Shown here: one piece after another, positions 1-64,000 of the stretch | Layout of the letters: each line of letters starts with the position of its first letter | Numbering within the stretch: position 1 is the first letter of the stretch | DNA from: an uncultured Isosphaeraceae bacterium | Lineage (GTDB): Bacteria > Planctomycetota > Phycisphaerae > Phycisphaerales > SM1A02 | Direction of reading: 5' to 3' | DNA length: 64,000 nucleotides | NCBI GenBank assembly: GCA_964385045.1 | Contig: CAYLNM010000002.1 | Coordinates: forward strand, 12,867 to 76,866 | Program-made: the position numbers and the translations under genes | Notes under the pieces: model-generated | Databases searched by the model: none | What the model was told of the DNA's origin: nothing | What the model saw: only the letters and a program-made list of their open reading frames with translations

Positions 1-1
1 C

Positions 2-1708
2 CCGACCACCGGTCCCCGCTCGCTCGACCCGGTGGCCGGCAGCTCGACCCTCGACAACCGCGGCGTCGTGCAGGCCTACGAGACGCTCATGCAGTACTCG
101 TACCTGAAGCGGCCGATCGAGCTCGAGCCGCTGCTGCTCGCGTCGATGCCCGAGGAGCTCGACGGAGGCCTGCGCTACCGCTTCACGCTCCGCGACGACG
201 TCACGTTCCACGACGATCCCTGCTTCCCGGACGGCGAGGGACGCCGCCTCGTCGTCGACGACGTCTTCTACTCGTGGAAGCGGCACGCGGACCCCGCCAA
301 CGGCTACCGCAACTGGCCGATCCTCTCGGGTCTGATCGTCGGGTTCGACGACTACCGGGACGAGCAGGCCGATCGCGTCGCCTCCGGCCTGCCGTTCGAC
401 TACGACGCCCCGGTGGAGGGGCTCGTCAAGCTCGACGACCGCCGCTTCGAGGTCGTCCTCACGCACCCCAACCGGGTCTTCCTCAAGAAGATCTCGATGT
501 TCCAGATGTCGATCGTGCCCCGGGAGGCGGTCGAGCACTACGGCGACCGGATCAACTCCCATCAGGTCGGCACCGGCCCCTTCCGCTTCGTCGAGTGGCT
601 GCCGGGCTCGCGCATCGTGTGGGAGCGCAACCCCGAGTACCGCCCCGCGTTCTATCCGAGCGAGGGCGAGCCGGGCGATGCCGACCGCGGGCTGCTCGAC
701 GCCGCGGGCGAGCGGATCCCGTTCGTCGACCGGCTCGAGATCCACTGCTTCGTCGAGACCAATCCGCAGTGGCTCGAGTTCATCTCGGGCAACCTCGACT
801 TCACGACCGTGCCGCAGTCCGCCTACTCGGAGGCCTTCGACGAACGCACCGGCCGGCTCGGCCGCGACTGGCAGCGGCGCGGCGTCGACGCCCAGCTCAT
901 CCAGCTCGGCGACTTCATCTATCGCGGCTTCAATCTCGACGACCCGGTGATCGGCGGCACCGAGCCCGAGGACGTCGCGCTGCGGCGGGCCATCGCCCTG
1001 ACGATGCCGCTCGAGGAGATCAACGACAGCCGCTACAACGACCTGCCGCTGATCTACGACGGCTTCCTGCCGCCGATGCTCGACGGCCACCTGCCCGCCG
1101 GGACCCTCGACCCGCCCCACCGCGGCGTCGATCTCGAGCGGGCCCGCGAGCTGCTCGTCGAGGCCGGCTACACGGTGGTCGACGGCGAGGTCACCGACCT
1201 GCCGCCCCTGGACTTCTGGACCAACCGCGGGGCCGCCAACGAGCAGGTCTTCGAGATGTGGGAGCGGGTCTTCACGCAGGTGGGCATCCGGATCAACCCG
1301 CGCTACGTCGACTTCGCCAACCTGACGCAGGCCCTCGACGACTCGAAGGCCCAGATGTTCGGCCTCGCCTGGGGCGTCTACTACCCGCACCCCGAGGCGC
1401 TGATGCGGATCTTCTACGGCCCCAACGCGGCCCCCGGCTTCAACGCCTTCAACTTCCGGAACGACGCGTACGACCGGCTCTACGAGGAGATGGTCCTGAT
1501 GGAGCCGGGCCCCGAGCGCACCGCGGTCCTCCGCCGCATGCAGGAGATCGTCAACGACCACTGCGTGTTCATCGGCTCGCAGGCACGGGTCCGGCCCTAC
1601 CTCGCCCACCCGTGGCTGCGGAACTTCAAGGCGATCGAGGGCTTCTACACCATCTACAAGTACCTCGACGTGGACATGGACCACCCCGACCATCCGTCGA
1701 ACCGCTGA
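2..1708 (+). CDS. ABC transporter substrate-binding protein, family 5 (Opp/Dpp type); N-terminus cut by window edge
   Basis: Frame is open from nt 2 (PTTGPRSLDPVAGSS...) and stops at 1706-1708. Long blocks are identical to the paralog at 2019..4010 (YSYLKRP.ELEPLLL.SMP, RYRFTLRDDV.FHDDPCF, VGTGPF.FVEW, NPRYVDFA.LTQALDDSKA). Codons are GC3-rich. Confidence 0.9.
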   Translation, partial: PTTGPRSLDPVAGSSTLDNRGVVQAYETLMQYSYLKRPIELEPLLLASMPEELDGGLRYRFTLRDDVTFHDDPCFPDGEGRRLVVDDVFYSWKRHADPANGYRNWPILSGLIVGFDDYRDEQADRVASGLPFDYDAPVEGLVKLDDRRFEVVLTHPNRVFLKKISMFQMSIVPREAVEHYGDRINSHQVGTGPFRFVEWLPGSRIVWERNPEYRPAFYPSEGEPGDADRGLLDAAGERIPFVDRLEIHCFVETNPQWLEFISGNLDFTTVPQSAYSEAFDERTGRLGRDWQRRGVDAQLIQLGDFIYRGFNLDDPVIGGTEPEDVALRRAIALTMPLEEINDSRYNDLPLIYDGFLPPMLDGHLPAGTLDPPHRGVDLERARELLVEAGYTVVDGEVTDLPPLDFWTNRGAANEQVFEMWERVFTQVGIRINPRYVDFANLTQALDDSKAQMFGLAWGVYYPHPEALMRIFYGPNAAPGFNAFNFRNDAYDRLYEEMVLMEPGPERTAVLRRMQEIVNDHCVFIGSQARVRPYLAHPWLRNFKAIEGFYTIYKYLDVDMDHPDHPSNR

Positions 1709-2018
1709 GCCGCGCGGCGCGTCCCGGCCCGGCGGCGGAACGTCCGGCCGGCGCCACGGGTCCGCCCCGCGACGGCCCCCCACCCGCGCCCGCCCACGGC
1801 GTGGGGAGGCGGCCGGACGATTCGCGCGAGTCCCCGGTTCACGGACGGTTGTGCCCCCCATCGCCGACGTCTAGACTGCGGGGCCGTTCCCGACCGGCCC
1901 CCGCACATCCGGGGCCGGCGCCCCTGGCGCGCGTGCGCGCCGATCGCGCCGCGGCGATGGCCACGACCGGCCTCCGCGGCACCCCCCACGCGACGCCCCA
2001 TGCGGGGCGGGAGGCCAC

Positions 2019-4010
2019 GTGACCACCCTCGAGCATCGGACCGCGATCGCCTCGCCCATTCCCTCTCCCTCGCCCGCGTCCGCGGCGTCCCGCGTCGCCC
2101 CCGGCGCGCGGCAGGGTCGCCGCCGGGTCCGGCGCGTGCTCGCCGGGGCCGGCAGCCTGCTGATCGCGGCCGCCCTGACCGCGTGCGGCGGTGGTGGCGG
2201 CGGGGACGGCGGCGGCGGCGGCGACGACGCGACCGCGACCACCACCTCCGCCGGCGACGACGCAGACCGGCGCAGCGACGGCCCGCTCAAGGTCATCCGC
2301 ACCCCGATCACCACCTCGGGTCCCCGGTCCCTCGATCCGGTCCGCGGCAGCTCGACCTACGACAACCGGGCCGTCGTCCAGTCCTACGAGACGCTGCTGC
2401 AGTACTCGTACCTGAAGCGCCCGCTCGAGCTCGAGCCCCTCCTGCTCGAGTCGATGCCGGTGGAGCTCGACGGCGGCACCCGGTACCGCTTCACGCTCCG
2501 CGACGACGTCTACTTCCACGACGACCCGTGCTTCGAGGGCGGCGAGGGCCGCCGGCTGGTCACCGACGACGTCTTCTACTCGTGGAAGCGGCTCGCCGAC
2601 CCGGCGTACGCGCTGCAGAACTGGCCCCGGGTCGACAACATGATCGTCGGCTTCAACGAGTACAAGGACGAGCAGGGCGAGCGGGTCGCCGCGGGCGAGG
2701 ACTTCGACTACGACGCCCCGGTCGAGGGCATGGTCAAGATCGACGACCGCACCTTCGAGATCCTCCTGCCCGAGGCCAACCGCCAGTTCCTCTTCAAGAT
2801 CGCCACGTTCCAGATGGCGATCGTGCCCCGCGAGGCGGTCGAGTACTACGGCGACCGCATGAACTCGCGGATGGTCGGCACCGGTCCGTTCAAGTTCGTC
2901 GAGTGGATCGCCGGCTCCCGCATCGTGTGGGAGCGCAACCCCGAGTACCGCGAGGTCGTCTATCCGTCCGAGGGCGCCGAGGGCGATGCCGACGCGGGCC
3001 TGCTCGACGCGGCGGGCACCCGCCTGCCGATCGCCGACCGCCTCGAGATCCACTTCTTCGTCGAGTCGAACCCGATGTGGCTCGAGTTCAAGGCGGGCAA
3101 GATGGACTTCGTGACCGTGCCGCAGGCCGCCTTCGAGGAGGCCTTCGACGTGCGCACCGGTCAGCTGAGCCGCGACTGGCGGCTCCGCGAGATCGACTAC
3201 CAGCCGATCCCGCTGGCCGACTTCATCTACCGCGGCTTCAACATGGAGGACCCGCTCGTCGGCGGCTACTCCCGCGAGAAGATCGCCCTCCGCCGCGCCA
3301 TCGCCCTCACGATGAACCTGCAGGAGATCAACGAGAGTCGCTACAACGGCCTGCCCGTCATCTACGACGGCTGCGTGCCGCCCGGCGTCCCGGGCCACCT
3401 GCCCGCGGGCACCTTCGATCCGCCGAACCGCGGCCCGGACTTCGAGCGCGCCCGCGAGCTGCTGGTCGAGGCCGGCTACACGGTCGAGGACGGGCTGGTC
3501 ACCGACCTGCCGCCGATCGACATGTACACGAGCCGCGGCACCGAGAGCGAGGCCAACGTCGAGATGTGGCAGCGCAACCTCGCGCGGGTCGGCATCCAGA
3601 TGAATCCGCGGTACGTCGACTTCGCGGCCCTGACGCAGGCCCTCGACGACTCCAAGGCCCCGATGTTCAGCCTCGCCTGGGGCATGGCCTACCCGGACGC
3701 GGAGTACAACCTCCAGCTCTTCTACGGCCCGAACCAGGCCCCCGGCCCCAACGCGTTCAACTTCAGCAACGACGAGTACGACGAGCTCTACCTGCGCATC
3801 AAGACGATGCCCCCCGGACCGGAGCGGGACGCCGTCTACCGCCGCATGCAGGAGATCGTCAACGAGTACTGCGTGTTCGTCGGCTCCCAGGCCCGCGTGC
3901 GGCAGTACCTGATCCACCCGTGGCTGATGAACTACAAGGCCACCGAGAGCTTCTACAACTTCTTCAAGTACCTCGACGTGGACATGGACCACCCGGAGCG
4001 CCCGGAGTGA
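2019..4010 (+). CDS. ABC transporter substrate-binding lipoprotein, family 5 (Opp/Dpp type)
   Basis: 663-aa ORF. N-terminal signal peptide with lipobox LTAC, followed by a Gly/Asp linker. The rest is collinear with the upstream paralog and carries SBP_bac_5-like motifs. Confidence 0.9.
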   Translation: MTTLEHRTAIASPIPSPSPASAASRVAPGARQGRRRVRRVLAGAGSLLIAAALTACGGGGGGDGGGGGDDATATTTSAGDDADRRSDGPLKVIRTPITTSGPRSLDPVRGSSTYDNRAVVQSYETLLQYSYLKRPLELEPLLLESMPVELDGGTRYRFTLRDDVYFHDDPCFEGGEGRRLVTDDVFYSWKRLADPAYALQNWPRVDNMIVGFNEYKDEQGERVAAGEDFDYDAPVEGMVKIDDRTFEILLPEANRQFLFKIATFQMAIVPREAVEYYGDRMNSRMVGTGPFKFVEWIAGSRIVWERNPEYREVVYPSEGAEGDADAGLLDAAGTRLPIADRLEIHFFVESNPMWLEFKAGKMDFVTVPQAAFEEAFDVRTGQLSRDWRLREIDYQPIPLADFIYRGFNMEDPLVGGYSREKIALRRAIALTMNLQEINESRYNGLPVIYDGCVPPGVPGHLPAGTFDPPNRGPDFERARELLVEAGYTVEDGLVTDLPPIDMYTSRGTESEANVEMWQRNLARVGIQMNPRYVDFAALTQALDDSKAPMFSLAWGMAYPDAEYNLQLFYGPNQAPGPNAFNFSNDEYDELYLRIKTMPPGPERDAVYRRMQEIVNEYCVFVGSQARVRQYLIHPWLMNYKATESFYNFFKYLDVDMDHPERPE

Positions 4011-4072
4011 TCCGGCCGGCGTCCCGGCGACCCCTTCCCCGTCCCCTCGCCGACCGGCCGGAGTCCTGATCC

Positions 4073-5059
4073 GTGTGGGCCTTCATCCTCCGTCGGATCC
4101 TGACGAACATCCCCGTCTACTTCGGGGCGCTGCTGCTCGTCTTCCTCGCCCTGCGGGTGCAGGATCCCGTGTACCAGTACCTCGGCCAGGACGCCGGCCC
4201 CGAGCAGTACGAGCAGCTGAAGAAGGACATGGGGCTCGACGCCCCGATGCCGATCCAGTTCGCCCGCTACGTCGGCGAGGCGGTGACCCTCAACTTCCAG
4301 GGCGACTCCTGGAACCAGAAGGGCACCTCCGTCGGCGAGATCCTGTCGCGTTCGGTGGTCCCGAGCCTGTCGATCACGATCCCCGCCCTGCTCCTGTCGA
4401 CGGTGATCGGCGTCTTCATCGCCCTGATCGCGGCGTACTTCCGCGGCCGGGCCCCCGACCGGGTGCTGATGATCGCGGCCGTGCTCGGCATGAGCATCTC
4501 GTTCCTGGTCTACATCATCTTCGGCCAGTTCTTCTTCGCCGCCATCCCGCGGGAGGCCGGCTTCGCGATCGCCCCCTTCGCGGTGCAGGGCTACGAGCCG
4601 TGGATCGCCTTCGGTGACGACGGCGGCCTGCGGCCCGGGCGCTGGATCGAGTACTGCCTGCTCCCGGTGATGATCAGCGTGATCGTCTCGATGGGCTACG
4701 ACACGCGGTTCTACCGCGCGGTCATGGTCGAGGAGACCGGCCGCGACTACATCACGACCGCGACCGCCAAGGGCGCGACCAAGCCCAAGATCATGTTCGT
4801 GCACATGCTCAAGAACGCCCTGATCCCGGTGATCACGCGGGTCATGAGCACGCTGCCGTTCGTGGTGATCGGATCCATCCTGCTCGAGATGTACTTCGGC
4901 ATCCCGGGCATGGGCCGCGAGATCATCACCGCGATCATCAACAAGGACTTCCCGCTGATCCAGGCGTTCGTCGCCGTCTTCGCGCTGATCTTCATCGCCA
5001 GCGTGATCCTGACCGACGTGCTCTACGCGATCGTCGATCCGAGAGTGAGGCTCTCCTGA
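4073..5059 (+). CDS. Peptide ABC transporter permease (DppB/OppB-like)
   Basis: GTG start giving MWAFILRRILTNIP, the typical DppB N-terminus. Multiple hydrophobic segments. EAA-like loop TATAKGATKPKIMFVHMLKNALIPVIT. Confidence 0.9.
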   Translation: MWAFILRRILTNIPVYFGALLLVFLALRVQDPVYQYLGQDAGPEQYEQLKKDMGLDAPMPIQFARYVGEAVTLNFQGDSWNQKGTSVGEILSRSVVPSLSITIPALLLSTVIGVFIALIAAYFRGRAPDRVLMIAAVLGMSISFLVYIIFGQFFFAAIPREAGFAIAPFAVQGYEPWIAFGDDGGLRPGRWIEYCLLPVMISVIVSMGYDTRFYRAVMVEETGRDYITTATAKGATKPKIMFVHMLKNALIPVITRVMSTLPFVVIGSILLEMYFGIPGMGREIITAIINKDFPLIQAFVAVFALIFIASVILTDVLYAIVDPRVRLS

Positions 5060-6423
5060 TGGGTGCGATCCGGCGACTCCTGGCCAGCCGCAGCTGGCGC
5101 AAGTTCACCGCCAACCGGCTCGCGATGGCGAGCCTCGGCATCATCGGGCTGTACCTCGTGGTGGCCCTCCTCGGCTTCCTCGGGGTCATCGACCGCGAGG
5201 ACACGCAGGTCCGCGTGCTGCCCGACCAGACGCCGGGCTTCCTCGAGCCGCAGGGCTTCACCGACCGGGCCACCGACGCCCGCTGGTACCTCGAGCGGAC
5301 TCGGCAGCGGGTGGACCGCGCCCTGGCCGACCCCGACGCGTACGAGCGGCTGATGTCCGAGCTCGCGCTCGCCGAGCGGACGGTGGCCGACGTGCCGCTC
5401 GAGGAGATGGTCCGGCTCTTCGAGGCGGCCGAGGCCCGGATGGTGGAGGTGGACGCCGCCCTCGACGTGCGGGACGAGGTCCTCGACGAGCAGCTCGACA
5501 TCGACCTGGCCCTGCAGCGGCTGGAGCGCCGGGACTTGGATCCCGAGCGCAAGGCCGCCCGCCGGGCCGAGCTCCTCGACGAGCGGGCCACGATCAGCGC
5601 CCGCCTGCCCGCGGCCGACGAGGCCGGGATCGCGGCGGTGGAGGACGTCAAGGCGGCGATCCTCGAGTTCCAGCCGATGCCGAGCGGCCTCGATGGCCTG
5701 TGGTACGGAGTGCGGACCTTCCTCGGCTCGGACGCCCAGGGCCGGTCGATCGCGATGAAGGCGCTGTTCAGCGTCCGGATCGCGTTCCAGGTCGGGCTGG
5801 TGGTGGCCATCATCTCGGTGCTGATCGGCACCGTGCTCGGCGCGTCGGCCGGCTTCTTCGGCGGCTGGGTCGACTACTTCGTGATGTACCTGGTGAGCGT
5901 CCTGAGCTCGATCCCGACGCTCGTGCTGCTCGGCGTGCTCGTCTACATGTTCTTCGGGCATCCGCTCTTCGACAATCCGGCCGAGCACCCGGGCCTCGCC
6001 CTCGTGCCGGTCTACTGCGCGATGTGCCTGACGTTCTGGGTCTCCACCTGCCGCGTGATCCGCGGCGAGGTGATGAAGATCAAGAGCCTCGAGTACGTGC
6101 AGGCCGCGACGTCGATCGGCTTCGGCCGCCTGTACATCCTCTTCAAGCACGTGGTGCCGAACACCGCCCACCTGATGTTCATCAATCTCAGCCTCCTCTT
6201 CATCGGCGCGATCAAGAGCGAGGTGATCCTGTCGTTCCTCGGCCTCGGCGTGAAGGGCCAGCCGAGCTGGGGCGTGATGATCAGCCAGGCCAAGGACGAC
6301 ATCAGCGTCTACTTCTTCTGGGAGGTCGTGACGGCCAGCGCCCTCATGTTCGGCCTCGTCCTCGCGTTCAACGTCGTCTCGGACGCGCTGCAGGACGCGT
6401 TCGACCCCAAGCACGTGAGCTGA
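5059..6423 (+). CDS. Peptide ABC transporter permease (DppC/OppC-like) with long insert after TM1
   Basis: ATG overlaps the upstream TGA (TGATG). The C-terminal 230 aa resembles OppC (YVQAATSIGFGRLYILFKHVVPN). About 180 aa of charged helical sequence lies between TM1 and TM2. Confidence 0.88.
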   Translation: MGAIRRLLASRSWRKFTANRLAMASLGIIGLYLVVALLGFLGVIDREDTQVRVLPDQTPGFLEPQGFTDRATDARWYLERTRQRVDRALADPDAYERLMSELALAERTVADVPLEEMVRLFEAAEARMVEVDAALDVRDEVLDEQLDIDLALQRLERRDLDPERKAARRAELLDERATISARLPAADEAGIAAVEDVKAAILEFQPMPSGLDGLWYGVRTFLGSDAQGRSIAMKALFSVRIAFQVGLVVAIISVLIGTVLGASAGFFGGWVDYFVMYLVSVLSSIPTLVLLGVLVYMFFGHPLFDNPAEHPGLALVPVYCAMCLTFWVSTCRVIRGEVMKIKSLEYVQAATSIGFGRLYILFKHVVPNTAHLMFINLSLLFIGAIKSEVILSFLGLGVKGQPSWGVMISQAKDDISVYFFWEVVTASALMFGLVLAFNVVSDALQDAFDPKHVS

Positions 6424-6429
6424 GCCGCC

Positions 6430-7563
6430 ATGAGCGACGCCCCCGCCCCCACGCCCCCGTCGCCCGAGCCCGCCGAGTCGGCGGCGCACGCCGAGTCGTC
6501 GGCCCCCGCCGGCGCCATCTCGGGATCCGGCCACTCGCGGCCGCCGCGGACGACCGAGCCGATCCTGAAGGTCCGGAGCCTCACGACGAGCTTCCGCACC
6601 GACCGCGGCCTCGTGACCGCGGTGGACGACGTCTCGTTCGAGGTCAGCCCGGGCGAGACCCTCGGCATCGTCGGCGAGTCCGGCTGCGGCAAGACCGTCA
6701 CCAGCAAGTCGATCATGCGGCTGCTGCCCGAGCACGTCACTCGCTACGGCAAGGAGAGCGAGATCCTCTACCGCGGCCGCAACCTCCTGAAGGCGGGCGA
6801 GCGGGAGATGCGGCAGGTCCGCGGCAACGGCATCGCGATGATCTTCCAGGAGCCGATGACGAGCCTGAACCCCGTGTTCACGGTCGGCTGGCAGCTCGAG
6901 GAGGCCCTGCGGTACCACACCCGCCTCGGCCGCCGCGAGCGGCGGCAGCGGGCGATCGAGATGCTCAAGCTCGTCGAGATCCCCAACCCCGAGCAACGGA
7001 TCGACGAGTATCCCCACCAGCTCTCGGGCGGCATGCGGCAGCGGGTGATGATCGCGATCGCCCTGTGCTGCGAGCCCGACATCCTGATCGCCGACGAGCC
7101 GACCACCGCCCTCGACGTGACGATCCAGGCCCAGATCCTGGACCTCATGAACCAGCTCAAGGACCGGCTCGACACCGCGATCATCCTGATCACCCACGAT
7201 CTCGGCGTGGTGGCCCAGGTGTGCGACCGGGTGCAGGTCATGTACGCCGGCCGCGTGATCGAGTCCGGCGACGTGATGGAGATCTTCCACCGCCCGCGGC
7301 ACCCGTACACCCAGGCCTTGCTCGAGTCGATCCCGAAGCGCGGGGCCAAGGAGCACGGGGCGCGGCTGCCCACGATCCCCGGCATCGTGCCGAGCCTCTG
7401 GGAGCTGCCGGACGGCTGCCGCTTCCAGGAGCGGTGTCCCTACAAGGAGCAGAAGTGCGTGGACGAGGAGCCGGAGCTCGTCGTCGACCCCGACGGGCAC
7501 GCCCGCCGGTGCCACTTCCCGCTCAACATGCCCGCCGACCTGACCGTGGGAGCCACGTCGTGA
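6430..7563 (+). CDS. Peptide ABC transporter ATP-binding protein (DppD/OppD-like)
   Basis: Walker A GESGCGKT, signature LSGGMRQR, Walker B ILIADEPTTALD, and the C-terminal oligopeptide-ATPase tail HPYTQALL...GCRFQERCP. Confidence 0.93.
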   Translation: MSDAPAPTPPSPEPAESAAHAESSAPAGAISGSGHSRPPRTTEPILKVRSLTTSFRTDRGLVTAVDDVSFEVSPGETLGIVGESGCGKTVTSKSIMRLLPEHVTRYGKESEILYRGRNLLKAGEREMRQVRGNGIAMIFQEPMTSLNPVFTVGWQLEEALRYHTRLGRRERRQRAIEMLKLVEIPNPEQRIDEYPHQLSGGMRQRVMIAIALCCEPDILIADEPTTALDVTIQAQILDLMNQLKDRLDTAIILITHDLGVVAQVCDRVQVMYAGRVIESGDVMEIFHRPRHPYTQALLESIPKRGAKEHGARLPTIPGIVPSLWELPDGCRFQERCPYKEQKCVDEEPELVVDPDGHARRCHFPLNMPADLTVGATS

Positions 7564-8597
7564 GCCTGCTCGAGGTCCGGGACCTGGTGAAGCACTTCCC
7601 CGTCCGCGGGGGCGTCCTCAACCGCGTGGTCGGCAAGGTGCACGCCGTCAACGGGGTGTCGTTCGACATCGCCCGCGGCGAGACCGTCGGCATCGTCGGC
7701 GAGTCCGGCTGCGGCAAGAGCACCCTCGGCAAGGCGATCATCCGGCTGCACGAGCCGACCTCGGGCAGCGTGAAGTACGACGGCGAGGAGATCGTCGGCC
7801 TGTCGCACCAGCAGATGATGGGCGTCCGCCGCAAGATGCAGATCATCTTCCAGGACCCCTACTCGTCGCTGAACCCGCGGCTCACGATCCGGGCCCTGCT
7901 CAAGGAGGCGATCCGCTTCCACGGCGTGGTGCCGCCGGCGGAGATGGACGACTACATCGTCGAGCTGATCCGCACCGTGGGCCTGCGGCCGGACGCGGCC
8001 GACAAGTTCCCGCACGAGTTCTCCGGCGGCCAGCGGCAGCGGATCGGCATCGCCCGGGCCCTGTCGGTCAAGCCCGAGTTCATGATCGCCGACGAGCCGG
8101 TCTCGGCCCTCGACGTGTCGATCCAGGCCCAGGTCCTCAACCTGATGATGGACCTCAAGGAGCAGTTCGGGCTCACGCTGATGTTCATCAGCCACGACCT
8201 CAAGGTCGTCGAGCACTTCTGCGACCGCGTCCTCGTGATGTACCTCGGCCACGTGGTCGAGGAGCTGCCCACCGACGACCTGCACGGCCGGGCCAAGCAC
8301 CCCTACACGCGGGCCCTGCTCGGGGCGAACCCGATCGACGACCCGCGGGACCGGCGGCCGCTCACGGTGCTGCAGGGTGACGTCCCGAGCCCCTTCAAGC
8401 CGCCCACCGGCTGCCCGTTCCAGACCCGCTGCCCGCGGGTGCACGACCGCTGCCGCGAGTCGATGCCGCCGCTGGTTCCGCTCGAGGCGGACGGCCGCAC
8501 CGAGCAGGTGGCCTGCTTCGCGGTGGAGGACGACCTCGCCGCCGGGCGTGCGCCGGGCGAGGCAGCCGAGGAGGCGGCGGCGGCCGCCCGCGACTGA
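7560..8597 (+). CDS. Peptide ABC transporter ATP-binding protein (DppF/OppF-like)
   Basis: GTG at 7560 overlaps the upstream TGA (GTGA). Walker A GESGCGKST, signature FSGGQRQR, Walker B MIADEPVSALD, tail HPYTRALL...GCPFQTRCP. The listed ORF 5700..8597 is the same frame extended upstream. Confidence 0.92.
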   Translation: MSLLEVRDLVKHFPVRGGVLNRVVGKVHAVNGVSFDIARGETVGIVGESGCGKSTLGKAIIRLHEPTSGSVKYDGEEIVGLSHQQMMGVRRKMQIIFQDPYSSLNPRLTIRALLKEAIRFHGVVPPAEMDDYIVELIRTVGLRPDAADKFPHEFSGGQRQRIGIARALSVKPEFMIADEPVSALDVSIQAQVLNLMMDLKEQFGLTLMFISHDLKVVEHFCDRVLVMYLGHVVEELPTDDLHGRAKHPYTRALLGANPIDDPRDRRPLTVLQGDVPSPFKPPTGCPFQTRCPRVHDRCRESMPPLVPLEADGRTEQVACFAVEDDLAAGRAPGEAAEEAAAAARD

Positions 8598-8713
8598 CGG
8601 ACCCGCGGGGCGCCGACGGCGACGGCGGCGACGGCGGCGGCAGCCGCCCGCGACTGGCGGACGCGTCGGGGCCGGCGACGGCGGCGGCGGAGACAGCGGC
8701 GGCGGAGACAGCG
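8583..8713. repeat. Direct repeats spanning the oppF-like stop codon
   Basis: gccgcccgcgactgAcggac at 8583 is repeated as gccgcccgcgactgGcggac at 8643, a 60-bp period. This is followed by the tandem ggcggcggagacagc x2 at about 8684-8713. Confidence 0.7.
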
Positions 8714-8798
8714 GCCCGGTCGCCGCGCCGGGGGCCGCGTGGCCGCGGCCGCACGCGGCCGCACGCGGCGGCACGCACCCGGGCCCCCCCACGATCCT

Positions 8799-10157
8799 TC
8801 ACCGGGACTCGGACGGCCCCGGCTCGCCGGCCGGGCGATCGGCGTGCTCGCGCCGCATCCGCTCGCTGTCGGCGGCGTCGCGGGCCCGCTCCACCGGCCG
8901 CTCGCCGCGGCCGATCGCGGTCGTCCCGAAGCGGGAGCGGATCGCGTCGGTGGCGGCGTCGAGTCGTCGTCGCCGCTCGTCCTCCGCGGCCGCGAACAGG
9001 TCGACCTGCCGCCCCCCGTCCGGGTCGGCGAGGCCGCTGACCGTGGCGCCGACGAGCCGCACCGGGCGCCAGGACGTCCGGGCCCACGCGGCGAGGAGGC
9101 CGAGGGCCCGCTCGATCACGATGTCGGTGCGGTCGGTCGGCTCGGGGGCGGTGGTCGATCGCGTGACCGTCTCGAAGTCGCCCGAGCGGATCTTCACCGT
9201 GACCGTACGGGCCATCCGGCCGTGACGACGCAGCCGCTCGGCCACCTCCTCGCACTGCTCGATGAGGAACGGCCGCACGTCGCCGAGACGGGCGAGGTTC
9301 TGCCCGAAGGTCCGCTCGCTGCCGATCGACTTGGCGACGCGGTCCGGCCGCACCGGCCGCTCGTCGAGCCCGAGGGCGAGCCGGCGAAGGTCGGCCGCGT
9401 GGCGCCCGAGGGCCGAGACCGCCGCGGCCTCGTCGAACCGCTGCAGGTCGCCGAAGGTCCGCAGCCCGAGGGCATGCAGCCGACGGGCGGAGGCCTCGCC
9501 CACTCCCCACAGCCGCTCGATCGGCAGGGCGGCGACGCGGCCGGCGACGTCGGCGCGGGACAGCACCACGAGGGCGTCGGGCTTCTCGAGCCCGCTCGCG
9601 AGCTTGGCGAGGAACATGTTGGGGGCGACGCCGACCGAGCAGCCGAGCCCGGTGTCGGTCCGTACCCGCTCCCGGATCGCGGCCGCGATGGCCGGCCCCT
9701 CGCCGTGAAGCCGGCGCGAGCCGGTGACGTCGAGGAAGGCCTCGTCGATCGACAGCGGCTGCACGAGCGGCGTGAAGTCGCCGAGGATCGCCATCACGCG
9801 GCGGCTGAGCGCCGCGTAGCGGTCGCGGCGGCCACCGACCACGACCGCGTCCGGACAGCGGCGACGGGCGACGGCCATCGGCATCGCCGAGCGGCAGCCG
9901 AAGACGCGGGCCTCGTAGCTCGCCGCCGCGACCACGCCGCGGGGCCCGTCGTGCCCCACGAGCACCGGCCGACCCCGCAGCGCCGGATCGTCGAGCTGCT
10001 CCACCGACGCGAAGAACGCGTCCATGTCGACGTGGAGGATGGTGCGGTCGTCCACCGCGGTCGCCGGGGCGGCAGCCCCGGCCGCAGCCCGGGCGGGAGT
10101 CGAGGGGACGCGGTCCGGCCGGGCGCCGCCGGCCGCGCGGGGAGCCTCGCCGCTCAT
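8799..10157 (-). CDS. dinB: DNA polymerase IV (Y-family)
   Basis: [15 protein letters not shown], then GRPVLVG...[23 protein letters not shown], and the C-terminal little-finger region. ATG at 10157 forms an ATGA overlap with the yidD stop. Confidence 0.9.
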
Positions 10158-10612
10158 CGGCCCGCTCCCCCCGGAGGGTCGCGCTCCGGCACCGGATCGA
10201 ACCCGCAGCCGCCCCACGGCTGGCAGCGGGCCAGCCGCCGCACCGTCAGCCAGCCCCCGCGCACCGCGCCATGCGTCCGCAGCGCCTCCACCGCGTAGTC
10301 GCTGCACGTGGGGACGAACCGGCAGTGCCCGCCGAGGAAGGGACGCAGCGTCACCTGGTAGCCCCGGACCAGCAGCAGCAGCGGCCAGGCCGCGGGGGAG
10401 ACACGAGACCGCACGGGCGGCGCCGGCGACACGTCGGCCACGTCCGCCGCGTCGGCCACGTCCGTCGCGTCCGCTGCGTCCGCCACGTCCGTCGCGTCCG
10501 CCACGTTCGTCGCGTCCGCCGCGCCGGCCACGTGCTTCGCGTCCGGCGCATCCGCCGACGCGTCGGCGGCATCGCGGACGTCCCGACCTCGACCGACGTC
10601 CCCGCCGCTCAT
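10154..10612 (-). CDS. yidD: Membrane protein insertion efficiency factor YidD with acidic repeat N-extension
   Basis: C-terminal core [58 protein letters not shown] is the YidD signature. ATG at 10612 forms an ATGA overlap with the rnpA stop. The true start could instead lie downstream of the repeats. Confidence 0.85.
10431..10560 (-). repeat. In-frame tandem repeat (about 18-bp unit) inside the yidD 5' region
   Basis: gccacgtccgtcgcgtcc-like units occur at about 10456, 10481 and 10500, with degenerate flanking copies. They encode [12 protein letters not shown] hexapeptides, and every repeat codon is GC3. Confidence 0.75.
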
Positions 10613-10989
10613 TCCCGCCCCCCGCCCATGCCGAGCCGTGACGCGAGACCGCCCGCCGCCCGCCGCAGGATCGCGCCGAGCTCGTCGGTGCCGAGCAGCG
10701 GATCGTGGGGCCGGACGTGCACCACGAGGTCGATCGGCGGAAGCTCGGGAAGGGCGAGCCGGAACGCCTCGCGGATCCGCCGCCGGATGCGATTCCGCCG
10801 CGGGGCGGAGCCGACGCGGCGCGGGACCGCGAGCCCCAGCCGGGAGTGGGCCAGACCATTCGGCCGCGCGTGGACCAGCAGCGGGCCGATCCGCTTGCTC
10901 GTCCGGGCCGCGTAGACCGCCTCGAAGTCGCCGCGGCTGCGGACCCGGTGTCGCCGGCGAAACCGCAGGCGCTCCCCCGGGCCGCTCAC
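10609..10989 (-). CDS. rnpA: Ribonuclease P protein component
   Basis: [20 protein letters not shown]...[41 protein letters not shown] matches the RnpA pattern. GTG at 10989 overlaps the ClC stop (GTGA). Confidence 0.85.
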
Positions 10990-13088
10990 GTGTCGCCCTC
11001 CAGCGCGTCGTGGTACGTCCGCATCAGCCGGGCGCGGGACAGCAGCCCTCGCACCGATCGGCTGCCGGACTCGTGCAGCACCACGAGCGCCCCGGACTCG
11101 GTGCGCGAGAACTTGTCGATCGCCACGTCGAGCGTGTCGTCGGGATGGACCACCGGCAGGTCGTCGCGCATGAGCTCGTGCACCTGCAGCAGCGGGATCG
11201 CCTCGCGGTAGACGAGCGCCTCCTTCAGGTCGTTCTGCGTCACGAGCCCCAGGTAGCGGTCCTTCGCATCCGTGACCACGAAATCGCTCACGCTCAGCCG
11301 TTCGCTGAGCTCGAGGAGCCGGTCGGCCGACTCCTCCGGATGCACGTAGACCGGGGCCACGAGCGGCACGTCGTCGACCCGCATCCGGCGCATGATCGTC
11401 AGGTCGCTCATCGACCCGAGCTTCAGCCCGAGCCGCGAAGGGATCACGGAGTACACGCTCTCGCCGTACCAGAGGCGGCCGACGATGGTGGCGATGACCG
11501 CCGCGAGCATCAGGGGCAGGATGACCTCGTACGTCCGCGTGATCTCGTACACCATGAGCATCGCGGTGAGCGGCGCGTGCATCGTCGCCGCCACCATCGC
11601 GGCCATGCCCACGAGGGCGTAGTGGGCCGGGCTCGCCGCCGGGAACAGCCCCACCGCGTTGACCACCGCCCCGAAGACGCCGCCGATGGACGCCCCGAGG
11701 AACAGCGCGGGGGCGAAGACGCCGCCCGAGCCGCCGCTGCCGATCGTGACGCACGTCGCGAGGCCCTTGACCACCGCCAGCAGCACCAGCACCCCGAGCA
11801 GGCCCCACGGGGCGCCGCCTCCGGTCTCCGCCGACGCGACCGCGCCGGCGCCGGTCCCGGCGGCGGCCTCCGCGCCCACGGCCCCCGCGCCGGCCCCGGC
11901 CGCGAGGTGTCCGTGCCCGGCCGCGACCGCGGCGGCCTCCTCGGCCGAGGCCGCCGCCCCGCCGTAGAACGCGGGATCGAGCAGGTCGCGGATCACCGGG
12001 TAGCCGTTGCCCATGAAGCCGGGCAGCCCGTGACCCGGCGCGTCCGCCCCGCCGGGTCGGGCGAGCAGCCACGCGAGGCCGATCACGCCGACGACGAGGC
12101 CGCCGAGCGCGGGCTTGAGCAGCTGCGGCAGTCGGATCCGCTCCACGAGCCCGATCGTGGCGAAGAGCGCCCGGATGAAGAGCGGGGCTGCGGAGCCGCA
12201 GACCAGGCCGAGCAGCAGGTAGTTCGGGATCTCGTGCCACGTGAACGCGTTGGCGATCAGGTCGGCCCCGGAGTCGAAGAGGGCCTCGTTGCCGAGCACC
12301 GCCTGCGTGAGGGCGGCCGAGATCACCGCCGCGATCACGATCGGCGTGAACGTCCGCAGCGAGAAGTCGCGGAGGAGAATCTCCATCGTGAAGAACACCC
12401 CCGCGATGGGGGCGTTGAACACCGACGCGATCCCCGCCGCCGCCCCGCAGCCGACCAGGGCCGCGGTGCTCTTCCGCTCCGCCCCGAGGCTGCGGCCGAT
12501 GCCGGAGCCGATCGACGAGCCGATGATCGCGATCGGCCCCTCCGCCCCCGCCGATCCGCCCGAGCCGATCGTGGCGGTGGCCGAGAGCCACTTGCGGAGC
12601 CCCATGCCGACCGGCACGCGGGCCTGCCGGCGATGGATCGCCCAGATCACCTTCTCCACGCTGACGCCCGGCAGCTCGTCACGGGCCGGCAGCGCCCGCG
12701 GCACGAACCCGCACAGCAGGCCGCCCGCGGCGGGGAGCAGGAGCACCAGCCACCACAGCTCGCGCGGGTCGGCGTGGGCCGCGTGCTCCTCGATCCAGTG
12801 CAGCGGCAGGATGAACGCCATCGTCACCCCGCTCATCACGAGGCCGATGATCACCGCGGCCGGGATGAGCTCCCAGTCGCGCCCGAAGCCGAGCCGGGCC
12901 GCGAGCCGCAGCAGCGCGGCGATCGGGGCCGAGTGGGCCCGGGCCCCGGAGTCCTCGTCGCCGGGACCGGTCCCCGCGCGGGTCGCCGGCTCGGAGGCGG
13001 TCGGCGCCGCGGCGGCGACCCGGCGACCCGTCCCGCGGGAGGCTCGGTCGCCGGACGGCGGGCTCGGGGAACGGGCGTCGTGGCTCAT
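10986..13088 (-). CDS. Voltage-gated ClC chloride channel/antiporter with C-terminal CBS pair
   Basis: ClC selectivity motifs [11 protein letters not shown] and [16 protein letters not shown], many TM segments, and a C-terminal tandem CBS-like region ([12 protein letters not shown]..., [12 protein letters not shown]...). Confidence 0.9.
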
Positions 13089-13476
13089 GGAGTCGGTGGG
13101 ACGACGGGCCGGGAGGCCGGTGCCGGGCCGGGGCCGGCGACGGCGGCGGAGGCGGCGGCAGGGGCGGGAAGGAAGGATGCGGAAACGGCTCGGACCGCCC
13201 CGCTGAGTCGGCCCGCCGGGGGTCCGTCGTCGAAGCGGCCGGCGGCTCGCGGGCGGACGCGACGGACGGCGAACGCCGCCGACGGTGGCGAAGCGGGGCC
13301 GCGCCGGGCGACGCGGACGCGGCCGCGGCCGCGAGGCGATCGGTCAGTGTACCCGGAGCGCGGCCGGGGCTCCGGTCAGCCGCGACGGCGGGGATCGCCC
13401 CGCGGGAGGGCCGCGAGCGGTCGCCCGGGCCATCGGCGCGACGGCGGGAGCCTTCGACACCGAGTGGGAGGGCGGG

Positions 13477-13482
13477 TAGACT
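13477..13482 (+). promoter_or_regulatory. Candidate -10 hexamer TAGACT upstream of rpoZ
   Basis: gggTAGACTacgggg lies 109 nt upstream of the rpoZ ATG. TTCGAC sits 18 nt upstream as a possible -35. It belongs to a recurrent intergenic TAGACT motif. Confidence 0.4.
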
Positions 13483-13590
13483 ACGGGGCTCGGCCGCGAC
13501 GGCGGCCGGAGGCGGCGGCTCCGCGTCGAGCCCGCTCCCCGGCCCCGGCTCCTCCCCCCTGCGGCCCCCGGCACGGAGCGACGGACCACG

Positions 13591-13833
13591 ATGATCGAGG
13601 CCCTCAAGAGCGATGACATCGTCGAGAAGTGCGGCGGCCGATTCAAGCTGACCGCCCTGATCCAGCGACGCCTCAAGGAGCTCATCGTCGACGGCGCCCG
13701 CCCGCTCGTCGACCGCGAGGGCCGCACGGATCTCGAGCTCGTCATCGAGGAGATCCGGCAGGAGAAGATCGCCCCCGACTTCTCCGACTCGGACTTCGAT
13801 CCCGACGTCGCGACGCGAACGACGAACGACTGA
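13591..13833 (+). CDS. rpoZ: DNA-directed RNA polymerase subunit omega
   Basis: 80 aa. DDIVEKCGGRFKLTALIQRRLKEL...PLV.........LELVIEEIRQEKI fits the omega pattern (vek.gnRF.L...aa.Rar.l...plv....alrEI..gki). Confidence 0.75.
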   Translation: MIEALKSDDIVEKCGGRFKLTALIQRRLKELIVDGARPLVDREGRTDLELVIEEIRQEKIAPDFSDSDFDPDVATRTTND

Positions 13834-13954
13834 CCGAGTCTCGCCGCGGAGCCCGGCCCCGGATCCGGCGTCGCATCCGCCCCGAACGACGGGTGCCGCC
13901 CCGCCCCGCCGGGCCCGGCCGCCTCCGTCGGGCCCGCCCGCGCGGATCCCGCCG

Positions 13955-14548
13955 ATGAACGCCCCCCCCGCGATGCCCGACCTCGGACCGGCCACCGGCC
14001 GCCGCATCGTCGTCGGCGTGGGAGGCGGCATCGCCGTGTACAAGGTCTGCACCGTGGTGAGCCGGCTCGCCCAGGCCGGCGCCGCCGTCACGGTGGCGAT
14101 GACCGAGTCCGCTCCCCGGTTCGTGACGCCGCTGACCTTCCAGGCCCTCTCGGGCCGGCACGCGTACACGAGCCAGTGGGAGCACGTCGAGTCGCAGGAC
14201 CCGCAGCACGTCGCTCTCGGCCGCGACGCGGACCTCATGCTCGTCGCCCCGTGCACCATGAACCTCACCGCGAAGCTCGCCTCGGGCCGGACCGACGACA
14301 TGGTCTGCCTCCTCGCGAGCGTGATCGACCGCGCCCGCACGCCGGTGCTCCTCGCCCCGTCGATGAACGCGGCGATGTACGCCCAGCCCGCCACGCGGCG
14401 CAACCTCGCCACGCTCCGCGACGACGGCTTCCGCGTGCTCGAGCCCGGCGAGGGCTGGCAGGCCTGCCGCACCTCGGGCCCGGGCCGACTCCCCGAGCCC
14501 GAGGACCTGCTCGCGGCGGTCGTCGCCGCCCTCCCCGCGTCCACCTGA
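13955..14548 (+). CDS. coaC: Phosphopantothenoylcysteine decarboxylase-type flavoprotein (CoaC domain only)
   Basis: RIVVGVGGGIAVYKV....RL..AGA.V.V.MTE.A..FVTPLTFQALSG, then DLMLVAPCTMNLTAKLASGRTDD and PSMN..M. No CoaB half follows it. Confidence 0.8.
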   Translation: MNAPPAMPDLGPATGRRIVVGVGGGIAVYKVCTVVSRLAQAGAAVTVAMTESAPRFVTPLTFQALSGRHAYTSQWEHVESQDPQHVALGRDADLMLVAPCTMNLTAKLASGRTDDMVCLLASVIDRARTPVLLAPSMNAAMYAQPATRRNLATLRDDGFRVLEPGEGWQACRTSGPGRLPEPEDLLAAVVAALPAST

Positions 14549-14870
14549 TCCCGCCGATTCCCGGACCCTCGGGGCGGGGCCGGCGCCATCGTGCGCGGCC
14601 GGGCCCGCGGTGGGCGGCCATGCTCGCGGCGCGCCGCATCGCCCGGGCCGCCGCCGGGCCCACCGCCGGCCTCGCCGCTCCGGCGGCCGCCAGCGCCACC
14701 ACCCCGGGCAGCACGCCGGCGCCCGTGCCGCGTCCGTCCCGGCGGCTGGCGATCCCGGATCAATGGCCGCCCCCACGGCGGCATCGCCCGCGCAGCCCCT
14801 TCCCCCACGGGCCGCGCTCCGCGATGCTGGTCCCGTGCCGGAGCCTCTCATCGCCCGGCCGGGAGCCGTC

Positions 14871-16703
14871 ATGACCGACCGATCGATCGTCCGTCCCCAC
14901 CGTCGTCCCGCCCGCCTGCGTCGCCTGGCCGGCGCGGCCCTCGCCTCCGCGGGCCTGGCCACGCTCGGCGCCGCCGTCCTCGCCGCACCCGCGCCCACCG
15001 CGGACGCGGCGACCGCGCTCGAGGGCCCGCGGCTCGCACCGTCCGCAGCCGCATCCGCAGCCGCACCCGTGCCCACCGGCCTCGGCGCGAGCGTCGACGA
15101 CGGCGAGCGGGCGCTCCGCCCGCTGCCCGCTCCCACCGGCCGCGACGGCGTGACCGACCTGCGCGTCGTCACGACCCCGGTGCCCGCGGCGCCGCGTCCC
15201 ACCGGCGACGCCCGCTCCGGCCTCCCCGCGGCCGACGCCCCCGAGGGCGACTGCCCGCCGGTGGTCGCCAGCCACACCGACGCCGACTTCACCGGCGGCA
15301 GCTTCGTGGCCCAGGCCGGCTTCGTGGAGAGCGAGATCGCCGCCGCGAGCTACACCCTCGCCCCCGGCGACTTCCCGATCCGCCTCGACCTCGCGGAGAT
15401 GATCTTCGTCACGTCCAACGCGACGGTGGAGACCACCACCGAGTGGAGTCTCCTCGTCTGGCAGGGCACCCCGGTCGACGGCACGATCGTGGCCGAGGTG
15501 TCGTCCGACGGCGAGCTCCTGCCGCACATCGTGATGCCGCCCGGCACCAGCGGCGTGAACGTGCAGGTGCTCGTCGATCCCGACGATCCCGAGCAGATCG
15601 TCATCCAGGACGACGGCAGCGCGACCTTCACGATCGGCTACCGCATCGACGCCCACAACCAGCCCTCGCCGCAGCCGTGCCTGATCGGCCCGGACCCGTG
15701 CTGCAACGCCTTCCCGGCCACCGACACCGGCGGCCTGCAGGAGCCGACCCGCAACTGGCTCCGCGGCATCGACTGCGGCTTCCTCGGCTGCCCGCCCGGC
15801 GGCGGCTGGACGACCTTCGCCGACCTGAACCCCCTCTGCCGCCCGAGCGGCGACTGGGTGATCCGCGCGACCTGGTCGAGCCTCGACTGCACCAGCGGCC
15901 CGGCCGGCGCCTGCTGCCTGCCCGACGGCACCTGCGACGTCCTCACCGCGGCCGCCTGCGAGTCGGCCGGCGGCATCTACTTCGGGGACGGCGTCCTCTG
16001 CGGCGAGGTGACGTGCCCCGATCCGGTCGGGGCGTGCTGCCTCGGGACCACGTGCGCCGTCGGCAGCGAGGCCGACTGCGACGACATCGGGGGCGTGTTC
16101 CTCGGGCTCGGCACCGACTGCGCCGACGACGCCTGCTCCGCCCCCGGCGCCTGCTGCATCCCCGCCACCGGCGGCTGCCTCACCCTCGCCCCCGACGACT
16201 GCGAGGCGGTGGGCGGCATCTTCCAGGGGCCGGCCACCCGGTGCGCGGACGTGATCTGCTTCCCCGAGGGGGCGTGCTGCCTCCCGAGCGGCGACTGCCT
16301 CGACGGCGTCTCGCCCGAGGACTGCGGCGCGGTGGGCGGCACCTTCCAGGGCGACGGCACCGCCTGCGGCACCGTCGAGTGCCCGGAGCCGATCGGCGCG
16401 TGCTGCCTGCAGGACGGCGCGGTCTGCCTCGAGCTGACCGAGGCGGACTGCACGATCGTCGCGGGCACCTGGGCCGGACCGGCCACCACGTGCACCGACG
16501 GCGACGGCGACGGCACGGCCGACGACTGCACCGCCTGTCCCCCCGACCTCGACGGCTCGGGGGCGATCGACTTCGGCGACATCCTCTCGGTGCTCTCGGC
16601 GTGGGGCGCCTGCGGCGATCCCTGCCCCGAGGACCTCGACGGATCGGCCGCGGTCGACTTCGACGACCTGCTCACCGTCCTCGGGGCGTTCGGCCCCTGC
16701 TGA
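14871..16703 (+). CDS. Secreted protein with five Cys-rich GACC repeats and two C-terminal dockerin/EF-hand-like repeats
   Basis: ATG at 14871 gives the signal peptide MTDRSIVRPHRRPARLRRLAGAALASAGLATLGAAVLAAPAPTADA. There are five units of about 40 aa with the pattern GACC..(D)G.C....(D)C...GG.F.G.G..C....C at 15906-16538. These are followed by DLDGSGAIDFGDILSVLSAWG and DLDGSAAVDFDDLLTVLGAFG. Confidence 0.8.
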   Translation: MTDRSIVRPHRRPARLRRLAGAALASAGLATLGAAVLAAPAPTADAATALEGPRLAPSAAASAAAPVPTGLGASVDDGERALRPLPAPTGRDGVTDLRVVTTPVPAAPRPTGDARSGLPAADAPEGDCPPVVASHTDADFTGGSFVAQAGFVESEIAAASYTLAPGDFPIRLDLAEMIFVTSNATVETTTEWSLLVWQGTPVDGTIVAEVSSDGELLPHIVMPPGTSGVNVQVLVDPDDPEQIVIQDDGSATFTIGYRIDAHNQPSPQPCLIGPDPCCNAFPATDTGGLQEPTRNWLRGIDCGFLGCPPGGGWTTFADLNPLCRPSGDWVIRATWSSLDCTSGPAGACCLPDGTCDVLTAAACESAGGIYFGDGVLCGEVTCPDPVGACCLGTTCAVGSEADCDDIGGVFLGLGTDCADDACSAPGACCIPATGGCLTLAPDDCEAVGGIFQGPATRCADVICFPEGACCLPSGDCLDGVSPEDCGAVGGTFQGDGTACGTVECPEPIGACCLQDGAVCLELTEADCTIVAGTWAGPATTCTDGDGDGTADDCTACPPDLDGSGAIDFGDILSVLSAWGACGDPCPEDLDGSAAVDFDDLLTVLGAFGPC

Positions 16704-16752
16704 TCGGGCCGCGGGCCGGCGACGGCCCGCGAGCACGACGCGACCCGGCGAC

Positions 16753-16787
16753 GGGCCGCGGCTCCCCTTGCCGGGGGGCCGCGGCCC
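16753..16787 (+). terminator. GC-rich hairpin downstream of the Cys-rich protein gene
   Basis: GGGCCGCGGCtCCCC-ttgc-cGGGGgGCCGCGGCCC, 50 nt after the stop at 16703. It has no U-tail. Confidence 0.45.
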
Positions 16788-17212
16788 GCGTTCGCGCCGG
16801 CCCACCGGTCCGCCGGCCCGCCGGCCCACCGGAGCACCGCCGGCCGGGCGTTCGACGCCCCATCGCCGAGACCCGACCCCGTCCGCCCCGGCCGTCGCGA
16901 CGGATCGCCGGGACGCGCGGCACGCCTGCCGTGGCAGCGTCAGACGGCAGGCAGCGTGCACCGCGCACGCCGCCCGCCGCCCCGCCGCCCAAGCCTGGTC
17001 CCCCGTCCCGGGGCGGACATCGGACGATCGATCCGTCATCGCCGCGAAGCCGGCCGACCCGCACCGGACCTCGCGCGAGGCCTCGCGGGTCCCGCGGGTC
17101 CCGCGGCTCGCGTCCGGCGGCTCGCGTCCGGCTGCACCGCGGACCGGGCGGCGGGCTGCACGGCGACCGCCGCCCGCCGTCCGCGTCACCCGGCCGGCGT
17201 CATGCCCCCGTG

Positions 17213-17230
17213 GCGCCCCCGCCCGGGGGC
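17213..17230 (-). terminator. GC hairpin immediately downstream of the 660-aa gene
   Basis: CGCCCCCG-cc-CGGGGGCG lies 5 nt beyond the stop codon at 17235-17237. It has no U-tail. Confidence 0.4.
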
Positions 17231-17234
17231 GGAC

Positions 17235-19217
17235 TCACTGCCGCTCGATCTCGTCCCGGGCCCGCTGCTCGGCCTCGCGCCGCTGCTGCTCGGCCTCGGC
17301 CTCGGCGATCATCGCCCGGACCTGCTCGAGGTTGGCGGGGGGCGGGAAGAGCTCCGCCGCGGAGTACCGCTGGCCGAGGGGGTGCCGCTGCAGCTGCCGC
17401 CGCAGGTCGTCGATCACGTCGTCGTACGCGTAGGCCCGGGCGAGCTCCGCCCCGCGGAACCCATCGACGCGGCTCCAGATCGTCACCCGCTCCTCGAGCG
17501 GGATGCCCGGATCGCGCATCACGACCTTGAACGCCTCCCGCACCAGGGTCGGCGTGTCCTGCAGCATGTCCCGCACGCGGCCGACGCCGAACTTGTTGGT
17601 GAAGTCGTAGTACTCGTTCTCCTTGAAGATCGTCACGACCTGGGCGACGAACGTCAGGGCATTGGTCCAGACCTCCTCGCGGCCGCGGCCGACGCCCACG
17701 CGGTAGGCGTACCGCATGGAGGCGATCGCCTCGCTGGGAGCGAGGTGCGGCTGGAAGCCGTACTCCTCCTCGATCTCGTCGCGGACGAAGGCCTCCAGCG
17801 GCTTCTGGAACCGCGGGTTCTGCAGGCCCGGCCGGGCTCCGGAGCCGAAGAGGCCGTCGAGCCGGTCGAGCAGCTGCTGGGCTCGCGCGAACTCGCCCGA
17901 GCGATACGCCTCGCGGACCGCCGAGGCCATGAAGTTCTGCAGGAACCCGATGAAGCCCTCGCCGCCCGCCCCGCGGGTGTCGAAGTGCTTGTCGTAGTAG
18001 ACGCCGAACAGATCGGCGATGGTGTCGACGAACCGCGGCTCCGGGAAGCGGCTCACCCACTCGCCGGAGAACGGGTCGAAGATGATGCGGCCGAAGCGGG
18101 CGAGGCCCTGGATCGCCTGGAGCTGCTGGCGGTCGTTGTTGAGGGCGATGTAGATCGAGTTGGTGTCCGCGACGCCGATCGACGCCCGCCGCTCGCCGAG
18201 CCGCGACCAGTAGAGCGCGTGGGCGTAGCCGCTCCGCCAGTCGATGGGCCCGAGCTCCTCGGTCAGGGCGAGCATGAACGCCGGGTCCATGTTGAACTCG
18301 TCCCGCAGCACGCGGTAGCGGGTGAACCGGATCAGGGTCCGCCACTGCTCGGCGACGTCCGGGTCCGACGCCACGTCGTCGAAGGCGGCGAAGCTCGCCC
18401 GGCTCCGCCGGTACTGCTCCTTGATGCCGAGGATCTCGGCGATCTCCGTGTCGCGGTTGACCGCCTGCCACTCACCGTAGCGCATGAGGAACTCGGACGA
18501 CACGGAGTACGTCGCCTGCTCTCCGAAGGGCCCCATCGACTCGTCGAAGCGCTGGATCAGGGTGAGCACGCCCGGCGTGCGCCGCTCGGCCTCCTCGAGG
18601 GAGCGCGGGGCCTCGGCCACCGCGCGGATCCACTCGATCCGGCTCTCCCAGTCCTCGGGCGGCGCCCCGAGCAGGTAGTGCCACTGGCGGGCGAGCTCGG
18701 TCTTGTAATAGAGGTGCGCGTCGTCGGAGACGCCCTCGATCTTGTGCGCGAACCAGAACGCGAGGTCCCGGTGCAGCTGCATGTTGTTGGGGTTGTGCCG
18801 CAGGCCCTCGTTGCGGACGAGGCGGATGCCCGCCTGCACCCACTCCCACCGCTCGGCCATCGTGTGGGTGGCGACCGAGATGTTGTAGGCCATGTTGTGG
18901 CCGTGGAAGATCCAGACCTGGGCGAACCGCGGCTGCAGCTTGGTGATGAGCTCGGCGTCGGCCATCACCTCGAAGAACAGCCCCTGGTCCTTCATGTAGT
19001 TGACCTTGAGCCACAGGATGTCGACGATCAGCCCGCGCAGGGCACCGATCGCGGTCCCGATGGCCACCCACGGTGGGGCCCCCTCGACCGAGGTCGTGGT
19101 GTACCGCAGCCCGCGCTCGTCCGACTGGTCGACGAGCCGCGGCAGCATGGTGCCGCCGGCGGCGGAGGCGCCGACCGCGACGGCGAGGGCGATGGCCTGG
19201 ATGGTGCGTGCGTTCAT
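17235..19217 (-). CDS. Membrane-anchored helical protein of unknown function (last gene of the SPFH/ABC operon)
   Basis: 660-aa GC3-rich ORF. It has an N-terminal hydrophobic anchor (AIALAVAVGASAAGG) and a second hydrophobic segment (WVAIGTAIGALRGLIVDILWL). The remainder is Trp/Tyr/Arg-rich helical sequence with no motif I recognise. Confidence 0.75.
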   Translation of the reverse strand: MNARTIQAIALAVAVGASAAGGTMLPRLVDQSDERGLRYTTTSVEGAPPWVAIGTAIGALRGLIVDILWLKVNYMKDQGLFFEVMADAELITKLQPRFAQVWIFHGHNMAYNISVATHTMAERWEWVQAGIRLVRNEGLRHNPNNMQLHRDLAFWFAHKIEGVSDDAHLYYKTELARQWHYLLGAPPEDWESRIEWIRAVAEAPRSLEEAERRTPGVLTLIQRFDESMGPFGEQATYSVSSEFLMRYGEWQAVNRDTEIAEILGIKEQYRRSRASFAAFDDVASDPDVAEQWRTLIRFTRYRVLRDEFNMDPAFMLALTEELGPIDWRSGYAHALYWSRLGERRASIGVADTNSIYIALNNDRQQLQAIQGLARFGRIIFDPFSGEWVSRFPEPRFVDTIADLFGVYYDKHFDTRGAGGEGFIGFLQNFMASAVREAYRSGEFARAQQLLDRLDGLFGSGARPGLQNPRFQKPLEAFVRDEIEEEYGFQPHLAPSEAIASMRYAYRVGVGRGREEVWTNALTFVAQVVTIFKENEYYDFTNKFGVGRVRDMLQDTPTLVREAFKVVMRDPGIPLEERVTIWSRVDGFRGAELARAYAYDDVIDDLRRQLQRHPLGQRYSAAELFPPPANLEQVRAMIAEAEAEQQRREAEQRARDEIERQ

Positions 19218-19350
19218 GGCGAGGCTCCCGGGGACGGGGCTCCGGAGATCGGGATCGAAGGCCGGCCCGGCGCGCCCGGCGACGCCGGGACCCGAGTCGG
19301 AGCCGGGCCGCGGCGGTTCGGCCGCGCGGCCCCGGCGGCCGCGGGCCGGG

Positions 19351-21417
19351 TCAGCCCTGCCCGCTGTAGATGGCGAGCTGGCGGCGCCGCATGACGAACC
19401 AGCCGACGAGGAGGGCGAGGCCGCTCCACAGCAGCCCGATGCGGAAGAAGCCCTGGACGACCGCGTCCCAGGAGATCAGCCGGCCCTCCACCAGCAGCTG
19501 GGTCGGCCGGACCCGCCCGAAGGACTCGAGCAGGAAGACCGTGCCCGAGGCGATCGCCTTGATCGTCGACTGCGTCACCCACTGGATCGCCATGCCGGCG
19601 TTGGTCCAGTCCACCATGTCGAAGGGCACGGGCCCGTAGTACTCGAGGCTGCGGGCGAGGAACGGCCCCATGGTGCCGGCGATGAAGATCGTGAAGGCGG
19701 TCAGGCAGGCCACCGGGAAGTTCAGGAACGTCCCGCAGGCGATGCCGAGCATCGCGAGGAAGCCGAGCTTGGTGATGTTGACGATCATCGCCCGGCCGAA
19801 GTTGGCCTCGAAGGTGCTCACGCGGTACAGCAGCTCGAACTCGTCGCCGTCCCAGTTCATTGCGCCGACCACCGAGCCGTCGGGCATCCGCATGCCCTCG
19901 TACAAGTTGGCGACGTCGACCACCAGCGTCCCGTCGTCCTGCACGAACGACGCGGGCACGGTCACGACGTGGGACATCGTGGGCACGTAGGTCCGCTCGA
20001 TGACCAGCTGGTCGTCGCGGTTGAACCGGAAGGCCGCGGGATAGGTCTCGTGCTCGTCCGACCGCATGATGTGGAATCGGTAGCGAAGCGTCAGCATCTC
20101 GTCCGGCTCGAACTGGCGGTCGAGGCCCGTGAAGACGTACTCGCGGCTCCGCTGGGGCGGGATGCTGCGCTGGAGCCGGCTCCACTCGTCGACGACCTGG
20201 ATCGCGAGCTCACGCTGGGTCTCGATCGGCACCGCCTCCATGGTCGAGAGCTGCGGGTCGCGATCGATCCGCTGCTCGACCCGCGCCTGGATCTGCTCGC
20301 CGGTCAGCCGCTCGTAGTCGGGCCGCAGGCCGACCCGGGCGGTGAGCACCGCGTCGCGCACCTGCTGGTAGTCCTCCTGGCCCTCGATGCCCGGGGCCAC
20401 CGGCAGCTGCCGCATGTACTGGACGTAGCCGAAGATCGACAGCGAGGCGATCGCCATGATCACCACGTTGACCGCGACGATGCCGATCCACTTGCCGAGC
20501 AGGTAGGTGCCGCGGCTGATCGGCTTGGCCACGACCTGCCAGATCTGGCGATCGCGGATCTCGAACGCGACCGTCGCGCAGGCGAGGAACAGCGTCATCG
20601 CGGCGGCGAGGTAGAACGTCAGCCCCATCGAGCGGGCGATGAAGGTCTGGATCCGGAATCGCAGCGGCGACTCGGGGTCGAGCCCGAGCGGCAGCAGCGG
20701 GAGCAGCACGAGGATCAGGACGATGAAGACGAGCGGGATGCCGGTCCGGGTCGCCTCCTTCATGACGGTGTGGGCCACCGCCAGCACCCGGTGGGTCGGG
20801 TCGAGGAGGCCCATGACGATACGAGCGAGCAGCAGGTAGGAGAACACGAGGACCACCATCGCGGCCACCGCCCAGCCGAAGGCGGCCTGCCCGACGAGCG
20901 ACGCGAGCCCGAGCGCGATCCCGGCGGCGGCGACCGTGATCACGAACGGCACCGTGCTCGCGCTGGCCACGACCAGCAGCAGCAGTCCGGTGCTGGTGAG
21001 GGCCAGCAGCGTCGTGGTCCGAGGCTGCTCGAGCAGCCAGCGTGGGGCCCACTCGGGGTAGGACGCTCGGAGCAGGACCTCGGCGAGACCCTCCGGGAAC
21101 TCGATCGTTCCCGCGGCGTCGAACATCAGCTCGGCCTGCTCGGCGAGCATCTCGTCGCCGTAGGTGACGCCGCCCACCTCGATCACGCCCCGCTCGGCCA
21201 ACGCCACCGCGATCGGATCGCCCTCGGACAGGCTCTGGCCGCTCAGCGCCTCGATGAGCTCGCCGCGGCGCTGCGCGATGTCGCGCGACTCGAGGATGAG
21301 CCGCCCCCAGGTGAAGCCCGAGGCGACGACCACCAGCACCGCGGCCGCGATCATGAAGCCGCGGGTGCGCTGGCGGGCGTCGAGTCGTCGGTACCAGGCC
21401 TTCAGACGCTCGATCAC
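19351..21417 (-). CDS. ABC-2-type permease-like membrane protein with large extracytoplasmic insert
   Basis: GTG at 21417 overlaps the ATPase stop (GTGA). It has multiple TM segments and the ABC-2-like motif EIRDRQIWQVVAKPISRGTYLLGKWIG. A soluble insert of about 250 aa precedes the C-terminal TM bundle. Confidence 0.75.
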   Translation of the reverse strand: MIERLKAWYRRLDARQRTRGFMIAAAVLVVVASGFTWGRLILESRDIAQRRGELIEALSGQSLSEGDPIAVALAERGVIEVGGVTYGDEMLAEQAELMFDAAGTIEFPEGLAEVLLRASYPEWAPRWLLEQPRTTTLLALTSTGLLLLVVASASTVPFVITVAAAGIALGLASLVGQAAFGWAVAAMVVLVFSYLLLARIVMGLLDPTHRVLAVAHTVMKEATRTGIPLVFIVLILVLLPLLPLGLDPESPLRFRIQTFIARSMGLTFYLAAAMTLFLACATVAFEIRDRQIWQVVAKPISRGTYLLGKWIGIVAVNVVIMAIASLSIFGYVQYMRQLPVAPGIEGQEDYQQVRDAVLTARVGLRPDYERLTGEQIQARVEQRIDRDPQLSTMEAVPIETQRELAIQVVDEWSRLQRSIPPQRSREYVFTGLDRQFEPDEMLTLRYRFHIMRSDEHETYPAAFRFNRDDQLVIERTYVPTMSHVVTVPASFVQDDGTLVVDVANLYEGMRMPDGSVVGAMNWDGDEFELLYRVSTFEANFGRAMIVNITKLGFLAMLGIACGTFLNFPVACLTAFTIFIAGTMGPFLARSLEYYGPVPFDMVDWTNAGMAIQWVTQSTIKAIASGTVFLLESFGRVRPTQLLVEGRLISWDAVVQGFFRIGLLWSGLALLVGWFVMRRRQLAIYSGQG

Positions 21418-22682
21418 CGGCGGTCCTCCTCCCCGGCGTCATCGTCCCGCCGGCGATCGGTCTCGTCCCCGTCGCTCCCGCTCCCCCCGCCGCCGAGCAG
21501 CGAGTCGATGACGGTGCGGTCGACCTCGGGCGTGGACGCCCCGGACTCGCCTCGGACCTCGGCCGCCCGTGGGGCCGGCTCCGGTCGATCGGACATCAGC
21601 TCCTCGAGCACCGCCCCGCCGGCCTCCTCCTCCCGGAGGGCCGCCTCGCGGGCGGCCCGGGAGCGATCGACCTCGACCGCCCGGGCCTGCTGCTCGCGGG
21701 GCGCGGTGACGAGCTCCTCGATCAGCTCGCCCGCCTCCGCCGGCTCGCCGTCCTCGCCGCGGAGGAAGGCCGCGGTCTCGCCGCCCGCGGTCGCGCCGCT
21801 GGTGGCCACCTGCTCGGCCCGAGCCCGCTCGACGATGTCGAGGAACAGGTCCTCGAGGCGCTGCCGGGGGGCGTCCACCGCCTCCACGTCCACGCCCGCC
21901 GACGCGAGGGCGGCGCGGACGCGGACGAGCGTCGCCTCGTCGAGCCGCGGGGTGCGGATCACGGTGTGGGCGGCGTCCTGCAGCAGGTCGCCGGTGGGCC
22001 CCTCGGCCCGGATGCGGCCGCCGTAGAGCATCACCATGCGGTCGCACACGTCCTCGACGTCGGCGAGCAGGTGCGACGAGAGCAGGATGGTCTTGCCGCG
22101 ACGCCGCAGCTCGAGCATCAGGTCCTTGACCTGCCGGGTGCCGATCGGGTCGAGGCCCGAGGTCGGCTCGTCGAGGATCAGCAGCTCGGGGTCGTTGATC
22201 AGGGCCTGGGCGATCCCGATGCGGCGGGTCATGCCCTTGGAGAACTCCCCCACCGCCCGGTGGGCCATGTGGGTGAGGCCGACCATCTCCAGCAACTCGC
22301 CCGTGCGCCGCTTCCGCGTGCGGCGGTCGAGGCCGAAGAGCTTGCCGTAGTAGTCGAGGGTCTCGGACGCGGTGAGGTACCGGTAGAGGTACGACTCCTC
22401 GGGCAGGAACCCGATGTGCTTCTTGACCGCCACGTCGGTGGGCAGCTTGCCGAAGACGGTCAGGCGGCCCCCGGTCACGTTGAGCAGCCCGAGGATCATC
22501 TTGATCGTGGTCGACTTGCCCGAGCCGTTGGGCCCGAGGAGCCCGAAGATCTCGTTGGGGTGGATCTCGAAGTCGATGCCGTCGACCGCCCGCGCCTTCT
22601 CCCGCATCCAGAAGTCGCGGAAGACCTTGGTCAGGCCGACGGCCTGGACGAGGGGGGTGCGCTCGGGAGTGGGGCTGACCAT
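21414..22682 (-). CDS. ABC transporter ATP-binding protein with acidic C-terminal tail
   Basis: Walker A GPNGSGKSTT, signature FSKGMTRRIGIAQAL, Walker B LLILDEPTSGLD, H-loop LSSHLL. The last 120 aa or so are Glu/Asp/Ala-rich. Confidence 0.92.
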   Translation of the reverse strand: MVSPTPERTPLVQAVGLTKVFRDFWMREKARAVDGIDFEIHPNEIFGLLGPNGSGKSTTIKMILGLLNVTGGRLTVFGKLPTDVAVKKHIGFLPEESYLYRYLTASETLDYYGKLFGLDRRTRKRRTGELLEMVGLTHMAHRAVGEFSKGMTRRIGIAQALINDPELLILDEPTSGLDPIGTRQVKDLMLELRRRGKTILLSSHLLADVEDVCDRMVMLYGGRIRAEGPTGDLLQDAAHTVIRTPRLDEATLVRVRAALASAGVDVEAVDAPRQRLEDLFLDIVERARAEQVATSGATAGGETAAFLRGEDGEPAEAGELIEELVTAPREQQARAVEVDRSRAAREAALREEEAGGAVLEELMSDRPEPAPRAAEVRGESGASTPEVDRTVIDSLLGGGGSGSDGDETDRRRDDDAGEEDRR

Positions 22683-22754
22683 GGGTCGCTCCGGTCGGTT
22701 CGTCCGCCGGCGGCGCGGGCCGCGTCCGCGCGGGCGGGTCGGGGACGGACGGCC

Positions 22755-24347
22755 TCAGCCGTCGAAGGTGGCACCGCGATCGAGCTGGCGACCGGGACGG
22801 CGCTCGAGCTGCCGCTCCATGCCCTCGGCGCCCTGCAGGAACGGCAGCGAGCCGCCGAAGCCGCGCATGGACTCCCGCTCGGCCCGGTCGAGATCCGCGT
22901 CGCGGCGACGCCGCTGGATCTCCTCGTTGCCGCTCAGCATCAGCCGGAACGTGTTGAGCGAGTCCGGCACCTGGATCACCTCGGTGTCGCTCGGCCGCAG
23001 GATGCGGGCGTAGGCCTGCGCCCACTCGCGGTTGATCACGAGCTCCGGGTTCCGCAGGTACGAGTCGAGCAGCTCCTGGTACGCCAGGTACTGCTGGCCG
23101 AGCGTCGCCTCGATGAAGCTGCGTCGGGCCCGGGCCTGCTCGATGAAGAGCGCGATCTGGCCCGACTTGCCGCGATCCTCGAGCAGCGCGTCGATCTCGG
23201 CGAGGATCGACTCCGCCTCCGGCGTCTCCGCGGTCGGATCGGCCGTCTCGTACGCGTCGATGAGGTTGAGCAACTCGCGGTAGTTCTCGCCCGCGACCTC
23301 GATGAGCGTCGCCTCGGCGAGCTGCCGGGCGTTCTCGAGGTCGCGCTCGACGTTCTGCCGCCGCTGCTGCAGCTCCCGCTGGGCCCGCACGATCGCGAGG
23401 GCGGGGACCGGATCGGTGGGGGTCGAGAGCTCCGAGATCCGGATCCCGGTGTCGATCCCCTCGCGGCCGAGGAAGTCCTCCGCGTCGCGCCGGATGTCCT
23501 CGCGCTCCTGGTCGGTGAAGTCCACGAGCGACTCGAGGTCGAGCCCCGCGGCGGTGTGCACGGCGGCCCGCATGACCGACAGCTTCACCGCCCGGTCCGC
23601 GTCGAGCCCCGCGGTGTCGGGGTCGCCCTCGACGAGGGGGGCGTTCGCCACCGCCTCCACGAACGACACCGGATCGAGCACGTCGTAGGTGGCCCGCAGC
23701 TGCAGGTGGGCGATGTCGCCGCCCGCGGTGAGGACGTAGCCGGTGCCGAGTCCGTCGCGGTTCGGGCCGGGACGGATGATCTGGTTCGCGACCGCGTCGT
23801 CCACCGCATCGTCGAACGTGGCCGCGGTGATCCGCGGCCAGAAGTCGCGGGTGAGGTCCACCTCGCGGTTGCGGTCGCGAAAGATCACGAACTCGCCCGC
23901 CGGATACGGCAGCACGCTGAACTGGGCGCCCGGCTCGAGGGCCTGCTGGCCCGGCTCGCCCACGATCGCGCCGAATCGGAGCATGACGCCCGACTGGGTC
24001 TGCTCGACGCGGGTCACGCCGGAGAAGACGAAGACCACGACGAGGGCCACGATGACGACCTGCAGGACGCGGTAGCTGAGTCGCAGGGCCTCGCGCAGCG
24101 ACTGATTGGCCGGGTCCATCGCCTCGCGGAGGCCGGCTCGCGAGCCGACCTCGGCGTCGACGAGGAACTCCGCCGACGCCGCCCGACGCGGCATCTCCGG
24201 CTCGAGCTCCGGATCGCGCTCCTCGAGCACGTCGCCCGCGCTCGGTCCGGCCGGTCGCTCGTCCTCGGGCCGGTCCGCCGGACGGCCGCCGGGGTCGCCG
24301 CGGCCGGGGGTCCCGGGGGTGCCGGGGGTGGTGGGATCGTCGGCCAT
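22755..24347 (-). CDS. SPFH/band-7 protein (HflK-like) with disordered N-tail
   Basis: Pro/Gly/Asp-rich N-terminus, one TM segment (VLQVVIVALVVVFVFSGV), then the SPFH onset VEQTQSGVMLRFGAIVGEP and a coiled-coil C-terminal half. Confidence 0.75.
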   Translation of the reverse strand: MADDPTTPGTPGTPGRGDPGGRPADRPEDERPAGPSAGDVLEERDPELEPEMPRRAASAEFLVDAEVGSRAGLREAMDPANQSLREALRLSYRVLQVVIVALVVVFVFSGVTRVEQTQSGVMLRFGAIVGEPGQQALEPGAQFSVLPYPAGEFVIFRDRNREVDLTRDFWPRITAATFDDAVDDAVANQIIRPGPNRDGLGTGYVLTAGGDIAHLQLRATYDVLDPVSFVEAVANAPLVEGDPDTAGLDADRAVKLSVMRAAVHTAAGLDLESLVDFTDQEREDIRRDAEDFLGREGIDTGIRISELSTPTDPVPALAIVRAQRELQQRRQNVERDLENARQLAEATLIEVAGENYRELLNLIDAYETADPTAETPEAESILAEIDALLEDRGKSGQIALFIEQARARRSFIEATLGQQYLAYQELLDSYLRNPELVINREWAQAYARILRPSDTEVIQVPDSLNTFRLMLSGNEEIQRRRRDADLDRAERESMRGFGGSLPFLQGAEGMERQLERRPGRQLDRGATFDG

Positions 24348-24350
24348 CGG

Positions 24351-25322
24351 TCAGTTCCCCGTCCGCTCGGCGGTGGTCGCGGGGGCAGCGGGTGCCCCGA
24401 CCCCGCGATCGGGCTGCGGCACCGCGTCCTCGCGGCCCGCGACCCGCGTCGAGTCGATCAGGTGCCACGGGGCGGCGTCCGCCGGCAGGATGATGGTGGT
24501 GCGGTTGTTGAGCGAGGCTTCGAGGGTGTCGAGCCACGCGAGGAAGATCGCGAGCTCCTGGTTGCCCCGCATGCCCTCGAGCAGCTCCTTGGCGTATCGG
24601 GCCGCGGCGCCCTCGATCTCGCGGGCCCGTCGGTTGGCGAAGCTGCGGATCTTGTCCGCCTCGGTGTTGGCCCCGGCGATGAGGTTCTGCTGGGCGGCCT
24701 GGCCCTTGCGGTTCTCCGCCTCGCTGAGGCTGCGGCGCTCGGCCTCCATGCGCTCGACCACCGCCCGGGCGGTGCGCGGGGGCAGCATGAGCTGGCTGAC
24801 GCCCACCGCCACGATCTCGACGCCGCCGTCGGCGGTCTCCTCCGCCATCGCCGCGCGGATCCGGTCCTCGGCTTCCTCGAGCCGGTTCTCGGCCCCGACG
24901 AGCTCGTCGAAGGCGTAGGCCCCGAGCCCGGCGCTGAATGCGGTGCGGAACCGGGTCTGCAACGTCCCGGCCGCCCGCTCGATCGACTCGAACTGGTCGT
25001 AGAAGTCGAGCGGGCCGGACCCGTCGCTCCGCACCCGCCAGAAGAGGAAGCCGCGGGCCACGACCTGCAGGTCGTCGGCGGTCGGCGTCTCCTCGAGCGG
25101 CGTCTCGATCACCTGCAGCCGGGTGTCGAGCTTCGTCACCTGGTCGATGAAGATCGGCCAGCGGAACTTGAGGCCGGAGTCCTCCACCACGCTCGACTCG
25201 TCCACCGATCCGAACGTGGCGCGGATCGCGACCTCGTTGTACTTGACGGTGTACGTCACGCTGAACAGCAGGAACGCGACGAACAGCAGTCCGCCCACGA
25301 TCACGGCAAGGGGCTTGTTCAT
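24351..25322 (-). CDS. SPFH/band-7 protein (HflC-like)
   Basis: ATG at 25322 forms an ATGA overlap with the upstream stop. The N-terminal TM is followed by YNEVAIRATFG, GLKFRWPIFIDQVTKLDTRLQ, VEIVAVGVSQLMLPPRTARAVVERMEAERR and LAIFLAWLDTLEASL, which are collinear with E. coli HflC. Confidence 0.85.
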   Translation of the reverse strand: MNKPLAVIVGGLLFVAFLLFSVTYTVKYNEVAIRATFGSVDESSVVEDSGLKFRWPIFIDQVTKLDTRLQVIETPLEETPTADDLQVVARGFLFWRVRSDGSGPLDFYDQFESIERAAGTLQTRFRTAFSAGLGAYAFDELVGAENRLEEAEDRIRAAMAEETADGGVEIVAVGVSQLMLPPRTARAVVERMEAERRSLSEAENRKGQAAQQNLIAGANTEADKIRSFANRRAREIEGAAARYAKELLEGMRGNQELAIFLAWLDTLEASLNNRTTIILPADAAPWHLIDSTRVAGREDAVPQPDRGVGAPAAPATTAERTGN

Positions 25323-27406
25323 CAGGGCTGCTCCTCGGTCCCGGCGTCGGGCTCGCCGAGAGCGTCGTAGATCGACGTGAGCGGGTCGATCGTGTTGAAC
25401 TCGAAGTCGATGTCGAGCCGGCCGGGATCGATGGCCAGCACGTACTTGTTGATCCCACCCATGTTCCGGCGGTAGACCGCCATCTCCTCGAGGACGCGGT
25501 AGAGATCGGGCGCCGCCTCGTAGGGCAGCGTCTCGCTCTCGATCCGGGCCACCTGGGCCCGGGCATCCATGATCTGGACGAGCCCGCCGGAGGAGGCCTG
25601 CGCGAGCGTGAGCGCCGCGTCGCCCCCGGACTGCATGATGAGCGACTCCGCCGCGGCCAGCGCCGCCTGCGTCTCGGGATGATCCGATCCGTGGACGTCG
25701 AGCGCCGCCTCGTAGGCGTCGATCGCCTCGATCACCGGGTCGGCGTTCGCGGGATCGCCGATGATCCCGGCGAGGCCGGAGACGACCTGCTGCTCGCCGC
25801 CGACGACGCGCTGGCGTCGTCGCTGGACCGCCACCGAGTACTCCTCCCAGGCCCGGGCGGCATCGCCGTGGGGGCGGAGGAGGGGGATCGTCACCGCGTT
25901 GAGCTCGATCCCGCTCTCGGCCGCGTCGAAGGCGGACTGGATCCGCTCGCGAAGGTCCCGCGCGAGCTCGAGGCGGTTCGACGCCAGCACCTCGCCGAGG
26001 GTCATGCTCCGCATCTGGGCGGAGACCTCGCGGAGCGCCATGGCCTTGAGGGCCCGCTCGCGGTCGTCGAGGTCCTGTCGTCGCCGGTCGACGTCGGGGA
26101 CGAACCGCAGCAGGTCCATGAGCCCGCCGTCCTCGCGGATGTGGTACTGCAGGATGATCTCGGCGTCGACGAGGCTCAGGAGCTCGGCCGGCCCCTGCTG
26201 CCCCACGTCCCCCGTGCCCTGCACCACGAACGGATCGAGCGGGGCGTCGAAGAAGCGGCCGAGGTCGTTGAAGAACAGCTGCACGTCCGGCGGCACCACC
26301 TGCCGCGAGGTCAGGTGCAGCTCGCGGACGTCCGAGACGTCGAACCGCTCGGCCGACTGGAGGGGCCACGGCAGCTTGAGCATGATCCCGGAGCGGGCCG
26401 GCTGCTCGGACACCAGCGAGCCGGCCGAGAGCCGGATCGCCTGCTGGTTCGGCTCCACCACCACCATCGTGCTCAGGATCAGCACCACCGCCGCCGCGGT
26501 GGCGCCGAGGCCGGCCACGCTCCGCGTCAGGAGTCGGTAGCCCCAGGACGAGGTGATGTCGAAGCCGAACTGATAGTTCACCGCGTCGTTGATGGTCCGG
26601 ACGATGTTGTCCGGGGCCGCGACGAGGCTCAGGAGCTTGGAGTCGAACGCCGGCCGCGGCACCTCGCCGGGCACCCGCGGGCGGTAGACGTTCAGGATGA
26701 AGTTGAGGACGACCTCCGCCGCGAGCACGAAGAGGTACCACGGCAGGGCCGCGTCGATCCAGCCGATCACCTCGTCGTTGTCGAAGAAGCGGAAGACGAT
26801 GCCCACCGCGACCGCGAGGGTCACGATCGAGATGCCGACCATCGCCGAGGCGCCGCCGCGGAGGTTCTGCCACGCCTCCTGCTTGGCCATGCCGGCGACG
26901 AAGCGGGAGAAGATGAACGCGATCCCGGCGAAGCCGAGGCAGATCGCCACCGCCCAGCCGCGGAGGTCGGTGAGCTGGGCGTCCTTCGCGCCGCTCGCGA
27001 TCGCCTGCAGGTCGCGGAGGATCAGCAGGCCGACCCCCACGAGGGCCAGGGCGACCACGATCGAGAGCACCGGCATGAAGATCTGGTGCATCCGCTGCAG
27101 GCGGCGGGCGGCGACGCGGGTCTCGGTCCCCTCGCGCTCGAAGACCGACGCGGCGTCGCCGCGGCCGGCGGCGAGCTCGTCCTCTTCGAGCGCCTCGAGC
27201 CGCTCGAGCTTGTGCTGGTGGAACAGGGCGGTCAGGCCACCCCAGGGCAGGAGCCCCAGCAGCACCACGAACGAGGCGTGGAGGAACGGGGTGTCGTCGG
27301 CGAGGAGGCCGAACATCAGCATCGTCAGGCCGATGGCCGCCTGGACGAGGAGCCCGACTCCGGCCACCCGGGTCGCTTGCTGGTATGCGTGGTGGTCGAT
27401 GCGCAT
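25322..27406 (-). CDS. Polytopic membrane protein fused to a C-terminal SPFH/band-7 domain
   Basis: 694 aa. There are six to seven hydrophobic segments in the first 300 aa or so. An SPFH-like region follows (VVVEPNQQAIRLSAG..., ILQYHIRE, GIELNAVTIPLLRP), then a helical tail. Confidence 0.75.
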   Translation of the reverse strand: MRIDHHAYQQATRVAGVGLLVQAAIGLTMLMFGLLADDTPFLHASFVVLLGLLPWGGLTALFHQHKLERLEALEEDELAAGRGDAASVFEREGTETRVAARRLQRMHQIFMPVLSIVVALALVGVGLLILRDLQAIASGAKDAQLTDLRGWAVAICLGFAGIAFIFSRFVAGMAKQEAWQNLRGGASAMVGISIVTLAVAVGIVFRFFDNDEVIGWIDAALPWYLFVLAAEVVLNFILNVYRPRVPGEVPRPAFDSKLLSLVAAPDNIVRTINDAVNYQFGFDITSSWGYRLLTRSVAGLGATAAAVVLILSTMVVVEPNQQAIRLSAGSLVSEQPARSGIMLKLPWPLQSAERFDVSDVRELHLTSRQVVPPDVQLFFNDLGRFFDAPLDPFVVQGTGDVGQQGPAELLSLVDAEIILQYHIREDGGLMDLLRFVPDVDRRRQDLDDRERALKAMALREVSAQMRSMTLGEVLASNRLELARDLRERIQSAFDAAESGIELNAVTIPLLRPHGDAARAWEEYSVAVQRRRQRVVGGEQQVVSGLAGIIGDPANADPVIEAIDAYEAALDVHGSDHPETQAALAAAESLIMQSGGDAALTLAQASSGGLVQIMDARAQVARIESETLPYEAAPDLYRVLEEMAVYRRNMGGINKYVLAIDPGRLDIDFEFNTIDPLTSIYDALGEPDAGTEEQP

Positions 27407-27667
27407 GGGCGTACGGTTCCCATCCGCTCGCGGGAGGGCGGCGGCGGCGGGCGGTCCGGGCGTCCGGACCCGAACCCCGCGCGAACGCGACGCCGGGCGA
27501 CGAGCCGATCGTCACCCGCGAGCGAGCCGAGGATGGTACGCGGAACGGCCGCTCGGAAGCGTCGTCCGCGGAGGGTGACCCGCCCGTCGAGATGGGCACG
27601 CGGGGCGAGCCGGGAAGAGATGACCGGCGTCGGGGACGGACCCCGAACATCCGGCACCGTGGATACG

Positions 27668-27673
27668 TAGACT
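27668..27673 (+). promoter_or_regulatory. Candidate -10 hexamer TAGACT in the divergent 650-bp spacer
   Basis: gatacgTAGACTtcgccg is oriented toward the ABC-2 permease gene at 28056, 383 nt downstream. Confidence 0.3.
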
Positions 27674-28055
27674 TCGCCGATCCGGGTTCGCGTCCCCCGA
27701 GGAATTCGCGGCCGCCTGATCCCGGTTCGCCACTTCTCCCCGCCCGCCGCCCCGGGGCCGTTCGGCCGACCGGCGGGCTCGCTACCCTCCGCGGTCCGCG
27801 GAGCCCGTCGCGCACGGGCCGTCCCGCTCCCGCCCGTCCCCGCCCCGCTCCCACGCGGCCCGTTCGTCGCCGGGGCGCCCCGGCGGCTCCCCCGCGAGCG
27901 GCGACGTCTCCGGACCCGTCGCGGGCGGGGCCCGCCCGGCTCCCCGGAGCCCGACCCGGCCGATCCGGCCCCGCTCGGGACGCCCCCGCTGCCTCCGCCT
28001 CCGTTCGCCCCCCGCGGCCGCGCTCGCACCGGCCCCGAGCCCCCCGGACTCCCAC

Positions 28056-29195
28056 ATGCTCGATCAGCTCCTGGGCATCTTCCGGAACACGTTCTTCGAG
28101 TCGATCCGCCAGCCGATCGCGCTGGTGGTCCTCTCGATCGCGACCATCGCCCTGGTGCTCTCGAATCCGCTGTCGGCGTTCACCATGGAGAGCGACCAGC
28201 GGATGCTCGTGGACATCGGCCTCGCCACGGTCTTCCTCTGCGGCGGGCTGCTCGCCTCGTTCATCGCCACCGGCGTGCTCACGCGGGAGATCGAGAACCG
28301 CACGGCCCTCACCGTGGTGTCCAAGCCGGTGGGCCGCCCGATGTTCGTGATCGGCAAGTTCCTCGGGGTCGCGGCGGCGATGCTGCTCTGCACCCTCTTC
28401 ATGAGCCTGGTCTTCCTGCTCGTCGAGCAGCACAGCGTGCTGGAGACGGTGCGCGACCCGGTGCACGTTCCGGTGATCGTCTTCGGCGTCTCGGGCCTGC
28501 TGCTCGGCGTCGGCATCGCGACGTGGTGCAACTACTTCTACGGCATGAACTTCACGAGCACCGCGATCTGGGCGACCACCCCGCTGCTGCTCGTGGCGTT
28601 CGTGCTCAGCCTCCTGTTCCGGCCCGACTTCACCCCGCAGCCGCCCGGCCGCTCGTTCGAGCCCGACCTGATCAAGGCGATCGTGGTGATGACGATGGCG
28701 ATCATGGTGCTGGTGGCGGTGGCGGTGGCCGCCTCCGCCCGCCTCGGGCAGGTCATGACGCTGATGATCACGCTCGGCGTGTTCCTGCTCGGCCTGCTGT
28801 CCGACTGGCTCTTCGGCCGCCGGATCGAGGCGATCCGCGGCACCTGGCTGGACCGGGCCCGGTCGCAGGGGCTCACCGAGCGGCAGGAGGTCGTCCGCGA
28901 GTACACGCTCGTGACCGGGGAGGTCCAGCGCGACCCGTTCCCGGTGGAGGTCGACGTCCCCACCGTGCCGCTGGAGCAGATGGCCGAGGGGGGCGAGCGG
29001 CTGGCCATGCTCGCGTGGCAGCTCGTCTACGGGATCGTGCCCAACTTCCAGGTGCTCTGGCTCAGCGACGCTCTGACCCAGCAGCGGCTGATCCCGATGA
29101 GCTACGTCGGCGGCAGCCTGCTCTACGGGGCGACCTACGTCGTCGCCGCCCTCGCCCTCGCGGTGCTCCTGTTCCAGCGGCGCGAGGTGGGCTGA
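28056..29195 (+). CDS. ABC-2-type transporter permease (COG1277-like), no adjacent ATPase
   Basis: 379 aa and about 6 TM segments. The motif REIENRTALTVVSKPVGRPMFVIGKFLG is paralogous to the motif in 19351..21417. Confidence 0.8.
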   Translation: MLDQLLGIFRNTFFESIRQPIALVVLSIATIALVLSNPLSAFTMESDQRMLVDIGLATVFLCGGLLASFIATGVLTREIENRTALTVVSKPVGRPMFVIGKFLGVAAAMLLCTLFMSLVFLLVEQHSVLETVRDPVHVPVIVFGVSGLLLGVGIATWCNYFYGMNFTSTAIWATTPLLLVAFVLSLLFRPDFTPQPPGRSFEPDLIKAIVVMTMAIMVLVAVAVAASARLGQVMTLMITLGVFLLGLLSDWLFGRRIEAIRGTWLDRARSQGLTERQEVVREYTLVTGEVQRDPFPVEVDVPTVPLEQMAEGGERLAMLAWQLVYGIVPNFQVLWLSDALTQQRLIPMSYVGGSLLYGATYVVAALALAVLLFQRREVG

Positions 29196-29301
29196 GCCGA
29201 ACCGGGCCACCGTCGCGGCCGCGGTCCCCGCGCCTTCGCCGGTCGGCCGGCCCCCGCACCGCCCCTACCATCCGGGACCCACCCCTCCCCGGAGCCCCCC
29301 G

Positions 29302-32310
<3,009 letters not shown>

Positions 32311-32361
32311 CCGCGGCGCGCGAACGCTCCCCGGCGCGGTCCCCCCGGCGGCTCCCGCGGC

Positions 32362-33336
32362 TCACCCCCGCGGCCAGCTCGGCGGGTCCATCGGCCGCCG
32401 CCAGCGGGTCCAGATTCGTCGCCCCTCGCCCGCGATGCCGCGGTGCCGCCGGTCGAGGAGCGAGCGGAGCGCTCCGATCGTCCGGCCCGCCGTCCACGCG
32501 AGGTTGGCGGCCACGACGCCCGCCGCCCCGCCGTACCACTTGCCGAAGTACCGGCTGCGCGACTCGTAGTAGAAGCCCGGCGGCGCGGTGCGGGCGGCCA
32601 TGTCCTTCTTGACCGAGGACGAGCCGCCCCGCAGGTGGATCGCCCGCGGCCGCGGATCGTGCACCACGCGCCAGCCGGCCCGGCGGGCCGAGCGGGCGAA
32701 GTCGATGTCCTCGAAGTAGAGGAAGTAGCCCTCGTCCATGAGCCCGACCTGCTCGAAGACCGCACGGCGGACGAGCACGCAGGCGAAGCTCACCCAGTCC
32801 GCGTCGGTGGGACCGTCGGGCAGGCCCATCGGGACGACGAAGCGGCCGAGGAGCCGGTCGAGCACCCCGGTGCACGCCTGGCCGAGGGCCTCGTTGACGA
32901 GTCCGCGGAAGCGGAAGCACGAGACCTGCGGCTCGCCGTCCGGCCACTCGAGCCGCGGGCCGACGAGGCCGATCCGCGGATCCGCCTCGCCCGCGGCCAG
33001 CAGCCCGTCGAGGCAGCCGGGCCGCAGCCGCGCATCGCTGTTCAGCAGCAGGTGCCACGCCGCGTCCGCGTGCTCGATGCCGCGGTTGTTCCCCCACGAG
33101 AAGCCGCCGTTGCGCGGGCTGCGCACGAGGTCGGTCCACGCGTCCCAGCCGCGCCCGGCGAGCTCCCGCTCGAGCCGGTCGGCCGAGCCGTCGCCGGAGT
33201 CGTTGTCGACGAGGCTCACGCGGACGTCGTCGCGCCCCGCCACCTCCGGCTCGAGCGACTCGAGGCACCCGAGCGTCAGCTCGGGCTGCCGGAAGTTGAT
33301 GACGACGACGTTGACGCGGAGCATCGCGGGCGGCAC
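32362..33336 (-). CDS. Glycosyltransferase family 2
   Basis: VNVVVINFRQPELTLGCLESL......VSLVDNDSGDGS is a typical GT2 N-terminus with a DxD-like DND, followed by FYFEDIDF. Confidence 0.8.
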   Translation of the reverse strand: MPPAMLRVNVVVINFRQPELTLGCLESLEPEVAGRDDVRVSLVDNDSGDGSADRLERELAGRGWDAWTDLVRSPRNGGFSWGNNRGIEHADAAWHLLLNSDARLRPGCLDGLLAAGEADPRIGLVGPRLEWPDGEPQVSCFRFRGLVNEALGQACTGVLDRLLGRFVVPMGLPDGPTDADWVSFACVLVRRAVFEQVGLMDEGYFLYFEDIDFARSARRAGWRVVHDPRPRAIHLRGGSSSVKKDMAARTAPPGFYYESRSRYFGKWYGGAAGVVAANLAWTAGRTIGALRSLLDRRHRGIAGEGRRIWTRWRRPMDPPSWPRG

Positions 33337-33361
33337 TCCCGGGCGGGGCGCGAGGGGGGCC

Positions 33362-34354
33362 TCAGAAGGGCAGCCGGACGCCCGACCCGGAGTCCGATCC
33401 CGATTCCGCCCCGGACCCGGACCCGGACCCGGATCCGGTCCCGAGGATCGCCCGCACGAGCTGGAGGTCCGACGGCACCGTGACCTTGACGTTGGTGCTC
33501 GATCCCTCGACCACCCAGACCGCCTCTCCGAGCCGCTCGATCAGCTCCGCGTCGTCGGTGACGCCCGCGGGATCGGCCTCGGCGAAGGCCCGCCGCAGCA
33601 GGGCGACCCGGAAGACCTGCGGCGTCTGGGCCGCCCGGAGCGACGCCCGCGGCACCGTGGCCTCGACCCGCCGCACCCCGACGTCCGCCCGGCCCGCATC
33701 GCCGAGGATCGCGTCGGCCAGCAGGTCGGCGTCGCCGCCCTCACGGAGGGTCTCGGTCGCGTCCGCCACCCGCTTGAGCGTCTCCCGGATCGGCACCGCG
33801 GGAATCACCGCGTCGCGGTGGCGGGCCGCGGCGAGCACGCGGTCGAGAAGGCCCGCGTCCACCGCGGGCCGGGCCGCGTCGTGCACCGCCACGTGCGTGG
33901 CCTCCGCCGGCACCGCCTCGAGCGCGGACCGCACGGTCTCCCAGCGGTGCTCGCGTCCGCCGTCGACCACCGTCGCCCCGAGGAACCCGAGGGTGGGGCC
34001 GAAGCGATCGCGGAACGCCGCGCCCTCGGCGGTGTCGGCCGGCGGCCCCGCGACCACGATCCCGCGGACCTCGTCCCGCCGGCTCAGGGCCTCGACGGTG
34101 CGGACGAGCAGCGGCCGTCCGCCGAGGTCCTCGGCCAGCTTGTCCCGGTCGCCGAAGCGGGCGCTGCGCCCGGCCGCCGGGACGACGGCCCACACCGCGA
34201 GCTCCGCGGAGTCGTCGTCGGTCGCAAGGGGATCGTGCACGGGTGGCGTCTCCGGTCTCGGCAGCTCCCGCGGGGCGCTGCGCGATCTCGATCGTACCGC
34301 GGGCCGGGCGGGTCGCGGGGCCCCGGCCGAGCCCGTCCGACGCCGCCGCGGCAT
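33362..34354 (-). CDS. ispD: 2-C-methyl-D-erythritol 4-phosphate cytidylyltransferase
   Basis: VVPAAGRSARFG..DKL...LGGRPLL..TVEAL, VHDAARP, QTPQVFR and TNVKVTVPSDL. A GTG at 34240 is an alternative, more typical start. The C-terminus is a Gly-Ser repeat tail. Confidence 0.85.
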   Translation of the reverse strand: MPRRRRTGSAGAPRPARPAVRSRSRSAPRELPRPETPPVHDPLATDDDSAELAVWAVVPAAGRSARFGDRDKLAEDLGGRPLLVRTVEALSRRDEVRGIVVAGPPADTAEGAAFRDRFGPTLGFLGATVVDGGREHRWETVRSALEAVPAEATHVAVHDAARPAVDAGLLDRVLAAARHRDAVIPAVPIRETLKRVADATETLREGGDADLLADAILGDAGRADVGVRRVEATVPRASLRAAQTPQVFRVALLRRAFAEADPAGVTDDAELIERLGEAVWVVEGSSTNVKVTVPSDLQLVRAILGTGSGSGSGSGAESGSDSGSGVRLPF

Positions 34355-34397
34355 CCCCCGGCGTCACGGCGTCACGGCGTCACGGCGAACCCGCGAC

Positions 34398-35900
34398 TCA
34401 GGCCGCGACCGCGCGCTGCACGAGCCGCGTCAGGTCCAGCAGCGGGCGCGGGTCGGCTCCGCGGACCCGGACCACCGGCTCCCCCCGATCGTCGGCGAGG
34501 ATCTCGATTGGCCCCCGCTGGTCCTCCTCGAACTCGTACTCGCGTCCGCGCACGCCCACGATCGCGCGGTGGTGGATGCGGCGCTCGATCCGCAGGCAGA
34601 TGCGCCGGCCGTGCTTGATCCGCCGCAGGAGCTCGAGGTCCTTCCGCTGCATCGCCTCGTGCCGGAGGCGGCGGCCGCGCTGGGCCGCCCGGAGCTCCTC
34701 GAGCTCGTCGTCGGGCACCCCGCTCGCGGCCAGCGACTCGATGCGGGCGTCCTCCGACGCGATCTCGCGCTCGAGCTCGCGCGCCATCTCGCGGAGCCGG
34801 CGCACCGCCCGGGTCTCCAGGGGCACCTCGCCGAGGACGAGCCGGGTCGGTGCCCCGGCTCCCGAGCCGAAGACGGACGCCCGCACGCGGCCCGTCACCA
34901 CGCTCGTGCCGCCCACGATCGCCCCACGATCCACGAGCAGGTCGCCGCCGACGACCAGCTCGGACTCGATGAGCTCGCGCCGGCAGGTGAGCGTGCCCCG
35001 GATCCGGCCCCGAGCCTGGTTGAGGTAGCTGACCTCGCAGTCGCCGTCGACCACGAGCATGCCGCGCTCCTTGGCCGCCATGCCGCTGTGGCAGTAGAGA
35101 TCGCCGCCGATCAGCAGGGTCGCCGACTCGATCAGGCCGCCGATCGACGTGTCGCCGGTGCACCGCACGGTGAACCGGTCCTTCACGCCCCCGCGTATCA
35201 GCAGGGCCCCCCCGAAGTCGACGTTGCCGGTGGAGAAGTCGACGTCGTTCGAGATCTCGAGGACCGGATCGATCCAGGCCCGGACCGCGTCCACCGCGAC
35301 CCGGCCCGCCGCCCGGGCCCGGACCACGCCGCCCTCCGCGATCTCGAGGGTCGCCTCGTCGAGCTCCAGCGTCATGTCCCGGCCGTCGCGGGCGGGCAGC
35401 TCCTCGCCGGTCACGGTCCGGCCGGGCACCCCGTCGGTCGGCCGCCGGATGCGCCCGACCGCCTCGCCGACCTCCACCGTCCTGAGGTCACCCCCCGCGT
35501 AGTGATCGACCGATCCGTCGCCCTCGCCCCCGCCCTCGCCGTCATCACCGGCGTCCGCGGCCCCCTCGGCCGCATCGTGCTCGTCGCCGACGTCCGGCAG
35601 CGCCGTCAGCACCGACTTCGGCACCAGCCCCGGCTCCCAGCGGACGTGCATGTCGGCGCCGTGGCGGGGCGGCCGGCCCTCGGCGATCACGGCCTCGAAC
35701 GGCATCGGGCCCGGCTCGAAGCCCTCGAGCACGTCGGCGATCCGGCGCTCGACGTCCTCGTCCGGCACCACGCCCCGCTGGGCCGCGTGGGCGAGGATCG
35801 TGCCGGCGGTGACACCGGCGCCCTGGCCCGGGCGGAACACCAGGACCGCGCTCATGCGGTCCCTGGCCAGCCGAACGTCGAATCCCTGGGCTCCCGACAT
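34398..35900 (-). CDS. DUF342/FapA-family protein
   Basis: ATG at 35900. Beta-helix-like repeats (NVDFGGALLIRGGVKDRFTVRCTGDTSIGGLIESATLLIGGDLYCHSGM...) are followed by a coiled coil and a C-terminal ...RIHHRAIVGVRG.EYEF domain, as in FapA/DUF342 proteins. Confidence 0.7.
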   Translation of the reverse strand: MSGAQGFDVRLARDRMSAVLVFRPGQGAGVTAGTILAHAAQRGVVPDEDVERRIADVLEGFEPGPMPFEAVIAEGRPPRHGADMHVRWEPGLVPKSVLTALPDVGDEHDAAEGAADAGDDGEGGGEGDGSVDHYAGGDLRTVEVGEAVGRIRRPTDGVPGRTVTGEELPARDGRDMTLELDEATLEIAEGGVVRARAAGRVAVDAVRAWIDPVLEISNDVDFSTGNVDFGGALLIRGGVKDRFTVRCTGDTSIGGLIESATLLIGGDLYCHSGMAAKERGMLVVDGDCEVSYLNQARGRIRGTLTCRRELIESELVVGGDLLVDRGAIVGGTSVVTGRVRASVFGSGAGAPTRLVLGEVPLETRAVRRLREMARELEREIASEDARIESLAASGVPDDELEELRAAQRGRRLRHEAMQRKDLELLRRIKHGRRICLRIERRIHHRAIVGVRGREYEFEEDQRGPIEILADDRGEPVVRVRGADPRPLLDLTRLVQRAVAA

Positions 35901-36087
35901 GCCCCACCCGTTCCCGCGCGACCGCGGCGACGGGCTCGACACCCGCCGTCGCTGCGTCATCGACTCGTGGCCCGGATCCGCCGCGTCGCCGCCCTTCCCC
36001 GACGGCGACCGTCCCGCCCGCGCGGGACGAGGCGGACCCATGCCCCGGAGCCCCCCGGCTCCGAGGCGGTCCCCCGGACGGCGCCCC

Positions 36088-36459
36088 TCAGGCGGCCTTC
36101 ATCTTCGACACGGTCTCCTGGACGCGCTGGCCCAGGGTCTCCGGCGTGAACGGCTTGACGATGTAGTTCGTCACGCCGGCCTTGATCGCCTCGACGACCC
36201 GCGACTTCTCGCTCTCGGTGGTGACCATGATCACCGGCTGCTTCATGCCCTTCTGACGGATCGTCCGGACGAAGGTGATCCCGTCCATGTTGGGCATGTT
36301 CCAGTCGACCAGCAGGAGATCGGGCCGGAAGGCGGTGACCTTGCTCAGGGCGTCCTGCCCGTCGCACGCCTCCTCGATCTCGGAGTACCCGAGCTGCCCG
36401 AGGATGTTCCGCTGGATGTTCCGCATGGTCTTCGAGTCATCGACCAGCATGATGCGCAT
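36088..36459 (-). CDS. cheY: CheY-like single-domain response regulator
   Basis: MRIMLVDDSKTMR...DLLLVDWNMPNMDG...MVTTES.......AGV..YIVKPF gives the full receiver domain, with the phospho-acceptor Asp in LVDWNMP. Confidence 0.92.
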   Translation of the reverse strand: MRIMLVDDSKTMRNIQRNILGQLGYSEIEEACDGQDALSKVTAFRPDLLLVDWNMPNMDGITFVRTIRQKGMKQPVIMVTTESEKSRVVEAIKAGVTNYIVKPFTPETLGQRVQETVSKMKAA

Positions 36460-36476
36460 CGCTTCGCTCCCCTGGC

Positions 36477-36986
36477 TCAGGCCGAGGCCGTGTCGGTGCT
36501 CGACGCCGCCGGATCGGAGGCGCCCTCGCCGACCTTCATCGCGACCTCGACGGAGAACCCGCCGAACTCGCTGTCGCACGGGATCCGGACGCAGAAGGCG
36601 TCGGACATCGACTGCACGGTGTGGTTGGTCCCCACGACCACCGACGGCACGCTGATGCGGACGTCGTGGCCCTCGAACTGGGCCTTGGCCGAGCCCGAGA
36701 CCATGTTCACCAGCTCGCCGACCGCATCCGCGAAGTCCTCGCTGTCGGTCGGCATCGCCATCCCCACGAACCGCTCGACGACCTTGTCGGCGGTGGCCAT
36801 CGGGAAGGCGAGCACGACGCATCCGGTCACGTCGCCCGAGAGCCCGATGATCCCCGACACGTCGGTCTTCCTCGACGGGATGTCCGAGGCCCGCTGCGGC
36901 ATCGCGCAGGTCACGGGCAGCTGGAGCATCATCGAGAAGACCGACTTGGTGGAATCCACGAAGGGCGTGATGAACTTCGAGTCCAT
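36477..36986 (-). CDS. cheX: CheX/CheC-family chemotaxis phosphatase-like protein
   Basis: FI.PFVDSTKSVFSMM, VSGIIGLSGDVTGCVVLAFP and DAVGELVNMVSGSAK match the CheX pattern. Its stop lies 17 nt upstream of the cheY start. Confidence 0.75.
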   Translation of the reverse strand: MDSKFITPFVDSTKSVFSMMLQLPVTCAMPQRASDIPSRKTDVSGIIGLSGDVTGCVVLAFPMATADKVVERFVGMAMPTDSEDFADAVGELVNMVSGSAKAQFEGHDVRISVPSVVVGTNHTVQSMSDAFCVRIPCDSEFGGFSVEVAMKVGEGASDPAASSTDTASA

Positions 36987-37323
36987 GCGCTTGCCTCCCC
37001 CCGAGCGGTGGCGGTCGGCTCGGCGTCCCGGGCGGACGCCGACGGCCGAGCCGTGGGTGCGACCCGGGCATCGGCCGCCGGAGCGGACGACTTGCCCGTC
37101 GGTTCCGCCGCGGGCGACCTCCGGGGGGCGCGGGACCTCCGGCGCAGCGGCGTGGGAGGACCTCGCGGATCACGCGGGCACGTCCGAGTCGGTGCGCCGA
37201 CGCACCGCGGCCGCGCCGCGTCCGGAAACGCGGGGCGGCCCGGGCCGGCGGATCGGGGAGGCGACCGGACGGGGCCGGGGGGTGGCGAGGCGACGGCGCC
37301 GGGCGACCCCGGGGCGGGAGGTC

Positions 37324-38544
37324 TCAGCGCCGCAGGTCGGCGGCCACCGTCGCCGGGTCGGCGGCCTGGACGACCACCGGCATGAACTGCGAGCTCCGGG
37401 GATCCTCGCCGTGGACGGTGAGACGGCCGTAGACGAGGCCGCGGGCATCGTCGGCGAGCGTGACGCGGATCGTCGCCACCGTCACGTCGCCCTCGCGGAC
37501 GACGTCCACCAGCTCGGCGTCGAAGCGGTCGTCGTCCTCGCTCACGCGGGCGATCGTGTCGTTCACGACCGCGTCGCGGAGCCACTTCATCTCGACGTCG
37601 AACTCCCGCGCGGTGCCGGCCGGCATCCGGCCGAGCACGACGTGGTTGCGGGAGAGGAACCACCGTCGCGGGGTGCCCCGCCGGGGCGCGTCGAGCCGGG
37701 TGCACGGATCGTGACGCACCCGCAGATCGACGAGCGGAGCCCCCGGATGATCGGTCTCGATGACCCACCACAGCGGCATCGGCTCGCCGTCCTCGTTCAG
37801 GCAGGTCTCGGGGTCGTAGTCCTCGACGTTCCAGACCAGCAGGTACTCGGACCTCGGTCCGTCCCGATCGGGATCGTGGTCGAAGGCGTAGATCGGCTCC
37901 TCGCCGTGGGCGGACAGGATGCGGAACGGGCGGCCGTCGATCGACCGGATCTTCACCACGCCATAGGCCACGTCGAGGGCGCTGATGAAGGTGGGCTCGG
38001 CCTCGACCGACCGCGACGCGCGGAAGAGCAGCTCCACCGTTGCGGTGCTGCGGTCGCTGAAGACGAACCGCACCTGGTTGCGGGCGAGGCCGGTGATGCC
38101 GCCCGTCTCGACCGTCACGCGGGCCTCGGCGGTCTCTCCGGGGGCGATCTCGGTGCCGCTGAGGTCGTCGAGGGCGGTGCACTGGCAGGACGGCCGCATC
38201 GCGAGGACGCGGATCGTCTCGGCCGAGGTGTTGGACACCCGGATCACGCCCTCGACCAGCTGCTCGAGGCCCACGCGGCCCCAGTCGAGGACCACGGGCT
38301 GCCCGGCCACGGGCAGGCGGAGCTCGGCCACGAGCGGGTCCGGCGCGACGTCCTCGGGCCCGGGACCCCCGCCCTGACCGGGGCCGCCGTCCATGGGCTG
38401 GGGGGCGGGGTCCGGGGCGGCGGCCGCAGTCTCCGCGGCGGTGGCCGGGGTGGCGCTCTCCGCGGCGGCGGCGGCGAGGAGGAGCGCGGCGAGGAGGAGC
38501 GCGGCGAGGGCGATCGGGGCGACGGCGAGCGGTCGGATCCGCAT
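37324..38544 (-). CDS. Secreted DUF1573-like protein with additional C-terminal domain(s)
   Basis: ATG at 38544 gives the signal peptide MRIRPLAVAPIALAALLLAALLLAAAAA. The DUF1573-like module is LDWGRV....VEGVIRVSNTS...IRVLAMRPSCQCT, followed by about 250 aa of unknown sequence. Confidence 0.7.
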   Translation of the reverse strand: MRIRPLAVAPIALAALLLAALLLAAAAAESATPATAAETAAAAPDPAPQPMDGGPGQGGGPGPEDVAPDPLVAELRLPVAGQPVVLDWGRVGLEQLVEGVIRVSNTSAETIRVLAMRPSCQCTALDDLSGTEIAPGETAEARVTVETGGITGLARNQVRFVFSDRSTATVELLFRASRSVEAEPTFISALDVAYGVVKIRSIDGRPFRILSAHGEEPIYAFDHDPDRDGPRSEYLLVWNVEDYDPETCLNEDGEPMPLWWVIETDHPGAPLVDLRVRHDPCTRLDAPRRGTPRRWFLSRNHVVLGRMPAGTAREFDVEMKWLRDAVVNDTIARVSEDDDRFDAELVDVVREGDVTVATIRVTLADDARGLVYGRLTVHGEDPRSSQFMPVVVQAADPATVAADLRR

Positions 38545-38656
38545 CGGGCTGGGGTCTCCGCGAAGGGGCGATCGGGTCCGGACGAAGCCGGATGCGGCTC
38601 GCGGCCGTTGCCGGGGCCACGGCCAGGTCACGGCGAGGCGGCGAACCGAACGGGGC

Positions 38657-38662
38657 AGTCTA
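38657..38662 (-). promoter_or_regulatory. Candidate -10 hexamer TAGACT upstream of the DUF1573-like gene
   Basis: The minus strand reads ccgaaTAGACTgccccg, 113 nt upstream of the ATG at 38544. Confidence 0.35.
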
Positions 38663-38796
38663 TTCGGACCGGGGCTCCGCCGGGATCCCCGAATGTGGCG
38701 GCCCCGAGCGGCCGATCCGCGAGTGTCTCTCGGGGGGACCCCCCGCCCGGACCGATCCCCCCGCGGGGCACCACCGCTCCTCGGGAGATCGACGCC

Positions 38797-39498
38797 ATGA
38801 TGGACGTGACGGGACTGATCGCGACGCTGCGGGACGACGCGGAGCTCGAGCCGGTGCGGGAGGCGCTCGCCGCCTGGGGGGACGACGTGGACCCGGCGAT
38901 CGTCGAGTCGACGCTCCACTGGATCCGCTCGGTCCGGCGCGAGCTCGCCAACCTGCTCGAGCTCGTCACGGATCCGGACGACGCCCGGATGATGTGCGCC
39001 GTGAAGCACATGGAGTTCAAGGCGCACTGGATCATGCTCAACACGCGGACCAACTACGGCCTCATGGCCGGCCGCGGCTTCGACCAACGGGACGCCTTCC
39101 GAGGCACCGCGCTGAGCGGCCTCGTCGACCTGCTCGAGTCGATCCTGCCCGAGCGGCACGTCGAGGCCTTCCACGCCGTGCTCTCCGAGCCGCTCGAGCG
39201 GAAGGTCTGCCGCGTCGTCGACCGCGAGCTCGACGCCCGCGAAGACGCGGTCGAGGGGGTCCGCAGCTCGGCCGAGCGGGCGGCCGAGGCCGCGGCGGCG
39301 GCCGAGACGGCGCTGGCCGAGGCGGCCCGCGTCACCGAGCTGGCCCGGCGGGCGGCCGAGGCGGCGATGCAGGCGTCCAGGGCCGAGGCGGCGGCGACCG
39401 AGGCGACGGGCGACGGGTCGGACGCCGGGACGATCGGAGCGGACGCCTCCGACCCCGCCGAAGACGCGACGCGGGCGGCGACCGACGCGGCGGCCTGA
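38797..39498 (+). CDS. Hypothetical protein (helical N-domain, Ala/Glu-rich tail)
   Basis: Tandem ATG ATG at 38797. The 233-aa ORF is GC3-rich and has no motif I recognise. The listed ORF 35650..39498 is this frame extended upstream through shadow sequence. Confidence 0.55.
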   Translation: MMDVTGLIATLRDDAELEPVREALAAWGDDVDPAIVESTLHWIRSVRRELANLLELVTDPDDARMMCAVKHMEFKAHWIMLNTRTNYGLMAGRGFDQRDAFRGTALSGLVDLLESILPERHVEAFHAVLSEPLERKVCRVVDRELDAREDAVEGVRSSAERAAEAAAAAETALAEAARVTELARRAAEAAMQASRAEAAATEATGDGSDAGTIGADASDPAEDATRAATDAAA

Positions 39499-39553
39499 CC
39501 GCACACGCGGGGCTCCCCCGGCGCGTCGCGCCGCGACGCCGGGGCACCACCGG

Positions 39554-39559
39554 TAGACT
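39554..39559 (+). promoter_or_regulatory. Candidate -10 hexamer TAGACT of the tRNA-Leu promoter
   Basis: ccggTAGACTgcggatccac ends 10 nt before the first tRNA nucleotide (39570). That is the spacing expected if transcription starts a few nt upstream of the mature 5' end. Confidence 0.55.
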
Positions 39560-39569
39560 GCGGATCCAC

Positions 39570-39653
39570 GCCGGAGTGGCGGAATCGGCAGACGCGGCGG
39601 ATTCAAAATCCGCTGGCCGCAAGGCCATGAGGGTTCGAGTCCCTCCTCCGGCA
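39570..39653 (+). tRNA. tRNA-Leu (anticodon CAA)
   Basis: Manual fold gives acceptor GCCGGAG/CTCCGGC with discriminator A. The anticodon stem is GCGGA/TCCGC with loop TTCAAAA. A long variable arm (GGCC-gcaa-GGCC) marks it as class II. The T-arm is GAGGG-TTCGAGT-CCCTC. CCA is not encoded. Confidence 0.93.
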
Positions 39654-39732
39654 GTCCCGGCTCCGTGCGGGCGGCGTGCCGGCCGCGCCCCGGCCGCGCC
39701 GCTCGCCGCGATCCCGGGCCGGAGGCCCCCGC

Positions 39733-40602
39733 ATGGCCGTCGTCGACGATCCGCCCGGGCCGCCCGCCGGGCTCGACCCCCGCCACGTGTGCCTCCTCGA
39801 GGAGTGGCGGCAGGCGCGCGGCGCGGCCGAGATCGCGCTGGAGTTCGAGGAGATCGCCGGCGGGACGATGGCGTGGGCCGGCCCGGGCAGCACGTGGGCC
39901 AACCAGGCCTCGGGGCTCGGGCTCCGCGGACCGGTGTCGGGCGCCGAGCTCGACCGCTTCGTGGCGTACGACCGCGATCGCGGTGCGCCGCCGACGATCG
40001 AGGTCGCCCCGTACGCCCACGCGTCCCTCGTGCACGGCCTCCGGGCCCGCGGGCTCGGGCTCCGCGAGTTCGAGCTGGTGCTCGCCACCGAGGTGATCCC
40101 CGGCGAGGACTGCCGGCGTCGCATCGCCGTCCCGCTCGACGCCGGCATCGAGGTGCGCCGCCACGAGCCGGGCGACGACGCCGCCGACGAGGCCTTCGCG
40201 CGGGTGTCGCTCAGCGGCATCGTGCCGGAGGGGACGGAGCCGGGCGACGAGGACCTCGAGACGAGCATCCGATGCCTCCGCCATCCGCGCACGATCAACG
40301 TCGGGGCGTGGGCCGGCGACCGGCTGGTGGCCGCCGGGGCGATGGAGCTCATGCTCGACGCCCCGGACGAGGCGGGCCGGCCGACGCCGGTGGCGTGCTT
40401 CCTCGCGGTCACGGTCCGGCCGGAGTTTCGCCGCCGCGGCATCCAGCAGGCACTCATGGCGGCGCGGCTGCAGGCCTGCGCGGACGCCGGCTGCCGAATC
40501 GCCTGCATCCACTCCGACCCCGCGGTCGCGACGGCCCGCAACGCCCGCCGGCTTGGATTCACCCTCGCCTACACCACGGTGACGGTGGTGGCGGACGCCT
40601 GA
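39733..40602 (+). CDS. GNAT-family N-acetyltransferase
   Basis: C-terminal acetyl-CoA motif VTVRPEFRRRGIQQALMAARLQ.....G........NARRLGF. The start is ambiguous: ATG at 39733, or an upstream GTG at 39676. Confidence 0.7.
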   Translation: MAVVDDPPGPPAGLDPRHVCLLEEWRQARGAAEIALEFEEIAGGTMAWAGPGSTWANQASGLGLRGPVSGAELDRFVAYDRDRGAPPTIEVAPYAHASLVHGLRARGLGLREFELVLATEVIPGEDCRRRIAVPLDAGIEVRRHEPGDDAADEAFARVSLSGIVPEGTEPGDEDLETSIRCLRHPRTINVGAWAGDRLVAAGAMELMLDAPDEAGRPTPVACFLAVTVRPEFRRRGIQQALMAARLQACADAGCRIACIHSDPAVATARNARRLGFTLAYTTVTVVADA

Positions 40603-40624
40603 GGCCGGCCCCCGGGGCGGGTCC

Positions 40625-41572
40625 TCACCGGTCGCCGTCGGCGTCGCTCTCGCCCTTGCCTTCGCCCTCGCCCTCGCCGAGCGCCTCCTCCGGCTGCGGC
40701 TCGTCCGGGGATCGCCCCGCCGGCTCCGACGGCGGCCCGGAGGCGACGTTGTAGGTGACCGTGACCGCGATCGCGACCAGTCCCCCGATGACGCCGAGCC
40801 CGGGACGGATGAACTCCGGCGCCGCGACCGCGAGTCGCAGCACGATCGCCGCGAACGCGAAGCCGAAGTTGCGGAAGATCACGGCCGGCACGTCGGTGAA
40901 CGCGATCGAGATCAGGGCCAGCAGCACGTCCACGAACACCAGCACCGTGAACAGGACCTCGAGCAGCTCGAGCCGCGGCTCGCCGGAGACGAGGGCCCTG
41001 AGGTCCTGCACGCACAGCACCGTCAGCACCCCGAGCATGACGAGGGCGACGAGCTTCTTCAGGTCGCGGAACCGCCGCACGCCGTCCTGGTCCTGCACGA
41101 TCGGGCGGTGTCGCTGCAGCCGGCCGAAGCACGCCGCGGTGAGGAAGAGCAGCACTGCTCCCGCGGCATCGGCCCCCATCGCGGCCACGGTGCCGAACTG
41201 GTCGGTGCTCACGACGATCGGCTCGGGCAGGCGGGCCAGCATCAGGAAGGCGTCGCGGAGGAGCACGAGGGCGTAGAGCTGGAGGTGACGCCCCACGCTG
41301 TCGGCCACCGACCGGCCGAGGGCGAGGAGCATCTCCACCACCTCGAACACCAGCAGGACGGTCACGGTCCAGGCGATGGCGTGCAGGTGGTTGGTGGGCA
41401 GCCCGGCGAAGCGGGACGGCAGCACGTCGAGGCGGCGCAGCTCGATCAGGGCGACCCCGCCGAGCAGGACCGCCACCAGGACGACGGATCGCACGAGGCG
41501 GCCCGGACGGCTCTCCCAGGCCACCTCGAACCGATCCGTCACGTCGCCGGCCCACTCGATGATCGCCCGCAT
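40625..41572 (-). CDS. Polytopic membrane protein, unknown function, acidic GE-repeat tail
   Basis: ATG at 41572. There are about 7-8 hydrophobic segments, and the C-terminus reads EALGEGEGEGKGESDADGDR. No family is recognised. Confidence 0.6.
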   Translation of the reverse strand: MRAIIEWAGDVTDRFEVAWESRPGRLVRSVVLVAVLLGGVALIELRRLDVLPSRFAGLPTNHLHAIAWTVTVLLVFEVVEMLLALGRSVADSVGRHLQLYALVLLRDAFLMLARLPEPIVVSTDQFGTVAAMGADAAGAVLLFLTAACFGRLQRHRPIVQDQDGVRRFRDLKKLVALVMLGVLTVLCVQDLRALVSGEPRLELLEVLFTVLVFVDVLLALISIAFTDVPAVIFRNFGFAFAAIVLRLAVAAPEFIRPGLGVIGGLVAIAVTVTYNVASGPPSEPAGRSPDEPQPEEALGEGEGEGKGESDADGDR

Positions 41573-41883
41573 GGGACCTCCGGCCGGACCGGAGGGCCCA
41601 CGAATGGCGGACGCTCCGATGCGACCGTCAACGGTAGCCCCGGGCGGGGATCGGTCCCCGAAGGACTTCCCCCGACGACCGCGCCGGCGATGGGGACGGG
41701 ACGCCGGGCCGGGACCGGCCACCGCCACCTCGGGAGAACCCGGAACGAAACCGCCCCACCGGCCCCTTCGAGCCTGCATCGCCGGCGGCCGGCGCGGGTA
41801 GGACCGGCACCTGTCCCGGGGATCCGTCCCCGATCACCCCACCGCCCCGCCCGGGCCCTCGCCGCCCGCCGGAGACCCCACCG

Positions 41884-44800
41884 GTGCGACCGACCCGCCT
41901 GCTGCCCTCCGCCTGCCTCGCCTGCGTCCTCGCGGCGCTGGTGGCGCTCCTGCCGACCTCCGTGCCCGCCGCCGCCGGCGGACCCTTCACCGCGATGCTC
42001 GAGGCACGGGACGCCGAGGACGACGGCGTCGAGCGGCTGACCCTCGAGGAGCTGACGCTCGAGCGGATCTTCCCGGACGACCCGATCTTCGGCCCGTCGG
42101 CCCTCGGGATGGCGTTCAGCGCCGACGGGCGGTTCGGCGCGTGGCTCTACCGCCCGCCGGCCGAGCGGCGACACGGCAACGACCTCTGGCTGCTCGACAC
42201 CGAGACGGGCGCCGTCGAGCGGCTGACGAAGGTCTCGGTGATGCGGGAGTTCCAGGCCTCGAGCCGGAAGGTGAGCGAGGACCGGATCCGCAAGGCCCGG
42301 GCGAGCCGGCGGGGCGGCGGCGACGACGCCGGCGGCGGCGGCTCCGACCGCGAGCGGCGGAACGGCGAGGACGCCCCGCCCGCCGACGACGGCCTCTCCG
42401 GCACCTGGGCCGGCACCATGACCGGCGAGGAGGAGCTCGTCGGCGAGGGCATGGAGATCGTCCTCACGCTCCGCCTCGGACGCGGCGGCCGCGTGGAGGG
42501 CACCGCCCAGACGCCGCTCGGCACCGCGACCATCACCGAGGGCCGATTCCGCGGCGGCGTGCTCGACTGCCTGATCGTCGAGCCGGAGTCCGGGATGCGG
42601 ATCCGCCTGCAGGCCCGCATCACCGGGGAGCGGCTCCGCGGCACGCTCACCGTGGAGGGCGAGGACATCGAGCTCCGGCTCACTGCCGAGCGGACCGAGG
42701 TCGGCCGCGGGATCGACGAGGAGGACGTGGACGCGGACGACGCGGACCACGGCGACGGGCGCGTTGACGAGGACGGCGACGGCGACGGCGGCGAGGGCGA
42801 CGACGAGGACGAGATCGACCTCGGCGACGTGGTCGGCGACGACGACGCCGACGACCGTCGCGCCCCCCGCTACGGCGGCATCCAGTCCTTCACATGGCAC
42901 CCCGAGGGCCACGAGCTCATCTTCACCTCCGGCGGCGACCTCTACCGCATGGACGTGCCGGCCCGAGACATCACGCGGCTGACGATGACCCAGGAGCCCG
43001 AGCGCGGCGTGCAGTGGCTGCCGGACGGCAGCGGCTACACCTACCTGCGCGGCAGCAGCATCATCCGCGTGCGCTTCGGCGACCACGTGGTCGAGCAGAT
43101 GGACCCGAACCTGCCCTCCGGCGAGTCGCTCGGGCAGTTCCGCATGAGCCCCGACGGACGATTCTTCACCTTCGTCACCACCCGCGGCACCAGCTGGTGG
43201 GGCGCGGGCCAGCAGGTGACGCTCGTGGACTACCGCGGCCGATTCGCCCGCGCCCGGCAGGTCCGCCGCCACATGCCCGGCGACCCGATCCCCGACTACG
43301 AGTGGCGGTTCTGGGTCTACGACTCCGCCGGACACCGCCACGAGCGCGGCGAGCTCGTGCAGGTCCACGCCAAGAAGCTGTCCGGACCGCGGGACCGCGT
43401 GCAGGTGCCCGAGTGGGCCCCCGACTCCAGCCGGGCCGTCTTCGCGACGTTCGACCAGGCCACGTCCATGGTCGAGATCCTCGAGACGCGGATCCCCCAG
43501 CCCGAGGCGCCGGAGGCCGGTGGCGAGGACGCGGAGGCGGAAGGCGACGGCAACGGTGCCGACGCCGCGGCCGCGGCGGACCGGGAGGCCGAGGCGGTCA
43601 AGGCCGAGCCCGCCCGCCCGATCTACCGCTTCGCCCACACCCACGGCCCGAACACCCCGGAGCGGATCCGCCCGTGGTACCTCGCCGACTCGCGGCGGGT
43701 GGTGTTCATCGCCGAGATCAGCGGCTTCCGGCACCTGCACGTCCTCGACCCGCTGTACGAGGCGCTGACGCAGATCACCCACGGCCGCTACGAGGTCTAT
43801 CCGTTCGCGATGAGCGACGACCACACGCGGCTCTTCGTGACCGCGACGAAGGAGCACCCCTCGCGCGAGGACGTGTACGAGGTCGACCTCGAGACCGGCG
43901 ACATGCGCCGTCTGAGCCTCCGCGAGGGCGTCTACGGACGGCCCGCGGTGAGCGACGACGGCCGCTGGGTCCTCGCCACCCACATCGACTTCCGGTCGCT
44001 GCGCGAGCTGCACCTGATCGACACCGAGGCCGGCAGCGATCGCGTCCTGACCGACTCGCACGACGAGGAGGCGCTCCGGCTGACCACCGAGGTCCCGGAG
44101 TACTTCACGTTCGAGAACCGGCACGGTCACGTCATCCACGGCCACATGTTCACGCCGGACGACTGGACGCCGGAGGACCGGCGGCCGCTGCTGCTGTACG
44201 TCTACGGCGGACCGCTCGGCGCGCGGAACATGATCACCCGCGGCGCGTTCAGCGCCCCGAGCTACTTCTTCGCGATGTACATGGCCCGCAAGCACGGCTG
44301 GGTGACGGCGACGGTCGACCCCCGCGGCGCCTCGGGCTTCGGCGGCGCGTTCGAGAACGCGAACTTCGAGCAGGTCGGCCGGCCGCAGGTCGAGGACCTC
44401 GTCGACGCCGCCCACTGGCTGGTCGACAATGCGGGAGTGGATCCCGACCGCATGGCGATGCACGGCTGGAGCTTCGGCGGCTTCCAGACCCAGATGGTCC
44501 TCTACACCGAGCCCGACGTCTTCGCCGCCGGCATCGCCGGGGCCGGCCCGACCGAGTGGAAGAACTACAACACCTGGTACACCACCGGCACCGTCGGCAC
44601 CCGCTGGAACGAGGACGGCATGCCCGACGGCGAGACGTACTCGCTCATCCCGCTCGCGAAGAACCTGACCGGCCGCCTGCTGCTCGTGCACGGCGTGGAG
44701 GACGCCAACGTCCTCTACCAGGACACGGTCAAGGTCTACCAGGCGCTGCTGCGGGCGGGCAAGGAGGCGCTCGTCGACCTGTTCCTCGATCCGTCCGGCG

Positions 44801-44949
44801 GCCACGGCCTCGGCGGTGACGTCAAGACGATCGGCCGCTACCGCAAGTACGAGGGCTGGCTCCTCGACGTGATCGGCAGCGGGCACGAGGACGACGAGCA
44901 CGAGCACGGCGGAGACGAGGGCGAGGCGGACGACGGCGACGACGGCTGA
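41884..44949 (+). CDS. Secreted S9-family serine peptidase (prolyl oligopeptidase/DPP-like) with propeller region and acidic inserts
   Basis: Signal peptide present. The catalytic triad context is HGWSFGG (Ser), LLLVHGVEDANV (Asp) and GGHGL (His). The N-terminal propeller-like sequence is interrupted by Asp/Gly-rich inserts. Confidence 0.85.
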   Translation: MRPTRLLPSACLACVLAALVALLPTSVPAAAGGPFTAMLEARDAEDDGVERLTLEELTLERIFPDDPIFGPSALGMAFSADGRFGAWLYRPPAERRHGNDLWLLDTETGAVERLTKVSVMREFQASSRKVSEDRIRKARASRRGGGDDAGGGGSDRERRNGEDAPPADDGLSGTWAGTMTGEEELVGEGMEIVLTLRLGRGGRVEGTAQTPLGTATITEGRFRGGVLDCLIVEPESGMRIRLQARITGERLRGTLTVEGEDIELRLTAERTEVGRGIDEEDVDADDADHGDGRVDEDGDGDGGEGDDEDEIDLGDVVGDDDADDRRAPRYGGIQSFTWHPEGHELIFTSGGDLYRMDVPARDITRLTMTQEPERGVQWLPDGSGYTYLRGSSIIRVRFGDHVVEQMDPNLPSGESLGQFRMSPDGRFFTFVTTRGTSWWGAGQQVTLVDYRGRFARARQVRRHMPGDPIPDYEWRFWVYDSAGHRHERGELVQVHAKKLSGPRDRVQVPEWAPDSSRAVFATFDQATSMVEILETRIPQPEAPEAGGEDAEAEGDGNGADAAAAADREAEAVKAEPARPIYRFAHTHGPNTPERIRPWYLADSRRVVFIAEISGFRHLHVLDPLYEALTQITHGRYEVYPFAMSDDHTRLFVTATKEHPSREDVYEVDLETGDMRRLSLREGVYGRPAVSDDGRWVLATHIDFRSLRELHLIDTEAGSDRVLTDSHDEEALRLTTEVPEYFTFENRHGHVIHGHMFTPDDWTPEDRRPLLLYVYGGPLGARNMITRGAFSAPSYFFAMYMARKHGWVTATVDPRGASGFGGAFENANFEQVGRPQVEDLVDAAHWLVDNAGVDPDRMAMHGWSFGGFQTQMVLYTEPDVFAAGIAGAGPTEWKNYNTWYTTGTVGTRWNEDGMPDGETYSLIPLAKNLTGRLLLVHGVEDANVLYQDTVKVYQALLRAGKEALVDLFLDPSGGHGLGGDVKTIGRYRKYEGWLLDVIGSGHEDDEHEHGGDEGEADDGDDG

Positions 44950-44994
44950 GGTCCGCCCCGGGGCTTGCCGGCGCGTCCTGTCGGCGGAGCGTCG

Positions 44995-45105
44995 GGCACG
45001 GCACGACACGCCGCGGCACGCCGCGGCACGACACGCCGCGGCACGGCACGACTCGGCGCGCCACGACTCGGCGCGGCACGCCGCGGCACGACACGGCGGG
45101 GCACC
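44995..45105. repeat. GGCACG-based short tandem repeat array filling a convergent intergenic region
   Basis: About 9 direct copies of GGCACG(ACAC/ACTC)G(C/G)CGC, or of the shortened GGCACGCCGC. They lie between the peptidase stop (44949) and the rnd stop (45110). Confidence 0.75.
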
Positions 45106-45109
45106 GTCC

Positions 45110-46372
45110 TCAGCCCGGGTCGGGTACGCCCGCGGTGTCGGTCCCGGCGCCTTCGGCGGGCCGCAGCGTGCCGTCGGACCATCCCGCGGCCACGCCGCGC
45201 TCGCCGCGGAGCAGCGCGGCGAGCGGCTCGCCGAGCACCTCGCGGCGCCAGCCGGGGAACAGGGCCGCCACGTCCTCGCCGCGCCGGTGGGCGAACCAGG
45301 CCCGGGCGAGGTCCTTGCGGCCCGAGACCAGTCCCGGGTCCACGCCCGCGGCCCGGCACAGGACCTGCGCCGCCGACCACGCCGAGTCGATCGCCACGCG
45401 GTCGCGGATCGTCTCCTCGCCCGTGACCCGGGCGGGAAGCTCGGAGGGATCCCGGGACTTCACCGCGGTGATCAGCGCCGCGAGCCGCTCGCCGTGGGAC
45501 TCCACGACGGGGCGCGGCATCCCCTTCAGGTCACCGAGGCGGTCGACGGTCTCCGGCATCTCCTTCGCGAGCCGGAGGATCACCTCGTCGCGCAGGAAGG
45601 CGCGAGGCGGGACGTTCCGCTCGCGGGCGGCCTCGTCGCGCAGCTGCAGCACCTCGCGCACCACCGCGACCTGCCGCGGGCGGAAGTTCCGGGTGCCGAC
45701 GATCCGCTCGGTGCGGCGATCGACGTCGAAGCCGAAGCGATCCGGGGCGACCTGCTCGTCGCACTCGGCCCGGGCCCACGCGAGGCGGCCGCGGTCCTCG
45801 AGCGCCGCCTCGATCGCCCGCCACGCGGCCACGAGGTACCGCACGTCGTCGGCGGCGTAGCCGAGGTGGGCCCGCGACAGCGGTCGCCGGTCCCAGCGGG
45901 TGAAGGTCATGCCCTTGCCGAGCTTGACGCCGAGGAAGAGGTCGACGACGGCGGCGAGGCTGAGCGGGTGCGGCAGGTCGAGGAAGGCCGCCGCGAGCTG
46001 GGTGTCGACCACGTTCACCGGCGGTCGCCCGAGCAGCCGCAGGGCCGGCTCGAGGTCCTGCTGCCCCGCGTGCACCACCACGGTCACGTCGGGATCGGCG
46101 ACGAGCTCCCAGGCGGGCGTCACGTCGAGGCTCGGGATGGGATCGAGCAGCCACAGCCGGTCGGCGGTCGCCACCTGCACGAGACAGATCCGCGGGACGT
46201 AGGTCTCCTCGCCGATGAACTCGGTGTCGAAGGCGACGCACCCGGCCGCCCGGGCCGCCTCCAGCATCGCCCCGAGCCCCGCGTCGTCCGTGACGAGCTC
46301 GGGCTCATCGGCGGGCACCAGCGGATGCTCGATCACGGGCCCCCGGGCGGGCGCACCGGCCGCCTCGGCCAT
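45110..46372 (-). CDS. rnd: Ribonuclease D
   Basis: The DEDD 3'-5' exonuclease motifs are VAFDTEFIGE, HAGQQDLE and YAADDVRYL, followed by an HRDC-like region. An in-frame GTG at 46453 would form a GTGA overlap with the upstream stop and add 27 basic residues. Confidence 0.85.
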   Translation of the reverse strand: MAEAAGAPARGPVIEHPLVPADEPELVTDDAGLGAMLEAARAAGCVAFDTEFIGEETYVPRICLVQVATADRLWLLDPIPSLDVTPAWELVADPDVTVVVHAGQQDLEPALRLLGRPPVNVVDTQLAAAFLDLPHPLSLAAVVDLFLGVKLGKGMTFTRWDRRPLSRAHLGYAADDVRYLVAAWRAIEAALEDRGRLAWARAECDEQVAPDRFGFDVDRRTERIVGTRNFRPRQVAVVREVLQLRDEAARERNVPPRAFLRDEVILRLAKEMPETVDRLGDLKGMPRPVVESHGERLAALITAVKSRDPSELPARVTGEETIRDRVAIDSAWSAAQVLCRAAGVDPGLVSGRKDLARAWFAHRRGEDVAALFPGWRREVLGEPLAALLRGERGVAAGWSDGTLRPAEGAGTDTAGVPDPG

Positions 46373-46449
46373 GGCCTCGTCGTGACGACGACTGCGCCAG
46401 TCCTTGCGGGTGCGCCGTCGCCGCTTCCTGCCGCCTCCACCGGTCGCGC

Positions 46450-47211
46450 TCACGCGTGGGCTCCGTGGTCGTCGGGATCCGCGGCCGCCGGGCCGAGGGC
46501 GAGCACGAGCTCGACCTCCCCGAGCGGCGCGTCGAGCTCGCGGGCGATGCGACGGGGATCGAGGCCGGACGCCGAGAGCTCGTGGATGCGGGCCGCGAGG
46601 CGCCGCCGGTCCTCGGGCCGCGGCGCCTCGTCGCCCGGGGCCGGCCGCACCGAGGGCGGGACGTGCCGCGCGGGGACGGGCTCCGGGTCGACGGGCTCGT
46701 CGTCGCCGCCCGCGGCCCGGCCGGCGCCGCCGCCCGCCTCGAGCCGGGCGATCCGGGCGTCGGCATCCTCGAGCAGTCGCTCGAGCCGCGCCGCCCGGCC
46801 GTCGAGCATCGCGGCGAGCTCGGTGGCGGCGGCCACGGGATCCACGACGCCCTCGGCCGGCCCGGACGGCCGCGTCGAACGCTCCCGGGCCGCGGCGTCC
46901 TGCTTCAGCCGCTCGAGGCGCTCGCGCGGGGATGCGTCCTCCTCCGGCGACGCGGCCCCCCGCCGCCGCAGGGCCCGGAGCGACACGAAGACGAGGACCA
47001 CCACGCCTGCGGCCATGAGGATCTGGGGCAGGGTCGGGCCCGGGTCGGCGGTCTCGAACGCCCCCGGGGCCGTCCCGGCTCCGTCGGACGGGGGCGCGGG
47101 CACGCCGGCCACGGCGCGACCCGCGGTCGCGATGAGGGGCGAGGCGGCGAGGACGACCCGGAGGGCGGCCGCGCGGGCCGCGCCGGGCGGCGGTGGTCGG
47201 AGGAGGACCAT
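46450..47211 (-). CDS. Hypothetical membrane-anchored protein with coiled coil and C-terminal HTH-like segment
   Basis: There is one TM segment (ILMAAGVVVLVFVSL) and a helical region. The C-terminal IHELSASGLDPRRIARELDAPLGEVELVLAL resembles the DUF2802 / sigma region-4-like HTH. Family assignment is tentative. Confidence 0.55.
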   Translation of the reverse strand: MVLLRPPPPGAARAAALRVVLAASPLIATAGRAVAGVPAPPSDGAGTAPGAFETADPGPTLPQILMAAGVVVLVFVSLRALRRRGAASPEEDASPRERLERLKQDAAARERSTRPSGPAEGVVDPVAAATELAAMLDGRAARLERLLEDADARIARLEAGGGAGRAAGGDDEPVDPEPVPARHVPPSVRPAPGDEAPRPEDRRRLAARIHELSASGLDPRRIARELDAPLGEVELVLALGPAAADPDDHGAHA

Positions 47212-48470
47212 CGGTCACGGCATGGTACCGTCTCGTCGTGACCGCCCCGCCCTCCCGCGACCCCGCGGCCCCGCCCGGCGGCCGCGCGGCGTCCCGCACG
47301 CCCGGCGACGGCCCGGAGCCGGCGGTGCCGACGGTGCCCCTGCCGCTGCGCCGCCACCCGCTGCCGCGGGAGCTCGCCCTCGGGCTGGAGCGACGGCTGC
47401 GCGGACGCGTGCCCGGCGGCGGCCGCGAGCCCGCGATCGTGGCCGCGAGCGGCGGGCCCGACAGCACCGCGCTGCTCCTCGCCGCCGCAGTGCTCGCCGG
47501 TCGACGCCGCCGGCCGTGGCCGGTGCCGCTCGTCGTCCACGTCCATCATCATCTCCGCGGGGCGGACGCCGACGCCGACGCCGCGCACGTCGCGGCGCTC
47601 GCCCGCGCGCTCGGCCTCCCCTTCCGGCGGGCCGACGTCCACCCCGGCGCGGAGCCCGGCAACCTCGCCGCCGCCGCCCGCCGGCTGCGCTACGCCGCGC
47701 TCGGCCGCGCGGCCCGGGACGCGGGTCGCCGGGTCGTCCTCACCGGCCACCACGCGGGCGATCAGCTGGAGACGATCCTGCTCCGCCTCGCCCGCGGGGC
47801 GGCGCCCGATCGTCTGGCGATGCCCGGGGTCCGTCCGCTGACGGAGACGCCGGACCGCGGCGGGGCCGCTCCCACCGCGGCCCCGCCGCGACCGGTTCGG
47901 CCGCTGCTGGTCCGGCCGCTGCTCGAGACGGATCCCGAGCGGCTGGCCTCGGCGTGCGCCGCCGCCGGCGTGCGCCCCCGCGAGGACCCCGGCAACCGCG
48001 ACCGGCGCCGTCCGCGGGCCCGCCTCCGATCCGAGGTGCTGCCGGTGCTGGAGGCGATCGCCCCGGGGGCTGCGACGCGGGCCGCGGCGGCGTTCCGCGA
48101 CCCGCCGTGCCCGCGGGATCCGGTCGCCGCGCGGGGCGGCCAGGGGCCGCTCTCGGTGCACGACCGGGCGGCGCTCGCGGCCCGGCCGCTCCGCGAGCGG
48201 TCGGCCCTGCTCCGCGGCGAGGCCGTCCGCCTCGCTCCCGCCGCCGCCGACCGCCTCCCCCGCCGCGTGGTCGAGCTCGTGGCCGAGGCCGCGGCCGACG
48301 GCGTGCGGGCGCCGCGTCGCTGGGACTGGCCGGCGGGCCTCCGCGTGCGGCTGGACGCCCACCGGCTCGAGCTCACGGTCGCATCCGCCCCCCCGCCGAC
48401 GACGCCGCCCCCATGCCCGCCCGGGGCGACCCCCGAGTCCACCGCTCGATTCCCGGACGTGTCGCGGTAG
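47193..48470 (+). CDS. tilS: tRNA(Ile)-lysidine synthetase
   Basis: PP-loop motif VAASGGPDSTALL, then HVHHHLRG.DAD.DAAHV, and LTGHHAGDQLETILLRLARG. The start is either GTG 47193, which overlaps the divergent gene by 19 nt, or GTG 47238. Confidence 0.85.
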   Translation: MVGGGPSVTAWYRLVVTAPPSRDPAAPPGGRAASRTPGDGPEPAVPTVPLPLRRHPLPRELALGLERRLRGRVPGGGREPAIVAASGGPDSTALLLAAAVLAGRRRRPWPVPLVVHVHHHLRGADADADAAHVAALARALGLPFRRADVHPGAEPGNLAAAARRLRYAALGRAARDAGRRVVLTGHHAGDQLETILLRLARGAAPDRLAMPGVRPLTETPDRGGAAPTAAPPRPVRPLLVRPLLETDPERLASACAAAGVRPREDPGNRDRRRPRARLRSEVLPVLEAIAPGAATRAAAAFRDPPCPRDPVAARGGQGPLSVHDRAALAARPLRERSALLRGEAVRLAPAAADRLPRRVVELVAEAAADGVRAPRRWDWPAGLRVRLDAHRLELTVASAPPPTTPPPCPPGATPESTARFPDVSR

Positions 48471-48473
48471 ACT
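48468..48473 (+). promoter_or_regulatory. Candidate -10 hexamer TAGACT upstream of the TlpA-like gene
   Basis: gcggTAGACTcgggtc lies 91 nt upstream of the ATG at 48564. Its TAG is also the tilS stop codon, so this occurrence may be coincidental. Confidence 0.3.
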
Positions 48474-48563
48474 CGGGTCCGGCGGACCTCGGCGCGAACG
48501 GCCCGCCCGCCGACGACGGCCCCTCACCCGCGCCGGCGTCCTTTCCCGACACGGAGCACCCCC

Positions 48564-49865
48564 ATGCGCACCCGAACGACCTTCGCCGTGGCCGCGGTCG
48601 GCCTCAGCCTCGGCGGCCTCCTCGCCGCCCCCGCCTTCGCCGAGCCGCCGGCCAACCCGTGGCAGGCCTTCGTCAGCTGGTACCAGGAGCAGGCCTCGGA
48701 CGGCGAGCAGCCCGGCCCGGACGCGATGCGGGCCAAGGTCATGGAGATGGCGGAGGGCGTCGAGTTCTCGTCCATGTCGTTCGACGAGATCCGGCCGTGG
48801 ATGGACCTCGTCCGCTTCGCCCCGAACCTGCAGGAGGCGATCGACGCCCGCATGTCGACGCTCGCGGGCGAGGACAGCGTCGACGGCGCCAAGGTGGCGA
48901 TCTCGCGGCTCGGCCGCGCCCGCATGATGGACGAGGCGCAGGCGATCGAGGCCCTCGGCGACGCGATGGACCACCCGAAGTTCGAGGAGGCCCTGATGGC
49001 CGGCGAGGCCTCCGCGTTCCTGCGGGCCCTCGGCAGCGTCCCCGCCCCCGCGGTCGAGGCCCACGCCGACCGCATCCGCGGCCTCGCCCGGCTGGTGGAC
49101 GCGGACATGGAGCCGGCCGAGGTCGGCTCGCTGCGGTCCTTCGCCGAGGCCCTCCGCACCCACGAGTCGATCCTCGGGGCGGAGTTCGTCGAGTCGACCC
49201 GCACGCGGATCGTCGACCGGATGAAGCGGGCCACCGAGACGCTGCGGGAGACCGGTGCCGACGACCGCATGATCGAGCAGATGGAGCGGTCGCTCGCCTA
49301 CGTCGACGGGGCCTACATGCGCGGCGAGCTCGTCGGGCACGAGGCGCCGACGATCAGCTTCGACTGGTGGAGCGGCGACGAGGACGTCGACAGGCTCGCC
49401 GACCTGAAGGGCGAGGTCGTCGTCCTCGACTTCTGGGCCACCTGGTGCGGTCCGTGCATCGCCTCGATGCCGAACATCCGCGAGCTCGTGCAGCACTACC
49501 AGGGCTATCCGGTGCGCGTCGTCGGCGTCACCAGCCTGCAGGGCACGCACTACCCGCAGGGCGGCGAGCCGATCGACACCGAGGGCGACCCCGAGAAGGA
49601 GTACGGCCTCATGCCGGAGTTCATGGAGTCGCTGGAGATGACCTGGCCGGTGGCGTTCTCGAGCGAGAACGTCTTCAACCCGGACTACGGCGTCCGCGGC
49701 ATCCCGCACGTGGCGATCATCGACCCCACCGGCGTCGTGCGTCACCGCGGACTGCACCCCGCCAACAGCCTCGCCTCCAAGGCGGAGAAGATCGACGCCC
49801 TGCTCGCCGAGGCCGGCCTGCCGCATCCGGCGCCGGTCGCGGCCGAGACCGCCGGCGGCGAGTGA
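48564..49865 (+). CDS. Secreted thiol-disulfide oxidoreductase (TlpA/ResA-like redoxin) with long helical N-domain
   Basis: Signal peptide MRTRTTFAVAAVGLSLGGLLAAPAFA. The thioredoxin-fold core is VVVLDFWATWCGPCIASMP...GIPHVAIIDPTG. About 260 aa of unassigned sequence precede it. Confidence 0.85.
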   Translation: MRTRTTFAVAAVGLSLGGLLAAPAFAEPPANPWQAFVSWYQEQASDGEQPGPDAMRAKVMEMAEGVEFSSMSFDEIRPWMDLVRFAPNLQEAIDARMSTLAGEDSVDGAKVAISRLGRARMMDEAQAIEALGDAMDHPKFEEALMAGEASAFLRALGSVPAPAVEAHADRIRGLARLVDADMEPAEVGSLRSFAEALRTHESILGAEFVESTRTRIVDRMKRATETLRETGADDRMIEQMERSLAYVDGAYMRGELVGHEAPTISFDWWSGDEDVDRLADLKGEVVVLDFWATWCGPCIASMPNIRELVQHYQGYPVRVVGVTSLQGTHYPQGGEPIDTEGDPEKEYGLMPEFMESLEMTWPVAFSSENVFNPDYGVRGIPHVAIIDPTGVVRHRGLHPANSLASKAEKIDALLAEAGLPHPAPVAAETAGGE

Positions 49866-50004
49866 TCCCGGTCGCGGCCCGGGCCGCGACTCCGTGATCG
49901 AACGCACGACGAGGCCCCGCGCTCCGGCGCGGGGCCTCGTCGCGCGGGGGCGACGGGCGCGGGCGGAGACCGCTCGCCCACCGCGCCGATCGGCGCCGGT
50001 CGGC

Positions 50005-50595
50005 TCAGTCGTCCGCCAGCTCGCGGGCGAGCCACGCCCGGGCCATCCGCCAGTCGTGCTCGACCGTGGTCACCGAGACGTCGAGCAGCCGGGCGACCTC
50101 GGGGACGGTGAGGCCGCCGAAGAATCGCAGCTCCACCACGCGGGCCATCCGCGGATCGAGCTCGCCGAGTCGGCGCAGCGCCTCGTCGATCTCCGGCAGG
50201 TCGTCGCGAGCGACCTCGGCCACCGCCTCGTCGCCGAGGAGCGGACGGGGCCGGTCGCCGCCGCCGCGCTTCGCCGCCCGGCGGCGCCGGGCATGGTCGA
50301 CGAGGATCTGCCGCATGGCGGTGGCGGCGAGGGCGAGGAAGTGCGAGCGGTCGCGCTCGGCCAGGCCGTCCTCGGCCGCCGCGGCGATGCGCACCCAGGC
50401 CTCGTTCACGAGGGCCGTCGGCTGCAGCGTGTGATCGGCGGGCTGCCCGCGGAAGCACCGAGCGGCGATCGCCCGGAGCTCGGGGTAGAGCGCCTGCAGC
50501 AGCCGCTCGCCCGCGGCCTCGTCGCCGCCGGCGTAGGTGGTCAGGTCGGCCACGACCCGGCGCGCCCCCGCGTCGTCGATGCCCGTCTCGCTCAC
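50005..50595 (-). CDS. ECF-type RNA polymerase sigma factor (PF07638/TIGR02999-like)
   Basis: GTG at 50595. Motifs are AGERLLQALYPELRAIA, TLQPTALVNEAWVRI, LDPRMARVVELRFFGGLTVPEVARLLDVSVTTVEHDWRMARAWL. Confidence 0.88.
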   Translation of the reverse strand: MSETGIDDAGARRVVADLTTYAGGDEAAGERLLQALYPELRAIAARCFRGQPADHTLQPTALVNEAWVRIAAAAEDGLAERDRSHFLALAATAMRQILVDHARRRRAAKRGGGDRPRPLLGDEAVAEVARDDLPEIDEALRRLGELDPRMARVVELRFFGGLTVPEVARLLDVSVTTVEHDWRMARAWLARELADD

Positions 50596-50709
50596 GGAAC
50601 AAGTGTAGGAAGGCCGGCGCGCGGGCGCACGCCCCGGACGGGCGCTCCGCCCCGGAGCGGCCGGCGGCCCACGGCGGCTCCTCGCGGCCAGGTCCGATAC
50701 GCTGCCCGC

Positions 50710-51228
50710 ATGAGCAGCGAGCCGGCCCGGACCCCCGAGACCGCGGTCACCGGCGCATCCGCTGCGCCGCCGCCCGCGGCCGCTCCCGCCCTCGACCCGC
50801 TGCTCGCGGCGTGGCTCCGGACCGGTCCCTCGGCCTGCCCCCGCTGCCGCTACGACGTCTCCGCGGCCGCCCGCCCGGCCTGTCCCGAGTGCGGGATGCC
50901 GCTGCGACTCCACGTCGGGCTGGCCGACCCGGTCACGCTGCCGTGGACGATCGTGCTCACGCTGCTCGCCCTCGCCCCGGGCCTCGCCGGACTCATGGTC
51001 TTCGGGACGATCCTGCACGAGCTGATCAACGACGGCCGCATCCTGCTCCGCCGGCCCGCCGGGCCGCTGCTCGCGATCCTCCCCGTGGTGGTGGTGCCGC
51101 CGATCCTCTGGATCGCGGGCCGGCGACGGCTGGTACGCCTCGCCCCGGGCCCCCGCCGCGTGAGCCTCGGCCTGTTCACCGCGATCGCGTTCGTCACGAT
51201 CGTCCTCGCGGTGAGCCGGCTCTCATGA
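50710..51228 (+). CDS. Zinc-ribbon membrane protein (paralog 1)
   Basis: CPRCRYDV(8)CPECGMPL is followed by 3-4 hydrophobic segments. Codons are GC3-rich. The gene is divergent from the ECF sigma gene across a 114-bp spacer. Confidence 0.65.
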   Translation: MSSEPARTPETAVTGASAAPPPAAAPALDPLLAAWLRTGPSACPRCRYDVSAAARPACPECGMPLRLHVGLADPVTLPWTIVLTLLALAPGLAGLMVFGTILHELINDGRILLRRPAGPLLAILPVVVVPPILWIAGRRRLVRLAPGPRRVSLGLFTAIAFVTIVLAVSRLS

Positions 51229-51677
51229 GCGGCCCCGCCCCGGACGCCCGCACCCGCGTGCTCGCGGACGTCGTGCGCCGCGATCACCCCCCCTGTCCCG
51301 CGTGCCGCCGGCCGCTCGAGGAGCTCGACGCGACCGCCTGCCCGCGCTGCCGCACGTCGCTCGTCCTGACGCTCGATCCGCGCGGCAGCGGGACCGGTCC
51401 CTGGGCGTTCGGGGTGCTCGCGGCCGCGGTCGGCGCCGGCTTCTACGTGCTCTCGGCGGTGGTGATCCTGCCCCGACTCCTGCGGCCGGGGTCCGGCTGG
51501 TCGGTGGTGGAACGGATCAGCTGGGCCACGGGTCTCGTGCTCACGGTCGGCCTGCTGCTCGCCTGGCTGCTCGCGCGCCGGCGCGTGCGTCGGTGGCCGC
51601 ACGCCGCGATCACCGGGGCCGCGATCGCCACGCTGCTGTTCGGCCTCGGCTCGATCGTGGTGCTCGTGCTGCTCTGA
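51225..51677 (+). CDS. Zinc-ribbon membrane protein (paralog 2)
   Basis: ATGA overlap with paralog 1. CPACRRPL(8)CPRCRTSL is followed by 3-4 hydrophobic segments. Confidence 0.65.
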   Translation: MSGPAPDARTRVLADVVRRDHPPCPACRRPLEELDATACPRCRTSLVLTLDPRGSGTGPWAFGVLAAAVGAGFYVLSAVVILPRLLRPGSGWSVVERISWATGLVLTVGLLLAWLLARRRVRRWPHAAITGAAIATLLFGLGSIVVLVLL

Positions 51678-51737
51678 GGGCGACGACCACCCGTCCGCCG
51701 GCGCGTCGTACGCGCACTCCCGCGTCCCTCGCCCGCC

Positions 51738-53138
51738 TCAGCCCCCGATCCGGTCCCGCCCGTTCATGTAGTGCCGCAGCGGCCCCGGGATCGCGATCGA
51801 ACCGTCGGCCTGCTGGTGCATCTCGATGATCGGGATGAGGATCCGCGGGCTCGCGGCGACCGTGTTGTTGAGGCTGTGGCAGTGGACGGTCTTCCCGTTC
51901 TCCCCGCGGTACCGCAGGTCCAGGCGCCGGCACTGGAAGTCGTAGAGCCGCGAGGCCGAGTGCGTCTCGCCCCACTCGCCCGAGGGCACGCCGGCCGCGT
52001 CCTCGTCGCCGCGGCTGGGCATCCAGCACTCGACGTCGATCATGTCCGCGTTCTTGACCCCGAGGTCGGCGGTGCAGCACTGCAGGAGCCGGTACGGCAG
52101 CTCGAGCGACTGCAGCAGCTGCTCGACGATCTCGATCATGCGGCGGTGCCAGTCGCGGCTCTCGGCCTCGTCGGCCCGGCAGATCACGACCTGCTCGCAC
52201 TTCTCGAACTGGTGGATGCGGTACAGGCCCGCGGTGTCCTTGCCCGCCGCCCCGGCCTCCCGGCGGAAGCACGTCGAGACGGTCGCGTACTTCAGCGGCA
52301 GCTCGGACTCGTCCAGGATCTCGCCCGCCCGGTAGCCCATCAGTCCGACCTCGCCCGTGCCGGTCAGGTACAGGTCGTGCCCGGCCCCCCGCGACGCCTC
52401 GTCCACGTGGTACGCGGTGTCGCGGCCCGCGGGGAAGAATCCGGTGCCGATCATGCACTCCTCGCGGACGATGACGGGCACCGACACCGGCTCGAAGCCG
52501 TGGGTCTCGGTGATGAGGTCGAGGGCGTAGCGCAGGATCGCCTGGTGCAGCCGCATGCCGTCGCCGACGAGGCAGTAGTGCCGGGTGCCGGCCATCCGCA
52601 CCGCCCGCTCGAAGTCGACGAGGCCGTGGTCGAGCATCAGGTCGACGTGCGACCGCGGCGCGAAGCCGCGGTTCTCGGCGAAGGACCGCTCGGCGTCCCA
52701 GCCCGGCGGCGCCCAGCGGCGGATCTCGACGTTGTCGTCGGCGGACTCGCCCGTGGGCACGTCCGGATCCGGCGGCTGCGGCACCCGCAGCAGCAGGGCC
52801 TCCCACTCCTCGGTCAGCTCCTGCAGCCGTCCGTCGAACGCCTGGACCTCGGCCTTGAGCCGAACCGGCGTGGCCTCGAGCTCGCGGAGCTCGGCCTCCA
52901 GGGCGTCGCGCTCCTCGCCCTCGGCCTTCTTCAGGCGTCCCTTCAGCTGTCCGATCCGCGGCCCGATCTCCTTGGAGAGGCGCTTCTGCTCCGCGCGGGC
53001 CGACTCCTGCTCGCTCATGAGCGTGCGACGCTCCTCGTCGAGCCGCAGCAGCCGCTCCACGTCCACGTCGATCCGCTTGTCCCGGGCCCCCCGCTTGAAG
53101 CGGTCGGGGTCCTCGCGCAGCGCCTTCACGTCGATCAT
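51738..53138 (-). CDS. serS: Seryl-tRNA synthetase
   Basis: The N-terminal coiled coil MIDVKALREDPD.F......R is followed by class II motifs (YLTGTGEV, FRREAGAAGKDT.GLYRIHQFEKCE, GETHSASRLYDFQCRRL). Confidence 0.96.
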   Translation of the reverse strand: MIDVKALREDPDRFKRGARDKRIDVDVERLLRLDEERRTLMSEQESARAEQKRLSKEIGPRIGQLKGRLKKAEGEERDALEAELRELEATPVRLKAEVQAFDGRLQELTEEWEALLLRVPQPPDPDVPTGESADDNVEIRRWAPPGWDAERSFAENRGFAPRSHVDLMLDHGLVDFERAVRMAGTRHYCLVGDGMRLHQAILRYALDLITETHGFEPVSVPVIVREECMIGTGFFPAGRDTAYHVDEASRGAGHDLYLTGTGEVGLMGYRAGEILDESELPLKYATVSTCFRREAGAAGKDTAGLYRIHQFEKCEQVVICRADEAESRDWHRRMIEIVEQLLQSLELPYRLLQCCTADLGVKNADMIDVECWMPSRGDEDAAGVPSGEWGETHSASRLYDFQCRRLDLRYRGENGKTVHCHSLNNTVAASPRILIPIIEMHQQADGSIAIPGPLRHYMNGRDRIGG

Positions 53139-53279
53139 GCGGGGATCGCCTCCAGGCCGCCGCGATCCGCGTCCGCGGCGGATCGGTCACTGTAGCGATC
53201 GCCCCGGGGGTCGCAACGCGGTCGCGCGACGGGCCGGTCGCGGGCCCCGGCCGCCCGCCTGGCGGCGCGTTCCCGCACC

Positions 53280-54188
53280 TCAGCGGCGATAGCGTGGCGG
53301 CAGGGCCCAGTTGAGCTTGTCCTGCACGATCGTCCAGTAGCTCGTGCCGGGGTCGGCGATCATCGTGCCCGAGGCGGCCCCCGGCCGGATCTCGACCACG
53401 TCGCCCGCGGCGAGGGTGCGGACGACCTCGCCGTCTCGCATCAGGCTCGTGCCCTCGTTCGCCCGCTCCACGCGGACGCGCAGCTCCGCCCGTCCGCCGA
53501 GCACGATCGGCCGGAAGGCGAGGCTGTGCGCCGCGAGCGGCGTGATGACCAGGGCGTCGACCGACGGGTGGACGATGGGCCCCCCCGCCGACGCCGAGTA
53601 CGCGGTCGAGCCGGTCGGGGTCGCCATCACGAGGCCGTCGCCCGCGAGCCGCGGCCCCCCCGCGCCGTCGATGTCGAGATCCAGCTCGACCATGCGGAAC
53701 GGCGGCCCGCTCGCGATCGCGCAGTCGTTGACCGCGAGGCCCTCGTCGAGCACCTCGCCGTCCGCGTTGCACACCGACCAGCCGGCGAAGCGGTGCTCGA
53801 GGCGCGGCAGGCGGCCGGCGAACAGGTCGCTCGCGCACGCCTCCAGCCGCTCGCAGTCGAACTCGGCGAGGAACCCGAGGCGTCCGACGTTCACGCCCGC
53901 GATCGGCACCCCGGCCGGCCCGAGCCGCCGCAGGTGCCGGATGATGGTGCCGTCGCCCCCGATCACCACCGCGAGGTCCACGTTCTCGGGCACCGCCGCC
54001 CCGTCGTGGCTCGCGTCCGAGCGCGACACGACGTCGGCGTGGGCACCCACGATCCGCTCGACCGACCCGTGGACGTCGGCGACGTCGGTGCGGTCCCAGT
54101 CGGCCACGAGGCTGACCCGCGGGCGGCTCACGCCCCGGCCCCGCGACGATTCCGTGCGCCGCGACCGCCCGTGGTGACCGCGGCGCAC
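53280..54188 (-). CDS. nadK: NAD kinase
   Basis: VVIGGDGTIIR, GVNVGRLGFLAEF and ATPTGSTAYSASAGGPIVHP. The start is uncertain, with in-frame GTGs at 54131 and 54116. Confidence 0.9.
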   Translation of the reverse strand: MRRGHHGRSRRTESSRGRGVSRPRVSLVADWDRTDVADVHGSVERIVGAHADVVSRSDASHDGAAVPENVDLAVVIGGDGTIIRHLRRLGPAGVPIAGVNVGRLGFLAEFDCERLEACASDLFAGRLPRLEHRFAGWSVCNADGEVLDEGLAVNDCAIASGPPFRMVELDLDIDGAGGPRLAGDGLVMATPTGSTAYSASAGGPIVHPSVDALVITPLAAHSLAFRPIVLGGRAELRVRVERANEGTSLMRDGEVVRTLAAGDVVEIRPGAASGTMIADPGTSYWTIVQDKLNWALPPRYRR

Positions 54189-54243
54189 GCGGCGGTCGCC
54201 CGCCCGCGCCGCGCCGTCGGCGTTCCCGCCCCCCGCCGCCGGC

Positions 54244-55191
<948 letters not shown>

Positions 55192-55194
55192 GGG

Positions 55195-57831
55195 TCAGGA
55201 CTCCCCGGCGGGCGGCCCCGCCTCGGTCTCGGCCCTCGCCCGGGCCGCCTCCAGCTCGGGCGAGAACGCGCGATCGACGACGGTCTCCAGCGGCAGGATC
55301 CACCGCATCATCACCGTGCCGCGCCCGCCGACCCGCTCGCCGTCCACCGTCAGCGGCACCGGGATCGGCACGTCATCCACGAAGCCCATCACGATCACGC
55401 ACGGCCGGGCGAACCACGCCGAGAGGTCGAGCTCGCGTCCGGCGACCCGCTCGAGGGCGACCGTCTCCTCGCGGCGCCCCTCGGCGTCGAGCATCCACGC
55501 CGGCGCGGGCAGCTGGTCGAAGATGCTGAGCATCGAGAGCACGCGCCGCGGGCCGACGCGGCCCATGGTCGCGTCCGCCGCCATGGTGAGCGACGCGCCG
55601 TCGCTCTCGAAGGGGGCCATCCACGCGTCGACCGCCGCCACGAATCGCGTGTTGACCGGGGGCGTGCCGGGCGAGCGGCCGAGGTCGGGGGCGAGCGGGA
55701 TCCGGCGCCCCGAGTCGAAGGACGGGGCGTAGGACCACATCTCGACCTCGCGATCGAGGCGATCGGGGTCCGTCAGCGGCAGCCGCACCGTCTCCCGGCC
55801 CTCCTCGTCGAGCAGGTACCGCACCCGGGTGAGGCGATCGGATCGCACCCAGATCACCGTCACGTCGCGAATCGCCCCCGGCAGCCGGTTGACCAGCGAG
55901 CCCGCGAGCCGCTCCTCGCCGTCGGGGCCGATCTCGATCCGCACCGGATCGTCCGGGTCCGAGCGGAGGATTCCGCCCCAGTCCTCGGGCAGCGTCCCCC
56001 GCCAGTCGGCGTCGAGCTGGGTCACGGTCGCGCGGGCCGGCAGATCGATCGGTCCCGGAGCCCGCCCGTCGCCGTCCACCGCGTACCGATCGGGGTTCGG
56101 GAAGGGCTGCGGGCGGGCGCGGCCGGCGGGAACCCACGAGTCGAGCCGCGCGCGGCCGCCGGCGGGCACGGTTCCGTCGATCCCGACCGCGGCGGTGCCA
56201 TAGCTCGGCAGGTACAGGCTCATCCAGCTGCGGGCGCGGGCGAGCTGCGGCGGGCCCGCGAGCCCCGCGGCGTCGTCGGCCACCCAGTCGAGCACCGTCA
56301 GGTGCCGCACGTCGACGTCGCGCTTGCGGAGGGCGGTCACCCCCACCCACGCGAAGCCCGTGAAGACCGCGGCGGCGACCACGAAGCCCATCCATGCGTG
56401 GCGCACCTGACCGCGGGCCTTGAGCATCGCGAAGCCGATCGGTCCCGCCAGCAGCCAGTAGCCCACGAAGAGCACGAGCGCCAGCAGCAGGCCGGTGCCC
56501 GCCGCCTCGCTCATCGTGACCTGATCCGCGATCACGCCGCCGTCGCTGAGCCGCCGCTCCGGCGTCCGGCGGGCGACGCGGTCGACCATGCGGCCGAGCT
56601 CGGATGCGGTCGGGTGGGCGGCGCGACGACCGAGGATGCGGTTCCAGAAGGCGTCGGCCTGCGGCAGCGTGTCGGCGAGCCCGTGCCCGAGGCGCACCGC
56701 CTCGAGCCGCGGACTCGTGAGCTCGAGGCCGATCACCGACAGGTGGCCGTGACCGACGGGCCGCCGCATCGCGACGACCTCGCCCTCGTCCGTGACCACG
56801 AGCGGAGCCCAGCCGCGCTCGATGGCGTTCGCCCCGTCGTCACCGCCGAGGTCGGCGAACGAGCGGAAGCCCACGCGGGGATCGTCCGACTCGGGGGCGA
56901 GCGTGCGGCTCTTGGACAGGATCGACAGCAACGAGGACAGCGGCACGTCCTCGACGAGCCGCGGGGCCCGCGTCGGCAGCAGGTCGCCCAGCGGGCCGCC
57001 CGCCGCATCACCGAGTCGCCACGGGTTGCCCGCGAACGGCAGGACGATCACGAGGTGGCCGCCGCCGGCGATCCAGTCCCGCAGGGCCTCCTCCTGCCGC
57101 GCGGTGAGCGCGGTGGGCTCGCCCTCGGACCAGACCACGACCCCGTAGGGATCGAGGCCCGGCCACGCATCGGGCAGGTCCGCGACCTCGAGCGGGACGA
57201 CGCGGGTGTCCTCGTGGGCGGTGAGGACCTCCTCCGTCGCCGTGGGCAGCTGCTGCCGACGGTACGCATCGAGGCCGAGGCGATCACGGCCGATCAGGCC
57301 GACGAGGGCCGTCCGGGGCGGGATCCGGCCCGCGGCCGGAGCCTGGATGATCGCGGTGCCGATCTCGGCCCCGCGGGCGCCGCCCGCCTCGTCGTCGTAC
57401 ACGAAGGCGCGGAGCGTCCAGGTCTGCTGTGGGTCGAGGTCCGGCGGGAGGCCGCCGTAGAGCCACGTGGCGGTGGAGCCGCCCGCGGTGAGAGCGACCA
57501 CCCGCTGGATCTCGGCGATGTCGCCGTCGGCGTTGGGCATCTCCCACTGCACGAGGACGTTGGTGGCGGCCCCGAAGTCGCCGTCGCCGGCCCGTACCGC
57601 CACCCGGATGCCGACCTCGTCGCCGGGACGGTGGATGCCGCCCACTCCGAACGCCTCGGCTCGCTCGGCGTCCGTCGCCCCGGCGAGCCCCAGCTCGACC
57701 CGGGGCTGGGCCGCGGCTCCGGCGGCGGGCAGGAGCAGGCCCGCGAGCGCCACGAGCGCCACGAGCCGCACGGCGGCGGCCGATCGGCGGAGCCGCGGCG
57801 CGATTCGGGGGGCAGGAACGGGGGCGGACAT
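55195..57831 (-). CDS. Large exported/membrane protein of unknown function, possibly an ABC-transporter auxiliary (GldG-like) component
   Basis: ATG at 57831 gives a signal peptide (RLVALVALAGLLLPAAGAAAQ). The segment VVVWSEGEPTALTARQEEALRDWIAGGGHLVIVLP recalls GATase1-like ABC auxiliary domains. There are two central TM segments. The family call is tentative. Confidence 0.65.
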   Translation of the reverse strand: MSAPVPAPRIAPRLRRSAAAVRLVALVALAGLLLPAAGAAAQPRVELGLAGATDAERAEAFGVGGIHRPGDEVGIRVAVRAGDGDFGAATNVLVQWEMPNADGDIAEIQRVVALTAGGSTATWLYGGLPPDLDPQQTWTLRAFVYDDEAGGARGAEIGTAIIQAPAAGRIPPRTALVGLIGRDRLGLDAYRRQQLPTATEEVLTAHEDTRVVPLEVADLPDAWPGLDPYGVVVWSEGEPTALTARQEEALRDWIAGGGHLVIVLPFAGNPWRLGDAAGGPLGDLLPTRAPRLVEDVPLSSLLSILSKSRTLAPESDDPRVGFRSFADLGGDDGANAIERGWAPLVVTDEGEVVAMRRPVGHGHLSVIGLELTSPRLEAVRLGHGLADTLPQADAFWNRILGRRAAHPTASELGRMVDRVARRTPERRLSDGGVIADQVTMSEAAGTGLLLALVLFVGYWLLAGPIGFAMLKARGQVRHAWMGFVVAAAVFTGFAWVGVTALRKRDVDVRHLTVLDWVADDAAGLAGPPQLARARSWMSLYLPSYGTAAVGIDGTVPAGGRARLDSWVPAGRARPQPFPNPDRYAVDGDGRAPGPIDLPARATVTQLDADWRGTLPEDWGGILRSDPDDPVRIEIGPDGEERLAGSLVNRLPGAIRDVTVIWVRSDRLTRVRYLLDEEGRETVRLPLTDPDRLDREVEMWSYAPSFDSGRRIPLAPDLGRSPGTPPVNTRFVAAVDAWMAPFESDGASLTMAADATMGRVGPRRVLSMLSIFDQLPAPAWMLDAEGRREETVALERVAGRELDLSAWFARPCVIVMGFVDDVPIPVPLTVDGERVGGRGTVMMRWILPLETVVDRAFSPELEAARARAETEAGPPAGES

Positions 57832-58033
57832 CGGTGAGGGAGTGTATCCGCGGCGCGGGACGGCCACGGCCGCGGACGCCGTCCCGGCACGAGGGCGAGC
57901 CAGGCGACGCGGGTTCCGCGCCGTCCCCCTCGCCCGGGGGCGGCGGAAGCGGGGCGAGGGTCCGGGAACGCGGCTCAAGTCGCCGCCGGGCCGCGTCGAT
58001 GCCCCCTCCGTGCAGCTGCCACCGATCGGACTG

Positions 58034-58396
58034 ATGGGGCTCGTGCTCGTCGCACTGGTCGCCGCCGCGACGCTGGCCGGCGTGGCCCGCGTCGCGGTCG
58101 GCGAGTACGCCCGGGGCGTGCACTGGCACGACCTCCGCGTGCGGTGCCACCGCATGCGGCGAGAGCGGCTCATGATGCTGATGGAGCTGCAGTCGGAGCA
58201 GGATGAGCTCCACGAGCGGGCGGCGGGGATCGCGGCGATCGGGGCCCGGACCACCGCCGCCGCCGAGGGCGAGGGCGACGGCGAGCCGGCGGGCGACGAC
58301 GCCGGGCACGCCGCCCCGGCCGGCGCCGCCCCGGCCGCCGCCGATCCCGTCGCCGGCCGCGTGGGCCCGGCGCCGCCGAGCCGCGCCGCGGCCTGA
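58034..58396 (+). CDS. Small hypothetical membrane protein
   Basis: The ORF is GC3-rich. It has an N-terminal TM (GLVLVALVAAATLAGV), a helical segment (RRERLMMLMELQSEQDELHERA) and a low-complexity tail. GTG 58010 is an alternative start. Confidence 0.4.
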   Translation: MGLVLVALVAAATLAGVARVAVGEYARGVHWHDLRVRCHRMRRERLMMLMELQSEQDELHERAAGIAAIGARTTAAAEGEGDGEPAGDDAGHAAPAGAAPAAADPVAGRVGPAPPSRAAA

Positions 58397-58486
58397 GCTC
58401 CGCTCATTCCCGCTCCCGGGGCCGGCACGCCGGCGGCACCACCCGGTGCACGCCCGAGCCCGCGGTCCGGTCGCCGCCTCCCTCGG

Positions 58487-59560
58487 TCAGCGGCCCGGAC
58501 CGCTCGTCCGCCAACCGCCGCCGTCGGGCCGCGAGGCGGACGAGGCCTCCCGGCCGAGCATCCGCCAGCAGGCCTCCAGCACCTCGGGCATGCCCTCCCC
58601 CGTCGCCCCGCTCGCCACGAGCAGCGGCGTCTCGGGGTCGAGACGCAAGCCGCGCCGGATCGTTCGGATCCGCTCCTCGCGTTCGTCCGCGGGCACGAGG
58701 TCGACCTTGTTGAGGACGACGATCTCGGGCTTCTCGGCGAGCACCGGCGAGTAGGCCAGCAGCTCCTCGCGGATGATGGCGTGGTTCGCGACGGCCTCGG
58801 TGCCGTCGAGCGGGGCCACGTCGAGCACGTGCAGCAGGACCTCGGTGCGCTCGACATGGCGGAGGAAGTCGTGGCCGAGCCCGGCCCCCGACGCGGCCCC
58901 GTCGATGAGTCCGGGGATGTCGGCGAGGACCAGCCGGCGGCTGCCGTCTCCCGGCAGCTCGGCGATCCCCAGGTGCGGCTGCAGGGTCGTGAACGGATAG
59001 TCGGCGACCTTGGGCCGGCTGCGGGTGACCGCCCCGAGCATCGTCGACTTGCCGGCGTTGGGCAGCCCGACGAGACCGACGTCGGCGATGAGCTTGAGCT
59101 CGAGCCGGAGCGCCCGTTCCTCGTACGGCTCGCCGGGCGTCCACTCGCGCGGCGTCTGGTGGGTCGCGCTCTTGAACGACTCGTTGCCCCGGCCGCCGCG
59201 GCCGCCGCGGGCGACCACCAGACGCTGGCCGTGCTCGCGAATCTCCCCGACGGGCTCCCCGGAGTCGCGGTCGAAGACCACCGTGCCCGGCGGCACCGAC
59301 ACCTCGAGGTCGTCGGCGTCGTGTCCGTGCCGCTGCTTGCCCATGCCGTGGCCACCCGCCTCGGCCCGGTAGTGCGGCCGCGGCGTCAGCGGCAGCAGCG
59401 TGCTCAGCGACCGGTCGCCGACGAGCACGACGTCGCCGCCCCGCCCCCCGTCCCCGCCGTCGGGCCCGCCCTTGGGGACGAACTTCTCCCGCCGGAACGA
59501 CAGGCAGCCGTCGCCCCCTCGACCGGAGCGGACGTAGATGACGGTCTCGTCGATCAGCAT
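58487..59560 (-). CDS. obg: GTPase Obg/CgtA
   Basis: MLIDETVIYVRSGRGGDGCLSFRREKFVPKGGPDGGDGGRGGDV (Obg fold), then G1 GLPNAGKST, DIPGLI and NKVD. Confidence 0.96.
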   Translation of the reverse strand: MLIDETVIYVRSGRGGDGCLSFRREKFVPKGGPDGGDGGRGGDVVLVGDRSLSTLLPLTPRPHYRAEAGGHGMGKQRHGHDADDLEVSVPPGTVVFDRDSGEPVGEIREHGQRLVVARGGRGGRGNESFKSATHQTPREWTPGEPYEERALRLELKLIADVGLVGLPNAGKSTMLGAVTRSRPKVADYPFTTLQPHLGIAELPGDGSRRLVLADIPGLIDGAASGAGLGHDFLRHVERTEVLLHVLDVAPLDGTEAVANHAIIREELLAYSPVLAEKPEIVVLNKVDLVPADEREERIRTIRRGLRLDPETPLLVASGATGEGMPEVLEACWRMLGREASSASRPDGGGWRTSGPGR

Positions 59561-59828
59561 GACGGTGGCATCGGGCCCTCGGGTCCGGGGCGGCGGACGA
59601 TCGGGCCGGTCCGGACGGTCCGGCCCGGCCACGGCACGGCGATGGCGGGTGCCGGACGGACGCGACGCCTCCGCGAGCGGGCCGACGGGGGCTCGCTCGC
59701 GGCGGCGTGGTTGATCGGCGACCTGAGACTCGGCGGCGTCGAGACCGGTCTCGGCACCGGCATCGGGACCGGCACCGGCATCGGGACCGGGGACGAGCCC
59801 GCGGCCGACCGCCGGCGCCCGGAGCGGA

Positions 59829-60110
59829 TCAGCTCGCTCGCTCGACGGCGTGGAACCGCGGGAATGCCGGGTCGGAGGGGACGATGTCGACGAAGCGGCC
59901 GCGGAAGCGGACCTCGCCCGGGGCGACGGCGAAGAGCGTGTCGTCCTTGCCCCGCCGCACCAGATGGCCGGCCTTGAACTTGGTGCCGCACTGCCGGACG
60001 ATGATCGAGCCGGGCTGGGCCCGCTCGCCGCCGTACAGCTTGACGCCGCGGAACTGGGGGTTCGAGTCACGACCGTTGCGGGTCGAGCCCTGTCCCTTCT
60101 TATGTGCCAT
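59829..60110 (-). CDS. rpmA: 50S ribosomal protein L27
   Basis: [29 protein letters not shown]....[23 protein letters not shown] is the canonical L27 sequence. Confidence 0.95.
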
Positions 60111-60263
60111 CGCGAGGCTCCGGGGCTTGTCGATCAGGGAGCGGGAGGCCGGTGCGCACCGGTCCGTTCGGCGGCGATGCGGCTCGAACGACCGCGTGAC
60201 GCCGAGCCGCGGATGGTATCGCGGCCACCGTCCCGGCTCAAGCGACCGGGGCGGAACCCGATC

Positions 60264-60902
60264 TCACCGCATCACCCACCGCTCCCCCACGGACTCGATC
60301 GCGGCGTTCAGCCGGGTGTCGGCCGCCCCGGGCACGAGATAGTCCCGCTGGAGGGTCTTGCGGAGGATGAACTGCTGTCCGGTGCGGGGGTGCAGCACGC
60401 GGGCGGTCTCGCCGCTGATGCCGCCGACGAAGAGCGAGAGCTCGTTGACCGAGACGTCCTCGGCCGGCCAGACCGCCAGACCGTCGCGGGCGTGCTCCGG
60501 CCCCCGGAGCAGGTCGCCGATGATCTCGCTCTGGGTCTCGAGCAGCTCGTCGCCGAGCAGCGTGCGGATGGCCTCGGTGACCCGGGTCGGAACCCCGTCG
60601 CCCGAATCGAGGATCTCGCCCGCGTCGGTGAAGAGGACCAGGTCCGGGGCCCAGACGCGGTCGCGCCCGGTCCGGTTCGTGACCTGATAGGTGAAGTACC
60701 ACCACATCGACTGATCGACGGGGTGGCGGTACAGCCGGAGCGGCCCGGCGTCGAAGTCCAGCTCCCACCGCACCGGGAACGGTGACGGCGTGGGCGGGCC
60801 GGCCTCGGCCGGACGCGACGTCGGGAGACCGGCCACGGACGCGATGGCCGCGACCAGGAGTGCGGCGAGCGCGTGCCGGCGGGGACGGACGAGGTGACGC
60901 AT
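60264..60902 (-). CDS. Secreted hypothetical protein
   Basis: ATG at 60902 is preceded by GGAGGA. The signal peptide is MRHLVRPRRHALAALLVAAIASVAG. The 212-aa ORF is GC3-rich with no recognised motif. Confidence 0.6.
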   Translation of the reverse strand: MRHLVRPRRHALAALLVAAIASVAGLPTSRPAEAGPPTPSPFPVRWELDFDAGPLRLYRHPVDQSMWWYFTYQVTNRTGRDRVWAPDLVLFTDAGEILDSGDGVPTRVTEAIRTLLGDELLETQSEIIGDLLRGPEHARDGLAVWPAEDVSVNELSLFVGGISGETARVLHPRTGQQFILRKTLQRDYLVPGAADTRLNAAIESVGERWVMR

Positions 60903-60938
60903 GCGGGCTCCTCCGAGGGAGTCGGGTATGCTAACCCG

Positions 60939-62063
60939 ATGGTGCGGCGGGCGAAAGGGGACGATCCGACCCCCCGCCCTCCGGCCCGACCTACGCAGGA
61001 GGCGAGCGTCCAGTTGCCGCCCTCGTCCACACCCACCTCGCCGGGCCCCGGGGCCCCGAGCACCGGCCCGATCCCCGCCGAGGCCGCGGGAGTCGATGAC
61101 CGATTCGTGATCGCCTCGGACGCGCTCCGGCTGCCGGCCATCGCCCGGCTCGTCGGTGGCGCCGGTGCGGGCGGCGGCGCCCATGCCCGCCGCTTCGTCG
61201 AGTACGCGTCCCGCCAGCAGATCGACATCCGCCGGCTGTGGACCGAGCTCGACCGCGACGGCCGACCGGTCCGGTCGGTGCTGATCGTCCCGAACCCCGG
61301 CCGGACCGCCGTCCTCTTCGCCGGTCCCGCGGGCGCCCCGTCGGGCGCGGCGAACCTCGGACGACTCATCGACCACGCGTGCCGCCACGAGGACGCCGCC
61401 CGCATCCACCTCGCCCAGGCGCTCGTCGAGCCCGAGGACGCGACGCTCGGAGCCGCGTTCCTCGCCGGTGGGTTCGGCCGGCTCGCGGAGCTCGCCTACC
61501 TCGAGCGCCCGGTGCCGCCGCGTCCCCTTCCGCCGCCCGACTGGCCGGCCGACGTCCGGGTCGTCCCGTGGACGGACGATCGGCGCGAGGACGTGGTCCG
61601 GGTACTCGTGTCCAGCTACGAGGACACCCTCGACTGCCCGGGGCTGCGCGGCCTCCGCGACCCCGACGACATCCTCGAGGGGCACGTTCGCGCCGGCGTC
61701 TTCGAGCCGGGACTGTGGCGGATCCTCGAGGTGGAGGGCGCGGCCGCGGGGGTGGCGATGCTGAACGCCTCGCCGGGCAGCGCCTCGATCGAGCTCGTCT
61801 ACCTGGGCCTCGCGGCCGCCGCCCGAGGTCGCGGCCTCGGGCGTCGCCTGCTCGTCGAGGCGCTCAACGGCATCGCCGGACGCCCCGAGCACACGGTGAC
61901 GCTCGCGGTCGACCTGCGGAACGAGCCGGCGCTCGGACTCTACCGGAGCCTCGGCTTCCACCAGCGCATGCGACGGATCGCGTACGTCCGCTCGCTGCGT
62001 CCCGCCGCGGGCGAGTCGGGGACCTCCGACGCGTCGCCGCCGATCGCCGCGCCGCACGCCTGA
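60939..62063 (+). CDS. GNAT-family N-acetyltransferase (two-lobed)
   Basis: C-terminal acetyl-CoA motif YLGLAAAARGRGLGRRLLVEAL...N.PALGLYRSLGF. ATG 60939 is preferred over the ORF-track start at 60873, which would overlap the divergent gene. Confidence 0.7.
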   Translation: MVRRAKGDDPTPRPPARPTQEASVQLPPSSTPTSPGPGAPSTGPIPAEAAGVDDRFVIASDALRLPAIARLVGGAGAGGGAHARRFVEYASRQQIDIRRLWTELDRDGRPVRSVLIVPNPGRTAVLFAGPAGAPSGAANLGRLIDHACRHEDAARIHLAQALVEPEDATLGAAFLAGGFGRLAELAYLERPVPPRPLPPPDWPADVRVVPWTDDRREDVVRVLVSSYEDTLDCPGLRGLRDPDDILEGHVRAGVFEPGLWRILEVEGAAAGVAMLNASPGSASIELVYLGLAAAARGRGLGRRLLVEALNGIAGRPEHTVTLAVDLRNEPALGLYRSLGFHQRMRRIAYVRSLRPAAGESGTSDASPPIAAPHA

Positions 62064-62099
62064 GCCGAACGATCCATGCCGTGCCGCCGCCGGCGCTCC

Positions 62100-62510
62100 G
62101 GCGGACGGGTGCGCGCGCCGTCGACGCGCGTGCGCGCACGCGTCACGTTCGGGTGCGCGCCGGGCGACGCCGCAGTCGATGCGCGACTTGTCCACAGATG
62201 GGGGAGTTGTCCACGCCGCCCGCGGATTCGCGGCGTGGGAACCATTTCTCGGTTTTTTTCCGCCCGGATCGCCCGTGCCTGCGAGGTTTCGGCGCGCCGT
62301 CGCGACGGTGGCGCGCAGGACGGCCTTGTGACGGCGGCTGTGCCGGGTAGCCTTCATCCGTCGCTCACGGAAGAGCGGCCTCGAGTGAACACGGCATCGA
62401 CGAACGGCACGACCACGGACACGGAGGTGAGCACGGCGACGGACGATGCGGGTGGACGCACGATGCGACGCCCGCACCGAGTCCCGGCCGGACGAGCGAG
62501 GTGGACCGCG
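62100..62510. other. Candidate chromosomal replication origin (oriC) elements upstream of dnaA
   Basis: DnaA-box-like 9-mers TTGTCCACA (62188-62196) and TTGTCCACG (62207-62215). Inverted GTGGAC cores at 62452 and 62501. GTGCGCGC x3 at 62109, 62130 and 62153. An AT-rich patch with T7 at 62240-62260. Confidence 0.5.
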
Positions 62511-62959
62511 GCACGCCGCGGTCGACCGGACCCGCCCCGCACGGACTCCTGCCCGCCGCCTGCATTGGGGGGGAAGCTCGCACGAGCCCCTCGCCGCCTT
62601 CCTGGTCTGCCGCCTCCCGGTGACCTGCGCGCCCGACGCCGGCCTGCGCCGGCCTCCTGCACGGACTCGCTGACATCCCGCATCGAGAGGGTGATCCTCC
62701 CCGGTCGCGGGCCGTACGTCCTCCCATCGCGGGGCGCACGGCGTCCGACCTCGGCGGATCCGCCGCCGACCCCCGCCACGCCCTTCCCGGCGAGCGCGGA
62801 GCGTCCTCGGCGGTGTCGCATGACGCGACCGGCTCGGGCCTCGTGCCCGGGCTTCGGTCCGGACGTCGCACGTTCGGATCGGCGCGGAGGGGCCTCGGCC
62901 GCTCCGCGGGCCATGAAGGCCCGACCGACTGGTTTCCGTCAGACGAGGAGCACAGGCCC

Positions 62960-64000
62960 GTGACCAGCTTCGCATCCCGGCCCCGGACCGCCGCCACCGA
63001 CACGACCGGCGCCGCCCGGCGATCCGCCCCCGCCGAGTCCCTCCGCCCCGCCTCCGGCCACGGCGCCGAGGCGGGCGACATCGGCGAGGCCGGCGACACC
63101 GGACTCGAGTCGCGGATCCGCACCGCGCTCGAGTCGCGACTCGGGGCCGACCGATACCGGCGGTGGTTCGCCGACGTGGAGTTCCGCGTCGACGAACGCG
63201 GCCTCGAGGTCCGCACCACCGGGCCGTTCGCCAAGCGGATGCTCGACCACACGCTCTCCCGCGAGCTGCGCGAGGTCGCCGAGGAGGCGCTCGGCCGCGA
63301 GGCCGGCATCCGCGTCGCGATCGCGCCGATGCGGCCCACCGCCCCGCCGACGGGCGCCGGTCCGCGCGATCGGCGGACCGCGGACCGGGGCTCCGCGGGG
63401 CCCGCCGCCCCGGCCCCCACGCCCGGCGGCCCGGGCTCCGCCGGCATCCGTCCGCGCGGCGTGCGTCCGCGGCAGCGGGCCGAGAGCGGCTTCCGCGATC
63501 TCGACGAGTTCGTGGTCGGCACCAGCAACCGCCTCGCGTGGATGGCCGCGGTGCAGACGGGCGACCCGCGCGAGCTCCCGCCGGCCGGCATCCTCTTCCT
63601 GCACGGCGACTGCGGGGTCGGCAAGACCCACCTGCTGCAGGGCATCTGCCGCCGGTACGGCCACCTCGCGACCACCGCCGGCGTCGACGCCCGCGTCCGC
63701 TACGTGACCGGCGAGCAGTTCACCAACGAGTTCATCGCCGCGGTGCGCGACCACCGGATCGAGCAGTTCCGGGATCGCGTCCGGCGACTGGACCTGCTGG
63801 CGATCGACGACATCCACTTCCTCGAGAACAAGGTCCGGACGCAGAACGAGCTGCTGCACACGCTCGACGCCATCGGCCTCACCGGATCCCGGATCGTGCT
63901 CGCGTCCGACGGCCACCCGTCGCTGATCCGCCGCTGCAGCCGCAGCCTCGTGAACCGCTTCCTCTCCGGCATGGTGATCGAGGTGGAGCGGCCCGACCGG
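62960..64000 (+). CDS. dnaA: Chromosomal replication initiator protein DnaA (3' end beyond window)
   Basis: Absent from the ORF track because no stop is reached. GTG at 62960 lies 9 nt after GAGGAG. Domain I reads RYRRWFADVEF...L.V..TGPFAKRML. The AAA+ core reads FVVGTSNRLA, LFLHGDCGVGKTHLLQ, LLAIDDIHFL and IVLASDGHP. Confidence 0.93.
   Translation, partial: MTSFASRPRTAATDTTGAARRSAPAESLRPASGHGAEAGDIGEAGDTGLESRIRTALESRLGADRYRRWFADVEFRVDERGLEVRTTGPFAKRMLDHTLSRELREVAEEALGREAGIRVAIAPMRPTAPPTGAGPRDRRTADRGSAGPAAPAPTPGGPGSAGIRPRGVRPRQRAESGFRDLDEFVVGTSNRLAWMAAVQTGDPRELPPAGILFLHGDCGVGKTHLLQGICRRYGHLATTAGVDARVRYVTGEQFTNEFIAAVRDHRIEQFRDRVRRLDLLAIDDIHFLENKVRTQNELLHTLDAIGLTGSRIVLASDGHPSLIRRCSRSLVNRFLSGMVIEVERPDR

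Follow-up and report, generated by a model that had tools for sequence, protein, structure and literature searches.

Three HflK/HflC-like SPFH proteins and an ABC-2 type transporter are encoded together in a seven-gene locus apparently typical of Phycisphaerae

SPFH genes are known from conserved operons with NfeD partners, as in QmcA-YbbJ, FloA-NfeD and PH1511-PH1510, and from the hflKC operon of Escherichia coli, outside which the gene for FtsH is located. In E. coli HflK/HflC-FtsH (PDB 7VHP, 7WI3, 9CZ2), the SPFH domain is combined with a long coiled coil. A cage built from stomatin encapsulates aquaporin-1 and urea transporter-B (PMC12407830; PDB 9ZD2), and Pseudomonas aeruginosa PaFlo5-PaFlo6-PaFlo7 consists of three SPFH genes in one predicted operon with a patchy distribution (PMC13086221). 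Here we describe a chromosomal seven-gene membrane system, ORF0-ORF6, from a 64,000-nt stretch of DNA (the window), which appears to be typical of Phycisphaerae (phylum Planctomycetota) in the genomes examined. Three paralogous SPFH proteins, assigned to the HflK/HflC branch by profile comparison, one ABC-2 type transporter and one anchored solenoid are always encoded together. No description of such an SPFH and ABC-2 arrangement was found in the literature searched, in keeping with the first-pass annotation, which could match it to no described system. The features of the locus are as follows:

28056-29195, plus strand: ORF0 (379 aa), divergent ABC-2 family permease, paralogue of the ORF5 core
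27407-28055, between ORF0 and ORF1: divergent intergenic region of 650 nt, 80% GC
25322-27406, minus strand: ORF1 (694 aa), seven-helix membrane domain (residues 1-317) followed by an HflK-like SPFH domain, a coiled coil and a C-terminal region
24351-25322, minus strand: ORF2 (323 aa), HflC-like SPFH protein with a single N-terminal membrane helix
22755-24347, minus strand: ORF3 (530 aa), HflK-like SPFH protein with an N-terminal tail, one membrane helix and a long coiled coil
21414-22682, minus strand: ORF4 (422 aa), DrrA/GldA-type (ABC-2) ABC ATPase whose acidic C-terminal extension is conserved
19351-21417, minus strand: ORF5 (688 aa), long ABC-2 permease with an ORF0-like core, an N-terminal extension and an insert
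17235-19217, minus strand: ORF6 (660 aa), N-terminally anchored all-alpha solenoid, member of a large unannotated family
17215-17230, minus strand: GC hairpin GCCCCC-GGGC-GGGGGC, 5 nt past the ORF6 stop codon

ORF1-ORF6 were all found at these coordinates on the minus strand. Their GC content at the third codon position (GC3) was 0.95-0.98, compared with 0.42-0.47 at position 2, as is characteristic of genuine genes when the genome has 73% GC; the GC3 of ORF0 was 0.99. The first-pass annotation had described a unit of six genes. These six are real, and their domain assignments were borne out by Pfam and NCBIfam profile searches and by hydropathy, but the seventh conserved gene, ORF0, had been missed. 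With ORF0, which gives the transporter a second permease paralogous to ORF5, the unit comprises seven genes, and since ORF0 lies on the opposite strand, at least two transcripts are needed.

ORF1-ORF5 are tightly packed on one strand, with overlaps or gaps of 1-72 nt in the window and of 4-57 nt in loci L001, L002, L004 and L005. The junctions had been correctly read as gaps of 3, 72 and 133 nt and a GTGA overlap at 21414-21417, except that the supposed ATGA overlap of ORF1 and ORF2 is a 1-nt TGATG overlap: the ORF1 stop codon TGA occupies 25324-25322 and the ORF2 ATG 25322-25320, so that ORF2 spans 24351-25322 (323 aa). The divergent intergenic region presumably holds the promoters of both transcripts. 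It contained no ORF with coding-type GC3 periodicity, no hit in a scan for sigma-70-type consensus sites and no Rfam family match, and the equivalent gap between ORF0 and ORF1 measured 305-713 nt in the same four loci. At the other end, the GC hairpin previously proposed to close the operon is present at 17230-17215, but it lacks a T run and did not appear in a consensus terminator scan. Its fold energy was -27.9 kcal/mol (z = -2.1 versus shuffles, with 7/200 shuffles equally stable), and it may contribute to the transcript end. The next gene beyond it (14610-16703, plus strand, GC3 0.94) is convergent.

A related locus was counted as complete if its DNA reached 9.3 kb or more beyond the ORF6 homologue in the upstream direction. 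The seven genes occurred in identical order and orientation in 58/58 non-redundant related loci with enough DNA, and the 23 incomplete loci showed exactly this gene content as far as their DNA reached. Loss of this linkage in related genomes had been set beforehand as the main way to refute the proposed unit; the gene-neighbourhood comparison found it conserved. The arrangement persisted down to ~30% ORF6 identity, with median identities of 34-61% per protein among complete loci, and loci anchored on ORF1 showed the same arrangement as those anchored on ORF6. Relatives of ORF6 were present in at least 600 species-representative genomes.

Band_7 searches, named earlier as the check on the SPFH assignments, were positive for ORF1, ORF2 and ORF3 with 38.7, 85.9 and 33.7 bits, respectively, all above the Pfam gathering score of 23.6. 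Hydropathy gave seven hydrophobic segments in ORF1, where six to seven had been counted before, and the expected single segment in each of ORF2 and ORF3. The family profile of ORF2 matched E. coli HflC over its full length (E 2e-44), and those of ORF3 and ORF1 matched HflK with E 9e-32 and, in the PDB, E 1.9e-24. Matches of the family profiles to E. coli HflC and HflK were much stronger than those to stomatin, QmcA, erlin or prohibitin, and on this profile evidence ORF1-ORF3 belong to the HflK/HflC branch of SPFH proteins. ORF1 and ORF3 are paralogous to each other (hhalign probability 99.8%, E 6e-30), as are ORF2 and ORF3. In the AlphaFold2 model of ORF1 (pLDDT 79.8), the C-terminal half resembled HflK (9cz2_XA; Foldseek E 2e-10, target-normalised TM-score 0.58), and the Foldseek matches of the model were to the cage-forming SPFH structures of HflK, erlin, stomatin, prohibitin and flotillin. 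For the seven-helix N-terminal domain, Foldseek found no significant match, and no relative was detected. The most conserved segment of ORF1 is a cytoplasmic loop at 239-298 (mean column conservation 0.77), and a conserved cytoplasmic motif directly before a membrane helix is common to ORF1 and ORF3. In ORF3, the N-terminal tail consists of 93 Pro/Gly-rich, acidic residues ahead of the membrane helix at 94-112.

ORF4 had been called an ABC ATPase with an acidic tail, and both parts hold. It matched ABC_tran with 1e-30 and is DrrA/GldA-like; the best NCBIfam subfamily was DrrA (212 bits), and no equivalog cut-off was reached (GldA 184 versus 403 bits, NodI 163 versus 549, LptB 141 versus 240). 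Past residue 270 the protein carries 39 D/E versus 20 K/R, and this tail is kept in 70 homologues with a median net charge of -10 and a median protein length of 407 aa. The permeases are more divergent. ORF0 scored 26.5 bits against ABC2_membrane_2, just under the gathering score of 27.2, and the family was detected at E<=1e-3 in 33/40 members of the ORF0 family. For ORF5 the window copy scored a weak 21.4 bits against the same threshold, although matches at E<=1e-3 in 33/49 family members uphold its reading as an ABC-2-like permease. Residues 3-376 of ORF0 align to 209-681 of ORF5 (hhalign probability 96.8%, E 3e-10), and ORF0 was present and divergently oriented in 58/58 complete loci. Relative to this core, ORF5 has an N-terminal extension of ~200 aa and, behind the third core helix, an insert of ~210 aa that is probably periplasmic; neither had a Pfam match. 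No sequence relative of either permease profile was found in the PDB. Homologues of ORF5 are named ‘ABC transporter permease’ in NCBI and ‘ABC-type transport system involved in multi-copper enzyme maturation permease subunit’ in JGI. The locus encodes no solute-binding protein, and for a putative ABC-2 exporter of this kind the most plausible class of substrate is an envelope lipid, glycolipid or polymer.

ORF6 matched no family in Pfam or NCBIfam, and its own family numbers 2139 representative clusters with a threshold of E<=1e-3, or 632 with E<=1e-30. In agreement with its first description as an anchored helical protein, the AlphaFold2 model was all helical (pLDDT 88.4, pTM 0.83). Foldseek against the PDB gave weak matches to TPR/HAT-type solenoids only (E>=2e-3), with TM-scores of at most 0.25 (at most 0.15 when normalised to query length). 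Helix 1 is strongly hydrophobic, whereas helix 2 carries about two charges and has a mean hydropathy of 1.23, which makes one anchor and an outside body the likelier topology.

Accounting for the locus as a whole, we propose a periplasm-facing SPFH cage of three subunit types that corrals or regulates a heterodimeric ABC-2 exporter, a model to which we give an even chance. ORF1, ORF2 and ORF3 would together form a ring or cage of the HflK/C kind at the periplasmic side of the inner membrane; the topologies predicted from hydropathy and charge counts put all three SPFH domains outside. The cage would enclose or dock an ORF0-ORF5-(ORF4)2 exporter and could confine, stabilise or gate it, as HflK/C does with FtsH and stomatin with aquaporin-1 and UT-B. 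The likeliest sites of contact with the transporter, or with the acidic ORF4 tail, would be the ORF1 polytopic domain and the cytoplasmic motif that ORF1 and ORF3 have in common. ORF6 may serve as a periplasmic scaffold or ligand-binding partner, with a conserved polar patch (residues ~95-180) predicted to adjoin the membrane, and the topologies of ORF1-ORF3 and ORF6, on the same hydropathy and charge counts, are compatible with one periplasmic face.

Since ORF1-ORF3 fall in the HflK/HflC branch, an FtsH partner might be encoded elsewhere. As noted at first pass, the window holds no ftsH (HExGH and AAA Walker A motifs were absent from every frame), and no nfeD-type family was matched by the cluster proteins in Pfam. 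It is somewhat unlikely, in our view, that ORF1-ORF3 are simply the HflC/HflK of this lineage, caging such an FtsH, with the ABC-2 genes and ORF6 as neighbours loosely tied to them, possibly through membrane-protein or envelope quality control. The preference of the profiles for E. coli HflC/HflK over other SPFH proteins, the HflC/HflK topology and lengths of ORF2 and ORF3, and the similar location of E. coli ftsH outside its hflKC operon all fit this explanation. Against it, ORF1-ORF3 all stay well under the NCBIfam equivalog cut-offs for HflK and HflC (hflC model TIGR01932 on ORF2, 86.4 versus 134.4 bits; hflK model TIGR01933 on ORF3, 19.3 versus 159.4), and canonical HflK/C lacks a third subunit with a seven-helix domain. 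Furthermore, the ABC genes start 17-72 nt after ORF3 on the same strand in every locus inspected, within a set that is invariant in 58/58 loci. Both explanations are compatible, as one cage could hold both clients.

The examined loci all belong to one lineage, with titles mostly of Phycisphaerae or Planctomycetota, and adjacency within a single class could be partly due to common ancestry. The SPFH trio and the transporter with its solenoid might then be unrelated modules held side by side by inherited synteny; a gap rather than an overlap separates ORF3 from ORF4, and flanking genes such as the CLC, rnpA and yidD neighbours keep their synteny as well in some of the loci. We consider this improbable: the flanks are variable, with the commonest downstream neighbour in only 26/59 loci versus 58/58 for the seven genes, and the set is kept even at distances where ORF3 and ORF5 are only 23-30% identical to the window copies. 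With the ORF0 permease located beyond the SPFH genes, the two ‘modules’ moreover interleave instead of lying next to each other. It is highly improbable that the locus is an accessory island for stress, resistance or anti-phage functions, for example one that combines drug or bacteriocin efflux with SPFH proteins protecting the membrane. In favour of such an island are the proximity of ORF4 to the DrrA (daunorubicin resistance) subfamily, its NCBIfam matches to lantibiotic-protection ABC ATPases and the role of SPFH proteins in membrane-stress responses reported for other bacteria (PMC8581546). Against it, PADLOC defence models matched no cluster protein save the generic ATPase, the surroundings are housekeeping genes (opp/dpp, CLC, uvrA, ispD, serS, nadK, obg) and the locus, rather than being patchy, is invariant and seems to have been inherited vertically.

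Several described systems share parts of this arrangement. Two-permease ABC-2 (type V) exporters, including the NosFY-type and GldAFG systems, have a DrrA/GldA-like ATPase, permeases of the ABC2_membrane clan, a large extracytoplasmic region on one permease and no solute-binding protein; unlike this locus, none of the NosFY-type and GldAFG systems includes SPFH genes, and there was no GldF, GldG or NosY match. PaFlo5-PaFlo6-PaFlo7 is similar in its grouping of three SPFH genes, but its paper mentions no transporter, with 0 occurrences of the words ‘ABC’ and ‘transporter’ (PMC13086221). The SPFH-NfeD operons likewise join an SPFH gene to a membrane partner in a conserved operon, but the partner here is an ATP-driven transporter with a solenoid, and no NfeD domain is present. 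The stomatin cage offers a precedent for an SPFH cage around transporters, and the SPFH part of ORF1 aligns structurally with stomatin; however, that cage is eukaryotic, homo-oligomeric and on the cytoplasmic face, with clients that are not genetically linked, so that the general principle alone is shared. E. coli HflK/HflC resembles ORF1-ORF3 in its SPFH domain and long coiled coil, and in both cases a membrane helix ahead of the SPFH domain makes that domain face the periplasm. The Phycisphaerae locus differs in having three subunit types instead of two, one of them with a seven-helix membrane domain, in an HflC-like gene that comes before the HflK-like gene, and in its operon partner, which in this window without ftsH is an ABC-2 transporter.

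The GC content across the window is 69-80%, and spurious long ORFs are therefore abundant. The six minus-strand ORFs that the first-pass annotation had described as an operon are real genes, with a GC content of 0.95-0.98 at the third codon position (GC3) against 0.42-0.47 at the second position, and translations together with Pfam/NCBIfam scans agreed with the description given of each. As a list of genes the operon was incomplete. In all inspected loci with ORF6 homologues, a divergent gene of ~378 aa was found upstream of the ORF1 homologue, and the same gene, missed in the first-pass annotation, is present in the window as ORF0, where it is 54-73% identical to the copies in those related loci. 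ORF0 and the three SPFH genes are as follows:

28056-29195, plus strand: ORF0, probable ABC-2 family permease, divergent, upstream of ORF1
25322-27406, minus strand: ORF1, seven hydrophobic segments, then Band_7
24351-25322, minus strand: ORF2, one membrane helix, then Band_7
minus strand: ORF3, one membrane helix, then Band_7

The minus-strand series is completed by ORF4 (an ABC ATPase), ORF5 (a second probable permease) and ORF6 (a predicted helical solenoid).

Most of the junctions were as originally read, namely three gaps of 3, 72 and 133 nt and an overlap, GTGA, at 21414-21417. The exception was the ORF1/ORF2 junction, which is not an ATGA overlap but TGATG with a one-base overlap (ORF1 stop TGA 25324-25322, ORF2 start ATG 25322-25320), and ORF2 therefore spans 24351-25322. 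The GC hairpin reported 3' of ORF6 was found again at 17230-17215. It has no T run, is absent from the terminator scan and folds only modestly better than shuffled sequences (z = -2.1), and the evidence for it as a terminator is weak; the promoter/terminator scan of the window gave no site at the operon ends. ORF6 was taken as the last gene of the unit because the next gene downstream, at 14610-16703 (+), is convergent. This gene encodes 697 aa, has a coding-type GC3 of 0.94 and belongs to no Pfam/NCBIfam family.

The neighbourhood is of a housekeeping character, with genes for an opp/dpp importer, a CLC channel, a flavoprotein, uvrA, a glycosyltransferase, ispD, fapA, cheX, a tRNA, serS, NAD kinase and obg. 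Rfam detected only the tRNA in the window, far from the locus, and PADLOC matched no defence-system model specifically, giving generic ATPase matches only. At 34398-36986 (-), fapA and cheX, for flagellar assembly protein A and a chemotaxis phosphatase, adjoin, and this gene content suggests a motile organism. Another ABC ATPase gene, this one stand-alone, is located at 54244-55191 (-). In the ~3.4 kb (7563-10986) that separate the opp/dpp ATPase gene from the CLC gene, no ORF shows a clean coding GC3 pattern; 8799-10859 (-), with GC3 0.86 and GC2 0.67, comes closest. The most GC-rich stretch of the window (46001-48000, 80% GC) has very long overlapping ORFs on both strands, 45287-49897 (+) and 46905-49907 (-), neither with a clean GC3 signal.

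Conservation of the linkage was assessed with a profile, built from 48 diverse ORF6 homologues, against species-representative genomes. At least 600 genomes gave matches; the best 80 loci were taken, and all loci were searched by tblastn with the seven window proteins. The non-redundant set numbered 81 loci, of which 58 had at least 9.3 kb of DNA upstream of ORF6. All 58 carried the seven genes with gene order and strands unchanged, and the remaining 23 shorter loci contained exactly those genes for which their DNA has room. The arrangement is retained at identities to the window proteins down to 23-35% for ORF0, ORF1, ORF2, ORF3 and ORF5, and 30% for ORF6. Two loci reached through ORF1 instead of ORF6 showed it as well, and in four annotated loci no overlap or gap at the ORF1-to-ORF5 junctions exceeded 57 nt. 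Downstream of ORF6, the most widely shared gene occurred in just 26 of 59 loci. A lack of conservation in related genomes, the first objection foreseen in the first-pass annotation, was rejected because 58/58 loci keep the arrangement. Nearly all loci in this sample, the best 80 of at least 600 genomes, represent one lineage, with titles mostly of Phycisphaerales, Phycisphaerae or Planctomycetota; the odd titles (Limnohabitans, Vicinamibacteraceae, Cyanobacteria, Kuenenia) are probably mislabelled bins. In two metagenome-assembled loci, L021 (2284-4398) and L032 (1915-4074), the ORF1 homologue has an in-frame stop codon, representing either an assembly error or a pseudogene, and the rest of the cluster is intact.

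ORF1, ORF2 and ORF3 scored 38.7, 85.9 and 33.7 bits against Band_7 (PF01145), all above the Pfam gathering score of 23.6, and are on this basis assigned to the SPFH / Band 7 superfamily. Single-sequence searches of the PDB with ORF1 and ORF3 returned nothing, and their PDB relatives were detected with family profiles only. With such profiles, ORF2 (45 homologues) matched E. coli HflC over its full length (E 2e-44) and stomatin at ~1e-11, ORF3 matched HflK (E 9e-32), and ORF1 matched HflK (E 1.9e-24) within its C-terminal half. The closest characterised relatives are accordingly HflK/HflC rather than other SPFH branches. The scores stayed far short of the NCBIfam equivalog cut-offs, both for hflC (TIGR01932; ORF2 86.4 vs 134.4) and for hflK (TIGR01933; ORF3 19.3 and ORF1 33.6 vs 159.4). 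Profile-profile comparison demonstrated that ORF1 and ORF3 are paralogous (371 aligned columns, probability 99.8%, E 6e-30), the alignment taking in a conserved motif directly before the membrane helix, and that ORF2 and ORF3 are related (probability 99.1%).

Foldseek matched the AlphaFold2 model of ORF1 (pLDDT 79.8) to a series of SPFH proteins that form cages: HflK (9cz2_XA, E 2e-10), erlin, stomatin, prohibitin and flotillin. For the N-terminal domain with its seven helices, Foldseek gave no significant match, and a Pfam search with this membrane domain alone gave none either. A degenerate ABC-2 permease was ruled out as the origin of this domain (hhalign probability 2%). The most conserved stretch of ORF1 is a predicted cytoplasmic loop, residues 239-298 (conservation 0.77), of which residues 265-290 were modelled with pLDDT <50, a pattern that would be typical of a partner-binding motif.

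The window copies of ORF0 and ORF5 scored 26.5 and 21.4 bits against ABC2_membrane_2, just under the gathering score of 27.2, and a match to this family at E<=1e-3 was obtained for 33/40 ORF0 homologues and 33/49 ORF5 homologues. ORF0 residues 3-376 align with ORF5 residues 209-681 (probability 96.8%, E 3e-10), which shows, by profile-profile comparison, that ORF0 and the ORF5 core are paralogous. Beyond this core, ORF5 has an N-terminal extension of ~200 aa and an insert of ~210 aa. Neither of these, nor the ORF0 insert, matched a Pfam family in isolation, and profile searches of the PDB with ORF5 and ORF0 found no relatives. ORF4 is a DrrA/GldA-type ABC ATPase (ABC_tran 1e-30) with an acidic tail after residue 270 (39 D/E vs 20 K/R); its best NCBIfam match is the drrA subfamily (TIGR01188, 212 bits, under the subfamily cut-off of 312), and it can be placed in the DrrA/ABC-2 subgroup of ATPases. 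As the unit encodes a single ATPase and a pair of paralogous permeases, the transporter would most simply have an ORF0-ORF5 heterodimer as its membrane part, together with an ORF4 dimer. No solute-binding family was matched by any of the seven proteins, and the lack of such a gene in the unit is consistent with export, not import; the SBP_bac_5 genes at 32-4010 belong to the separate opp/dpp operon. In the window, uvrA (29302-32310 (+)) is the next gene after ORF0 in the same orientation, with a gap of 106 nt. It also comes next in locus L087 (5478-8444), and in L086 (4218-7151) two small genes intervene. In some genomes, ORF0 and uvrA may thus share a transcript.

ORF6, for which the first-pass annotation had recognised no motif, indeed belongs to no known family in Pfam/NCBIfam and contains no TPR, SEL1 or HAT repeat family by sequence. 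Its close homologues (>600) are all unnamed and from Phycisphaerae or Planctomycetota, and the family comprises 2139 cluster representatives at E<=1e-3 in a library of 1.84 billion proteins. Structure prediction gave a confident, all-helical AlphaFold2 model (pLDDT 88.4, pTM 0.83), for which Foldseek found weak solenoid (TPR/HAT-like) matches (best E 2.2e-3, TM-score<=0.25, or <=0.15 normalised by query length); a profile search of the PDB found no relatives. An all-alpha polysaccharide-lyase or lytic-transglycosylase fold, considered because of the conserved N/H/Y/R/D residues, was dropped as none was among the top 50 Foldseek matches. Across 48 homologues the N-terminus is basic, the first helix is strongly hydrophobic and the second has a mean hydropathy of 1.23 with about two charges. 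This makes one N-terminal anchor and a periplasmic body likelier than a hairpin. Conservation peaks beside the anchor, at residues 61-180, with many invariant polar residues. Some homologues (P0144, P0155, P0157, P0234 and others) are 720-814 aa long with two matching stretches, which indicates that some lineages carry an insertion, 60-150 aa in length, after about residue 200.

The gene content, the paralogies, the affinity to HflK/HflC and the invariance of the linkage are shown. On this basis we propose that ORF1, ORF2 and ORF3 would form one hetero-oligomeric ring or cage of the HflK/C type at the periplasmic face, a proposal that their compatible topologies (predicted SPFH domain outside) would fit. 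The cage would enclose or dock the ORF0-ORF5-(ORF4)2 transporter, with two candidate contacts, the membrane domain of ORF1 and the shared motif that precedes the membrane helix, and with ORF6 as a periplasmic partner. We give this arrangement of cage, transporter and ORF6 about an even chance of being correct. The HflK/HflC affinity could also be read as an FtsH-directed HflK/C complex with its client encoded elsewhere; in line with the absence of ftsH noted in the first-pass annotation, all frames of the 64-kb window lack both the FtsH zinc motif and an AAA Walker A motif. We regard this main alternative as rather unlikely, and it is compatible with a cage around the transporter. That the genes merely share a conserved order is improbable; this reading is weakened by the position of the two permease genes, which flank the SPFH genes, one on each side. 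Extending the cage-transporter proposal, we tentatively suggest that the whole class may have hard-wired a three-paralogue HflK/C-type cage to an ABC transporter, instead of or besides the FtsH protease, with one paralogue fused to a new seven-helix membrane domain. Cage and new periplasmic solenoid could then make up a membrane compartment dedicated to exporting or extracting an envelope component at the expense of ATP.

Besides the HflK/C cage that holds FtsH, SPFH cages of flotillin, prohibitin, erlin and stomatin have recently been shown by cryo-EM, and clients are mostly found by chance. Here, a candidate client is named by the genome, through an invariant operon of three HflK/C-like subunits and a two-permease ABC-2 transporter, and the cage-client idea is therefore directly testable. 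If the cage is indeed hard-wired to the transporter, the locus would represent the first SPFH cage-transporter machine to be defined genetically in bacteria. It also draws attention to three uncharacterised modules without family annotation that are widespread in environmental Planctomycetota: the ORF1 seven-helix domain, the ORF5 inserts and the ORF6 solenoid family (>2000 clusters at 50% identity).

All building blocks are of known superfamilies; the combination itself, the seven-helix HflK fusion and the ORF6 family appear to be undescribed. Literature searches on SPFH with ABC or a Planctomycetes link found neither an SPFH-ABC operon nor the seven-gene locus, and those on Phycisphaerae cell division and membrane protein complexes found nothing relevant. 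No ABC partner is mentioned in a survey of SPFH operons in prokaryotes from 2009 (PMC2636767), and the paper on a three-SPFH operon in P. aeruginosa mentions no transporter (PMC13086221). The hflK-hflC operon has two genes, each product with one N-terminal membrane helix, whereas three are present here, the HflC-like ORF2 lies between two HflK-like genes, and ORF1 has seven helices. SPFH-NfeD operons carry an adjacent nfeD (NfeD or ClpP-like domain, C-terminal OB fold); the cluster has none, and the absence of nfeD claimed in the first-pass annotation holds for its seven proteins, which gave no match to the NfeD family. The unit likewise differs from the gliding-motility ABC transporter GldAFG (ORF4 184.5 vs the GldA cut-off of 402.6; no GldF/GldG match for ORF0/ORF5) and from the lipopolysaccharide extractor LptB2FG (ORF4 141.4 vs the LptB cut-off of 240; no LptF/LptG family match). 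Precedents for a cage around a membrane protein are HflK/C around FtsH, among the PDB matches as stomatin likewise is, and stomatin around aquaporin-1 and UT-B (PMC12407830).
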